Shown: piece after piece, positions 1 to 59,938 of the stretch
Layout: every line of letters begins with the position of its first letter
Position numbering within the stretch: the first letter of the stretch is position 1
From: Catajapyx aquilonaris
Lineage: Eukaryota
Direction of reading: 5' to 3'
Assembly (NCBI GenBank): GCA_000934665.2
Contig: KZ538116.1
Span: forward strand, 62,001 to 121,938
DNA length: 59,938 nucleotides
The notes under the pieces: generated by a model
The model's database searches: none
Told to the model about the DNA's origin: nothing
What the model saw: only the letters and a program-made list of their open reading frames with translations
Translations under genes and position numbers: made by a program

Positions 1-268
1 GGAAAGTATGAAAGTACAGTAGTCATATCTAGTCGTGACAATAATTCTATGGTCTTATGTACCCTACATTTACAAGGAGATATTCCTTGGAGATATTCAT
101 TCCATTAATTTGTGACATGAGCTGTAGTGTGTCACTACATATTTTTGTTGGTACTTGCAGATATTACTGTAGATATAATTTGAGTGCCAATGACTGTTGG
201 AACTAATACAAGTTCAATTTGAGAACTTCAGTTTTAAAAGCATTGAACATGCATTTGATCACTACCAG

Positions 269-3200
269 TCAGCTTGCTATGAGTTCTAATTGTATCACAT
301 GTTCAAGCAACAGTTCGATGTTGTTCCTAAAATATAACTTAAGTCAGTGAAGGATGGTGCTTCCTTCAATAACTCTTAGTTTTAGGCATTTTTGGTTCAT
401 GTCTGAGGAGCAGCTTAAGTTCTTCATTTTCGGAAGGATAAAACATTTCCTACAGCTTTATTCACACGGTTCTAGTCAATGTATACAGGGTCCTAAACCA
501 TGGAATTATTCCAAGTCAACAAATTTTCGAACAATATTTTTTACTCCTGTGCAGGTCCATGTTGGACTACGTTAATCACTTTTGTATATGAGTGTAATAC
601 CATGTTGCAAAGGAAAAGTATTAAATGGACAATCAACTTTCACTATTCAAAGACTATACCAAGAACGTTTTTCTGAGGCTGCAACATGCAAGTACAAGTG
701 AGGTGTCGGCGGCAAAAACCCTATTAGTCACATCGAGGTAGTTTTGAGAAAAACACGAAAAACTTCTTGGATACATAAGGGGTTTTTATGGAAACTCTCT
801 ATTTTCAGCATTTATCTCGAGGCGTTGTATGGGGTTTTTCCGGTTGACAATCGTATGTTCCTGTAGCTAGATGGCTGCAATGTCCAGCTGTTATGTTATC
901 CCGAAAATGAATAATTTGGACATATGGGGTTTTTGACACCGACGCCTCATTAGTAATATTATGTAAGTAATATCATGGAACCAAAGATGGCAATAAAAGG
1001 TATATAATCCTGACCTAAGCGTCTTGTTCATTAATTCCAACTCTTCGCACCGGGTCTTGTATGCCCCAAGTTTGCTGTCCGCGTTCAGCTTGGCATCCTC
1101 TGCGCTCCTGGTGCTTACCTGCTGCCTGTCCAGTTGTTGCAGCAGCTGCTCCACCTTTTCTCGGGGAGGGAGAAATAATCATTCCAGTTTCACTACCTAT
1201 AATGGACCCAGGCAAAATAATATTGTGTCGCCCTTAGGTTGGGCGCAACCTAGGCATACCTTCCTGGTGAGCACTGCCACATTCTGCTGCATCTGGTCTC
1301 GATGCCTCTCCAGCGCCACCCTGTCTATGAGGACCTCCTGAAGCCTTGACTCGCTGGCCTGGAGCATCTCTGGGAGGGGCTCAAGCTCCCTCATCCGCTC
1401 TTGCAGCTGCTGCTTGAACAGCTCCACTTCCGTCCCCACCTGGCTCTGCGCCCTCACAAACTCCGCCTGAAGGTCCTCCACGGTGTGGGTCTTCTCCTCC
1501 AGCTGGCGAAGCGAGTTGTGGTAGTGCTGCTCCAGCTCTTCCGTGTGGAGCTTTGTGTTCTGCAACTCCCCCTGGAGGCCCTCCGAAGAGCGGAGGGCGG
1601 TCTGGAGGCCCTTTTTTTTAACCCCCCACATCTACAATTAATTCATCAGTAACATGCATGGCAAACACAAGTTTCTTCAGTGTCTTCATGATTCTACTGA
1701 ATAATGCAATGATAGAAGTGCATATGTACAGTGAATCTGACCGGACTGACCTGGTTTTCAACTCTGAGGCGTTCCAGCTGTTCCTGTGCTTCGTCGAGCC
1801 TTGTTTGTAGAGCGGCCACCTCCTTCTCCTTTTCCGAGTTGTTCGTCACCTCTTGGGTGTCCAGCTTGTCCTGAAGTGTCTTGGTCCTCACCTCTGCATT
1901 TTCCACCTTGGTTTCCAAGTTGCTGACATGTGCCTGGAGGAGCTGCCTGGAGCGCTGGAGGTCCTGCACCTCCCGTTCCCTGCACTGGAGCTCGTGGGCT
2001 AGTAGATCTTCCGCAGTAGTCCTGCTTCCTGACAGGTAGCCCTAATGAGAAGACGCAGTGTCACAAGAAATGGCGCACAAAGGTTTCCCCCAGTTCAGAA
2101 CTAAACTTTTCCTACCATGTCGGAGCCAGGTGATGTGCCGTACATTTGACTGGACATGTCCCCAGCATGGTTTATAAAGCCTGGATGAAGGGTCTGCTGC
2201 TGGTGCATCCTGGGAGGCGACACCGGGAGTGGACCTGAATACGTGTGCGGCACTTCCACGAAGGGAGGCTGAGGGTAGTCCGACATAATGTGCGGTGCAC
2301 TGGCAGCGCCTGACATATTCATTGTTGGAGCCAGGTTGGGCACCTTGTCTTCCTTGCTGTCCGCAGGCTGGGAAAGGGAAGTGTGAGCCCAGAAATTTTT
2401 GTCACATTACTTGCGGGGAGTTATTTGCATTAGTGGGCTGGAAATTATTTGCATCCTCCCACAGTTTAATATGACTTCTGCTATAACCATGGAAATATCT
2501 TGTTCCAGAATTTCACTGTAGGAGTGTAGGTTATAAATTAACATGAGAAGGAAAGGGAAATAGAAAGTTTCAGGTTCACTACAGGAAACAGGAAGTCAAA
2601 CAATGCCCCAAGCAAATTTTATGCGATCTTGATGAACAAATTTCATTAGCGAATCAAGAGGAATTCTTCAGTTGAGGATGCGACAAGGCTTTTAAACTGT
2701 GCTCAAATGCAATGCGATTTGTACGGATGCAATAGGATAGTTAACCCAAAAGTCGTTGTACTGTTGTACTTGTGCCTGCCATTCAGTCCATTTGTTGGTC
2801 ATAGCATCGCCAGCCATCATCATGCCGAGATTGCTCCCACCATCTTTATCTACTGACTGTTCCTTCTCTCCTTCCTGCGACATATGGCTCTTCTCCTGCA
2901 CCTTAGTTTGTGAGTGTCTGCTGGACGGTGTCTCTAATTCTGACATTAAGGAGGAGGTGAGCTCCATGGCGCCTATGAAGTCTCGGCTGTCGGTCGATAT
3001 GTCTGCTATCTGTCCCATCAAAGAATCAACCGAATCAACGTTCTTTACCTCCCACATTCTGTTAGGAGTACCACCCCGTCTTGGAGACTGGTGCGGTGCA
3101 AAGATGACTTGAATTTGCTCTTGCGACGCAGCACGATTGACATCATCATGCTGCAGGCTCTCCGCAGACGGGGTGTCAGCTGGTGAGTCAAATGGACAGC

Positions 3201-4099
3201 AGCATTGGGCCTGCAGTATTTGATCGAAGTCATCTATCGTCTGGTACAGAGCAAGGTTCGGAGCTTCTAAGGCTAGGTGAGGGTCATAGGAGCCTGTCTG
3301 AAGGAGGAATGTGCAATTGAGCCAAATGTACAACCACTTGTCAGCCATCAAACAATCATCTACAGACCAAAACCAAGTCCAATAATTACTACAATTATGA
3401 CAATGGTTCAATGACATGGAAAGTGGTTGCACGGCTGGTATAGTACAGTGCAAGGAGTAACAGAAAAGTCAACAGAGGTCAAATTTTTGGTCACAGTTCG
3501 TAATAGTTTGGGTGACCACTTTCTGTTAAACAAAAGGTTGTGGTAACTGAAACCATGCGGAAATGCCCGTAATTGCAACAATTCGTAGCGCAGATCAAAA
3601 TATCAGCCATATATGAACAATATAAGTAAAACCATTGTTGCGCATCTGAAACATTAGATGACCCACCTGCCTGAGGTTAATGCCGCTGTCTCGCTTGTGT
3701 GTCACCTGTCCTGCCGCATTGACCGCTACTGAATCGACGCAGACCGTCACCTTATTCTGGTCCGACGTCCAGCACACCTCCTTCTTGCGCCTCAAGTCAA
3801 CGTACTGAAATTAATGATGGACATTGTAATAATGTACATATCACAAGTTTTGCAGCAGCAGCACGTACGACTGTGGTGGTAGAGTTTCCTTTGTGGGGCG
3901 GTACCACCGCACTACTTTTATTCCTGGCGTGCAGGTCTGTGTCGCTCCTCTGCTTCCTGGGTGCTGCTGCTTCTGCGTAGTTGCTGCTCACTGCCAATTT
4001 TGCATCCTTATTGTTGCTGCCGGGCACCATTGTTGCCGCCCCTGGTTGGTGGTGCTGCTGCTGCTGCCTCTCCCCTCCCTTGCTGCTGTTGCCTGCCAT
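269..4099 (-). CDS. ODF2/cenexin-like coiled-coil protein (multi-exon; last exon uncertain)
   Basis: GT-AG, phase-consistent exons at about 4099-3869, 3804-3667, 3297-2770, 2367-2116, 2041-1751, 1631-1260 and 1154-1015. The terminal exon is either 326-269 (RNNIELLLEHVIQLELIAS*) or one starting at 449. The C-terminal half is heptad coiled coil, and FKQQLQERMRELEPLPEMLQASESRLQE resembles the ODF2 motif LADLQQLPDILKITEAKLAE. The family call is from memory. Confidence 0.6.
699..949. mobile_element. MITE-like element with imperfect ~23-bp terminal inverted repeats
   Basis: TGAGGTGTCGGCGGCAAAAACCC at 699 versus GGGTTTTTGACACCGACGCCTCA ending at 949; a third partial copy lies near 830-850. Confidence 0.55.
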
Positions 4100-4269
4100 T
4101 TATCACTACCTTTCCTTCCCAATTTTGAAAACAGTCTGGGGACGGCCCGGGGGCAGCGGCGGACGGACACGGGTTCAAAAGTTCCCTGGCATCGAAAGAA
4201 ACGCCCTCAGTTGGCTGGCAACCCGGCAAATAATGAACTCGCTAACTCAAAACAACAATCGCGTTGAAG

Positions 4270-4450
4270 CCATCCGATTCCGCCGCCATGTTGGGCAGCC
4301 ACGCGTCACGTGATCGTGCCTCGCTTCTCTGATTGGCTGGGAGTACAAACATGGCCGACACTTATCAATCACAGGACGGCGCCATGTTGGAGCTCTGTTG
4401 GAGCCGCGTGCTGATTGGTTGAAGCACAAGCATGGCGGATGGGTTGGAAA
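4270..4450. promoter_or_regulatory. Putative bidirectional promoter between the ODF2-like gene and TSC1
   Basis: CpG-rich stretch between divergent genes. It has CCAAT boxes (ATTGG near 4333 and 4414), YY1-like CCATGTT/ACATGGC motifs (near 4286, 4349, 4382) and an E-box GTCACGTGAT at 4305-4314. Confidence 0.6.
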
Positions 4451-5039
4451 TACATGCAAGGGTTGGAAGTAGGGCAGCAGAGATGGACGATTGCAGCTGG
4501 GCACCCTACCGATTCACAGCCTGATTTATTATTGGCATGTAGGGGACAGAAAGTCAGAAAAGGCTGCTTCGTTCTGCAGTCTCAGGTCGTGGGTCACACC
4601 AGGGACTCTGCTCGGGCCACTTCAGGTACTGACCGCAATTAAAATTCGACGTAACTGTGCTGCACTGCAAATAAATTGTGTAATTCGCACATTGACCTTG
4701 TGCAAGTGAAAACCACAGATGATGTGCTCTTTTGGTCTTTGCAGATATATTTTATGCTATAAATAGAATCTGTATTGATTCTTGAACATTATCAAGCAAA
4801 TGGGAATATTCGCAACCATTGCTTATTAACGTTGCATTGATTAGAAGTCGCTGCTTAATCCGATGCTTCTGAAATATGCTATGAACCAATGAAAAATTCT
4901 TCAGAAATATCACATGAATGTGAAATAAATGTTCCGAGGGCAGTTGCAACGTACATAAATGGACTGGCATAGTTACCTGAGAGTAATCTGAAGTCTGACT
5001 TACTTGTAGAGCACGACAAATGGTACCAAGGTAGTTGCG

Positions 5040-8000
5040 ATGCAGTCACAGGAACAGGACATCCTCGAGACGTTTGACCTCCTCGAGTCAAAGCAGCCTC
5101 AGAATGTCAGTGACATTAAGCATCTCATACATGAGAACTTCAACTCAAGTGAGTCGACTGTTGCAAGCTGCTTACAATACCTATGTTGACCTTGTCTTTT
5201 TTTTTTCACTTAGCCAAAGATTCATCGCTGCTAAACAGTCTGTATGACTACTACCTAGTCACTGAGTCATCCAGATGTGTGGAGGTGCTGGTGGCCGTGA
5301 GGGAGCCGCATGACAAGTACCTTATGGACCGGATGGCTGATGGTTTGAGGGGCTCAAGTCGCTTGCAGTCCCTCAACCTCATGAGCCATCTGGTCCGAAA
5401 GCAGCCCACCTGGCTCTTTAAAATGGGATCACATTCTCTTATGAAAGAATTCTTCAAGGTGCTTAAGGTAAAGTTGCTGCTTGAATCTTTTTTTGCTTGT
5501 GTCAGTAGCCGTGAAAGGTGAAATGTTAACTGAATTTCGTTCCTGACAGACGGAGACTGATGTGGTTCCAGTCATGTGTGCTCTGCTTACACTCATCACA
5601 ATCTTGCCAATGATTCCATCACTTCTAGCTACTCATCTCCAGGAAACGTTTGAGGTGTTCAGGTAAGAGTTGTGTCCTCAGAGTTAGGAAGTTTCCGTTG
5701 CCAACAATTTTGTGTTTCCTGCAGTCGCCTTGCATCATGGATATCCACCAGCCCTTCTCGTCTACCTGAAGAGCATCGTCTGCACCTTCAAGTTGGCTTG
5801 TATGTCCTCTTTCATCGTTTGTACGGTCTGTTCCCATGCAACTTCTTGTCGTACCTGCGTGTCCACTATGCCCATCGCACCAACCGAAGCGTCTTCCTTT
5901 CAACCGTGAAACCCATGCTACACACTGTCAAGATGCATCCTCTGCTAGTTACCGCTTCAAAGGAGGCTGAACTAACCGCATCCAGATGGAAGAAGATGGA
6001 ACATCATGATGTTCTGGTCGAGTGCACACGTTTCTCACTTGATGTCGTTGAAGCGTCATTGGAGGAGGAACCCTCTTCGGCTGGAGCTCAAGCCATTTCT
6101 TCTCTCTGGCCAAGGAGGAGCGTTGACTTCTCAGCTGTTGGACGTAAGACACTGGCTACATCTTCTTGCTATTCAATTGGTAGACTGTTATGTAATCAAG
6201 CATGTCCACATTTGAATCACTGACTTGTAAAACCAAATTCTGAAAAAGAAATATGAAAACTCTGTGGTAGGAAAATACAGTCCATAACTTTTGCTGTTGC
6301 AGAGGTCCCTAGCCCACTTCCGCGCCATTCCATCACTTCAGAGACAGCTGAAAAGATGTGGAGCCCTTCATTCATCTGTGATGTCACAGATGATGCTGCC
6401 ACTCGTTCTGACAATAGTGTGGCAGCTACAAAAGTTTCTGAAAAGACATCGCCACCTGAGGCAGCTGTTGAGGCAACTCCAGAATCAACTCCTCTTTCCA
6501 CTCCCATTAAGGTGAATACAGTGGTGTTGGTGTGTGAGTGGAATGTGGCTACGAGTGATGAATGGGTGGAACATTCAGTGGTGACAGGATGCGTCTCATG
6601 GTGTACCCTTCCTAAATTCCGTAGCTTCACTCTACTTTCCAGGGATCCACACTGTTGTTGGTGACTTCGATGTCTGTCCCATCGTCGCCTCAGTGCCGTG
6701 AGGTTCTATTTCCAGAGTCGCCAAGTGCCACTGAAACATCTTTTAACTGGGAAAGGAGGGACTCGCTATTCTCGCAGCGGCTTCAGAAAGTGGTGTCTGA
6801 GAGACAGCACACAGTCTCTGAGGGAGGGGGGACAGGGACAGGCCCAGTGTCAGTCCTTGCTGGGAGCCGCAGGGGAAGCAAGGGCAAAAGAGGGGGCCCA
6901 GTGTTGAGCCCTCTTAAAATTTCTGCTGCAGTTCAGGTACCCAGATTGCAAAGATAATGTCTTCAGCATGGTTTCAACTAACTGCTGGGATTCTTTGGTC
7001 CTCTTACTTCTTCTCCTTGGGTACTTCACACTTTCATGTTGGGAAGAATTGGAGTTCTTACGAGTAAATCGAACCTGGTTGAACCCTCACCATATAACTG
7101 TGCAAGTCAGCCCTAGACTAATATTGCTTTTGTGTTCTGTGATCTGTTCAGTTCATAACATTTGCACCCTGTAGTTTGCATTACTAATAACAAGGTTCTC
7201 CTTTTTAATCCTAAATTTTAGGGAAATAATATTTTGTGACTGATCATCACCGATGGGGACATTTTCTGTTGAAATTTACTAAGGCTCGTTGTTTTGGATT
7301 TTAATGTGAATTTTAAAAATATATACTAACCATAATTACTTTTATTATGCCCATTATGTTGACTAATTTTATATACAAAATATTTTTTGTGCATATTACC
7401 TGCAACGTTGTTATGATAATTATTCCCAACTCTCTCTTGTGCATGTCTTGAACTCTCTCTTTCAGAGGGGTCATTAACTAATCCTTTGGGAATGGAAATT
7501 TGGAAATATTTTAGTGATGCTACTTTGACTTTTATTCTTGCAGGATGTTGAGGAAAGTGAGAAACTTATGGATGAAGTTAGGTCACCACCAGAGGAGGCA
7601 CCACATGAAGAGGTAAACAATTACTGGCGAATATACGAATGGTGATATTCCATATTTAGTTTGCCCATTATTAATCATTTCACCACAATGTTGCAGGTTG
7701 CTCTAGAAGACCTGCTTGAAGATGATGACTGCTTGCCTGAGAGTGATGTGATGGCATCTAGCAGTGTCACTGGTGACACCCTGCACATGGTTGACACTCG
7801 TTCCATAGCTGACTTTGTCCAAAAAGTCAAGCGCCTTCGATTCTACAGTCAGTGTGTCCCAGACACTGATGTGGTATCGGTAGAGAAGGTTGAGGATGTG
7901 GCATCACCAGTGACGCTGCGTCGTGCAACATCATGGCCTGAGATTACGCGACAAGATTCAGAGACAGCACCAGTGATAGCAGCCCCAGTCAAATCTAGAA

Positions 8001-10002
8001 CATGTCCCTCAGCTGAAATAAATCCAGTGACTGCTGAGGTGCCACTTATTAGAGCACCGCAAGGGGTTCAAACATGTGCTACACAAACTGATGATATCAC
8101 ATCGCCATTGCCATATGAGCACCTCTTTCCTGCTCTATTTCCCATATTTGGGAGCCAGGCACCACCAACCAACAAAGTTACTTCTGAAGCCAAATCTCCC
8201 CATGACCTCTTAGATGAGTGCATGAATATTGCCGCCTCACTCCATGCAAAAGAACCGCAAGACACAAAAGGGAAAACATCAGGTTTGTAGCACATGTCTC
8301 CCAGTTTCAGATGACACAGAATCTGTTCCACTGTGGTATTGTTTGTTTACTATGCACAGAAACGGACACCATTTTGCACAAGCAGATGACCCTGTTGTAT
8401 TACCAGCTTCTGTTTGAGCGGCATCGGAGGCAGGTGCATGCGGAGAGAAATAGGCGGCTGGCCAGCAAATCCAACAGCCTTAGGTCACTGGAGGAACACA
8501 ACACAGCACTGGTCTGTTTTCTATACATTTACACTTGGATTCTTTGTGTGCATCAATTTAAGTGTGTACCTTCTATTCTGTAGAAAGAGCAGCTAACTCT
8601 AGCTGAAAGTGACATGAAGGCTGTACGCAAGGAGCTTACCCAAAGCCAGCAAAAGTGGCAGGGAGAAGAACGCCAGTGGCAGACTGCCCTCGCATCACGG
8701 GAGGAACAGCTGGTTAAATTCTGCAGAGAGAATGAGGAACTGACTGCTTCACGCAAAGTGTCGGAAGCTAATGCAGCTTCAATCCGCTCTGAACTTGAAG
8801 AGACCCGAAAATTGCTGACCTCTGTCCAAGCATCTGAGTTTCAGCTTCAGAACGAAGTCAAGAAGCTAAGGGAAGAGGCCACCAGAGGCAGGGAGTTGGA
8901 GATGCAGCTGCAGCAAACCAGATCCGAGTTGCTATTGTTAGGAGAACTGCAGGACAAGAGTAAGTGCAATGCTTTTTACTGCTATGTAATGAACTTGTTT
9001 CTTAAAGTGGTAGGCTACCTGAGTTTGTTGCTGAGAAGACTGAGAGCTAAAAAAAATCTTGATTAAGCATCTAAATATTAAATATCTATAGATTATCATA
9101 AATGGTTTCATTAATTTACATACATATTGGGCACCTTACTTTGTCTGAAGATGCGACAAACTGATTGCTGTTGTTCTCACTTTTATTATTGTGGTCATCC
9201 TTTCTGTTGTTGTTCAGGCCATGAGCAGCTGAGAGCTCTTCAGGCCACTCGGTCAGAAGGCAGTGCGGAAGCGGAGATGATGAGAAGGGCATGTAAGGAG
9301 GAGGTGGCATCACTTCAGGCAGTGGCAGAATCCAAATCAGCTCAGGCTGAAGGGTACAGGGCGAGGGCTGCTGAACTGGAAGCCATTCTGGGTCAAAAGG
9401 AAGCTGCTATTTCGGAGCAAAAAAGGCTGCTCAAGTCAGTTAAGGAAGAGGCGGAGGAGAGAGTCCAGTCTGTTGAGGCCAAGTACAGGTGGGAAACGTG
9501 CAGTGAGCGCTACATGTGCTGTCATTTCTAACTTCAACGTTTGTTTTGTAGTTGTTTGCAATCCCTGAATGTGCAGCTGGAGTCGGAACTAATGGAAACT
9601 CGTGTGCAGCTGGAGGAGATAAGCAGCCGTGCATCTGCTGCCGTTTGCATGCAGGGACGACCTAGGGGCAGCCCAGGGGCAAGAGAGGGTTCACAGGGAT
9701 CAGGGTCACGCTTTAGCCCCACTTCTGGAGCAGAGCAATGTGTGTTTGGAAGTCCACAGCTGACAGAATCAGTAGGAGAAGATGTGGTTCAAGGATTGTT
9801 GTCCAGTTCAGACAGCTCGTTCAGGTCATCACTCAAATCAGCCCCAATTGCTCCTGGGCCAATGCAGAACTTGGAGCTTCTGCTTGGAGAAGAGGACGAG
9901 GAAGAGGAGGAGGACATTGCTTCTCCTAGGCTACCCACAGACGAACAAGAGGAACAAGGCGAACCAAAGGCTGAAAGTAGAAACCCAGCATTGCCCGACT
10001 GA
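5040..10002 (+). CDS. TSC1: Hamartin (tuberous sclerosis 1 protein)
   Basis: Exons at about 5040-5148, 5214-5467, 5550-5662, 5725-6179, 6303-6511, 6643-6936, 7544-7612, 7697-8282, 8360-8511, 8584-8959, 9218-9488 and 9553-10002. Hamartin motifs: VREPHDKYL, LFHRLYGLFPCNFLSYLR, HPLLVTASK...RWKKMEHHDVLVEC, PYEHLF and QLLFERHRRQVHAERNRRL, followed by a coiled coil. Confidence 0.95.
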
Positions 10003-11236
10003 TTTTGGTTTGTAGCTGATGGTTGGGCTGGGGACGGAAGGGTTGTAAGACTGTCTTTATTTTTACTTGTGCCGGCCGTCCATAAATTAGTGATGCCATA
10101 ATACGAGAGAGAGGAGAAAGTCTTTAAATATTCTGTACAGCTGAGGGTACAAATCATGTCTAGTTTTCATCAGAATACCATGAAATATTTGTTAATGTAC
10201 CAGTCACTATGTTAATGCCGATTGCCTGTTGATGTAAATTACGGCGCAATAATAATTACCTGCATGACTACTCAAGTATATCTTGTCACTAGAGGTTACT
10301 GGAATAAGCGGAAATAATGCAATTGAGGGACTTTGACATGTTTGTTACACAAATCTTTTCCTTTTAATTTCATGCCAGTATCCATATATGAGAATGACTA
10401 ATGAGGGAATGAACTTAGGATAGATTGAAATCACCTTAAAACTGCATATTTGCTGCGTAAGGGAAAAGTCACATGCCAGTTGCCAAAAACTGTCAGTTTT
10501 TTATGGACGGCCTAATAATATTGTTGTTGTCTCTTTTCCCCTTTTGCGTTTGGTATGCTTCACACTGTGCATAATATTTTATGTTATATATCAATTTATA
10601 TTAGATGTTATTTATCAAAGAGTTACGAATTATGGTTGGAAAAATTTACCTTTGGTTCGAATGAAATGTTACACTAATATAAAAAATGAGAGATTAAAGT
10701 GGGCCAGAGTAATCTCTTTGGTGTTTTTATTGCTAATTCCAGATATTACATACAGGCTATCCTACTAAAGAAAAAAAATATAAGCGTAATAAACACTACA
10801 TATATGTACAATAAGCAAACAATACATGAGTAAAAACGTGCAGGTGTTCGCAGGTTTCCTCTGAGTATGTACTGCAATAGTATTGAAGTCATGCTTCTTT
10901 TTTGACACATCTTTTTTTTTTTTAATTGGCATGTAAAATTTCATCCTACAAAAAATGCTGTCTTGACTATTTTTTGTACTGAAAGAAGTCTCTGCATATA
11001 AGGAGTAACGTCTTTGGTATGCAAAATAAGGTGGGTAAGTTAAGATTTTTAAAAAAGGAACATTCACTGACTTAGAGAAAAAAAAGATTCAGCAGGAATG
11101 CACTGAGTATCTGAATAACAAGGAATGAATGATGTTGAAAAATTGGAAATGAGGAAATAGCAAATGGTCCCTGTGGATCTTTGGCTACATTGTAAAAAAA
11201 AAAAAGCACGAGGTAGGACATTTGCACGAGAGGAAG

Positions 11237-14200
11237 TTAAGGCTCCAATTTCACTCGTTTCCAACATCCGTCTGGCAGTTCATTTCGGATGTCCTCAATG
11301 TTGTCAACTTCTATCCGCAGCTTTTCAAGCTCCTCCTCGTAGTTCTTCAATGACTGTTTCTGCAAGTATAGGCGTCATTTAAAAATTATTTGTAACAGTC
11401 CTCTGCTCACTGACACTGACAATATGCATGGATCAAAGATAGTGAAAAATATTTTCATATAATTCAAGAATTTTATTCATCTCCACCTGCAAAACGCGTG
11501 TGGCTCCAAGTTCAGCAAGTCTCTTCTCCAGTTCGCTGGCCTGGAAGTCTGCTTCTGCAGCAGCCAGCCGTTGCTCCAGTGCATTCAGTTCATCAGATGC
11601 TGCAAATATAATTTCAGTTTTAGGCAAGAAAAATATATGGAAATACTTTTCCCACCCAGAGTTTTATGGGTCTTTTAACTCACAGACTTCCTTTGTGTTG
11701 TTAAGCTGTTCCAGGATTTCGTTGACAGCTGCTAAAGCCTCTTGCACTTTCTTGGATGCGTCCGTAGCTTTTACTTTGGCCTCGTTGGCTTTAGTAAGGG
11801 ATTCATGCACTGTGGCCTCATCCCGCTCAGCCTTACCCTCTTCTTCTGCCAGATTCTGCGTTATCTCCGCCATTGCATTCATGAGAACCGTCGCGTCATC
11901 TCTCAGTTCACCAGCCTTAACCTTGGTCTCTGTAGCCTCCTCTTTAATGGTTGCAGCTGCTGAGGCTGCCTCTTCAGCCATCCCTTCTGCCTCTTTAGCA
12001 GCATCCCTCGCTTCAGTGGCAACTATCTCTGCTTCTTCTAATCCCCTGACTGCATTTCTGGTCCTCTCCTCTGCTTCTTCAATCAGGTCTTCTATGTCAT
12101 GCACTCCTTTCAAGGCCTCCTCGGCCCTTCCTCTACTCTCGTTTACCTGCTGACCAAAGCCTTGGAGGGTTGCGTATGTTTTCTGCGCCTCTTCCAGAGT
12201 TTGGTTGCCTAATTCAACTGCAGCTTCAGCTTTCTGGAGTGCACTGTGGGCATCTGCCAGCAGTTCATCAGCAACCTGTAAGGTGAAATGATCACTCATG
12301 CTGAGTAACAACTCTTGGTAACAATCATCAAACTCATGCGACCCACAATAAAATTGCCATTTATGAAACATAATTACAGTATTACATCCTTACCTGCTGC
12401 TGAGCAATACCCCTTTGTAACAAAATTTCAGCGTCTCGGGTCTGATCATTAATGGCATCCAGTAAGTCGGCATGGTCAGACAGTAGCTTCTCCGCATCTT
12501 CTCTGAGTTGCTCAGAATCTTCTTCCACCTTCTGGGCCTCCTGCTTGATGCTCAGGGTGTTGAGCGGGGGAATGGTCAGTGCAAATGCTTCCTGATAATT
12601 GGCAATGGAATCATTCAGTGCAGCAGAAGCTTCTCTCTGTGCTGCTGCTGCCAGTTGGAGTGCATCAGTCATGGCGTCCTCTGTCTGCGAGATGTCTTCC
12701 TCCAGGTACCGGATCTCATCTCTAGGGTTTAACACCATGTTATACAGAACAATGTAAAACTTGCGCATTGACATTTTTAAATATTATATTAGAATGCGGT
12801 TGAAACCTTCAAAAATGACATGATGGCACATCTTATTCACCCCACACGTAGTCCGCAGTTATCAATTTTCATAATATTGAGGCTACACTTACGTGACATT
12901 CCGTTGCTGTGTAATTGCATCCTGCGCCAAGTGATACGCTTTGGTGGAAGTGTTGAGTGCTTCCTGGGCAACCATTTCCATATCTTCAGCCTCCTTCTCC
13001 AACCTGAGACAAAATGATTAAGTTTTTGCAGATTGTTGATGACTTCAATAATTCCAATCAGACCCTTTTTATCTGACACAGTACTTCAATTATTGTGTGC
13101 CATTATTATTACTGTAATTTGTCTAATTTGTCAGCAATCATATCAGTACCTTTCTGCTATCTTTCTGGATTCCCTGGCAATGTTGGACATTTGCTCACTC
13201 TGCTGGCCAAACTTCTCTGAACGTTCCATGGCTTTCTGGAGAGCATCCCCACCATCTGTCTCCAGATAGCGAGCTGAGTTCCGTATACTTTCTCTGGCCC
13301 TCTCAATTCCTTCCTCTGCAGCAGACACATCCACTTCTCCCTGGACCAGGTCTTCCTCACACTGTGTTAAGTTGCCCCGTAGGTCAACTGCAGCCCTCTC
13401 CACTTCCTGCAGTCTCTTCCGCATATCCTCCAGACGATCCACCAAGCTGCGATCCTCAGTACCTGCAGGGAAGGTCGTATTAATGTCAAATTCAGAGATA
13501 ACATAATTTGACAAATGCTAGTGTGTGAGAAGTGTTTCTGGTGTATTTTTACTGAGCATACCTCCTGTAGCTGACTTGGCTTGCTTCCAAAGTGCATCGA
13601 CTCTTTCCTGCACTTCCTCCAGCTTGTTCCCAAAGTCAAGATCATCAATGACTGTGGGAGCATTGGCAATGTCATCCAGCAGCTGCTTTAGCTCAGACAA
13701 TTTAGCCCTATGGATGGACACAGCATCCTGCACGAGGTTGTAGCATGGAGGGCAGTCGACACATCCTGCATGGCGGTTGTACTTGTTCTCTTTGCACCTG
13801 TCACAGTGCAACCCTTCAACATTCTCCCTGCACTAGAAAAAAAATTAAAATGTGTTCGTGAAGATTAACTGCACGTATGTGGTTATAATTTATCAGTCAA
13901 CGCCACACTTACAGGGCACTGTCCAAAGGCATCGCACTGCAGTGACAATGATCCAATTGGATCACACTCACAGGGCTTGCATCCTTCTACAGAAAATCCA
14001 AAATGGTTAACAGCACATTCGTCGCACTGCTTTCCAACCACTCCTTCCCTGCAGGAGCACTGGCCCGTGACCACATCACAGGTGCGATTGCTGGCTCCCA
14101 TTGCGTTACAATTGCAGGGACTGCATCCATCTCCACTGATAATGTCATAAAATCCGTTCTCACATCGGTCACAGTTCAGACCTGTCACGTATGGCTTGCA

Positions 14201-17200
14201 TTCACACTGCCCTGTTATTTGGCTGCAGGACGGTACACCATTCTCAAAGACAACTGTTCCTGCATAGTAGCACTGGCAGTGCTTACAGTCACCCTTCTGG
14301 ATGGCTAGAGCATTGCCATAAAAACCTGCGGGAATGAAAAGGTTTTCTCAATTGTTTAAAAAAATAATAGCAAGTTTTGTCAAGACTTGAAAATAGTGCC
14401 GTTAATTAATGAGGCCATTATTGCAATATCCTGGATTATGCCAAAGTAATCTACCGGTATTCTTTTTTAATGGAACTTGACTCTTCTTATGTTCAATGTA
14501 AAATTTCATTCATTTCACTACTAAGGCACTTACGACTTACCTGCCAAACATTGATCACACTGGGGTCCTCCAGTATTGTAAATGCATTTAATGCACTCCC
14601 CGGTGGTGCGGTTACAATTCCCAACCGCATTCGGATCAACATTGTCATTGCAGTCACATGGTAAGCATCCCTCTGGTGCCTCGTAGAATCCATCAGCACA
14701 CAATTCACATCTCGGACCTATGTTCATGAGTGTTGTTTTGTAGTAACATATCAAGGCAAGTCAAAATTATTGCGACCAGTAATTATTTTACCTGATCTTC
14801 CAATGGGGCACTCCAGACATATGATGGTGTCGTCGGCCAGCTCGAGGCATGCACCATCACCAGGGCAGCCACACGGCTTGCAGTCATGAGGTGTGCCCTG
14901 CAATGCGTTGCCGTAGTAACCTCTGGCGCATCGCTCGCAATTGACTCCATCTGTGTTGTGTTGGCAACGGCACTTCCCATCTTCTTGGTCACACTGATTG
15001 GTGTGGTTGTTGCATGAGCATGCAACACAACGAGCAAAAGGTCCACCCTTGGGTGGGTCGTGGGTGAAACCTGACTGGCATGACTCACAGAATTGACCTG
15101 TTCCAATTAATTGCAGCATTTAGTACAACACAAAATTCAAGAAATATTGCAATGAAAGCACAATGTGGTATAACTAACCTATGTATCCTGCTGGACATGT
15201 GCATGTCTCAATGTTGTTTGCAGGAGGTCCTGGTGAATTTCTACTGGCTCCTTCAAGCTTGACGTCATCCAAAAATCCGACTCCTCTTAGTGTGTAGGTC
15301 CCTCTTATCTTCAGTGCAGTCAAATTTGATAGAACTGTTATGAAGTCACGAGCTGAAAGACGTGGACTCCAGCCGAAATCTGCATTTTCATGCAGCCGAA
15401 AGCGGTATTCCTGGTTCTGGATTGTAGGCAATGGGTTTCCTTGGCCGAATATAGGTTGCGACACAACCAGTCCAGCCCCTTCCAAAATTACGTCCTCGAC
15501 TGTGGCCCTCGGTCCATTCTCTCCAATGCGGAGGGTAAAGACAAGGTCTTGGTTGTAACTCCCCCGCTTGTCTCCCAGGAAGCGTTCTGGGAATATAACA
15601 AGGCAGAATATAAGTTTGAAGTCCAAGGCAATGAAAAAGGTCATTTCCATTTGGTGGTGACCATTTCATTATTTTATTTGTCACTTACCTGGAGCAACAA
15701 AGTACACTGCATCTCTTCCAGGAGCAGTAACACCTATGTTTTGTGTTAGTTGGTTGTACTGCATAGATATGGAGCGACCAGTGTACTCTTCGGCTCCCCA
15801 CTTTTCCATTCCTCGAGCAAATATGCTCTCAATGGCGACTGCAATTAGAGACAGTTAGTATGGAGCACAAACTTTTTACTCAATTATTGCTTGCTCACAT
15901 TTGGCATATCCAGGAGCAGCCCTACATACAGATGAGTGCCCAAAACAGAAGCATGGTGTGCATCCGAACTCATTGTCAAGGTCCAACTGGAAGTAGCCAG
16001 GTTTGCATCTGAAAGTATTGGGCCGCAGTACAATTACAAATGCTTACCCAGCAATATTAGTATCATATAGAATTCAGATGCAAGAAAATAGTTAAGACTC
16101 ACTGTTCACATCTCTGGCCCTCGACATTCTCTTTACATTGGCAGAGCCCAGTAACCGGATCACAGTTGAGCTCATTGCCAAGACTTCCAGCCGAGTTGCA
16201 TCCACAGGGATGGCACCCATGGTTCCCAAAGTCATAATAATTCACTTCGCAACGGTCACACTTATCACCAGTGACACCAGGCTTGCACTGGCAGCGTCCC
16301 TCGCTGTTGCACTGCAAACTGCGGGATCCTGTAAGGAATCGGTTTGCATTAGAACTTCTCATGTCTCCTTTTCATAACCAACCTTTCCAATCAAAGATGA
16401 TGTGACACTTACAATTAGTGCAAATAATGCTTTACAAGGTTTTGTGCAAGCGATATCTGCTGGCATTTCCTTGGCGTTATGAGGGTTGCATCTTATCAGG
16501 ATACTAATGTCTTATCTCACCTGTTTCGCTGCAGTCACACCGAATGCAAACGCCGTCGAATCGTTGGTAGAAGTTCTCCTTGCATCTCTCGCAGTTGGGT
16601 CCATCGCGATGTCCAGCACAGTCCAAGCAGTGTCCACCATGCCCTGTCCTGTCGTACAACTCTTGGTCGAAAAAGCACCGGTTGGAAAAGTTGTTGCAGT
16701 TGCAAGCTGCGAATAGCCAGAAAAGGGCGACAATTAATTTATTACAGTCACAGCATGCAGTCACATGCTGTTATTTCTTCAACAGGAGAATGGCAACAGT
16801 ACCATTCTCTATAGGTTGTAGGCTATATCAAAAATACATAGATTCGTCCCACTTACACGACCCTGTGAACCAGGGAGTGATTCCGTCCCACTCTTTCGCC
16901 CCTGTGTTGCAAACAATCACCGCACCGTACACAGCAACAATGGGAACCACAAGCCTCAGCATCCTGCCTCCTCACCATTCCACTCTGTGGTGCAAGACAC
17001 GCGAATTTGTCTGATCCATCATCGTTCTAGGAAGAATTCGATCTGTTTGCTACAGATTTTCCCCGCAGCATCCTTTTTTTAAAGAGGCGGCTTTTGATCT
17101 CCCCCCAGAAAAACATTCCCATCCCCCTGTAATTTGGACGGCATCAGTGAAGGAAAGGAAGCGGAACAGGTTCGCCATGGGATTTACGGTCGAGCAGGTC

Positions 17201-20200
17201 ACGTCGGACAGGTCGTATAAAAGCGTTGCAGGATATGCCAGGTTCTCCACTTAAGAGGCCCCTCTGATAACACTTCCAAAAAACGCCCCAATAAACTCAA
17301 ACGATCCTCAACTTCCCATGAAGCAGTGTGAACACATGGCCACCGAAAATGATAATTACGAGTCAATCTCTGCGAGTAGACGTCTTTCCATCAAAAGAAG
17401 GTAGAAATTTGGAAGGGGTAATCTTGCTGTCAGTTTGTAATTAATAAATCCTTCCCTTGTCGGATAGTAAAATGCTGACAGGCCAAGTTTGCAGTCAGGC
17501 GAAGGGTGGATGTTTCTTACGAGGTGATTTTATTCCACGCCCATGCCGGATAAAAAGGCTTGAATAACCGGGGGACAAGAAATTCCGGGCATGAATATAA
17601 GGAACCGGCTCGAGTGAAGACAGCTTCTGAACTTAAAAGGGGGGCAAGTGCAACGAAAGAACCTGTAAGGTCGCACTGCGGGGGCTACTGGTTTAAATTA
17701 GGCCTACCCTTACGCTGTGTCCAACTGCATTATTATCACATGAAGTTGGATAGAAAAAAAAGCTAATAGATGTGCAGCATTGTCGCCAATTTGTCTACTG
17801 ACAGCACGGAGAAGAGTTTAATTTGTAGGAAAGGTACAGGGTGACCCTAAAGTCTGGACACATAGGTACGAGTAATTGGATTGCATTGTTGGTTGCCAGT
17901 TGTGCCAAGTCCAAGTGACAATATGGGCCAATGCAACCTTTAGACTGTCAACAACCTCCCAATTGGCACAACTGGAAACCAACAATACAATCCAATTACC
18001 TAATATATGTATCCTGATTTTAAGGTCACCCTGTAGAATGATAAGGGTTGATGGATTAGCAACAATTTTGAAAGACAATAGCATCCGTTAAACTCCCATT
18101 AGATATTCAACCATAAATGGTGCAACCACATAAGAGCAAATTATGAAAAGATCTCCGATTAGTGTATGTATTCGCATGATTCATAATCTGACAAAATTCG
18201 ACGTTTTTTTTCTCCTTAATTTGCCTTCACACAGCCGGCTCGCAGTCTAAAATTATTTGCTGGAATTTTCGTCCCACTGCTAGTTACTGCTAACTTAGCA
18301 GTGTCAGTGCCAACACTGGTACTGGTACCTACTGCTAAGTTTTAGTGGGATGAAAATTCCACCCATTGTTATTACTGGAACATGATCCAAGTCAACATTT
18401 CAAGCTTAGGTGAAAATGGATTGACAGCAACCTGTCAGAAGCAACAATGATCACTTGTCTTCTCTTAAAAGTAGTTGCTGGAGTAAACAATCCGTATATA
18501 GCCTATTCTTCTACCTATACAGGGAGCCTATGGCAAGACCTGCTCTGACACCTCCCATGTCACCCGATCCGTCCTGTTCACAAATGCAGATGAATTCTTC
18601 CTAGACAATGTCCCTCTGCCCCTCCCTTTCCCTGCCACCTCCACGTGTTCCACCAACACCCGAGACAATACCGGCAAACACCTCCGCGCACCTGAGAACC
18701 AGAGGGACAACTGCCTAACTCTTGGCCCTTCCACAAGAGGGCGAGACCACCTCATCTCCCTTCTTCGTCTTCTTCTTCTTTCTCATTCCTTCTCCTGTAG
18801 CAATGGCCCTTCCTCCACCTCTTTTCCAGTGGTCCATTACTTCCCCATCTGACTTGAACCATTTTACGATCCGCTTCCTGATAAGTCGCCAAGTGCTCTT
18901 TGGGAAACTCTCTCTGGAAAAGGTTTTCCTCCTGACATGCAGGACTTGATTTGACAACACTGTTCTTACACCGATGGGCCTCTTTTTCTAGGGAGGATCC
19001 ATCAAGCATTCTGATGGAGGTGGTTGAGATGGGTAGGGTTCTCTCCTCGGAGAGGGGGGTTAAGGTAAGAAAAGAATGGAGGCTGGGTCTCGAGAGAATA
19101 AGGGGGGATGAAATGGAAGTTGACGTGCTCTTTGACGCTCATTGTTGTGTCGACCACCAAAAGGACTTGATGTGTACAACCGTACTTTAGCGACCGATAA
19201 GTCACGACCCGAGGACCGTAAAAGCGTGGCTGGAAAATGGGTTGGATAGGGCTAATAATGGTAATAAAAATATGCCGCCCATAACTTCGAATAGGTTATG
19301 ATTATCGCAGCGAGTCCAACCTCCTTACAGGATATTCACACCTTTATTTGTGTGGTATAAGCATGTTTAAAGTAGTGATTACCGAAGTTGCATGTGGTCA
19401 GTGCAGGATTTTCACAGCACTAGGGTGAGAACCGAAAAAGAAAAAAATATCTTCCCCTTCATCCATAATGGAGCATAGTTTTTTCCCCTCCCAAGTTCTG
19501 GGCCCTGTTGTTATCGCACAGCCATTTCTGCCCTGGGGGCCGTCTCGACTTTATGGGTCCCAGAAGCTCTTCGATACACGTCTGCCATGACTTGCGTGAT
19601 TTATTATCATCGTGCTGTACCCAACATGTGCCCCATACGGCCATTATTAATATTGCTGTAATTATCATTATGCCACATATATTTTCCTCTGGGCCACTCT
19701 TGGTGGGCAACAACCTGTACCGGACACAGTTGGTGAAATACTGTTGAATAGCGGGTCAGTGCATTTAAGGCCAGGCTCTTGACCACTCGGACAACGTAGG
19801 TCAACAGGCTTTTGTGAATGGAATTTCCAATCCCTTGAAGGTTTTTAGGACCCCATGGCGGCCATCTATTCTTTCGGCTGCCCCCTGGGGTGCTTTGAAT
19901 TACTGCTTTTCAGCTTTCGTGTTTCCGAAAAGCCTCTTTTGACGAAGGGTGCCCATACTGCAGCAACAAGTGAACACACAGCTGTAAAACGAAGCTTCAT
20001 CTAAAAATTATTTTAAAGAATGGGAGCTTTTCTTATCTGTTCTGAATCACGACGATGAGAATCTAAGGCACGTCGTCCCATCAGCCCAACACTTTTGGAA
20101 TAATGACTCCAATTACAGCGGCCGCCGGCTTTGACAAACATAATCTGTGGCTCCGGAATTGGATTGGCAACGGTAAGCCAGGTTCCTCACTTTGAATTAA

Positions 20201-23200
20201 TGGAAACGTCAGTTCCACTGAAGAAGAATCTTTTCTGCTGCCGTTAACCCAATTATTCGCTCTCCTGTCCCTTCAGATTTCGAAATTACAATAATCCCAC
20301 TTTGTGAACCGTGAGTCGGATTTGTCAGGTCTAATAATCATTCCCGGGTTTTATCATGCTTCTTTGGGTAACGATGTATCCGATTCATCAGCAACCTTTC
20401 TGGGAGGTCCTACATTTCTTACATTATTCTAAGGAAATAGGAAACGTCTTTTGCAGGCTGGGGCGTAGTCCAACTAACCCTACTAATTACCATGAGCTAC
20501 GACCAGACCGGAGCTTCTTCATCTTATATAGACCCCATCGAGCAGAGGAGATGTACTGCTTCTTTTCTGGTCCCAGAAAGCAAATTGCCTCCTACAGAAA
20601 GGTTCCCTGGGGGCCGCCAGTCCATTTAGAAAAGGGGTTCTGGTGGCCGACCCCAGTGAAGGTAATGTAATTTACAACTCGGAGACTATTCTGGGAAGAA
20701 CTTTTTCGGAACTTCACAATAGCCTGAAGTGTACCTTGCCTTTTTTTATGTGCAAAGGTGACCCTAAACGTGACTCGCTTGCCATTCAAAGGAAGGAATG
20801 ACGAGGCGTATATCCTTGACTGTAAATCTGGGCAAAAGAGCACCGTAACTCTAATGTTTATTACGAACATGATCCTGTTGCTTGCATTCTTCGTCGGACC
20901 AAGCACAGTCGAATATTTTGAGTCTTATAATTAAAGTACATGTAGTGTACTAATGAACTATTTTTGAGCTCGTTTTGAACAATATTGAAAATCACCTTCA
21001 AGAATATGAACTGTGCTTTTCCCTGGTGCATCGTGATGCATGCCTTCCTTTTGTTCCTGACGGTACACCCTAAAAGCACTCTTGAACAATGTAAACCCCT
21101 CTGCATATGATTACAAATAACCTGAGCGTATTAGCATATTTTTGAAGCTTGTGTGTGCCAAGGGCCCAAGTCGTCGCCCAAAAAAGACCTCCAAAGAAGT
21201 CGTGACTCGTGATGAAGCTCTTATCGAAAGTGGTGTAGACGGAACAATCAAAAAGTCTTTTCCATCGTCTCCCCCACCTTAGGTAATCCTCCTCTCACGT
21301 CGTAAAAAAGGAGATTGAAAAGGAAAAGAATTTGTAAAAAAAATCCTGGGGAGAAGTGTGGGAGCGGCTCGATTAGTTCCGGTGGAGACTAGAAGGCTCG
21401 AATGGGTCAGGAATGCAAGGAGGTTTATATCACTCGACACGTGTAGTACACTGTATCCTATTCCTCTGTGTCTCTCGATCGCCTTTTTCCCCCAGCTTCC
21501 TTTTTTTACGTTGTCAGATAACGTTGATAAGTTATGCGAAGGTGCAACAGGTTGGAGAAAAAAAAATGGTTGGGGTGGAAAGGAAGCTCCCAAACTTCCC
21601 CCCCTCAAGCCTTTTGACCTTTGAGCTCCAAACCCAGACGACGCCTCTTCTGTCCACGCCCTTCTGCGGGTAACGATTGGCCCACTAAAAAAATCGTTTT
21701 CATCCACACCTAATAACAGCTATAGTCACTACAGCAAACTAACACTCCCATGCAACAGGCATACAATGAACCAAAGTTGTGCAGCATGAATAAGTCATAT
21801 GCGATCCCATTTACAATTTATCCCAGACTAGTTATAGCGGACTCGTTGCCAAATTTTGGCAACAAGAGTCAACACGGACAAACTTGTGGATGGAGAGAAC
21901 AAGCGGATTAGGTATAGGATACTTTAGATGATGATTTTGCACAGTTCAATATGATATTCAATCATTATGCTTCCAAATTGAAATGACATGAGAGGATGTC
22001 CACCTGACTGCTGTCAACGTGCATGTCCGAAACAACATTTTCTGGTCATGATAAGTGACAATGAGTGATGATCCCTTAATCTCCCCTGGCAGCATGATAG
22101 ATTCCAGGGGCCGTGTTCCTTTGGATAGATTAGTCTGAAGAGAGGTTTCCGGTGGGTGTCTAGAAGAGGAGACTTTTCACCTGCCGCCCCCCATAGCCGT
22201 TTTTCTGTTTGCATTCTCCTCCACCACCAGCCACAGCAGAGACCGACCTCCGACTTTTTCCCAGCCAGAAAAGACGGTCAGGGATTGGCTGTTGGACCGA
22301 CTTGGAGGCGCATCCATCCGGAAAGTGTGTGTGTGTGCGTATATGCTCGGGTCAGAACCAGTCGGCCTCCAGTCTTCTGTTTGTGCTCACACAAGGTGTA
22401 TTTGGGAAGTGGAGGTGTTAAACTATCCGGACACGGTAAGTCTGCTGTTTTTACAACCAATATATCACCAGCTGCATGCTTGGAACGGAAACCATATTTC
22501 ACGGGGGATTAATAGTCGCGGTAAATCATTACCTCATTAAAAACTGTTACGTAACTCGCCCAGTGTTTATAAATTTTGGGGATATCACATTAGAGACGCG
22601 TCGTGGTTAGTGCTGACATTATCTACGTACCCAGAAAGATATACGCACCTTTTTGGAAGGTACGGTGTCTCTACGTTTTCCTCCGCCTTTTCTCAGCCTT
22701 GTTTGTCCAAAGACCGCGCGTAGGCGCGTCTAATAAATACGGTTCAAGACCAGCCTTATCTACACCTACACAAAGAGCCTTCCGGCTGAGAGAGCTCTTA
22801 TTTTCACCTGAATTTATGCTAATGTCGGGCAGGGGATGTCGGACTGGAAGTACGCTAACTGCAGGGCGTAAAATTCATGGCAGTAGACAATAGGTGTCGG
22901 CCCTACAGGTGGTAGAGGTGACGTGACGGACCGTCACAATGAGGGATATCGTATTTAAGATCGGTAATTTATGTTGAATTTTTATATTCGGCCTTATCTC
23001 CTCTACAAGTGAATCATCATACATTTGATTTTTTTCGATGGGCGTCATGAGAGCCAACACAAAGTTGCGCGTCCATATTTCTGCCTATACATATTGACAC
23101 AGACACAAGCAGTCTGAACTATCAATTATGGAAAATAGATATCACTATGACTGGGAAAGATGTATTTTTTACCGTGGTCCATTTAATTACGGGCAAGGCT

Positions 23201-26200
23201 TTGGCCATTTTTGGGTCGTTCTGTTAGGAGGTAATTTTTTTGGAATTTTTTTGGCCATTGGAACATCTTTGAGACCATTTTTTTGCTCAAATTTTGGGTC
23301 AATTCATGGGCCGGTCATAATCTGTAGGAAGTGTTGCGTTGCTCTCAGGATAATAAAAAATGAAGATTCGTGGTGCTTCTGACTCTCATGCCATCTAGTG
23401 GCGACCAACCTGCACAGCTTGCGTACAACTTGATCGCGGTTCTTGGCCAGTGTGTCCCTCTGGTTGAAGGAACGCCAAACAGAGCTGATTACAAAAATCG
23501 GGTCAAACCTGGCGCGACACGATTAGTTTAGAAGAGAAAAACCGCCCATAAAGTTTGCGCAGAAGATTGCAGCAGCTGCCAGCTCTCGGGGGATCGCTTC
23601 CTGATCTTTGACCGGGCCGGACCAGACATTCCAATTGCACCACAGCATGAGATTAGACCGCGGAATGAATCCAGCTTTATATAGATTCAAATAATAGTTT
23701 CAGTAGAAATACTCGGAAGCGAAGCGAGTCGTTTTCTAGTGGATTTGTAAAGCTTGAGAGATAAGAAGGAAAACTCGTGGAATTATGACCGCAATATCAT
23801 CACCATCAATGGTTTATTTATGTTGATGTGGTCGGCCTGCATCAATATCTATTTGTTCTTTTAAAGCGTAGAGCAAATAATTTGCACCAATCGACGCGCT
23901 CTTTTCATTCAAAATATGAAAAAAATCCGATAGGAATCCAAAATCAAATAGACATTTTGCTTTTCACTCATCTATAAGAGCGTAAGATTCCCCTGCTCAT
24001 AATTAATTGCTGGTTAATTACACCCAGCATGAAAAGTCCTTAACTGCGCAATCAGTTCGACACAAGCACGATTTATGCAGATCTTTTACACCTGATTAAA
24101 AATGTCCTGAGCATTGTTGCTTCCCTGCCAAATTCGCCAATGACTTATCGAGGCTCCAAGTCGCACAAAACCAACAAACGAGCAGGAAAGGTCACGACAA
24201 TCGGCTCCGAAATAAGGGGGGAAAAATTTTAATTGTGTGTACTCACGCTTGCACTCGTGGGTGTTGTCAGAAGTTGCTCTTCCCCAGGGCACATCGTTGT
24301 AAAAGGGCAGGCACTCGTTGCAATCCGGTCCTCCGGTGTTGTGCTCGCAACGGCACACCAGGCGGGACTGGCCGTAATGAGACGTGCTAGGCACGCACTC
24401 CGAAGCATGTCCGTTGCACTTGCACCTATATACATAAAACCGCACCGTGTTATAGCCCACACACACTCCCAATATATTACTAACTAGATAACCCATAGCC
24501 AAAATTGGGCAAAACCCTTATGACTGTGACCAAGAGCTCTTGCTGAGATGGCCCGTCGATTTACCACATATAGTAGGCTACTATTCTTCACGGATAGATG
24601 GCACACTCTATACCTATGCACACTCCCGCCAGTCTCAGGTCGTGCTAGAGATAGCGATACTATGAGGTCGGACAAACATCCGACCGTGAGAATAAGCCTA
24701 TTATGAGAAAGATACTCACCTGCCGCCCACTGCAAAATCGGATACGGCGTAAAAGTACGACTCCAGTACTTTTGGATCGCCGAACACCTCGTCTCCGAAA
24801 GTGTTGATTCTGTCCAGAGTAACACGTATGTCCGTGGCTGTCACCCATTCCTGCAGCTCTTTGCTGTTCTCGAAGTTGTAAGCACTGGGTCGGCCTTCAA
24901 GGGTCGAGAAGGCCACGTTGCCCCCGGTCAGAGGAGATATGTCCGAAAACTCGGAAGTGCACAGGGCACGAGTTTCTTCTCCAGGACGCAGGTATATCCC
25001 GTCAGGCAAGCTGTACGTATCACGGCACGTCGCACTGTCGATCATAAAAATAGCAATTTAGTACATGGTGCTGATGAAGGAGAATCCGACAGTTTCGCAC
25101 TGCAGAAAACAAATCGCACGGGCCTGTACCTGCTCACAGTACCTGTAGTATTGATATGGTATCCAGGGGCCATCCTGCGACGTCCTTTTGTAAATGGCGA
25201 AACTCTCGGGTCGCGGCGAGTAGAATTTTAGGCGGACGTATGTGATGTCGAAGGCCTTCTCTGCCAACAAATAGTTTGGTCATTATTTTTTCCCCTACTC
25301 ACAACACAAATAATAATTGAGAGAAACTGTGATTCAAAAGTCACGGCATCATGTGAAAAATATGCAAATATTTCACTGAACTAAACTATTAAGTATCAAC
25401 GGTGTCATACTAATTTATGAGACATGACAATCAGTTACCTTTACGATCAATATATCCTGTGCTGTTATATTTTGATTGTATATATTTGGTGCATTTTTAT
25501 TGCCTCTCTTTCAAATGATTAGAATCAGAGGGTAATTAAAAATACTGCATTATTTAAAACACATAGGGATAGGTTCGCAGATGGTGACAGGCTGGACTAT
25601 ACTTCTAGATATTCGCATTCACTGTAATAATGGCATTATTGTGTAAAAATACTAAACAATTGCTTCAAACGTGTAAGCATAATAATCTCTGACGATTTAA
25701 CTGGACACATTCTTCAGTGTGCCTCTCTGACAAGTGAGACATGGCAACTCTGCCTTGAAATCTGATTCCTAGCCTATTCTAACAAGCTGGAAACGATAAA
25801 AGAGGAGGGAAGTCACCCTAATGTGTTTATCCCTCCTCAAGACACAGCCAAAAGTCTCCAGATTCCCAGGGTAGAATCGAGTTCGTAATTTTAAGTTCAG
25901 TCTGGTGTCCCCCCCATCGTCTGTTGTTTTTTTGTGCGTATGTATATCGTGCGGGACGTTTCTCCATCGTAAAGGTCTGATAAGAACTGTTTCAGCACTT
26001 GCAGGCATGAATGCCAATCTTTATAAGGCCGGTAATAAAATCGGAGAGAAGGCTGGGAAAAAGCTGGACCAAAAAAAGGAAACTGGGCAGAAGAAATGGT
26101 AATTACACGAATTGCTTTTACTCGATCCACTGATCACACCATACCCTCTAATTCATTTGCAATTTAAACGGCCGCAAATGCAATCACTGCTATTGAATTA

Positions 26201-29200
26201 TTCATTTACAATATGACCAGGGCAAACACATGTAGCAGTCGTGTAATAATAATTAATGTCTGTTGGTGACTTGCAGAGTCTTTTGACATTGACTATATGC
26301 GAGATTGACCCGAAACACTAAAGTAGAGCACCAGGCTTAGTTTAAAAAGGGTGTATAAGAGAGTCACTCACCCACTTTTTCAATTTGCAGCTGCAAGGGT
26401 GATGTCAGAGGCATGGGAATTAGGAAAGGGCAACATGACATGTTTCAGACCTTATATTGTGCATGTGTGCCAGGCAACAAGTCGACCCACACATTGCTGC
26501 ATTGCAAAGTCAGTGCCACCACTCTCGGCTAATAAAAGTGGGCCCACAGATATGATTCAGGCCATTATTGGATTCACACTTTCCTTTTGGGCCGACTGAT
26601 GTTCATAATATAATTTTTGAATAATTTTTATAACAACACCAACAACGGCAATACCTGTGAACAAGAGAGGTTGGTGGGTATAGCTCGGGACCGTTAGGAT
26701 AAACTAGTGCAAATTTGGCAAAATCCGGCAAAATCAGTATGCCAGTGACAATTTTAATGAAATGGCCCGCCTATTTGTCACGTAGTACTATTTTTCATGC
26801 CCAGATGGCGCATACTCTTTCTGCACACTCCTGCCACCCTCATGTCGTGCGAGAGATAGTGATACTATCAGGTCGGACAAACATCATATGGAGAGAATAA
26901 GCCTATTAGTAGAACGATTAATCGTGCCTTCTTCAGATTGATTGGAAAGGACTGTATAGTTATATATTTTCCCGTGGTCCGCATAAGTGCAAAAAGAGAA
27001 GCAACTCACTAAGTCCGAGGGTCAGGTTGACCTGGTTAGGGTACTGTACTCCTTCCAGCATGGTCTCAGACTGCCACCAGGTCTGGTTCTCGTTATTGTT
27101 GAAGTCCGTCAGATAGGTGGGCGGATGCTGCAGACCCGGTATGGTGTCGTCGCATATCTCGCACGACTTGCGTGGCCCCGATGCTCCGGTCTGTATGCAG
27201 TACTCCTGTGGTCCTTCACGGCCACACGTGTTGGTCGCGTCCACCAGTACGTTGAACGCTGCGTTCACGAACTCGGGGATGCATCGCTGTCACGAACAAG
27301 ACGAAGAAAAAAAAAATTATACAAACATGCTACATGTTGATACCAAGTACCTCCCACGACGAAGCCTTTCACAGGAAGAGAGGCTCCGGCTCCTCCTGTG
27401 TCCTGTTTTTACACCTTTTTGCCCCTTATTAAGGGGAAACCGGAGGGGCCTTCAGATGAATGATTACCCCCCACAAGTAGGACCCTTCTCAGAACCTGCC
27501 CAATTTTAGGGGGGATCCCACATGGCCCGGAAAAGAGGGTCGAAGGTACAGGAAGAAAATGTCAGCCGTCTCATTTACTACGACTCAATTAATCACGCTT
27601 TGTGAACATTTACATGATTCTCCCGATAGTGTTTTACAATGTCTGACATCCCACTTATGATGTGCTTGGCCTCCTTTTTTTTGAAGTTTGTTATTCCGGC
27701 ATAATGCGGGCGTTACATTATTTGTGTTGACCTCAAGGGGGCATGGTTCAAAAATAACGCCGCAAACGGAAGAATACCATCAGGCTCCTTGTAGCTGGCA
27801 GGAATTCAAATGAGTCTGGGGCTGGCTGGCGCGGAATATATGAATTATTTTTACGGATGAATGGCCCTGTTATGGGAGCTCTTTTTCTCACCGTGAGTTC
27901 TCCAAGCAAGCAGCTGGGGCGGCCGATTTATCTCCTCAAAAAAGGCTGCAACTAGCAGACATACACATGAAAAAACATCCTTAAATCTTGGGCGGCCCAC
28001 CAAGCGGCCACGAAGCCGATAAAGAACCACCAATTAAAACCGGTTTAGCGTGATAAACGGAGCTGCGAATTAGACCTTTTTCTACTCATAACAATGGAAC
28101 ACCATACGCAAGTTGTCCAGACCATTCCGGCACATTCCAGTACGTGCCACACATTTTTATAGCCATATATTGACCGGTACGTACATGCCCAATATGTCCT
28201 GCTACTAGTGAATCCGTTGCCGAATATTGGGGCAACACTGCCTCCCCACTTGGACGTAGTACGATAGGTCTGTCTGGCACACTATATGCCGCTCTCAGGC
28301 GGAACGTAGTAATACTGCATGCACGTTGATGATGAGTCACCCGGTGGACAAAGTCCGCGAGGGTGCTACAACCAGCAAGTGGCTCGCCTCCTTTGAACTG
28401 ACCGCTATAGCTCTCGCTGTTGAACGGGGAAAGTTATGACTATGGTAACTACACGCACCTAGGTGATGAGTCAACTTGTGCTCATGGGGATGAAGTCAAG
28501 CATTGTGAATAATTCTGAAAATGATTTTTTCCCGCCATGTATTTATGACTGGCACATTTATTCACTTCCGCATAAGCATCTGCTGGCTTGGAAAAATCCA
28601 AGGGTTTAGAGTCCACCAGCAGAAGTGCTGAAGGATGAAATTACAGGCGTGTTTGGCCAGGTTCCCAGTCCACTGTGTGCTAAAGCTTTATCAGCATTGG
28701 GGCAGTCATAAGGAAAACAACGAGGACTGACCTTTGGCCCCACCGGATGGACAATTCTGCCCTGGAAAGCTTGGGCACCACACTGTGCATGTTCGTACCT
28801 CATACGGTGCAATGTAAATTTTTTTACATGACCAGGAAGGTGGGTGTGGTCTGGTACACACGCAGATCCCTTTCAATGAGCGTCTGGTGTAATTGGGTTA
28901 AGGCCCCCCCCTCCTGTCTAATTTGGCCTCGGGGCAGGGCCAGAGTTCGCCCACCCACAGACTACCGCCGAAAAATCGTACCACTTTGAGGAAGGTCGTG
29001 GTTTTCTCTGTCAGCAACGCAGGACACCCTCTGTAATTGTTGGCTTCTCTCTAATTACGATTCAGTAACGCCGTGTAATTGTCTCGCCAACCGTGTCATT
29101 AACTCGTTGCATGGCTCGACGTCAGATTTTTCAGATGTTGGCAGTGGGTCTGCGTGCAACATCCCGAAAAACTTAATTCATTCGTCGGTTCCGGCAAATC

Positions 29201-30236
29201 ACACGCGTATCGTCACGGCTTAACCACCCGGTTTTATTAATGAACTCATTAACGTCATCTGGCCCAATGATGTAAGTCACCTAACAGCATTTAATAAATG
29301 AGTAATTACGCCTGATAATCACCCTTAATTAAAGGTTTCGTGTTCTCCCCCCCCCCCCTCTCAAATTTTCGATTGATGATGTACAGTGCGTATCCTGCAT
29401 TTTAATTACCGTTTCCAATTTTGTAATGGTATGTCGTTTTCAATCAGCTCAAAATGCCCAGATATGATCAGCCTCATATTATAAGCAACAACCCCGGGCG
29501 GATAATAGCCAAATAATTACATGGCCACGGATTGACCTCCCAGACTGTATTACACAGCATATCATTAGTTAAACCTAAGGCACCGTATTAAATTATACAC
29601 TGAAACCTGCCAATAGCGGAATTGCTCTGACTTAATACTTTTCCGTTATGCACGGCCGCGGTTATAGCTATAATATAACTAGCAGGGGGGCCCGTTCTTC
29701 GCACGGGGATTGGTAAATGAATTACGTTCATAAGACATCGATGTCCCAAGTTTCAGCACTCTCAGTAGTCCGGAAGTGGGTTAGGTGGCCCGGACATACA
29801 GACAAACTTCCTGATTTATATATATTAGAGATATAATAACTTGCAGAAGGGCGGGTTGTATGAAAGCTAATTTGAGTCATGTACGATGCTTTTCTTTTTA
29901 TTTCAGGGTACGTGCCGAACATGACCTGAGTGAGTACCGTACCTGCGGCTTGCCATGCTCGTCGTAACACCGGCTGCCGCTGGTGTTGGGACTGTTGGTA
30001 TCCAGTTGACCCCGTACCGAACCGCACATGAGCATCACCAGGAGCAACAATAGCCAAAAGGTGTTCGCCCCGGGGCTCGCCCTGGGGCAGCAGCCGCCAG
30101 TACAACAGTTCCTCCTGACCACCACCATGTCCTGTTTCGCACTAACCACAACCGTCCTCCTTCCCGCACTAGTCGCGGCACACCGACAGTACGGTACTCC
30201 ATGGTGTCGGTGCATGGGCAACCAACCGTCGGCCAT
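11237..30236 (-). CDS. LanB2: Laminin subunit gamma-1 (signal-LN-LE-L4-LE-coiled coil)
   Basis: Exons at about 30236 (or 30128)-29943, 27286-27010, 25260-25143, 25034-24720, 24425-24247, 16706-16521, 16328-16103, 16008-15899, 15838-15689, 15586-15179, 15097-14792, 14717-14541, 14325-13913, 13832-13562, 13462-13150, 13003-12893, 12721-12394, 12275-11684, 11599-11487 and 11359-11237. LN motifs: [36 protein letters not shown]. Nidogen-binding loop: [14 protein letters not shown]-terminus: [14 protein letters not shown]. Confidence 0.97.
16857..16962 (-). CDS. LanB2: Candidate alternative first coding exon of laminin gamma encoding a new signal peptide
   Basis: ATG at 16962 gives [35 protein letters not shown] plus 1 nt, then a consensus GTAAGT donor. 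Phase 1 matches the acceptor of exon 16706-16521. Confidence 0.6.
17837..18033. mobile_element. Tc1/mariner-type MITE
   Basis: TIRs CAGGGTGACCCTAAAGTCTGGACACATA and (reverse complement) CAGGGTGACCTTAAAATCAGGATACATA, with TA on both flanks. Confidence 0.8.
18261..18361. repeat. Short foldback inverted repeat, probably a MITE remnant
   Basis: TGGAATTTTCGTCCCACT pairs with AGTGGGATGAAAATTCCA; inner pair AACTTAGCAGT / ACTGCTAAGTT. Confidence 0.6.
21828..21919 (-). mobile_element. Very short non-autonomous Helitron-like element (family A)
   Basis: On the minus strand: A|TCCTATACCTAAT..., a subterminal hairpin GACTCTTGTTGCCAAAATTTGGCAACGAGTC, and a CTAG|T end. It shares the GGACAAAC...GAGAA(C/T)AAGC...ATTA segment with the copies at 24484 and 26704. 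Confidence 0.65.
23115..23739 (+). mobile_element. Possible Helitron-like element (3' end clear, 5' end uncertain)
   Basis: Hairpin ACTCG-GAAGCGAAG-CGAGT followed by TTTTCTAG|T ending at 23739-23740. The 5' end TCTGAACTATCAATTAT at about 23115 is only a guess. Confidence 0.4.
24484..24712 (-). mobile_element. Non-autonomous Helitron-like element (family A)
   Basis: Minus-strand A|TC...CTAG|T termini with no TSD; about 200 bp of clear similarity to 26704-26917. Confidence 0.7.
26704..26917 (-). mobile_element. Non-autonomous Helitron-like element (family A)
   Basis: Diverged copy of 24484-24712 (shared GCACACTCC..GCCA..CTCA.GTCGTGC.AGAGATAG.GATACTAT.AGGTCGGACAAACATC), with the same A|TC and CTAG|T ends. 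Confidence 0.7.
29679..29831 (-). mobile_element. Non-autonomous Helitron-like element (family B)
   Basis: Minus strand: A|TCTCTAATATATATAAATCAGG, a GTCT/GTAT microsatellite-like tract, a 3' hairpin CCCGTGCGAAGAACGGG, then CTAG|T. Confidence 0.8.
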
Positions 30237-31872
30237 CTTCAATCGAACACTGACCGCCGGCAGCCTGTGCACCTCTCTCTGTCCCAAGGAGGAAGGCCCC
30301 CTTCTTCTGAGCTTCACTTTTTTGCTGTGCTGCAGCCAGCTACTACCACCCACCCACCAGCCACCAGTCTCCGGTCCTGCCTTGGCCCCACCCCCCTTCT
30401 TCTTCTTCTCCTCTTCTCTTCCCAACAACTCCTCTCAACCTCCACCCCAGTCCCTTCCTCAGGGGTGACCAACAGTCATGTCAACATAACACGTCGTCTT
30501 TCTGGAGAGAAACTGGGTTCAGCCCTGGATTCGCGGAAATGGATGCCCCAAGTGGTTGGAATTGGAGATGCAGCCACGGTGTGTTGCACTGTTTAGAAAA
30601 AAATAAAATAAAAAGGGGGGCAAAAGGGACGGGCAAACGAGGCCAGCTGTCAGACACATGGCACAAGACATACATCAAGGACGGGGTTCAAGCAGCGCAG
30701 CATCTCACACTGAAAGAGGAAAGAGGAGGAGCCCAGGCCATCATGGGCGGTGTTTCCTTCTATTCCTGGAATGATCTTGGTGTACAATCAATGCCGAAAA
30801 GATGAGGATGAGCTGGAAAATGTATACAGCATAGGACAGTTGGATCCTACATGAATCCTAATCTTTTTGACTGTGATAGTACCTATAGAGGAGGGTTGTC
30901 ACTGTCCAGCTAGAAGGCGCATGGAAGAGAAGAGATTACGGGCTATCACTTCCTCTCATTAATTGCAGGCTGATAATGGGACAAGAGAGGATATCCCTCT
31001 TCCCAGAGCTAAGTCTGGGTGACTCCTCCCTGACCCCTACCCAAATCAGAAGGTCTATCTGGTGCAGAGGCAGGAAACTGTATCTTCTTATCGCCCTCCT
31101 CCCAAGCAAGCAATGGCAAGGAAAAACAATGACTCCTATTGTCACCTTCAAGAACATGCGGAACTGTTGCCAATAAAGTAAGCTCTAATTGCAAGGTTCA
31201 TGTGCATAATAATTGTCACCCTTCTTCAGAGGTATGCATTCAGGAAGTGTAATTACGACAAGAGAGAACAGTAAAAAATGTTTGATAGTAACACACATCC
31301 TATCTAGAGAACTTGTAATTTCATTTTATTATTGACTCACTGTCAGTACAGTCAGGTATACATCACTCTCAGCAGAAAAAAAGTACAAGCAAACCATTGT
31401 GTACCAGGAGGATTTCCAAATGAACAGGTTCATTGCACCTACTCATTACCAAAAGTAACAATAAATATTTAAAAAAACAATTATCGGGAGGTTTACTTGT
31501 GATTAAAAGATTACAGTATCAGTTGGCACAAAGACAATGCTGATCTCATTCATGAAATGACCAGGCCACCGAGCATTTCTAGTCACGTACCTTGCCAAGC
31601 GACATGCCCTCATCGTAATTCACACTCAATGCCCTAATCATCCTTAGCTGAGCAAAATGCGAGCTTATAAAAATACGACCTCATTCCCCCAGTGTCAGTC
31701 TTTGTTTAAAAGTGTATTAAAAAACCTTTGTTATTTTTTTAAAAAATGATCAGGGGAGCTGTTTGCCATACAAACGTTGTGATCTGCCAAAAAATGCTGC
31801 AAAGCAAACCACACATTCCTGGTTTTTTACATTGGTGTTGGCAGCCCAATTGGGCTCCCTTATTGGTACCTT

Positions 31873-34800
31873 TTAAATTATTTTGACAACAAGTTTCCCT
31901 GTTGCACCCCGGTTGTGTATTATATCATGATGTGCCTGCTGTATCTGCTCCAAGTCATATTCACGAGCTATCACAGGGGTCACCCAGCCATCCTCAATAC
32001 CCTTCACAATGTATGAGCCAGTAGCTTTCATCTCGTCCTGGAAGAAACATTACAATGTTAGAAACCTGCACTTTAACTCATTCTTGCATGTTGAGATCAG
32101 TATTTGTACAATCCTTCATTGCATTTCGATACCTGTGAATTTATTTTGCAGGCGGCTCATGCTTGAACTTACCGCTGTGGACTGCAGAAGGGCAACTCCC
32201 AAGATGATGCTTTCTGTGAGCATCAAGTGACGGGGATTGATCTCAACAGTGCCTCTTGAACCTACAACCTTGGAATGGAGAATAATTAGGCTCATTATCT
32301 TAAGACAATAAATTACTGCATAAGTTTATTACACAGGAGGAATATTAAAGTGCGCATTGATCTGGCAGCATAAAAGTAAACATTCATTAGATCATGTGGG
32401 GCTTCAGATGATGCCAACTGATGAAAATTGGGGGCGAGGGACATCTATATGGTTTTTGAAACATGGCGGGAGGAAATGGAATGCAGAAATCAGCAGCTTA
32501 TGTGAGCAGCTGCGTTTCAGGCCTGGGTAGATGAACGATTAATTTCAATATCTGGGAGGGTAATGAGTCAAAATAATGTTGACAGCACTTATTGTAAGAC
32601 AGGGACATTAAGAAACCACTTTTGTGCATTGTTTGGGATTCAAAATTTAGGGCAAGATGTGCAATAATGGGGAAGTAGCCTTCATTTTGGAAACTACATA
32701 ATAAATTCGCCCATATTTTTTGGATTTTTTTGGCATATTCTGTTTTAAGATATCAGTTTCAGTTCCGGAGTAATTGGGGTTTTTATGTAGGCTAATGGTG
32801 ATGTCACTGTTAGCCTAGAAAATGTTGACGTCACGCGAAGTGAAATGAACGCAAAAATGGTGTTATAGAACGCGCCCCGTCATTGTCGTAAAATGCTTCG
32901 CTGTTGTTAGCAACCGTCCCATTCCGTGAGCAAGATAACGGCCGGGGCGCGTATTTATTCCAGGCCGCTCAAGCCGCTTTGTACATGGCAGTGATGCCAC
33001 CAGGTCGGAATTATCTGTCACCCGAATTCGGCACATGAAGGCCCCTTTTCTCCACCTGGATGGCCTACAGCCGCCTTGCGAATGCTTTCCGTCGTGTCCG
33101 CGGTTAATTCGAAGTCAAATTCCTCATATCTCGCAGTCAACCAGGCATTTCAGTGTACCCTTTCGATTGGCACCACCCGGCCGGGGCATTTTTCCCGCCA
33201 ATTTCGAAGGCACTTTTAAATGTGCCGTAATTTATCCAGTAATGTCATTTTGATGCAACAAAGTGATGAAATGTATGTTTACAGGCATGGGCTAGCTAGT
33301 TATGAACAAAAATCCCAAATCCCAGACCAAGGCTACTTCCCCATTTAAATACATTACTAACTAACTAATGAATGCAGCCGTAATTCCACACCTGGAATCA
33401 ACCTAAGAAACACTCATCAGCAGAGTTTACCAATAAATTCTATTGTAAGTCATTGGGCCAGTTGTATGAAAGCAAATAAGGGAAAATCTTCAATTAGTAC
33501 ACACTCACACTTGATAACCCAACAATCACATATTTTATCCTGATGATTCATTATGTCACACATGGTCATGTGCTCACACCAATTTTCAAACACTGAAAAT
33601 CATAATCTTCTGTTTACAGTGGCAAATATTTGGCAGACAATAATTGGCCTTGTTTTTGAAGGTCATGTGATTGTTTTAAAAATATTATTTCAAATTTTAA
33701 TTTTTGGGAAAATGGCCCTTTTGCCTTCGTACCAGTGGCCCTTAACCTTTCAACTTCTCATGTGTGTGACTATATACTAACCAGGACTCGGGCACCCTGG
33801 TTCAGTATGGTCAGGTCAGATCCAAGGTTGACGTTGGCCAAGTTTTCAAGGACGACATCAAATCCAGAGCCGCCAATAGCTGCCACCGCATTAATTAGGT
33901 ATCCTTTCTCCCTAGAAGTCAAGAGAAGGCTCAGATTTTCATGTATTTGCATATTTTTTATGCCTACTGATGCAAGGCACCAATGGAATGTGCACAGAAG
34001 TATACCTATTTAGGGTTCTATGAATGAACATGAGTTAAGATTTCCGCACTTTCCCCCCCCGAAAATGGCTCAAAACATCGCCCTGCGTCTTATATGCAAA
34101 AATACAAAACGAACTTCTTTTATTGAATATGATCTACTGAAATGGGGGTGCATCTTATATACCTGTGCGTCTTATATGCCGTCAAATACGGTAACTATGG
34201 AGGTAGTCTATATGTTCATGCAACCAGTCACATATAATTCACTAGCTGCCACTATACAAAGCCATAGACCAATTTGAATCCCAATCGGTTCATATTGACA
34301 ATACAGAGTCAAGAGTAAAAAAAGGAACAACAGTGTCACTCAAGCACTGATTAGAATTGTGTAATAACAGTTCATACTAAGGCAAAGTGCACTTCTCTGC
34401 AGCACAAGGGACACAAAGTTGTTGTCAAGTAAATAAAAACTTTCCTGCCCATACTTGTGATTGAAAGCATGATGTGCCCCAGTGCTCCTGACCAGCTCCA
34501 GACCTTCCTCAGTTCCAGCAGTAGCTACAACAGTCATTCCCAGGTTCCTGCCAATCTGGATGGCAGCCAGTCCCACCCCGCCACTTCCTCCGTGAACCAG
34601 CAGCTTCTCTCCTGGCTTGGAGTTAGCCTTGAGCACCAGGGCCCTGTAGGCTGTGAAGTAAGGAACACCAAGAGCTGCTCCCTGGCTGAAACTCAAGCGA
34701 TCCCCGAGGGGAAACGTGTGCAACGCAGGGCAGGCCACATATTCTGCACATGCTCCTGATGCGTTGCAGGCACAGAACACACGATCCCCAGGCTGAAAGG

Positions 34801-35672
34801 AATAATGAGTGATGAATAGATCACTTCTGATACCAGAGAATTTGTACTCATGCAAACGATTAAACACAGTAACAATTTGGAGTAAACTGTGAAATTATGC
34901 AAATACACAAATATTCCAAAATCCGAAACAATCTGAAATCCGAAACGTTGCTGGTCACAAGCACTTCGGACAAGGATTCTCCACCTAATTTGAATCTTTA
35001 AAATGGGGCATATTTCGGATGGAATAAATGCCTCAACGTGGCATTCATATGCATTTCTTAATAGATATTACATGTAAAACCTGGAGGAAGTTTTTATAAA
35101 CATTTGGTAAAAATTGTTTTATACAGGTAATGATGCTAGTAATGTCACAATCGAATGGAATTTTGCATTCGTGACGTGCCATGTAAGCACTTTAAAAAAA
35201 TGACAGATTTTGTAATTTTGGATAAAGGAGTCTCTACCTGTAATTAAACACCCTTCACAAGCATTTACTTAAGCAATGGCATTATAAATACCTTAAATAA
35301 TTTGACATCACTCCCGACAGATTCCACAGTGCCTGCAGCATCCTTTCCTGTGATAAATGGGTAGTCTGGGATCTTGCTGTAAGCCCCCTCTCGGATGTAC
35401 GTATCCACCGGATTGATTCCAGCCACATGTACCTTCATTCTGACCTGAAACGAGTGCGGTACTATAAGGCCACGTACAAAAATGCAATCATGACAGTGTG
35501 TTACATGGCTTGAATGACATTGTTAACATAGCAACCTTCCTAGTTTCCCTGTGCTTACCTCATCCTTCCCACACTCTGGCATCGGCACATTCTTCTCGAC
35601 TGTGAGAACATCCGGTCCGCCTGCCTTGTAGACCCTCACGGCCCTCATCGCTCGGCCACCCAGCTCAGCCAT
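31873..35672 (-). CDS. CRYZ: Quinone oxidoreductase / zeta-crystallin (MDR family, NADPH-binding)
   Basis: Exons 35672-35559, 35444-35292, 34792-34455, 33911-33782, 32268-32173 and 32037-31873. Motifs: AGINPVDTYIREG, GAALGVPYFTAYRAL, LVHGGSGGVGLAA, ENLANVNLGSDL, VGSRGTVEINPR, AHHDIIHNRGATGKLV. Confidence 0.93.
32666..33345. mobile_element. Non-autonomous DNA transposon in a CRYZ intron
   Basis: Perfect 17-bp TIR AATGGGGAAGTAGCCTT / AAGGCTACTTCCCCATT around a CpG-rich non-coding interior; superfamily not determined. Confidence 0.7.
34040..34193. mobile_element. pogo/mariner-type MITE end fragment
   Basis: Repeated GCGTCTTATATGC units ending in GTCAAATACGG|TA, a typical terminus of TA-targeting MITEs. 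Confidence 0.55.
34908..34986 (+). mobile_element. Tigger/MER2-like transposon end fragment
   Basis: CAAATATTCCAAAATCCGAAACAATCTGAAATCCGAAACGTTGCTGGTCACAAGCACTTCGGACAAGGATTCTCCACCT resembles the MER2 3' end as I recall it. A related end, GGATAAAGGAGTCTCTACCTG|TA, lies at about 35221-35242. Confidence 0.6.
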
Positions 35673-37125
35673 CCTCCTTACCGACAGACCTGCAGAGGCC
35701 AAATCGGTCAGACACCAACCACCAACTAATTATAACTACTCATTACAAGTAATTAGTTGCATATATTCCCCATGCACTAGAGAGGCTGGGCACACTGCAC
35801 GAGTCCAAAGTTCACAATTTTTTTGTGCCTTTACCAGACCCAAAATGCAAGTCCCTTTGGGTGCTACGTACGCTTAGACTAATTATGCCGTCGATGAAAG
35901 TCGCCAAAAATTCGCACTCCTCCTTTAAATGCAAAAACGAGTGTGGAAAATTAATTTTGCCGTATTTTTCCTGTCGCTGCCACCAATTTCCTGTCAGTGA
36001 TGCCAACCGAGCCGACAACGCACTTTGACCTATTCCAATCCGTTTTCAAGAAAACCCTTTTCAGTAGCTCCAGGCCCTTTTTAATTACCGCATCGCAACC
36101 AATTACAATGTTTAAAAAAGGCGAAAATTGATTGCTGTCAAACAACGACCTGCATTAAATTAATAGAGTGGCGTGCCATCCGCCATTACGGCACACTTGC
36201 TGTCCAATAAAATAGCTCTACACACAAAAGTGGAATTGAATTAAACTGAATATAATTAATTAAAATTATTAAACCCAACGCTAGTGTCGGTTAGAAGGAT
36301 TAATCATAATTTGCACCGAATATTGTCTTACGAATAGCACCATTTTAAGTCATAAAGATCGGTGGAAACTGCGACGGTGCTGCCGCCTTTCGCGTAATGC
36401 ACAATGGTGAGACAAAAGAAGGCGGTTTCCCGCCGCAAAATGAGTGACAGTTGGTGATTTTTTTTCCATTTTTCTTCTTCCATACGTCTCTGTACTTTCG
36501 CAGTTTGCTCTCGGTGCAGGCCGAATTAGTGACATCTGAGGTCTAGTGAGGTTAGGCCCGTCCGAGTTGGAAGCATCAGCCGCTGGATTCACCAGGTGGG
36601 CCATTCGCATTATGTAGTGGGGTCATCATTAGTGATCAGTTGGATGTGGATTGGGTGATTAACCAGTAATTAGTGATTCACTCGAGCTAATACTCGAGTT
36701 AATACTGATGGTGTTGAATTGTGTAAGAAAGGTATGCGCCTTTTAAGGGAGATTAGTTGAATTATGGATTGAGCAAGGATTTGGCCTCATTTTTGAAGCG
36801 GCCCCGTGATCATTATGCAGTTGATCAAGGAGAAAGGCAATAATACAAATGGAAATTTCAATAGCAATAATTGCGTGACACTTGGTTCAAAAGCTTAATT
36901 ATATTTTAGGCTGAACAATACTGTGAACTCAAGTGGCTAAGCTCACAGCATGTATTGTACATTTCCCTGGTGGGCAGTGAGACATGTAATACCACATGGC
37001 TGCAAATATTTATTTATTCACCTATTTTTAGGCAATTGTTTGGATGGCTTGTGGTGGAGGCGAAACAAAGAATAAGATGTAAAACAAGGTGTGGAAGGGA
37101 AAGCTTTATGTTCACACAAATGCGT

Positions 37126-38183
37126 CGGGGTTGGTAAACCCGGTTGTTTTGGTTTAAACCAGGTTTAATTTCAAATTTTTGGTTCTAATTAATTTAAACA
37201 GGTTGTCACTTCTTGTCATCTACATACGTATTTCCATATCTCGAATGCCCATTCTCAACTCATAGTGAGGTAAATAATAAGTTATACTTTTGATTAAGAA
37301 AATGTTTCATGCTCAAAATTATAGTTACAGTATCATGGAATGGGAATTCCCCTTTGGAAGGGAATTTCGCATGGAGTGGTTCATTAGAGTGAAGTTAGGT
37401 GGAATGGGCATAAAAACATCTTTTTTGGATTTGTTGTTCTATTTCAATTAATAGGTGGATATGAATATATCCTCATTACTTTTTTAACTTTATACAATAT
37501 GCATATGGAAAGAAGAATGCAGTTTTCATATTTTATGAGAAATTAAACGTTATAACAAAAATATTGCACTCATGTGGGTAACTAATGGAATAAAATTCGC
37601 GTTTTACCCAATTTTGCTTAAAAATCTCCAGTAAGAAAATGAAAATGACAATTTCATACCTATATAATAATATCCCTTCAAGTGAAAAAATATTTATGCT
37701 AATCTAATAAATGTGCAGGGGCCCCGTGCCCCCCCCCCCNNNNNNNNNNNNNNNNNNNNNNNNNNNNNNNNNNNNNNNNNNNNNNNNNNNNNNNNNNNNN
37801 NNNNNNNNNNNNNNNNNNNNNNNNNNNNNNNNNNNNNNNNNNNNNNNNNNNNNNNNNNNNNNNNNNNNNNNNNNNNNNNNNNNNNNNNNNNNNNNNNNNN
37901 NNNNNNNNNNNNNNNNNNNNNNNNNNNNNNNNNCCCCCCTCCCCGAACCGGAATCCTGGCTACGTCACTGACTCTCTGTATTTAAAACTACCCATTTTAC
38001 CCCACCTGACCCTACTCATTAGGTTAATTAGATTATTGAATGATTTAATTTGGCTAATTTTGCAATAACATATAAGGTAAATTTTAGCAGTAATTGGGAT
38101 TACTTTTCATTTAAGAAAACCATGATTGTTAATTTTTTTTTAATCCACTAGATTTAAACCATGGTTTAAACCAGCCAACCCTG
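37126..38183. mobile_element. Possible hAT-like non-autonomous element spanning the gap, with a nested element end
   Basis: C(G/A)GGGTTGG termini with repeated GGTTTAAACC subterminal palindromes. A nested GGCTACGTCACTG terminus at about 37958-37970 follows the poly-C tract. No clean TSD. Confidence 0.4.
37740..37933. other. Assembly gap (N run) flanked by poly-C
   Basis: Run of Ns; a second 5-N gap follows poly-C at 44952-44956. Confidence 0.99.
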
Positions 38184-38486
38184 ATTAGAGTCGAGCTCAC
38201 TTTGTGGTCTATCTTGAAGTGTCATTATAGTGTGTTAATGTTTATTAATTAATTTTAATTTTTCAATCACTCATTAATGTAATTCAAGTGCATATTAATT
38301 TGTGAATGGATAGCCTCAGAAGTCTCTCCTGGCATTTGTTTACTACAATATTCTGCTATTTTATTTGTTACGTGCATAAAACGTGTGCAATGATCAGAAC
38401 CATATTGGCTCCAAACTCATATTTTTGAAAACACACTGTTGTTCAAGCATAGGTGGGATCGATTATTATTATTATTATTATTATTT

Positions 38487-38663
38487 CAGTTGAATCTGGA
38501 TTTAACAGACTTCAAGGGACCGCTGAAATCAGTCTGTTATAACCCGAGGTCTGTTACAGCCGAATACACAGGCCATATAGGGAAGTATGGCAGGACTGGC
38601 CTTTGGAGTCTGTTGTAAACGAAAGTCTGTTATAGTTGAGGCTGTTATATCCTGCTTCAACTG
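38487..38663. mobile_element. pogo/Tigger-type MITE
   Basis: CAGTTGAA...TTCAACTG|TA termini with internal CTGTTAT/CTGTTAC repeats, inserted in an (ATT)n tract. Confidence 0.7.
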
Positions 38664-38670
38664 TATTATT

Positions 38671-38671
<1 letters not shown>

Positions 38672-38727
<56 letters not shown>

Positions 38728-38728
38728 G
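38672..38728. repeat. (GTT)n microsatellite
   Basis: Direct reading. Other microsatellites: (ATT)n 38462-38485, (TTA)n about 44247-44268 and (GATT)n about 49977-50000. Confidence 0.95.
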
Positions 38729-38984
38729 GACTCCACTATCTACCTCTGAATGGGATTTATTACCTGAAGTCAATGAATGAATGAGTTGTTATTAATTCAT
38801 GATGGACTTGTGACACCTCAGGGATCCGCGGTTAAAGGCTTAGTTCAATTGCTGCGCTGATGTAGCCGACATGCACATCGCAGTGTTGCAAGCAGCCAAG
38901 GTTACATCCACAATACCCGAGAGGAAATGAGTTACCTCAACTGATTAACAATAATTATTACAGAGCTCTTTTAATTGAAGCTCC

Positions 38985-39400
38985 CCAACCCTCCCTCCCT
39001 CCCTCCCTATTGGCCCAGGCCGTTCAAGGTCACCCGCTCCGACCAATGGCATCTCCCCTGGCACGTAGGCGTGGCCTATGACGTCATTCCTGCACGTCGA
39101 GAGGTTAATTAATAAACCGGGCGGAGGCAGTAACGATCCGGGGGGGTTGTTATCGGCCCCCGATAATTATTGAAGGATGCAATCGAAAGTGGGGTGGGAA
39201 CTGGCCCTGGGGCGGGTATTCGTCTTTCCTCCCCGACCGCCCCAACCTCCCTGTCAGTAGAGAGAGAGGGGTGGTGCAAGGGAAAGAGAAAAAGAATGGA
39301 CCACTCCTCCTCCTCCTTCTCCATTCGTATGAAGCCCGCTTTTGTGACGTCACTCGTTCAGTGAACGGGGGGACGGCGAAGGGTTTGGAACACTCCCCGT
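38985..39400 (+). promoter_or_regulatory. Putative Pins/GPSM2 promoter
   Basis: GC-rich island with two perfect CRE palindromes TGACGTCA (39079-39086 and 39345-39352), CCAAT boxes (about 39009 and 39043) and GGGCGG boxes. Confidence 0.5.
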
Positions 39401-41387
39401 TTTGTTCAATTTCCAAATTATTCGTCTCCCAATTATTCCAACCAAGTCCTGTCGATTTTTATATATTATAAATCATAGGGGAGCGGCGGAAGGTAAGGGG
39501 AATGGACACACCCTGTCTTGTAGATCGTGTGTTGTGCACAGGACAGGGAAACCACTTCCTGTCAAGTGCTGACCAGTGTTGCATGGTTTTTTATTTTGGG
39601 GGTAGTTTTTTTTGGGTTGGAAGAAAGCAGCAAGCTTGACCTTTGTTTCTTTTTTATGTTTTCCCTGTGTAGGTAGAGTGAGTGTGTGGCCAAGAGAGGT
39701 GAAATATCCAAGATGGTACGTAACTTCCCCCAGACTTCGGCTTATGAGCGGCGCAGTCGAGCAGGAGGAATCTAGTGGCACTCAGATTAGCGGGCATGTC
39801 GTGCATGGAATAGGACGGGAAAAAGTTTGTGGCAGCAGTGAGGATTGTCATGGGCTTTCTGTCCACACTTGGAGTGGAAGTTTGGACAATGTCGTGTGAA
39901 TTTGAGGCATTTTATAGTTGACTGAAGATATGACTCGCTCATGCTAAATGCAGCTCAAGCTTAATCTGCATGGCTTCCTGGGTTTTTCCATACCCCATAG
40001 TATGCTCAGATATGGAAAGAAGGTGAGAAAGGTCCAGAAAGCCGCACACGAGCCTCATCTAGCCTCAGCGAGATGTCAACAAATGAATGGGGTGTGAGAA
40101 TTGGCTTACCACTGATTCTTGGGAATTTGTGATCACACTTTAATGCAAAGTTAAAACCAATTTCTGAGAAGGTTGCTGTGGTAATGTCCAAACTTCCACT
40201 GTATCAGAGTAGACAGCTTGCAATTGGGAATGACCCTACGTGACAGCTGATTAAGAGCGAGGAGCACCAGACTTAGTAAACAAGTCAGGCCTGATTGTAC
40301 TTGTTATTAGTTGTTGACAAAAACTAACCAACAGTTAAGGACAAAGTACAATTCAACCAGACTTGTTTTAATGAGTTTGTTGCCAGGTAGCGTGACTGAT
40401 AGTAAATCCAGAACAAGTGGTAGAAGTCTTCATTATTCACTTTTGATAACAATATCCAACACTGACACAATGAGTAATATGTGAAACGATAGTCCCAATT
40501 GCTGCCTTGAAGGTGACTGATTATTATTATGGCAGCATTCTTGGTCATAAGTGTAGCTGGGAATATTGCAGACTGTGGAATGTGACCTACCCAAATATGT
40601 AATAAATGGACACTTGCGTATGAGCAGCTACAGCATGATACATTGCTTGCGTTTAGGTCATTATTAATTATTATGGTTCGTTAGGGCATCTTCAATGGCT
40701 TTGATATGTGGATATAGCATAATATTATCCTTCATTGCCATAGGTATTGCTAGTGATGTAATGTAGCTAAAAGAACAGTGTCTTGGTTACTAGTGTGCAG
40801 ATAATTCATGATTTACTCATTTCTAAACTGACTATATCTTAGAGATCAGGCTGCAGGATCAGTTTCAGTTTGTATCATAATTTTGTGTGGTTATTCCCAG
40901 GAATATTGGGTGAAAAAGTGAAACTCAGGTTTTGCCTACCAAGATCCCCAATGGAGAAATCTGGATTTTAAAGTTAATATATTTAAATTTCAAATGATCA
41001 CAGAAAGCTTTAGGAGCATTTAAAATGTTTAAGTTTTTATGACAATGATAAAGTAGGAGCAATTTTTAGAGCTGCAAATTGCAATGAGGCAAGATTTTTC
41101 TATATTTTTTCCATATTTACATGCACTATTTTACTGGAATGGGTTGCGCATTTTCTCACTCGCATTTCTGGGAATTTAACCATCTTTAAAATCAATTTAC
41201 TTACAATTCTCCTACTGCACTTCACAAACTAATCATTTTTTTCATTCCCTCCAATTTTGATGGATTGCCCTGTAATTTTTGATGCCACTATGGTTGCCCT
41301 CACTGGTCGTTGGGTCATTGCTCATTATTAGGTTACTGTGTGATTGGAATATTTATTAACTAAATCCTGACTGACTGTGGGTGCAGG

Positions 41388-44300
41388 CATTGGTGGACAG
41401 CAGCACTTGCTTAGAGCTGGCCCTGGAAGGGGAGCGCCTTTGTAAGGCTGGCGACTGTAGAGCTGGGGTGGCTTTTTTTGAGGCGGCCATCCAGGCTGGG
41501 ACAGATGACCTGCGGACGCTTAGTGCCATTTACAGCCAGCTGGGCAATGCCTACTTTTACCTTGGGGACTACGTCAAGGCCATGCAGTACCACCGACATG
41601 ATCTCACTCTTGCTAGGTGCGTGCGTTTAGAACATGATTTTTTTTTGTGACTGTCTCAAATTTTTGTGTACTATGGATTAGGAAGCAAAAATTGCCACAT
41701 GATTTATTTAAAGTGCACAAAGTTTCTCTGCTTGACACCAGTTTACCACAACGATGTTGTTGAGTTTAGAAATAGAATTTGGAATATTGAACTTTGCAAG
41801 CTCAACAGGCTCCAAGGTTTTGTAAATGTTTTTCTGTAGAGGAAATTGCTTCATACTTTTACAATTCTTGAGTAAATCATCACTGTTGATTCTAAACCTG
41901 ATATGATATGACACAGTTATCATTTCTGCAATATAGACATTGTTATGGCCCTCCAAACACTAGTGTTACAGGCTTTTGTCTAAAATTCTTCTGAATAGTG
42001 ACAAGTTGTGTGGAGATACACTTGTGGTCCTTCTTTTCACACTAGGTTGGTGACTGTTGGCTATTTTAATTAGTGTGCATAATGGGATAATGGATGTGGT
42101 TGTGGTGTCATTATCAGTTACTAAGTTTATCCTAGCCAAGGAACAATTCCATCTTGGAGGTATACAAGCTGCCTCCATGGTTATGAAGCCAGTGCCATGA
42201 TGGATGATGATGATGCTAATTTGTGTTTGCATGTTGCAACCATGTTGCACCATACATGCCATATCCATCAAGCCTAGCTTCAATCTAACACCCTTCCATA
42301 TTAATACTGAAGGCCATTGATTGTGCAAACATATTGGAGATGTTAGACACCCAATACTGCCGGTATAGTTTAACAGAGTAAAAGCTATGGAGGCACATAA
42401 AAATATGAGATGATGTAATCACCATTGATTTTTGTTGAGTAGATGAGCTCTGATTATTATGATTGGTGGATTCAAGGTGCCCATTTTGAGAGCTAATGAA
42501 GGCCAGGAGCCTCCATAGATGAGGGGATTAGGTTCTTAATGTACTTGGCTTGTTGCAAAAGAATTAAGTAAATTCTTGTCCTCAAGATATACTATGGAGT
42601 CTCAAGACTGCATGAAAGCGCCTGCTTTCATGCAGTCTTGAGACTCCATAGTATATCCATAATCTATCATAATTCTTTGATTAGATTCTTCACAAAGAAA
42701 CGTTATTGAATAATTGTTTGAAATTTAGCAGCATTTACTGCAAGTGTTGTGCCAATATAAAGCTAACTTTTACCTGCAGTTAAAACAAATGACACTGGTG
42801 TTTGCTCAGCTTGCACTGCTTGATGTGCATTTGCTGCAGACCTCTTGAATCAAGTTACTATGACCATAGCAAGAACTCGATCATTGACAACTTTGTTAAG
42901 ACTGTGATTGAACTCACAGTGCACTCGACACTTGCTTGTATAAAGTGTCTGGCGAATTATTGAAGAGTGATGTGTAACATTAATCGTTTTTGTAGTAGGT
43001 GTGAGGAATTAACAATATGTTGGTATAATTTTTGTGCTATGGAATTGCATATTGTTCCAAGAGTCAGAGGCATGAAAATACTACCAATAGTGAAAAGTGA
43101 AGTTGGTAGAACTATTCTTTGTAATAAATGTGCATTTTTACGTCACATGTAATGATTGTAATCATGTTGGTTTTTAAGTGTTGCAAAGGGCCAAAAGTTA
43201 CATAAAAACACTTCTACATCCTCTCTATGTCACAAAATTTGAGACAAGTACAGATTTCTTATATAAGATATTGCAAGGCTGAATGACAAATTTTTGATGG
43301 AAAAATAACTCAACTCAGGACAATGGGTGACAAGCTGGGTGAGGCCAAAGCTAGTGGGAATTTGGGCAACACGCTGAAAGTGATGGGGAAGTTTGACGAG
43401 GCGGTGATCTGCTGTCGACGCCATTTGGATATTTCCAGGGAGCTCCATGACCGGGTGGGTTGCAATTTTTATTTCACCTGTATTTCCTATTATGCTTATT
43501 TTATGTCTTGTTTTGTTCTTGTTATTTGTCTTAAGCACCATTATTTGTTTCTAATGCATGCCAGATGTGTCATTGCCCGAATGTCATTGTAGAGGCCCAG
43601 TCATATATCTCTGTGATGTGGCACTAGCAGCAAGTGTATAAAGTTGTGTGTAACTTGTCTGTCTAACGGCGCTGGACAAGCAATAGTCACATTACAAGTC
43701 ACTTGCTTCTACTGCCAAATTGTGAATATGTGAATGGGTCTAATGAATTACATGATATTGTTTTTGTGTGTGGGATTTGTAATTTTCAATTGTTCATATT
43801 TTGTTAATGAAACTAGTTGTTGGGTTGGCTCATGAAAATGTCATCGGTATGTGAGATGCAATATGTATATTTAATTTACCTTAATTTAACCTAAACGTCT
43901 TCCACACTTACCCCTTGCCGAAATTTTTTCTGTAGACCATAGCTGCTGCATATAACTTCACTTGGCAGTAACTCTATTGATAGAGCCAAATTAAATTTCA
44001 TCGGGGATGACTGGTTACAATGAACTACTTGTCTCTGCATAGTACTCAGTTATTGCTAATTAGTAGGTGGTGTTTGCAATAGAACTGGTCAGCTACTATG
44101 AGCTTCAATGATGTAACATTGTTGAACTGTACAGATTTAAGTTTGGAATACAACCTGCTGGCAGTCATAACTGTAACATTTTATTAAATACAGGATGGTC
44201 CAGGTTCGTGGGACCTTTTAGTTTCAGGAAATTGCGCTCGAAACTGTTATTATTATTATTATTATTATTGTAGCTTGTTGTGCCCTGATCCAGGCAGCAA

Positions 44301-47300
44301 GTGCTACATTTGACCACCTGGGAGTAATGGGCCAACTGGATTGGGGTGCAACAAGCTACATAAAAATAACTACTTTGGGTGTTATTAGTGGTAACTAAAA
44401 GCAACCCATGAACTTGGAGCACCCTGTATATAAGACGGTAATGTGTGCAGATTCCTAAGCATATATCATTAGTCACTATCCATTTTTAACCCATTCAAAT
44501 CTAATCTCATGATATGAAATTTCCTTCCTGAAGGAGGAATTACATAATGTGGACTGAAATATTTTCAGCAACTTGATTTGATTAATCCTTGTCCAGTTCT
44601 GAATAATTGTGATCTTGCACATTGAGGCTGTTGCACACTAAAATAATGATTTTAAAAAATAAGCAAGGGCTTCCAAAAATTACAGGTATGAAGAGGCATT
44701 TTTATTGTTGTCTCATTCTACACAAGAAAATGAACCATTGCAGCATATCTCTCTGCTCAGCCCTTGTAATAAAGGACCTTGGCATGGAATCAGGTGCCTT
44801 CCATGAAGAGGCTTATGTCTGACAGGCATGGGATATGATTCAAGTTCCACTGTGATAGGGTGATACTCCTAGTTTCAGGACACTGATGCCAAATACAGTC
44901 AGTTACTGTATGGCAGTGGTTTGCTGAACTGACATGCCCCCCCCCCCCCCCNNNNNCTCAGGTGATTCAATTGTGGGGGTGGAAGCATTTTGCCAGATGG
45001 GCAGGGATGAGGGATCAAGGCAAGAATCTGCCATATAAAGAAACGGCATTGCACATATACATCACACTGCCCATACACACTTCCTCTCCCAAGAGAGAAT
45101 TGCCAGCGGGAGGCAGGGGAATGTCAGTTCAGCAAATGGAAGGTCTTACAGTACGTAATGCAGCAGTTGGAATAGATATATTCAGGTCTCTGACAGATTT
45201 ATTACTGAACAGTCAAAAGTATTGCAAGGAAGGTAACAGGCATGTTAAAACTATTCAGTATGATTTACTTTAAACATGACTGACGTGATCTTTTTTGTCC
45301 TCTGTGTGATTTTTGCATCTGCACAAGTTGATGTGTCTTAATCTTGGTCTTATATGTGGTCTCCTTCAACACACACAGACTGCCAGATCGTCATGCTGCT
45401 ATTCAGCAGCAAATGATGATATTCATTTTTACAAAGAAATGATTGGAAACAGTTTCATGTCCTTCCTAGAAATGTAATGCTGCTACTCTTAAAAATAAAT
45501 TCTAGAACATATCCCCAATGCTAATTGATATATTTATTCCAAATTGCCAACTTGTTAAGTATTACCACATATGTATGCAGGTAAATAAAGTAACCAGATT
45601 TTGCTGCTTTGTTGCAATAATTATGGTAACAATGTTGATTGTCTGGTAGTTTCATTCACCTGTTTGACTTGAAAATTTAAGCAAGATACAGTACTGTACA
45701 TGTGCTTCTATTTATCCAAATTGTCATATAGAAAGCATGATATTTTTTTTTAGCTTGGCATTTCCATGCGTTTTTACTGTGAACCATTTCAGGTAGGAGA
45801 AGGTCGTGCCTTGTACAACTTGGGCAACGTCTACCATGCCAAAGGAAAGCATTTGGGTCGACTTGGTCAACAAGATCCTGGCGAATTCCCAGAGGAAGTC
45901 AAAGTGTGTCTTCTAAAGGCTGTTGAATACTATGAGTGAGTGTAAAACTCAGAAAAAATCTGCTTCGGAGTTGTTATGGCTTATGTTCTTTACTTCAGGG
46001 AAAATTTGAAAATCATGCAGGAACTAGGAGACAGAGCAGGACAGGGGAGGGCTTGTGGTAACCTTGGAAACACACACTACCTTTTGGGGAACTTCCGAGA
46101 AGCGATAAGGTATCACACAGAGGTAAGGCATAATTGAGTTTGTAATCTAAGAAAACTAATTTTGGTGCACTGCTTGCCATGAAGTTCAATATGAAATAAA
46201 TTGTGGTGTACTGCTTGATTTCTTCTTACAGTAATTTTATTTCAGTTCAACTTATGAGGAACAAATTGTAATTAGTTAATAACATTTGCATCACATTTAT
46301 TGCAGAGGCTGAAAATAGCTAGAGAGTTTGGTGACAAGGCCGCAGAACGAAGAGCACACACAAATCTGGGCAACTCTCATATATTTTCAGGGGAATTTGA
46401 AGTTGCCGCTGAACACTACAAGTAAGTGCCAGATAACCTTGGATGCTTTGCCAGCCTTTTATGCTTATCATACTAATTTCACAAAAATTTACTTGGCAGA
46501 AAGACCCTGGGTTTGGCCCAAGAACTAGGTGACAGGGTTGTGGAGGCCCAGGCATGCTACAGCCTAGGAAACACCTACACTCTTTTGCGTGATTACCCAA
46601 CTGCAATCGAGTACCATATGCGTCATCTGCATATTGCCCAGGAGTTGTCAGACCGAGTTGGAGAAGGAAGGGGGTGTTGGAGCCTAGGGAATGCGCATGC
46701 TGCCATGGGAGACAATGAGAGAGCCCTCCACTTTGCCACAAAGCATTTGGACATTTCAAAAGAGGTTAGTCTTCAAACTCTCTTTTGGTGATATTTTAAC
46801 CTTGAGTTGCATAGTGTCTGTTGGACCAATAGCTGACATTTTTGTGGGTGCATAGAGGAAGTTGCATAACATGTCACATGAAAGAGTTACAACCATGAAT
46901 TTGGGAACAAAATTGGATCTGCATGAGGGAAATTCTTTCCTTTAATATTTCTCTTCTTTGCCCTGTAGCTGGGAGACCAGGTAGGTCAGGCAACAGCTCA
47001 GATGAACGTGTCCAATCTTCAGAAGCTCCTAGGGGTCGAAGATTCCGGCAGCATAAGGAGACATAGTGACACCTGTGTTGAAGGTTCCTCCCAGCAAGAA
47101 AAGAAGACTGCTGCTGGCAGAAGGAAGAGCATGGAGATGATGGATCTGCTTAAGGTTGGAGTTTATATATCGTATGATAAAATGTATCACTGTATGGTTT
47201 TAGAAATGTTAACCTTCAAAACTCGTAGCTCGTAGGATACATTTTTTTCACTCAAATAATTCACTTTTGCTCATTTTCATGCCGTTATTGTTGTTGTTAA

Positions 47301-48920
47301 CCTTGGGTTGAGATTAGGTATTGGCCTTTGAAAACCACTTATTCATTTGAATTCTTGCATTTGTCTTGCAGCTGACTCCAGATGCCAAATCAATGGGCCA
47401 TCGCAAAGGAGGTGTGGCATTGACAGTGAAGAATCCACACAATGTACTGAACAAGCCTGGAATGAATGGAGATCTGAAGCTCAGCAAAGTTAGTAAAGAT
47501 ACTGTAATTATCATTTTTACTTCTTGACAGTCTTTGTGAAATTATGACCAAGCAGCTCAATTGATTGATTGGGTTTTTCTTCATAAGATAGTGTAGTATT
47601 CACTATTCTGCACTAGAACAGAGGTTAAAAAGCTAACATTTTGCAGCTCAAATTATTGGTTATTTCTTTATAGAGGGACTCGGAAGATGTGTTGGATGAT
47701 GACGACTTCTTTGAACAACTTTCACGTGTACAATCTAAGCGTATGGATGACCAACGTTGCTCCTTATCTGCAGTTCCTGATAACAAGGAGAACAGTCAGC
47801 CTGTCGGCAACAATAATGGCAGTGAAAATAACAATGGAACAGGCGATAGCAGTCAGAGAAAGGGATCTGTTAGCTCAGCAAGTGCAGTTTCTGAAAAGTG
47901 TAAGCTTGTTTTCTTGAACAGCTTATGTTATCGTCTATTGAGAGTTTAATTCCAGAATGATAAGAGTTCAATTGCAGTTGTAAGTGGTAGTTTTAAATTG
48001 TCTGCATCTGTTGTGTAGCATCAGGAGATCAACCCCAGGATGACCTTCTGGATATGATAGCAGGGATGCAAAGCAAGAGAATGGATGAGCAAAGAGCAGA
48101 GCTGCCGCAATTACCTGGACTCAAGAAAGCCAATTTTGAGATAAGGCAAAGGCTGTCAGTGGCTGCAGCGGGTGATGCAAACACATTGCCAGACGACAAT
48201 TTCTTTGAGATGCTCATGAGGTGTCAGGTAAATATTATGGCTGTACAATTCACAGTGCAATTTTTACATGAATCTTCTATGTTGCATACTTTCTGCCTCC
48301 AAGAAAGCTTCAAGCCATTGGATGCATGCCATCTGGAAAATTTCTGTCAGCTTTTAAATTGTAAATGTGTCCGATGTCCTATTTCATATGTGCCAATAAA
48401 TACTTACATAGAGCATGCATCCAAAGTTATGGTTCAACCACTTACGCCTGGTTCTGTGATTGATTTAATCTGAATAAAGTAGTTAATCCTTATTATTCAC
48501 TGTTGCTAATAATATTGTGGGAAACAAGATGGATCAACCACTTGTTCTCCATTAACAACCAGTCATGAAAGCCAGCCGTAGTTTGCCATTTGGTGTTATC
48601 TGTTGCACATTAGTTCACATATGTTGCAGGGCACCCGAATAGAGGACCAGCGCAGTTCCCTCCCTGCAGAGAAGGAGCAAGCTACTGCTGGAGCAACGTC
48701 AGTGAGTGCCCCGACTGTGCCGGATGAGGACTTTTTCTCACTCATTATGCGACTGCAGTCTGGTCGCTTGGAAGATCAGCGTGCACCAGTCCCATTTTCC
48801 AGGGTTGGGAATTCCACATCTGCACCACTGTCAGAAGGTGGTGACGATCACGGAGATGACAAATCAGGGAAAGGGAAGTTAGGGAAGGGAGCCATTCGAA
48901 AAGACAAGAATAGGAAGTAG
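41388..48920 (+). CDS. pins: Partner of Inscuteable / G-protein-signaling modulator 2 (TPR repeats plus 4 GoLoco); start-codon exon not resolved
   Basis: Exons 41388-41616, 43319-43454, 45793-45935, 45999-46122, 46306-46421, 46500-46764, 46969-47154, 47372-47488, 47674-47899, 48019-48227 and 48630-48920. Contains CLELALEGERLCKAGDCRAGVAFFEAA, TPR repeats, the linker RRKSME and four (D/E)QR GoLoco motifs. Confidence 0.95.
42586..42657. repeat. Perfect 34-bp-arm palindrome with a 4-nt loop
   Basis: GATATACTATGGAGTCTCAAGACTGCATGAAAGC-GCCT-GCTTTCATGCAGTCTTGAGACTCCATAGTATATC. Confidence 0.95.
44191..44426. mobile_element. Degenerate mariner-type MITE
   Basis: TA|CAGGATGGTCCA ... TGGAGCACCCTG|TA imperfect TIRs. 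Confidence 0.35.
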
Positions 48921-50116
48921 AATGAGAAAAAGGGAGGTAAGAGCTTCCAAGTGTCGTTTTTTTTCCGCAGGGGGAAGGGGGGGTTGAGGAGCAGCTGGGA
49001 ATGTGTTTTTATTGCTTCTATTTTTTATATGCATTTTTTGGATGAAGGAGAGGTGCAGTAGTGTTTTTTTTATATTATTTTTAAATTGCAGTTAGGATGT
49101 GCAAGTGTCTCCTGTCCACTGCCAGTCAGCCATGATGACATTTTAAAACAATCAAATGAGCTGTAAGTTGAAGTGTTCTGCAGAAGAGATGCAGAGCACT
49201 CGGTTTTTTAAAGTTGACCTGTGCTTTCTTATGTCCACATGTGAATGCCCACAAAACAATTTGTTCAAAGAGTGCATGTTATGAAGGTGTTATGACAACA
49301 GTGATAAACCACATTGAGGGGATGCTGCAAAGTAGATGAGCAATCAGCACAATATTATCATAAACACTCTCACTTACATTTCTTATGAGCAAGTGTCCAT
49401 GATGATATTGTGCCAATAGAACGTTATTTTGTAAGTATAAACGATATCATGCAACTTTGGATGTGAGCAATGGAAAAATGGTTACAGAACCTGCATCACT
49501 GGATTATCAGGATGCAAAATGACTCATACCTGTCATTCCTTGAGACTATCAGTTAATTGCAAAGGAACAGGATTGATTCCATTTAATAAATGCTTGTCAG
49601 CCATTGGTATGATGGGTGTAGAGTGTAGGTACATCTTTGTAAAATATATCTCTTTGCAATGATTTTAAAGTGGATTATTACAGTTGCTGCCACGTAGAAC
49701 AGCCATTCAGAGCTCACCATGAGGTACCAATAAGTTATACAGTGCACCTTTACTTCAACAGGCCTTGCCTAGATCATGAATTAAGTGTTTCGTTGGTCCC
49801 AGCAGAGGATATTCATTGCATTTCATTCCTGTACAGGGTGAGTCAGAAATCCAGGTTGACTGATTGAGAAGAAGCCAAAGTAACAAAGCAAAAGATAGGA
49901 GATATATGGAGAAAAAGAAGAATATAGGATTGTGTTTCATAGGCTGTCCCATATCCCACAAAGGCCTCACTTGGGAGATTGATTGATTGATTGATTGATT
50001 AGGAAGGAACCAAAGCAACAATATGGCTCTCTGGCTATTAGAAGATACAAAGATGGGACAGATGGGAGACAGAAACGAAGAGAAACAGGAGAGAGGAAAG
50101 GCTGGTATCCCTCTTT

Positions 50117-50275
50117 GGCTGGGTTGCACCGGCTCCTGGAAAATTCGTCTGGCTGACAAAGAGCTGGGTTACTCAGTTATTAATTGTTGACAGCATGGTT
50201 GACAACAATGAATAACAAAGTAACCCGACCCTTTGTTGGCCAGACAAATTTTCCAGGAGCCGGCGCAACCGGGCC
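50117..50275. mobile_element. Harbinger-like foldback MITE
   Basis: About 65-bp imperfect inverted arms starting GGCTGGGTTGCACC; the terminus is related to those at 53511 and about 53865. Confidence 0.7.
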
Positions 50276-51599
50276 TTAGTCTGTCTCCTGTCCCAAAGAT
50301 CTGTCCTGCTAAGGAGACCCTGCTAGTAAACGAAGCATGTACTGAACCAGGGTGGTGTCTGGATGACCTGGACTGACTCAACTTGTGCAACACACACCTG
50401 TTCAGGAATGAAAATTTTGTGCAAAACAAAACAGTTCCACTGTAGACAGGTTTCACTGCAGACAGGTTTCACTGCAATCATTTGAAATTCTTTGCCTTCA
50501 GTACTGGAAATTATTTATACCATGTAATTTGTTGAATCAAAGGCAATGTGTAACTTATGGTAGCAACAGCATAACTTTCAAGTAGCAAAATTGCAGAAAC
50601 AAATTTCCACTGGCCGCGCCATGCTAATAACCTAACAGCAGAATGCACAAGAGAACAGCAATTGTTTTGTGTGCGTTTACCTTTTCCCTTGATACTGCTG
50701 CGTTTTAGGTGCTACATAGGGAAATGTTGGCCAAAGATGTATGTTCCTAACTCAAAATTCCCCCTTTTTCATGTGTCTGCTTCCTATTAGCTCTCCGTAG
50801 CATAATTACAGGTTTAAGAAAGTAAGGACAAGTGTGTGGAAGCAGGAATTTAATTAGAGGGAGCGATGGATCTAATGACGACAGTGATGCAAGAAAGAAA
50901 TGCCCAGAACATTCATATCTTTACATGGTGCTCAAGTATGTGGAACAAATTTTTTGCGATGCCAAACAATGTCAAATGTGCCAACTTGTCCTCCCAGGTT
51001 TTTTTTTGTCTGCGAGAGGAAAGTTGTTCTCACAGGTTTCCCCCTCCCCCCCCCCTCCCCAACACCAGTTAATTCTGCAGCACCAGTTTGTGACATGCAT
51101 TAGGTACCAAACATTGATTCATCTGATGAGTGGAGAGTTCCATCAACAAGTGCATGGTGATTTTAAAGTCAGAGTCCACTAACTTTAGAAACACCATGCA
51201 TACAATATGTGAAAAAAAGAATGTTTTAAATAAGTGCTAAAATATGGCACAAGTCCTAGTAAGCTGTGACTGCATTTATTAGTGTATAGAATGTTTGCCA
51301 TCCATGTGTGGATAGGATGTAAATTGATTATGACCTCTATTTTGTTCTTCCTCGACTAGTTTCTTCCAACAACTATGTAGTGAGAATCCTGTTGAAGAGT
51401 GTTTCGCTTATCCCTGACAACCGATCCTCCATTTGAAATTGTTCGTGTTTCTCCCATTCCTGTAGTATCCTAACCCACAAGACGCACTTTTAATTCTGCC
51501 AACATGCAGCTTGTGCAACCTGGCGTATTACCTCGTTGCATGAGTACCTTCTGACAACGTGTAGGATGTCAATAAGTAGTCAGTTGGGGAACTGCCAGC

Positions 51600-52932
51600 A
51601 AACATTCTGCACACCTAAGCCCCCAGAGGGCTGCTACTCCTTCAGCAACTCGGTCTCCATATCCATGGCAAGGTCCTCAGACTCCTTTTTGCGCAGACGG
51701 GAAGGCCATCTCCTCCCTCATCACAGCAAGTTAGCACTCCAAGGCTGCCAGTTTTGCTTGGACTACTAGTTTTGGCGCTGAACTCCCTGTCGTGCTTCTC
51801 CAGCACCTGCAGGTGCTCCAACATCATGGCCCAATAAGCTTTCCTGGCCTCTCCCCTCTGACGACCCTCCAGCTTGAATGGTGCAGGCTGGGTCACCGGT
51901 GCGGCCTCCACTTTTGACAGCAGGACCTGATTGAAGTTTGGAGGCAGCTGGGCCTTGAACTCACTGGCCCTGTGCTCCTCCTGTTCTCTCAGTCTTTTCA
52001 CGTTCCTCCTTGCGCAGCTTCACATCCTTATCACATGCTTTGAAACTGAATGGCTCAGGGCAGGTCACAGTCTTGCGTGGCAGGGTCAACTGCAATCCCT
52101 TAACTGTGACGGACCCCTTGGGCACAGGAAGCTTCGCCTCCACCGATTCTGTCTCCAGCTCCCTCTGCAGCCCTTTTCAGCTGCCTGGCACAGTGTCTTT
52201 CATCAATGCGGAAGTTCGGGGGTTTCGATACAGTCACTGGTGTAGCTTCTCGCCACTTGATTCCAGTCTGGCTTTTCAGGATGGCCTGCGGAACTGGGCA
52301 TGCATGGAACACGTATAGCTCGGGATCGTCCGACTTGGCTGCCTGCTTCGGAACAGTCAGCTGAAATGGTTGGGTAGCAGTAACCCGACGTCGCTCACTT
52401 TTTGGAAGCTTCGACTTGGAAGCAAGGATCTTGTAGTTGACCGGATGCGCCTTAAAATTACACATTTTTTTCATTTCACCATGAATGAAACTGATGTGTA
52501 ACTTTAAGGCCAGTTGGTCCCTGGACAATGCAGTGACCGGTCTGGTCCTGCGTTTGGTCACCAGGTTCTGAGTGTGCAGAACAGGTGAGGGGACCATTTA
52601 TGCAGCCACTGCCCTCCGACAGGTTCGACTCTGATCATCAGCTCTTGAATCTCTTTGGTGTTGCGACCTGGAACTTCCTCACAGCCTTGGCCATAAGACA
52701 CGAACGGTGCACACATAGGCCTGTTGGTGCTGGAACCACGGCTGGACTTTGGCTGAAGGGATGGGCTGTGTACAAACCAGAACGCACCCATCCCTCTTCT
52801 TTTCATCTGACTGACTGTGGCACATTCTCACAATGTGTTCTCAATCGATGAGAATGTGCCCCATCGTCGTCCCCCTTTGGTGAACGAGGCGAAGTTCAAG
52901 AACTGTGGTCCAGCCATCTCCTCGTAGTCCAT
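51600..52932 (-). pseudogene. TPX2: TPX2-like intronless, frameshifted pseudogene (probable retrocopy)
   Basis: The N-terminus MDYEEMAGPQFLNF resembles the Aurora-A-binding motif. TPX2-type repeats FKAHPVNYKIL, TQPFQL, FHACPVP, KPPNFRIDER, TCPEPFSF, EFKAQLPP and TQPAPFKL are spread over several frames, with an early stop and no intron-like spacers. The lower boundary is approximate. Confidence 0.75.
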
Positions 52933-53020
52933 CGAAGGCGAGAGATGGAAGGGGATATGCACACTCAATTCGGAACACTTCCCGCCTAGAGAGAGTAGAG
53001 CATGTTCTTAGAAGAGTACC

Positions 53021-53503
53021 GTAAGGTCTGGTCTCTCCCCTCTTATCGCCTTAGGGCAGTGGTTCCCAACCTTTTTCGGGTCGCGACCCCCTTTTATGAT
53101 AGTCAAGTAGTAACCTGCGACCCCCACCCACCGAGTGTTAGTAGGTGTTGAAAAAAACCTTCGCGATGAAATTTCATATTAATTTTTTTTTTTTTATTGT
53201 AGTAATTTTTTAATTTATACGAATTACTGCTGCCACGCGCGATCCCCAGGTTGGTAACCAGCCTTAGGGGGCTTGATGGGGTGTTTTGCGGCAGGTGGCC
53301 ACGTGATAGCACTTTTCAGTGCTTCCCAGACATGTAGCGACCCTACAGGACTGCTCTGAACTTAGGTAGAAGAGGAGGCGCTCTCTTCCGAGCAGTCGCC
53401 ACATGTCAGTTCGTGCCTGAAAAAGCGCTATCACGTGGCCACCTGCCGCAAACCACCCCATCAGGCCCCTAAGGCGATAAGAGGGGGAGTGTCCAGACCT
53501 TAC
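53021..53503. mobile_element. Foldback MITE interrupted by a hAT insertion
   Basis: GTAAGGTCTGG...CTCTTATCGCCTTAGGG pairs with CCCTAAGGCGATAAGAG...CCAGACCTTAC; the left arm resumes after 53261. Confidence 0.8.
53057..53261. mobile_element. hAT (Charlie-like) non-autonomous element with 8-bp TSD
   Basis: CAGTGGTTCCCAACCT ... AGGTTGGTAACCAG termini, flanked by an exact CCTTAGGG duplication (53049-53056 and 53262-53269). Confidence 0.85.
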
Positions 53504-53510
53504 TATTCTA

Positions 53511-53639
53511 ATGCCTGGTTGCACCAACAAAATTACCGGTCCGATAGCTCCTAATGGACAGATAGGTAGACCTTTTAACATGTGCTATCGGTCCGTTAGG
53601 AGCTATCGGACCGGTAATTTTGTTGGTGCAACCAGGCAT
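53511..53639. mobile_element. Harbinger-like foldback MITE
   Basis: ATGCCTGGTTGCACCAACAAAATTACCGGTCCGATAGCTCCTAA with its exact reverse complement ending at 53639. Confidence 0.8.
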
Positions 53640-55122
53640 CAGACCATGGAGTAGAGTTTGACACCCTGAAATGTTAGATCAATGAGATGAAAAAATTCAT
53701 GTGGCAGATTTAAAAGCAGCTGAGCTTGTGGGGCGAACTTGCTTCTTTTCCCTAAGTGTACTGTCCTAGTGTTGTTTGCTGCAGTCCAGTGAACTCAATG
53801 CAGTATTTCTATTGTCAACAATCACATGAAATGCAGGAAAAAAAGTTTTTCAAATAATTTATGAGGGCCAATTGCACCACAGTTGGTAAATTGGTTTGTC
53901 CTGGATTTTGCGTCGTTCAGCTAAATTTAACTGAGCGATTACTGTTGGAAAACCCGAGGTGTGTCACATGACCAGCAGTCGTACATTTGGTCCTGATAAG
54001 GAGTAAGGGTACTACAAATGGATAAAAGTTGTCAAGATCTTGTTAATGTTAGTCATTTAAACAAAAATAATAATAATAATTGATGTGAGCATTTCTATAA
54101 TGTTAAGCAACTGGACATCACACAGTACAGGAAATGTGCATGGGTCTCAAAGTGTGTAAAGAAGGTCAGCAAATGGAATGTGCATTTCCTTAATCAAGCT
54201 TTCGATATTATGATGGTGGGATGAAGTTTATATTATTTATTTTGATGACGGGTGGGGAGAGGGCGGGGGGGTGAAGGGGAAATTCTCTGGGTCTTTCTGG
54301 AATTTTTGGCTGGAGAAAGGGGCGAAAAAAAGAGAAGAAAGTGATGCAAATTGTTTTAAAGTGGATGCAGTTTTAAGGATATGAAGCACATGTTCATCAC
54401 GTGTATATAGCACATAATTTTACGGGTGAAGTGATATCTTTCCTTGAAGTAGGTAAGACTTTTAAAAGTCACCAAAGCACAAAGAATTTTACGAGAATTT
54501 TGAAAAAGCCCGATAAACTGTGTCCCACATACTTCCCATTTCTGTAAGTTACGTTTTTCTCCGTTGTTATTGAAATTTTAATACTTACAACCTACTTGTA
54601 CTCATGGAGATAAAAGGATTGTGCCAAGGTCTGAAAGTTCTTCCGAGAGTTGGGAGAATGTAATTTCAGAGGAGATGGAAGCTTATAATATTTAAGACAA
54701 AAAGCGAGTTCTTCATTCATTTCATCATTTCGCCCATTTCTGCATAACAAATTACTCATTATTGTACCTTCTTCCAGTGCTGTATACTTCCAATGTTTAA
54801 GTTTTAGTAACCTAATTTTGCATTTAAATGCTGCATTTCTATTAATGTGCCCAGCAACGTAACGCTGGCTATTATAATTTTCAGGAGTGAGAGGAAAAAA
54901 GCGCCGAGTATAATGATAGTTTGTATATTTTATTAGTCCATTTTGATTTTATACTACAATCTGCATTAGTACTGGTGATACCCACTGTATATTTTTGTCA
55001 GGAAAAGTATGCTGTACCACAAAGTCTCTTGTTTTTTCACAAAAATAAAAATTGGAAGCGTTGAAAACAGTGACCAGAGTGTACATGATAGAAATTTTTG
55101 TGCCTGTATATTATATTCCTGA

Positions 55123-56851
55123 TCATTTATTCAAGCAGATGGTCTTGACGAGTGCCTCGGTGACGCAGTACGGGTCGCAATTGGCTGCTGGGCGCCGATC
55201 TTCAAAGTACCCAAAGCCGCTGTCTGCCACAAGTCTTGGAATTCGAATGCCAGTGGTGCGGTTTGCAACACCTTTGAGGTGGAAAAATTCATGTCACTTT
55301 GCGCCCTTTCTTTCTTCGTTAGAGAAGATGCAAACCAATTGAACGGAAATACCTGCAGAGAATTTTTCTTGTGGCTTCTCATCACACCAGTACTTGGTGA
55401 TCGAGTCGTATGATAACAGGTGGTCTGCGTGCCTGTTGGACAGCTTGTCTATTCCTTTCTCAATTTCGCTGAAATGACGAAGATGTCGTTACTAAGGCGA
55501 GAAGTTTATAGCAGTAAGTGAACTCACATGAGTCCGCCTTCCTCTCTCATAGGTTGAGTGGAAAAGGTGACGTAGCAGGAGTTGGCTTTCCAGTCTCCAG
55601 AGAATGGTTTGGGATCAAAGCTGACGCTGAGGCCAAAGTCTTCCGCCACTCTCTGGAGAATGTACCGAGCCATCCAGTGGTCATCACCCATCTGGATACC
55701 TACGCACGGGCCAAGCTGGAACTCCCACTGCGTAATGTATTGAGAGAAATGTTTGAGACAGATCCTTGCGTACTGGTTATTGATAAAAGTAATGCCAATT
55801 TACTGACCTGTGCCGGTGTACTCTGCCCTCCTGCCCCAGAGATCTTGACGCCTGCGTGGATGCAGGCCTTAATGTGGGCAAGGGATACCTCTCTCCCCAT
55901 GGCTTGGTTAGGCCCTATGGCCCCATAGTAGGAGTAGGTTGGATCTGGGCCTCCCATGGGTCCAGACTTGGGCCAGCCGTACGGACGGGTGTCCAGGTCC
56001 AGCAGGATGTACTTCTGCGTCATCCCAAACCAAGGCACTGAATCAGCTGCCTTTTCCATGACCTCCAAGCAGGAATGGCGCTTGTTGCTGTCCACAGGCT
56101 TTCTGGTGTACTTAAATGACTCGCAGAGAACCAACTTGTAATGGAACCATGTAACATCACATCAGAAAACTTGCATCGTATGCACTCAAAATATCGGCAT
56201 GAGCAAAGTACCTTGTGATGCCCTCCGAAAAAGGGGTCATCATAGATGGTGGCTGGGTAGAGGTACAGGTCTGCGTTGGTAGCTTCTGCCTGATCAGTGC
56301 AGCTCCCATCATACGACCAGAGAGGGACGTCTGATACGGTTTCAGGGGTAAAGGGAATACTTCGCAGCTTGGAGCGCAGCTCGTGAATATGGTCCAGGTA
56401 GACGTAGGTGACCAGGCACGTGTCTTGAGGCTGGCTTATTGTGAGGTAGCGGGACAGCACCGTGTTACATGTGTTACTGGGCTTCACTCCCTGGGTATGA
56501 ATAATGTAGGAGTCTTTCTTGTCGCACTGGTGGAACAAGAGGGATGGTGTCGCAATTACAGCATACTATTCGCATTGGAGCAACATGACCAATTTCCAGT
56601 GAACTCACTGGAGACTTGCGACAATATTCGGCCCCAATGGGCATCGTCAGGGATTGAAACAAAATTAATCATTCTGAAATATCATGATGTCACTTTAAAG
56701 GGCATACCCCGCATTCCTGTGGTCTGTGCGCCATCGTGGTGAACGTGCCTGGAGAGCTCTTGATGAAATTGTCACCGTCACTCAGAATTTCTCCTTTGGT
56801 GGTAATTAGGAGGAGGTACTTCTTCCAGTTTTTTGACCCCCTCCTTGCCAT
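55123..56851 (-). CDS. Glutamine synthetase II-like protein with a degenerate active site
   Basis: Exons 56851 (or 56734)-56708, 56526-56212, 56134-55808, 55727-55528, 55468-55353 and 55271-55123, all GT-AG and in frame. GSII motifs: [54 protein letters not shown]. Confidence 0.88.
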
Positions 56852-57199
56852 CTGTTGTTGATCTTATTACAACCATGACAACACCACTTCAAAGCACAAC
56901 GGTCAAGCTTACTATGGTTACATGGTAGGCCTACACAAAGTCCGTGTACTACAGTACGGGTTGTCCTGTACTGTATAGTACAGTACCACTTGTATTGTCA
57001 GCTGCCAATTTACTCTTGTTATTCACAGCCTGCAACAATGTTCACTTTGTGTGGAACGGGTGACCATCAACAATCTACATGAGTCATACTTGCATCCGGA
57101 AACCAAAACAACAGTGAACTAACTTAATACTACAGTGACATTCTGTGCTGGACATTTTTAAACTTCTTTATTGGCTTACAAACTAAAATACAGAGCAAT

Positions 57200-58701
57200 T
57201 CAAATTATAGTGAATCCACGAATGTACCTCCTGTACCACATAAATGACGTTGCACCGCACAAGGCATACCTGTGCGAGAGAATACGATCAATTAATGCAT
57301 GGAAAATGGAAGCGCAGGATGAGGCTTTACCATGTGAAGATGTATGAGAGATGCTCGTTGCGTAAGGACACTCTGGTCTGTCCTCCAATGGGTCCTCCTG
57401 GAACGGTGGATGTGTATGCCGCGTCCAGGAAAACAGGAGCTGCATCCACTACTTGTGCCATGGCGTTTATATCCCTGAAAATACAGTTGGCATCTCGCGC
57501 TTACTCTTCTCAGAAGAAATGAACCTGTGGGTTTGAATGCTCCAACGTTAAACCACAGTTTGAGCTAGTGAGATAAACTGCACCTGTGGAACCAAGTGTT
57601 CTGCAGTGGGTCGTTCTTAGGGGTAAACTGCGGCCTCTTTTCAGTCACTCTGACCACTCCAACAATCTCCACCTCTTCGCTAACTTGACCTTCAGGACGT
57701 GCTGCAGGGTTCTTGTTTTTCCGGGATACCCAGCCACGGTTTACCAAGATTGTTGCACTGAAAGGTGGTCGCATAGAACCATAGTTCATAATATTGAGTC
57801 TGTAATATTCACTCACTTTCTGTCGGACAGTTTGAAGGGAGTGACCACAAGAGTACCCGACTGCCCCGCATTGTTGAGATTGATAATGGCACCCCCCGGG
57901 TTAGGTTTGGCCTCGGCTGAACTCAGCAGGGAGCGAGGACCAAGGTACAGCTCCTGAGAGTGGTCGAATTTGCCCCGAACGATCACCTTCCGATACTCAA
58001 GGTCCTGCAACTCGCTCAAACTGAAAAGAGATGGCCAATAAGATCCCAGCCAAAGACGGCGATAATTTGAACCCACTCTTGAGGCAGCTCAATAGGATCA
58101 GCGTGTATTCTCTCCTCCAGCGAAGCAATGAGGTTGAGCTTCCAGGCACGCCGCTTAACCTGCCATGTTCCAAGGCCAAAAGCGGCAACTGGGATTACCT
58201 GCCCAAATTAAGTACGATTAGAGAAACCATCAGGTGTGACGACATTCACTGTGTCCATACCAGCAGAAGGTACCCACTTGGTCCGATGCCAAACAGCTTC
58301 TTTTGAACGGCCTTGAAGGACGTGCTTGTGACTTGCTGCGACTGTTTGGGTGACGTGCTGAAGAGCAGGGGTTGCTGAGGGGGCCGCTCTGAGAGGAGAA
58401 TCTGCACAAGAATCATGTCAATCATGAGCTGGAGTGGCGGACACTTATTTTCCTTGTCAATTACATACACGTGAACATTTAAGCACTGGGTATACACATG
58501 TGGACTTTTACGAACACTATTGTGGGCACGTATTGTGTAAGTAGTATAGTGCTGCAAAGTCATTCCCTTACAGTGCATTGAGGTTGATGGGAATTTTTCT
58601 TGTCTGTCCTTTACCGCGAATGTCATAAGGCGATTCAGCCAGACAGTACGTACCTTGAGGCAGCTCGTGCCCCTTAAACCGGGCCATACCGCTCGGTGCA
58701 T
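57200..58701 (-). CDS. SURF1: SURF1 cytochrome c oxidase assembly factor
   Basis: Exons 58701-58654, 58401-58261, 58198-58077, 58020-57817, 57757-57584, 57474-57331 and 57269-57200. Motifs: [66 protein letters not shown]. Confidence 0.95.
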
Positions 58702-58987
58702 TGTCTCTTCTGTCGCTAAATAAATCTGCGAAACTTTCACTCTCAAAATCTCAAGCGCTTCTCAAATGGCGGCATGCTGCCTTCAGCTGTTCTTGGATTG
58801 GCACTCCTGCAGCTCTACGACCGTCAATTTTCAACCTGAAACATCGCTTTGAATCTACTTAAAACATGCGTTTCGGATAACTTAATAACGTTTCATTATA
58901 TTAATTTTTTCGGTGCGTTTGAAGCGGGTGAAACTTAACAAGTGAATGAAGTGTTGGCACCACTGACTGAGCAGCATTGGGGGAAAG
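58702..58987. promoter_or_regulatory. Compact bidirectional promoter of SURF1 and PFDN6
   Basis: 286 bp between divergent ATGs; YY1-type AAATGGCGGC at about 58764 and AAGATGGCGG overlapping the PFDN6 ATG. Confidence 0.65.
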
Positions 58988-59425
58988 ATGGCGGACGAGA
59001 TTCAGAAGCAACTGCAGTCGGACCTGGACAAATTCAAGCAGCTGCAGAAGGGTGAGCGGGTCTGGGGATTGAAGGGTTGGGTCCGAGGGGGCGTCAAGGG
59101 CCTGGGCACTCACTCGGGGGATGTCGGTACGGGAGACGGGGTCTTGGAAGAGGGACCTGGCGTGGCACCGGCGCGTGGGCGACAGGGCGTGACATGTGGT
59201 CGACAAATAATGAACAACGTCTAGTTATAATAATGAGGATTATTTTGTTGCAATTTAAATTTGACAGTAGTTGGCTCCATACTTTCATCAGGATGAGCAT
59301 CCTTATTGCCATGCGGACACCTGCCTTCATACGTGCCATTTTCTTGCCTTTCAGATTTCCAGAAAGCGTCGTCTCAGCGGAACCAGCTGGATGGGCAGCT
59401 CAGTGAAAACAACGTGGTCAAGGAG
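58988..59425 (+). CDS. PFDN6: Prefoldin subunit 6 (first two exons; continues beyond the window)
   Basis: Exons 58988-59051 and 59355-59425 give MADEIQKQLQSDLDKFKQLQKDFQKASSQRNQLDGQLSENNVVKE, matching the PFDN6 pattern RQKLEAQLTENNIVKEEL. Confidence 0.85.
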
Positions 59426-59846
59426 GTGTGTGCGAAAGAAGGGCTCGTTCTACGTTTGGTTTTGCTATTCTCATGTTTCCGGGAGGTTGCCACAATGTTG
59501 GAAATTTGTTGGAAATGTGAATTGCCTTTTAAAAAATATCTCCTCTGGTTTGAGAAAGTGCTACATTTAGAGTCACAAATTAGCTACTGTGTCATTTGAA
59601 GTGGCACATGACATATATTATAGGCACTAGGGACCTTCAGTAATATTGTTATTTTAATAATCACTAGAAAAACCCTTGATTCGCTGGCATTTTAAAGGGC
59701 TCTGACCTAGAAAACCACTTGTGGCAATTTGAGATTGTGCCCAATTTTTTAAGTTGGCATTTTACACTTAAGTTCAATGGATTTGATTTCATTTTACTGG
59801 TTAGGGGTATCACATGGTGTAACTATTAGGGCAGTCCTCAGTTCAA

Positions 59847-59938
59847 TCTAATACATATTTCCAGACCTATATCTGTCTGTCTGTCTCTCTGTCTGTCACC
59901 TAAACAGATCGATACGGAGGCCTCCACATATGCCCCAT
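59847..59938 (+). mobile_element. 5' end of a Helitron-like element (truncated by the window)
   Basis: A|TCTAATACATAT... followed by a (CTGT)n microsatellite, the same layout as family B. Confidence 0.5.

What the first reader, a model, noticed from the sequence alone, without database searches (positions are those of the whole stretch)
16851..17040. Hidden intronic signal-peptide exon predicts an LN-less, gamma-2-like laminin gamma isoform
Seen: about 150 nt upstream of the LE2 exon, in the 7.5-kb intron, the minus strand reads ATG(16962)[36 protein letters not shown]|GTAAGT. The exon ends in phase 1, the phase of the acceptor at 16706, giving ...[15 protein letters not shown] in frame. The leader has a basic n-region, a hydrophobic core and a T-G-A (-3/-1) cleavage pattern. 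An in-frame TGA just upstream makes this ATG a start codon. An acceptor-like TTCTTCCTAG lies at 17027-17036. Known: LN domains drive laminin polymerisation; vertebrate gamma-2 lacks LN and starts with LE repeats before L4; vertebrate alpha-3A is an LN-less form made from an internal promoter. Inference: this single arthropod gamma gene could also make a secreted, non-polymerising short chain that keeps L4, the nidogen loop and the coiled coil. I do not know of such an isoform in insects.
Basis: partly seen in the sequence, partly recalled or inferred. Interest (0 to 1): 0.85.

Follow-up and report, generated by a model that had tools for sequence, protein, structure and literature searches.

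The report
Conserved short laminin gamma start exon
A small exon hidden in a large intron of an arthropod laminin gamma gene is a deeply conserved alternative start that yields a secreted chain lacking the network-forming tip, much like vertebrate laminin gamma-2.

Summary
It is far beyond chance. Of 73 ATG-to-phase-1-GT configurations in the 7,540-nt intron, only this one has a strong donor.

The inference also holds. Protein searches returned many arthropod laminin gamma proteins of about 1,310-1,346 aa without the LN domain. Each starts with a hydrophobic leader and joins exactly at the first Cys of LE2. Twenty of 50 such short forms carry W[DN]G..[PT]W[FY] just before that Cys; none of 118 long forms does. 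The window exon encodes [11 protein letters not shown], the same as the water flea Sida crystallina.

A profile of that motif, built from 14 other species, hits one of 3,232 six-frame ORFs in the window: this one (E 4.5e-7; next 0.076).

So this is the ortholog of a conserved alternative first coding exon. The product has the architecture of vertebrate gamma-2: signal peptide, three LE modules, L4.

No RNA run could be listed for this species, so its use here is inferred. The isoform already exists as predicted RefSeq/UniProt models. Six literature searches found no description. The non-polymerising function is inferred.

The parts
16897..16962 (-). Start codon and signal-peptide-like leader (22 aa): basic n-region (R3), 14-residue hydrophobic core, and T-G-A at positions -3 to -1.
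   Evidence: sequence; the best 10-residue Kyte-Doolittle mean is 2.77; all 20 motif-bearing orthologs have an equivalent hydrophobic leader ending just before the motif. No SignalP was available.
16858..16896 (-). Conserved peptide [13 protein letters not shown], the predicted mature N-terminus of the short chain.
   Evidence: a 13-column profile from 14 other species hits only this ORF among 3,232 (E 4.5e-7, 26.8 bits; next best 0.076); the N-terminus of the Neocloeon short form matches 16899-16858 with 11 of 14 identical (E 6e-6; next best 0.23). Sida crystallina (P0004) has the identical [12 protein letters not shown].
16851..16857 (-). Last exon base T (16857, first base of the split Ser codon) and the donor GTAAGT (16856-16851), phase 1.
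   Evidence: this is the only GTRAG[TA] donor among the 73 in-phase configurations in the intron.
16972..16974 (-). In-frame TGA four codons upstream of the ATG. It fixes 16962 as the first possible start of this frame.
16707..16850 (-). Remainder of the 150-nt intron (16707-16856) between the leader exon and the LE2 exon. It ends in the acceptor TTCGCAG.
16521..16706 (-). LE2 exon, shared by both forms. It enters in phase 1 and its donor GTGAGA lies at 16520-16515.
   Evidence: PF00053 EGF_laminin, E 3.7e-5. LE2 of the short-form model superposes on mouse gamma-1 LE2 (4aqt_A residues 341-396, rmsd 2.1, 56% identity, Z 4.4).
16707..24246 (-). Canonical 7,540-nt intron between LE1 and LE2. The leader exon lies inside it.
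24247..24427 (-). LE1 exon, used by the long form only. Its donor is AAG C|GTGAGT, phase 1. The 5' boundary is approximate.
   Evidence: PF00053, E 2.4e-7; tblastn.
24719..27289 (-). LN-domain exons, used by the long form only (aligned blocks 27289-27026 and 25270-24719).
   Evidence: PF00055 Laminin_N, E 2e-29 and 1.1e-33..
29943..30128 (-). Canonical first coding exon with its own hydrophobic leader. Donor CAG|GTACGG. An ATG further upstream in the same frame was not excluded.
11237..16520 (-). Remaining shared exons: LE3-4, L4, the LEb modules including the [10 protein letters not shown] loop, and the coiled coil ending ...KLEP plus stop.
   Evidence: ORFs. (collinear tblastn to 1,626-aa and 1,317-aa homologs). 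Laminin_B, E 1e-29; 10+12+5 = 27 Cys before the L4 insert.
16976..16978 (-). Out-of-frame upstream ATG, 16 nt before the start. It opens a 41-codon overlapping ORF. Two further in-frame upstream ATGs at 17022 and 17019 stop at the TGA.
   Evidence: They matter only if the unmapped transcription start lies upstream of them.
17027..17036 (-). It is weak, and use from the LE1 donor would read Q-R-stop.

Best explanation
The stretch 16857-16962 (minus strand) is the coding part of a conserved alternative 5' exon of the laminin gamma gene. Transcripts that begin in the LE1-LE2 intron splice base 16857 to base 16706.

This replaces the canonical signal peptide, the LN domain and LE1 with a new signal peptide plus a 13-residue conserved peptide. 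That peptide includes the WDGITPWF motif.

The product is a secreted gamma chain of about 1,300 aa. It keeps LE2-4, L4, the LEb modules, the coiled coil and the C-terminal ...LEP, so it has the architecture of vertebrate gamma-2.

- Shown: the exon, its frame and donor, its orthology to short forms recorded in many arthropods, and its position inside a gene that also has intact LN and LE1 exons.
- Inferred: the conserved N-terminal peptide has a function of its own, either a cap on LE2 or a binding site.
For: - Sequence and frame.
- Uniqueness in the intron: 1 of 73 in-phase configurations has a strong donor.
- Orthology, profile test: a motif profile from 14 other species hits 1 of 3,232 six-frame ORFs, this one, at E 4.5e-7; the next best is 0.076.
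- Orthology, tblastn: the N-terminus of a mayfly short form finds 16899-16858 first, at E 6e-6 against 0.23 for the next hit.
- Census: of the 197 proteins held are short forms (LE2 within 75 residues of the start, more than 1,000 aa). Thirty-three of the 50 have an M-initiated hydrophobic leader. Twenty carry the strict motif, and all 20 have such a leader. None of 118 long forms has the motif anywhere.
- Ranking: the 20 best hits to leader plus LE2 (99-145 bits, coverage at least 86%) are all LN-less proteins of 1,158-1,346 aa (19 of them 1,310-1,346).
- Names given by sources cover mayfly, stick insect, locust, bugs and aphids, beetles, a crayfish and a water flea.
- Transcript-like records: unnamed contigs of 4,534 nt and 4,202 nt encode 1,312-aa and 1,323-aa short forms, which leaves no room for introns. 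This is an inference from length.
- Same gene here: LN exons match PF00055 at E 2e-29 and 1e-33, LE1 matches PF00053, and both lie upstream and collinear.
- Architecture: 27 Cys before L4 in the window and in homologs. Coelacanth gamma-2 starts at the equivalent LE.
- Mechanism basis: chains lacking LN do not polymerise (PMC11260871, passages). [quoted passage not shown]
Against: - There is no RNA evidence for this species. No RNA run could be listed, so the 16857-to-16706 junction and the transcription start have not been seen.
- An out-of-frame ATG lies 16 nt upstream (G at -3 and +4), and two in-frame upstream ATGs open a short uORF. These would reduce translation if the start of transcription lies upstream of them.
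- No clear core-promoter motif was found. Only TTTAAAA at 17083 turned up.
- The signal peptide was judged by simple rules, not by SignalP.
- In some lineages the short form comes from a separate paralog. The Cylas short and long forms are only 64% identical. The Schistocerca 'gamma-1-like' gene has six isoforms, all short. A leader exon is therefore not always an isoform of the long gene, and 'isoform X2' names are automatic predictions.
- The window's own short protein is not in the protein collection.
- The AlphaFold model of the N-terminus is only moderately confident: best model 67.8, the other four 45-53.
Confidence: 0.85

Rival explanations
1. The exon is a chance intronic ORF. An ATG, an open frame and a GT happen to lie in phase with LE2, and it has no function.
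For: A 7.5-kb intron offers many such configurations: 131 ATGs, 73 in-phase ATG-to-GT pairs and 5 ATGs with a hydrophobic start. There is no RNA evidence in this species.
Against: Only this configuration has a strong donor. Its last 13 codons match a motif built from other species at E 4.5e-7, and it is the sole hit among 3,232 ORFs. The motif lies at exactly the same position, immediately before the first Cys of LE2, in 20 proteins from other arthropods, and in none of 118 long forms.
Confidence: 0.02
2. The exon is conserved but serves mainly as a regulatory or relic element in this species. It could be a poison cassette exon that triggers decay of the long transcript, or an ancestral first exon that is no longer transcribed.
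For: Inclusion from the LE1 donor through the acceptor-like site at 17027 gives Q-R-stop. Upstream ATGs are present. In some lineages the short form has moved to a paralog, so the exon in the long gene could decay. The locust gamma-1 X2 motif is degenerate.
Against: The ATG, the full hydrophobic leader, the motif (identical to that of Sida) and a consensus donor are all intact. A poison exon needs none of these coding features. The acceptor is weak.
Confidence: 0.08
3. The exon is coding but is not the first exon. An untranslated exon further upstream, from an intronic or the canonical promoter, splices into it. The protein would be the same but its regulation would differ.
For: The acceptor-like TTCTTCCTAG at 17027-17036 exists. 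No clear core-promoter motif lies close to the ATG.
Against: The acceptor has only 10 of 16 pyrimidines and failed my threshold. Use of it would bring the upstream ATGs at 17022, 17019 and 16978 into the 5' UTR. There is no data either way on transcription starts.
Confidence: 0.15

Closest known systems
Predicted short laminin gamma forms of other arthropods (for example 'laminin subunit gamma-1 isoform X2' of Neocloeon triangulifer P0071, Bacillus rossius P0121, Lycorma delicatula P0010, Sipha flava P0042, Zophobas morio P0108; Procambarus clarkii X3 P0024; Sida crystallina P0004; Clastoptera arizonana A0A1B6D2A0, P0003)
   Same: They share a hydrophobic leader, the W[DN]G..[PT]W[FY]xxS motif, a junction exactly at the first Cys of LE2, loss of LN and LE1, and identical downstream architecture.
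   Different: Those are protein records, mostly automatic predictions, and I could not see their gene structure. The window shows the exon directly, inside the LE1-LE2 intron of a gene with intact LN exons. Overall identity of the window's gene to any held homolog is at most about 56%.
Vertebrate laminin gamma-2 (LAMC2), for example Latimeria chalumnae XP_006008025.1 (P0362)
   Same: A signal peptide is followed after a few residues by the LE module that aligns with gamma-1/arthropod LE2 (profile positions 12-118 against residues 28-135). Three LEa modules precede L4 (PMC3544776 section 8; Cys counts). There is no LN domain, so no polymerisation (PMC11260871 passages).
   Different: Gamma-2 is a separate gene, whereas here the form is an alternative 5' exon of the single gene in the window. 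Gamma-2 lacks the WDGITPWF peptide. The arthropod form keeps the [10 protein letters not shown] loop of the long chain. That this loop binds nidogen is recalled, not tested.
Laminin alpha-3A (short LAMA3 form)
   Same: It is an LN-less chain made from the same gene as an LN-bearing chain (described as the 'short alpha3A splice variant' in PMC11260871 passages).
   Different: It is an alpha chain, not a gamma chain. That it arises from an internal promoter is recalled. No promoter was mapped here.
Dedicated LN-less gamma paralogs in insects (Schistocerca 'laminin subunit gamma-1-like', XP_049813403.1 and five further isoforms, all 1,228-1,327 aa; beetle short forms such as Cylas P0125)
   Same: They have the same leader motif ([13 protein letters not shown] in Schistocerca nitens) and the same LE2 start.
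   Different: They appear to be separate genes. All six S. nitens isoforms are short. The Cylas short and long forms are 64% identical. This parallels the vertebrate LAMC1/LAMC2 split.

Membership tests
Laminin gamma chain (LanB2 / LAMC1 ortholog): the host gene | N-terminal LN domain (Pfam PF00055) | tested here: met
   E 2e-29 (26960-27289) and E 1.1e-33 (24716-25057).
Laminin gamma chain (LanB2 / LAMC1 ortholog): the host gene | LE modules, an L4 (Laminin_B) domain and a long coiled coil, all collinear with known gamma chains | tested here: met
   PF00053 in the LE1 and LE2 exons; PF00052 at E 1e-29; collinear tblastn to a 1,626-aa cockroach gamma-1 from 27289 to 11240; the best named hits are laminin gamma-1.
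Arthropod short gamma form with WDGxTPWF leader | Motif W[DN]G..[PT]W[FY] within the last 16 leader residues | tested here: met
   profile hit at E 4.5e-7, and the regex occurs once in six frames; the motif is defined on 20 other proteins.
Arthropod short gamma form with WDGxTPWF leader | Leader joins directly at the first Cys of LE2 | tested here: met
   a phase-1 donor at 16857 meets the phase-1 acceptor at 16706, with one split codon (Ser) and then Cys. The split-codon position is S, T, E, Q or K in the orthologs.
Arthropod short gamma form with WDGxTPWF leader | Cleavable signal peptide before the motif | tested here: inconclusive
   hydrophobic 10-mer score 2.77. Small residues at -3 and -1 by inspection. 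No signal-peptide predictor or experiment was available.
Arthropod short gamma form with WDGxTPWF leader | A transcript with the leader-to-LE2 junction in this species | not testable with these tools
   One search listed no RNA run, and read laying could therefore not be used.
Gamma-2-like architecture (works like LAMC2; not claimed as an ortholog) | No LN domain; the chain starts at the LE2-equivalent module; three LEa modules precede L4 | tested here: met
   27 Cys before the L4 insert; coelacanth gamma-2 aligns from its residue 28; gamma-2 layout LEa1-3 + L4.
Gamma-2-like architecture (works like LAMC2; not claimed as an ortholog) | Failure to polymerise when the gamma LN domain is missing | not testable with these tools
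   Inferred from PMC11260871 (passages). It needs a polymerisation assay.
Internal-promoter isoform (like LAMA3A) | Transcription start inside the intron | tested here: inconclusive
   One search found only a TATA-like TTTAAAA at 17083 and no initiator motif nearby. There are no 5'-end data.

The most novel reading that the evidence does not exclude
An LN-less, gamma-2-like laminin gamma chain is an ancestral feature of arthropods. It is made from an internal first exon and carries its own conserved N-terminal module. That module is WDGITPWF in pancrustaceans, and a different conserved leader occurs in spiders.

If so, arthropods deploy non-polymerising or network-capping laminins alongside the two classical trimers. 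The isoform has also repeatedly been handed to a dedicated paralog, in locusts and beetles. This would be the same route by which vertebrate LAMC2 split from LAMC1.
Probability: 0.3. Interest if true: 0.8.

Novelty: new variant of a known kind. Interest (0 to 1): 0.6.

Why it matters
Insect basement-membrane biology is framed around four laminin genes that make two trimers (PMC4515764, abstract and passages). All of these have three LN-tipped arms.

A deeply conserved gamma chain without LN and LE1 would double the possible trimers. It would also give arthropods a built-in way to thin, cap or locally soften the laminin network. In vertebrates this is done with gamma-2, alpha-3A and alpha-4 (PMC11260871 passages).

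The short form did not appear for flies or moths among the listed hits. This may explain why it has gone unremarked, and it is not evidence of absence.

The 13-residue N-terminal peptide is invariant at W2, G4, W8 and S12 across 20 sequences. It is a small and easily tested candidate functional element.

Tried and rejected
- RNA evidence: no RNA holder was listed for 16090-17040.
- Own genome: none is held for this window.
- Leader search: the 35-aa leader was too short for the protein search. The 47-aa stop-to-stop ORF, searched against longer proteins, gave 2 candidates and none at E <= 10. This was a limit of sensitivity for a 13-residue motif in 5.8 billion sequences, because the relatives were later found through the L4 exon.
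- Earlier notes of this scan: nothing was returned.
- Structure: AlphaFold2 on the mature N-terminus plus LE2-3 (alignment A1) gave mean pLDDT 67.8. Residues 1-10 scored about 80 with a strand at 8-10, but the other four models scored 45-53.
- Structure comparison: VIA-align placed model residues 15-69 on gamma-1 LE2 (4aqt_A). It did not settle where the leader peptide packs, since alignments that start at residues 1-2 have rmsd 4.6-5.2. I make no claim about packing.
- Exhaustive profile search: multi-LE proteins dominated the ranking, and only one listed representative (P0205, Schistocerca) matched from profile position 1.
- Non-arthropod candidates: the five named or examined records that match the profile near their N-terminus (leech, priapulid, sea slug, sponge and one unnamed record) begin inside LE1. 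They look like truncated models, not LE2-start forms.
- LE1-tail idea: I considered that the leader peptide copies the PW..RAT tail of LE1. I rejected it by eye because the distance to the next Cys differs.
- Core-promoter scan: inconclusive.
- Literature: six full-text searches, including the motif as a string, found no description of an LN-less arthropod gamma chain. Subscription journals and supplements were not searched.
- Taxon of the window: unresolved. The best overall identity to the held homologs (those over 1,000 aa) is 56%.
Full report
**The observation**

On the minus strand an ATG at 16962 opens 35 codons, [35 protein letters not shown].
- A TGA lies in frame four codons upstream, at 16974-16972.
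- The frame is followed by T (16857) and the donor GTAAGT (16856-16851).
- The LE2 exon starts at 16706 behind TTCGCAG. The carried T plus CT gives Ser, and the frame runs on into [10 protein letters not shown].
- The LE2 exon ends at 16521, before GTGAGA.

**The host gene**

Stop-to-stop ORFs, tblastn with a 1,626-aa cockroach gamma-1 and a 1,317-aa mayfly short form, and Pfam define a laminin gamma gene on the minus strand, from about 30128 to 11237.
- The first coding exon has its own hydrophobic leader and ends at 29943.
- The LN exons match PF00055 at E 2e-29 and 1.1e-33.
- LE1 ends at 24247 with AAG C|GTGAGT, phase 1.
- A 7,540-nt intron follows, then LE2 and the rest: Laminin_B at E 1e-29, LEb modules, and a coiled coil ending ...KLEP.

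The LE1 exon and the candidate exon both end in phase 1. Either can therefore feed LE2 in frame, giving Pro or Ser at the junction.

**Chance**

In the intron, one search counted 131 minus-strand ATGs and 73 ATG-to-phase-1-GT configurations of at least 15 aa. Five ATGs have a hydrophobic start. Only one configuration has a GTRAG[TA] donor, and it is the candidate. No repeat overlaps it.

**Relatives**

No RNA run could be listed, no genome is held, and a direct search with the short ORF reached no significance.

A search with the L4 exon against longer proteins returned 148 proteins at E <= 1e-10, of which 120 were listed. The best was only 70% identical. Many of the hits were 'laminin subunit gamma-1 isoform X2' entries of about 1,306-1,346 aa with no PF00055 domain.

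I fetched 24 of them. Apart from a few obviously mis-predicted N-termini, each has a short leader that ends exactly at the first Cys of LE2.

A second search used residues 16-80 of the mayfly short form. It returned 241 proteins at E <= 0.001, with 120 listed. The 20 best (99-145 bits, coverage at least 86%) were all LN-less proteins of 1,158-1,346 aa (19 of them 1,310-1,346). Below them the scores dropped to long forms that match LE2 only.

**The census**

| Group, among the 197 proteins then held | Count |
|---|---|
| Short forms (LE2 within 75 residues of the start, more than 1,000 aa) | 50 |
| Short forms with an M-initiated leader of at least 20 aa and a strongly hydrophobic 10-mer | 33 of 50 |
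| Short forms with W[DN]G..[PT]W[FY] in the last 16 leader residues | 20 of 50 |
| Motif-bearing forms that also have such a leader | 20 of 20 |
| Long forms with the motif anywhere | 0 of 118 |

Source names place the 20 in a mayfly, a stick insect, planthoppers and froghoppers, aphids and adelgids, a bed bug, nine beetles, a crayfish and the water flea Sida crystallina. One record is unnamed. The order-level labels are from general knowledge.

Sida has [12 protein letters not shown], identical to the window. Locusts add a further set.

Spiders (Parasteatoda P0100 and an unnamed contig P0098) share a different conserved leader. Amphipods and isopods have leaders without the motif.

**The reciprocal test**

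I built a 13-column profile from 14 other species and searched all 3,232 six-frame ORFs of at least 10 aa in the window. It hit only the candidate ORF, at E 4.5e-7 and 26.8 bits. The next best hit scored 0.076. The motif regex occurs once in the six frames.

The mayfly leader finds 16899-16858 by tblastn with 11 of 14 identical, at E 6e-6 against 0.23 for the next hit.

The exon is therefore the ortholog of the leader exon of these short forms.

**Transcript-level hints from elsewhere**

Two unnamed contigs of 4,534 nt and 4,202 nt encode short forms of 1,312 aa and 1,323 aa. The same coding part spans 5.7 kb with many introns in the window. These contigs are therefore most simply assembled from RNA. 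This is an inference from length.

The Clastoptera and Sida records also look transcriptome-derived, but that is recalled, not checked.

**Architecture**

The short forms and the window's gene both have 27 Cys between the LE2 start and the L4 insert. That is three complete LE modules plus the first three Cys of the L4-bearing module.

A review describes gamma-2 as LEa1-3 followed by L4, with L4 inserted between the third and fourth Cys (PMC3544776, section 8).

In the exhaustive profile search, coelacanth laminin gamma-2 aligned from its residue 28 to profile positions 12-118. Its sequence shows a leader followed within a few residues by the LE2-like module.

The AlphaFold model of the short N-terminus superposes on LE2 of mouse gamma-1 (4aqt_A residues 341-396, rmsd 2.1, 56% identity, Z 4.4).

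I do not claim orthology to LAMC2.

**How it most likely works**

A promoter in the intron drives transcripts that start with this exon. The promoter has not been mapped. The signal peptide is probably cut after T-G-A, which would leave [10 protein letters not shown]... as the mature end.

The chain keeps the coiled coil, so it should assemble with the alpha and beta chains. It keeps the [10 protein letters not shown] loop; that this loop binds nidogen is recalled. It also keeps the C-terminal Glu.

It lacks the gamma LN domain. [quoted passage not shown] Chains without LN give non-polymerising laminins (PMC11260871 passages). Trimers with the short gamma chain should therefore fail to polymerise, or should cap a network. 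I put about 0.6 on this step.

The leader peptide is invariant at W2, G4, W8 and S12 in 20 sequences, which points to a function of its own. AlphaFold gives it pLDDT of about 80 with a strand at residues 8-10, but four of the five models were poor. Its role remains open.

**Complications**

- The short form is not always an isoform of the long gene. The Cylas short and long forms are 64% identical. Schistocerca nitens has a 'gamma-1-like' gene with six isoforms, all short, and an intact motif. The locust gamma-1 X2 motif is degenerate.
- Procambarus X3 is 90% identical to a Cherax long form, and Neocloeon X2 is 83% identical to a Cloeon long form. Both figures fit shared exons of one gene. The window itself shows the one-gene arrangement directly.
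- Upstream ATGs at 17022 and 17019 (in frame, closed by the TGA) and at 16978 (out of frame, 41 codons) could reduce translation. This depends on where transcription starts.
- The acceptor-like site at 17027-17036 is weak. Use from LE1 would give Q-R-stop.

**Novelty**

Six full-text searches found no description of it. One of them searched the motif as a string and returned no papers. [quoted passage not shown]

Flies and moths appeared only as long forms among the listed hits. That is not evidence of absence.

I rate this a new variant of a known kind. The known kinds are LN-less laminin chains such as gamma-2 and alpha-3A. What is new is a gamma chain made through an internal 5' exon that carries a conserved N-terminal peptide.

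**Verdict**

| Claim | Assessment |
|---|---|
| Observation | Confirmed |
| Real, conserved alternative first coding exon | 0.85 |
| Non-polymerising function | Inferred, about 0.6 |
| Interest | 0.6 |

Noticed in passing
window 5153-9531 (+): A hamartin (TSC1) gene lies on the plus strand, convergent with the 3' end of the laminin gamma gene. Pfam Hamartin matches at E 8.7e-35 (5153-5521) and 3.7e-5 (7646-8290).
   Followed up: partly
window 24617-24713 and 26822-26918: A 97-nt direct repeat, 85% identical, sits in two different introns of the LN region. It may be a short interspersed element.
   Followed up: no
window 47997-48473 (+), 52100-52597 (-), 56020-56565 (-), 34340-34894 (-): Other gene fragments are present. 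They match a GoLoco motif (E 1.6e-13), TPX2_importin (E 2.7e-10), the glutamine synthetase N-terminal domain (E 2e-5, below Pfam's cut-off) and a zinc-type dehydrogenase (E 3.7e-9).
   Followed up: partly
window about 37.7-38.0 kb and about 44.9 kb: Runs of N (assembly gaps) appear as X in the ORF translations.
   Followed up: no
P0100 (Parasteatoda tepidariorum) and P0098 (unnamed contig): Spider short gamma forms share their own conserved leader...KKKSR[VI]RQDFEF[TP]L[HY]A, before the LE2 Cys. The LN-less form thus seems to occur in chelicerates as well, with a lineage-specific N-terminal peptide.
   Followed up: partly
P0205, P0357 and cluster members (Schistocerca species); P0125 versus P0087 (Cylas): Locusts have a 'gamma-1-like' gene whose six listed isoforms are all LN-less and keep the WDGITPWF motif. 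Beetles have paralogous gamma genes that are 57-64% identical. This suggests that the short isoform has repeatedly been turned into a dedicated gene.
   Followed up: partly
P0339 (Narcine bancroftii, 1,191 aa) versus P0032 and P0065 (Hymenoptera): The ray's gamma-2-like chain reads ...VWNGRQYIE before its first LE Cys. This is reminiscent of the degenerate W-N-G leaders of wasps and ants. It is probably coincidence, since coelacanth gamma-2 lacks it.
   Followed up: no
P0284, P0307, P0295, P0288, P0210: The short laminin gamma models of leech, priapulid, sea slug and sponge, and one unnamed record, start inside LE1. They look like truncated predictions rather than LE2-start forms.
   Followed up: partly

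Follow-up and report, generated by a model that had tools for sequence, protein, structure and literature searches.

Glutamine synthetase (GS) is central to nitrogen metabolism and neurotransmitter recycling, and to our knowledge lengsin, which belongs to the class I branch, is the only well-known non-catalytic animal relative of the enzyme. The locus described here lies in a 59,938-nucleotide stretch of Catajapyx aquilonaris DNA (contig KZ538116.1; this whole stretch is called the window below) and raises the question of whether an intact gene related to the class II enzyme (GSII), but altered at its active site, can still encode a glutamine synthetase and, if not, whether its product is kept for some other role or is simply decaying. 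We find it plausible that the gene encodes a lineage-specific GSII pseudoenzyme that would keep the fold and the nucleotide side of the active site, and we give this reading a probability of roughly 0.55.

Gene model, N-terminus and genomic neighbourhood

The minus strand of the window was read over 54600-57400 and the exons were joined by coordinate. The GS-like gene (56851..55123, minus strand) has six exons with a spliced frame of 1251 nt, that is, 416 codons followed by TGA, and no internal stop. Its five introns (181, 77, 80, 59 and 81 nt) all run from GT to AG, and all ten splice dinucleotides are canonical. The model of the first-pass annotation, with six in-frame exons, canonical splice sites and no premature stop, was thus reproduced exactly. 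Residues are given in human numbering, which was set by exon-by-exon phmmer comparison with all PDB chain sequences. The exons are as follows:

56708..56851, minus strand: exon 1 (putative), 48 codons, ATG at 56851-56849; placed by frame and GT donor
56212..56526, minus strand: exon 2, 105 codons, N-terminal beta-grasp domain; phmmer match
55808..56134, minus strand: exon 3, 109 codons, equivalent to human GS 96-201; phmmer, residue-level alignment
55528..55727, minus strand: exon 4, 200 nt, ending in phase 2, equivalent to human GS 202-267
55353..55468, minus strand: exon 5, 116 nt, first 21 residues approximately human 270-290
55123..55271, minus strand: exon 6, equivalent to human GS 316-362, TGA stop at 55125-55123

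All 16 PDB sequences matched by the exons were class II glutamine synthetases, and the exon order was collinear with them. For exon 2, residues 27-100 aligned to GS 17-90, with Drosophila GS2 (7cpr) as the top match (E 1.1e-18) and human GS at E 6e-12. Exon 3 aligned end-to-end with GS residues 96-201 (E 4.4e-30), exon 4 with 202-267 (E about 1e-24) and exon 6 with 316-362 (E about 1e-17), and in exon 5 residues 2-22 alone aligned, to GS 270-290, with an E value of about 1, which is not significant. The earlier assignment of the gene as a GSII-class paralogue is therefore upheld, since the matches of exons 2, 3, 4 and 6 to GSII chains are collinear and have E values of 1e-17 to 4e-30. Alignment to GLUL and Drosophila GS had been proposed as a check; the exons align to both human GS and Drosophila GS2, and the N-terminal domain is nearer to the insect enzyme. 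A Pfam scan of the single exons gave 22.0 bits for Gln-synt_N (exon 2, E 1.2e-4) against a cut-off of 33.4, and 21.6 bits for Gln-synt_C against a cut-off of 24. Judged by its sequence, the predicted protein is a class II GS homologue in which the N-terminal beta-grasp and the C-terminal catalytic domains are both present and collinear. It differs from GSII in length at three places, every one in frame, and the numbering offset to human GS goes from 61 at exon 4 to 53 at exon 6. At the 3' end an AATAAA hexamer (55131-55126) overlaps the final two codons directly before the TGA, and another AATAAA is found near 54930.

The protein was also said to carry a long N-terminal extension. Because exon 2 lacks a Met codon and its reading frame extends upstream no further than the acceptor, translation must begin in an earlier exon. 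Proposed exon 1 is the natural choice for this and is provisional: its ATG is the first after an in-frame stop four codons upstream, it joins in frame with a GT donor, and it matched none of the Pfam families. With this exon the protein would extend approximately 55 residues beyond GSII, 48 of them from putative exon 1. The claimed extension depends for the most part on this putative first exon. The first 20 residues of the exon 1 product include six Arg/Lys and no acidic residue, and one may speculate that this basic N-terminus resembles a mitochondrial presequence. The Drosophila GS2 study describes an N-terminal meander needed for both activity and oligomerization (PMC7764910), and a different N-terminus in a GS-like protein could alter assembly.

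The following neighbours were recognized in the window:

5.1-10 kb, plus strand: hamartin/TSC1
11.6-25 kb, minus strand: laminin gamma chain
34.3-34.9 kb: zinc-type dehydrogenase fragment
48-48.9 kb: GoLoco-repeat protein (Pins/GPSM-like)
51.6-52.6 kb: TPX2-domain protein
57.2-57.9 kb, minus strand: SURF1, stop at 57202-57200 and AATAAA at 57172-57167

The SURF1 stop and AATAAA lie approximately 320 nt upstream of the proposed GS-like ATG; the two genes follow one another in head-to-tail order on the same strand, so closely that there is hardly space for a promoter of the GS-like gene. Among the 120 best matches of the hamartin exon there were arthropod proteins only, with those of dragonflies, a cockroach and termites at the top (58-62%), and the laminin exon matched insect gamma-1 chains at 59-64%, followed by vertebrate gamma-1 (51-56%) and gamma-3 (43-48%). 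A vertebrate origin of the DNA was rejected because both exons match arthropods best, at 61-64%, and the neighbouring genes accordingly point to an arthropod-like host. Nothing was found when the window was scanned for Rfam families and tRNAs. The region from 36 to 48 kb, around the N runs (assembly gaps), has a lower GC of 0.35-0.43. In the human genome TSC1, LAMC3, GPSM1 and SURF1 are all located at 9q34, with GLUL near LAMC1 at 1q25, the paralogous region. The occurrence of TSC1, laminin gamma, GoLoco, GS-like and SURF1 genes within approximately 55 kb may represent an old bilaterian linkage, with the GS-like gene perhaps at the ancestral GS locus.

Active-site residues and the predicted loss of catalysis

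At the metal ligands E134, E136, E196, E203, H253 and E338 the GS-like protein reads T, K, Q, E, Y and E respectively, i.e. four of the six are replaced. The new codons are ACG for E134T (56020-56018), AAG for E136K (56014-56012) and CAG for E196Q (55825-55823) in exon 3, where N194 has also become Gly, and TAC for H253Y (55574-55572) in exon 4, where N255T is changed too. Ligation of a bound Mn ion has been described for E134, H253 and E338 (PMC9713474).

The glutamate/ammonium site comprises N248, G249, R299, E305, D63, S66 and Y162, with roles set out in PMC7764910 and PMC6601560, and it reads K, A, absent, absent, D, C and Y, so that five of the seven are changed. N248K lies at 55589-55587 with G249A adjoining it (exon 4), and in exon 2 the D63 equivalent is kept (GAT, 56310-56308) and the S66 equivalent is Cys (56301-56299). 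The flap carrying R299 and E305 (human 291-311) is replaced by 13 unrelated residues (55404-55363), is eight residues shorter and has no Arg. In the Drosophila GS2 study the ammonia site consists of D63, S66, Y162 and E305 (PMC7764910), and on that definition two of the four are kept. The same study names P208, S257, R324 and Y336 as the ADP contacts (PMC7764910); these four are all kept in the GS-like protein. R262, R319, R340 and R341 persist as well, which bears out the earlier statement that the nucleotide-side residues are retained. R299, R319, R324, R340 and R341 have been described as a positive substrate-binding cluster (PMC9713474). By exon, the retained residues are W130, Y162 and G192 in exon 3, E203, P208, S257 and R262 in exon 4, and R319, R324, Y336, E338, R340 and R341 in exon 6. 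K333 has become Gly, a change that carries no weight because most non-vertebrate canonical sequences of the comparison set have the same residue. Exon 3 further contains a three-residue insertion, PMG (55960-55952), in the loop equivalent to human 149-157, which is a contact between the two pentameric rings (PMC9713474).

Every substitution that the first-pass annotation had listed (E134T, E136K, E196Q, N248K, G249A and H253Y, together with the replaced and shorter flap) is present, the codon positions it gave for E134T and E136K are correct, and alignment and codons agree with it on the retention of D63, E203, R319, R324, E338 and R340. S66C, N255T, N194G and the PMG insertion come in addition to its list.

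The consequence of these changes can be judged against published mutants. The hamster GS alanine scan (PMC6601560) reports less than 5% activity for mutants of D63, E134, Y162, G192, E196, E203, H253, R299, E305, E338, R340, R324 and R341, 5-15% for E136, S257, R319 and K333, and 15-50% for S66, N248, G249, N255, R262 and Y336. On these tiers the GS-like protein has lost five of the 13 residues in the lowest group, plus E136 and four residues of the 15-50% group. For Drosophila GS2, it is reported that biosynthetic and transferase activity were both undetectable in the E134-equivalent mutant and that the E305-equivalent mutant loses the use of ammonium (PMC7764910). Since the loss of E134, E196, H253, R299 or E305 singly leaves less than 5% activity in the alanine scan, we infer, and strongly so, that synthetase activity is lost and that the GS-like protein very probably no longer makes glutamine. 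Its transferase activity would be expected to be lost as well, to judge from the published mutants. Because the protein fails the defining ligand set of the enzyme, it is not to be filed as a glutamine synthetase.

The predicted pattern, in which the metal and glutamate side is lost and the nucleotide side kept, holds. The first-pass annotation had gone further and claimed that the losses are concentrated on metal and glutamate ligands. This stands in so far as four of the six metal ligands and N248, G249, R299 and E305 are lost, but in a plain count of invariant columns approximately 9 of 23 listed ligands were lost versus approximately 18 of 73 others, so that ligands are not clearly more often lost. 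Many of the non-ligand losses adjoin ligands (G68, N194, V197, M198, G251 and S322).

Maintenance or decay

Conservation was judged against six canonical GSII sequences, all full-length and from a range of eukaryotes, which were drawn from 27 matched sequences of at least 330 aa; a column analysis on all 179 matched proteins was set aside because many of the representatives were aberrant fragments. The GS-like protein is 36-49% identical overall to the six canonical sequences and keeps 69 of their 96 invariant columns (72%), with 27 changed. GC3 of the GS-like gene is 0.64 compared with values of 0.40 for its introns and 0.36 for the flanking DNA, and it is the highest among the correctly framed coding stretches measured in the window, the neighbouring ones giving 0.39-0.60. 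The open frame, the in-frame indels, the GC3 and the kept invariant columns together favour maintenance of the predicted gene, albeit indirectly. Selection for a non-catalytic role, as suggested in the first-pass annotation, may be at work, with indirect signs of this kind in its favour.

The strongest competing explanation is a functionless duplicate on which selection does not act, or has ceased to act, and in which a stop or frameshift is yet to come. We consider this somewhat unlikely. It would fit the rapid evolution of the gene, for which a relative-rate comparison counted 72 lineage-specific changes versus 30 in the nearest canonical relative, P0289 (350 sites, p = 3e-5), and 59/29, 71/33 and 50/18 with three other outgroups, i.e. 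a rate 2 to 2.8 times that of P0289. It would also fit the nature of the substitutions, as E to K, E to Q, H to Y, N to K and G to A are all single-nucleotide steps, and the unsupported exon 1. When neutral substitutions (without indels) were simulated, open frames numbered 123, 48, 12, 3 and 1 of 400 runs at 5, 10, 15, 20 and 30% amino-acid divergence respectively, and the first two of these counts are compatible with decay. The low counts at 15 and 20% and the 72 lineage-specific changes also stand among the signs of maintenance. Against decay stand the 416 open codons with ten of ten splice dinucleotides and three in-frame indels, a GC3 well above the intron GC of 0.40, the 72% of invariant GSII columns that are kept, and the intact nucleotide-side arginines, E338 and E203. 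The neutral-decay argument is itself soft, because part of the divergence may predate the loss of catalysis and a recent death leaves no stop yet.

Decay would further be in line with the gene being a singleton, its orthologue having been detected in neither the protein nor the metagenome searches. With exon 3 as the query, a word-indexed protein search brought up 53 candidates, none of which scored, and an exhaustive search of the representatives of 1.84 billion clusters returned 1075 matches with no orthologue among the best 150. The top identity in these best 150 of 1075 was approximately 53-55%, the one exception being a 44-residue blastp match of 68% to a 79-aa fragment, and the combination of T, K and Q at 134, 136 and 196 was absent from them. 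A scan of metagenome contigs gave three loci and no orthologue (best 35% over the whole query; two 30-residue matches at 51%), and the look-alikes in the ESM Atlas were generic Gln-synt_C clusters only. As the protein collection holds no close relative of the host, the absence of orthologue matches is uninformative.

We consider it quite improbable that the protein is an active enzyme in which the GS scaffold serves another chemistry, acting for instance on some other carboxylate or amine. Bacterial gamma-glutamyl-polyamine synthetases and plant theanine synthetase are precedents for altered substrates, and the retained nucleotide contacts with R319, R324, R340 and R341, the ammonium-site residues D63 and Y162 that are retained, and a glutamate-side pocket and flap that are remodelled rather than simply deleted would all suit such an enzyme. 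However, all GS-like ligases with altered substrates that we know of keep the metal ligands, and the ATP-dependent acyl-phosphate formation of the superfamily needs divalent metals, whereas here four of six ligands are gone and one is now Lys. Moreover, replacing just one of these residues by Ala is enough to abolish activity, according to two mutational studies (PMC6601560 and PMC7764910).

An artefact, whether errors introduced when a normal GS gene was assembled or a mis-joined model, is barely credible. The window does have two N runs (37740-37933, 194 bases, and 44952-44956, 5 bases), but each lies over 10 kb from the gene. The differences are numerous and dispersed, affecting 27 of 96 invariant columns and roughly half the residues, and every one of them preserves the frame. 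Several of the substitutions take two nucleotide changes (e.g. Glu to ACG, Thr), and canonical GS queries found neither a second GS-like segment nor an alternative canonical exon in the window.

We therefore return to a lineage-specific GSII pseudoenzyme as the preferred reading. The gene would be a fast-evolving GSII paralogue whose product retains the GS fold with its two domains and the residues that contact ADP/ATP, but is predicted to bind the catalytic metals and glutamate no longer, which would make it a pseudoenzyme for glutamine synthesis. With Lys at both 136 and 248 and three acidic ligands lost, the pocket may be neutralized without metals. The protein would still be made and maintained in a non-catalytic role, most likely as an oligomeric subunit, perhaps a nucleotide-binding one, either alone or mixed with the canonical enzyme. 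The GSII active site is located where the C-domain of a subunit faces the N-domain of the adjacent one; as the site spans two subunits and D63 is kept in the N-domain, the GS-like protein could complete the site of a canonical neighbour even with its own pocket dead. Assembly with canonical GS is not assured, given the insertion in the 149-157 loop and a predicted N-terminal meander that differs.

Our search of the literature on GS pseudoenzymes and on insect and GSII paralogues found no account of an inactive animal GSII paralogue. A fuller version of the preferred reading would make this the first described animal GSII pseudoenzyme, an expressed, metal-free, nucleotide-binding and co-assembling protein that lends its D63-bearing N-domain and tunes or scaffolds glutamine synthesis, as one of several independent degenerations in arthropods; taken as a whole, this is rather unlikely. 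If the gene is maintained, its self-neutralized, metal-free pocket and intact nucleotide side would amount to a natural experiment: they could show which non-catalytic uses the GS decamer has and whether mixed decamers can regulate the enzyme. Automatic annotation would label the gene 'glutamine synthetase', and an activity that is very probably missing would then find its way into metabolic reconstructions of the host.

Comparison with known GS and GS-like proteins

Compared with canonical GSII (Drosophila GS2, 7cpr; human GLUL, 2ojw, 2qc8 and 8dnu), the GS-like protein shares the collinear domains, the ADP contacts, R319, R324, R340, R341, E203, E338, D63 and Y162, whereas it differs at E134, E136, E196, H253, N248, G249, N255 and S66, in the flap, in the inter-ring loop and at the N-terminus. 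Zebrafish glulc was considered as a counterpart and rejected, being far less divergent, with 70% identity to Glula (PMC11546858).

Other GSII-derived proteins with substituted ligands were found among the matches. Three of them, from the mites Leptotrombidium (RWS30593.1, P0081) and Oppia (XP_054166545.1, P0029) and from a rove beetle (XP_065170276.1, P0068), carry the database label 'glutamine synthetase-like', and the cluster of P0068 has two more members from Logan assemblies. A further four (P0058, P0077, P0137 and P0086) are metagenomic or transcriptomic. The mite and rove beetle proteins are 34-45% identical to the GS-like protein. P0081 has T, T and H at 134, 136 and 196 and Y at 253, but it has lost the arginines and E338, both of which are kept in the GS-like protein; P0068 has C and Q at 134 and 136. 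The derived states common to the GS-like protein and the mite and beetle proteins number 3/16, 3/13 and 3/10, with no excess over unrelated pairs, and a common origin with these degenerate proteins was rejected on this ground. The mite, beetle and GS-like cases thus look like independent degenerations rather than orthologues. In a quick preliminary tree of 31 rows the GS-like protein grouped weakly with P0289 and the mite proteins (SH-aLRT 84). P0068 and P0137 share 5/16 derived states, including W130L and E136Q, and may form a family of their own.

Lengsin, a GS-superfamily protein of the vertebrate lens, is regarded as catalytically inactive and as retained for another role; it derives from class I and is dodecameric. 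Both lengsin and the GS-like protein have the GS fold and both are regarded as inactive, in the latter case by prediction, whereas lengsin is of class I and the GS-like protein is of class II by every match. Lengsin is therefore the nearest precedent for a dead animal GS, from the other class of the superfamily.
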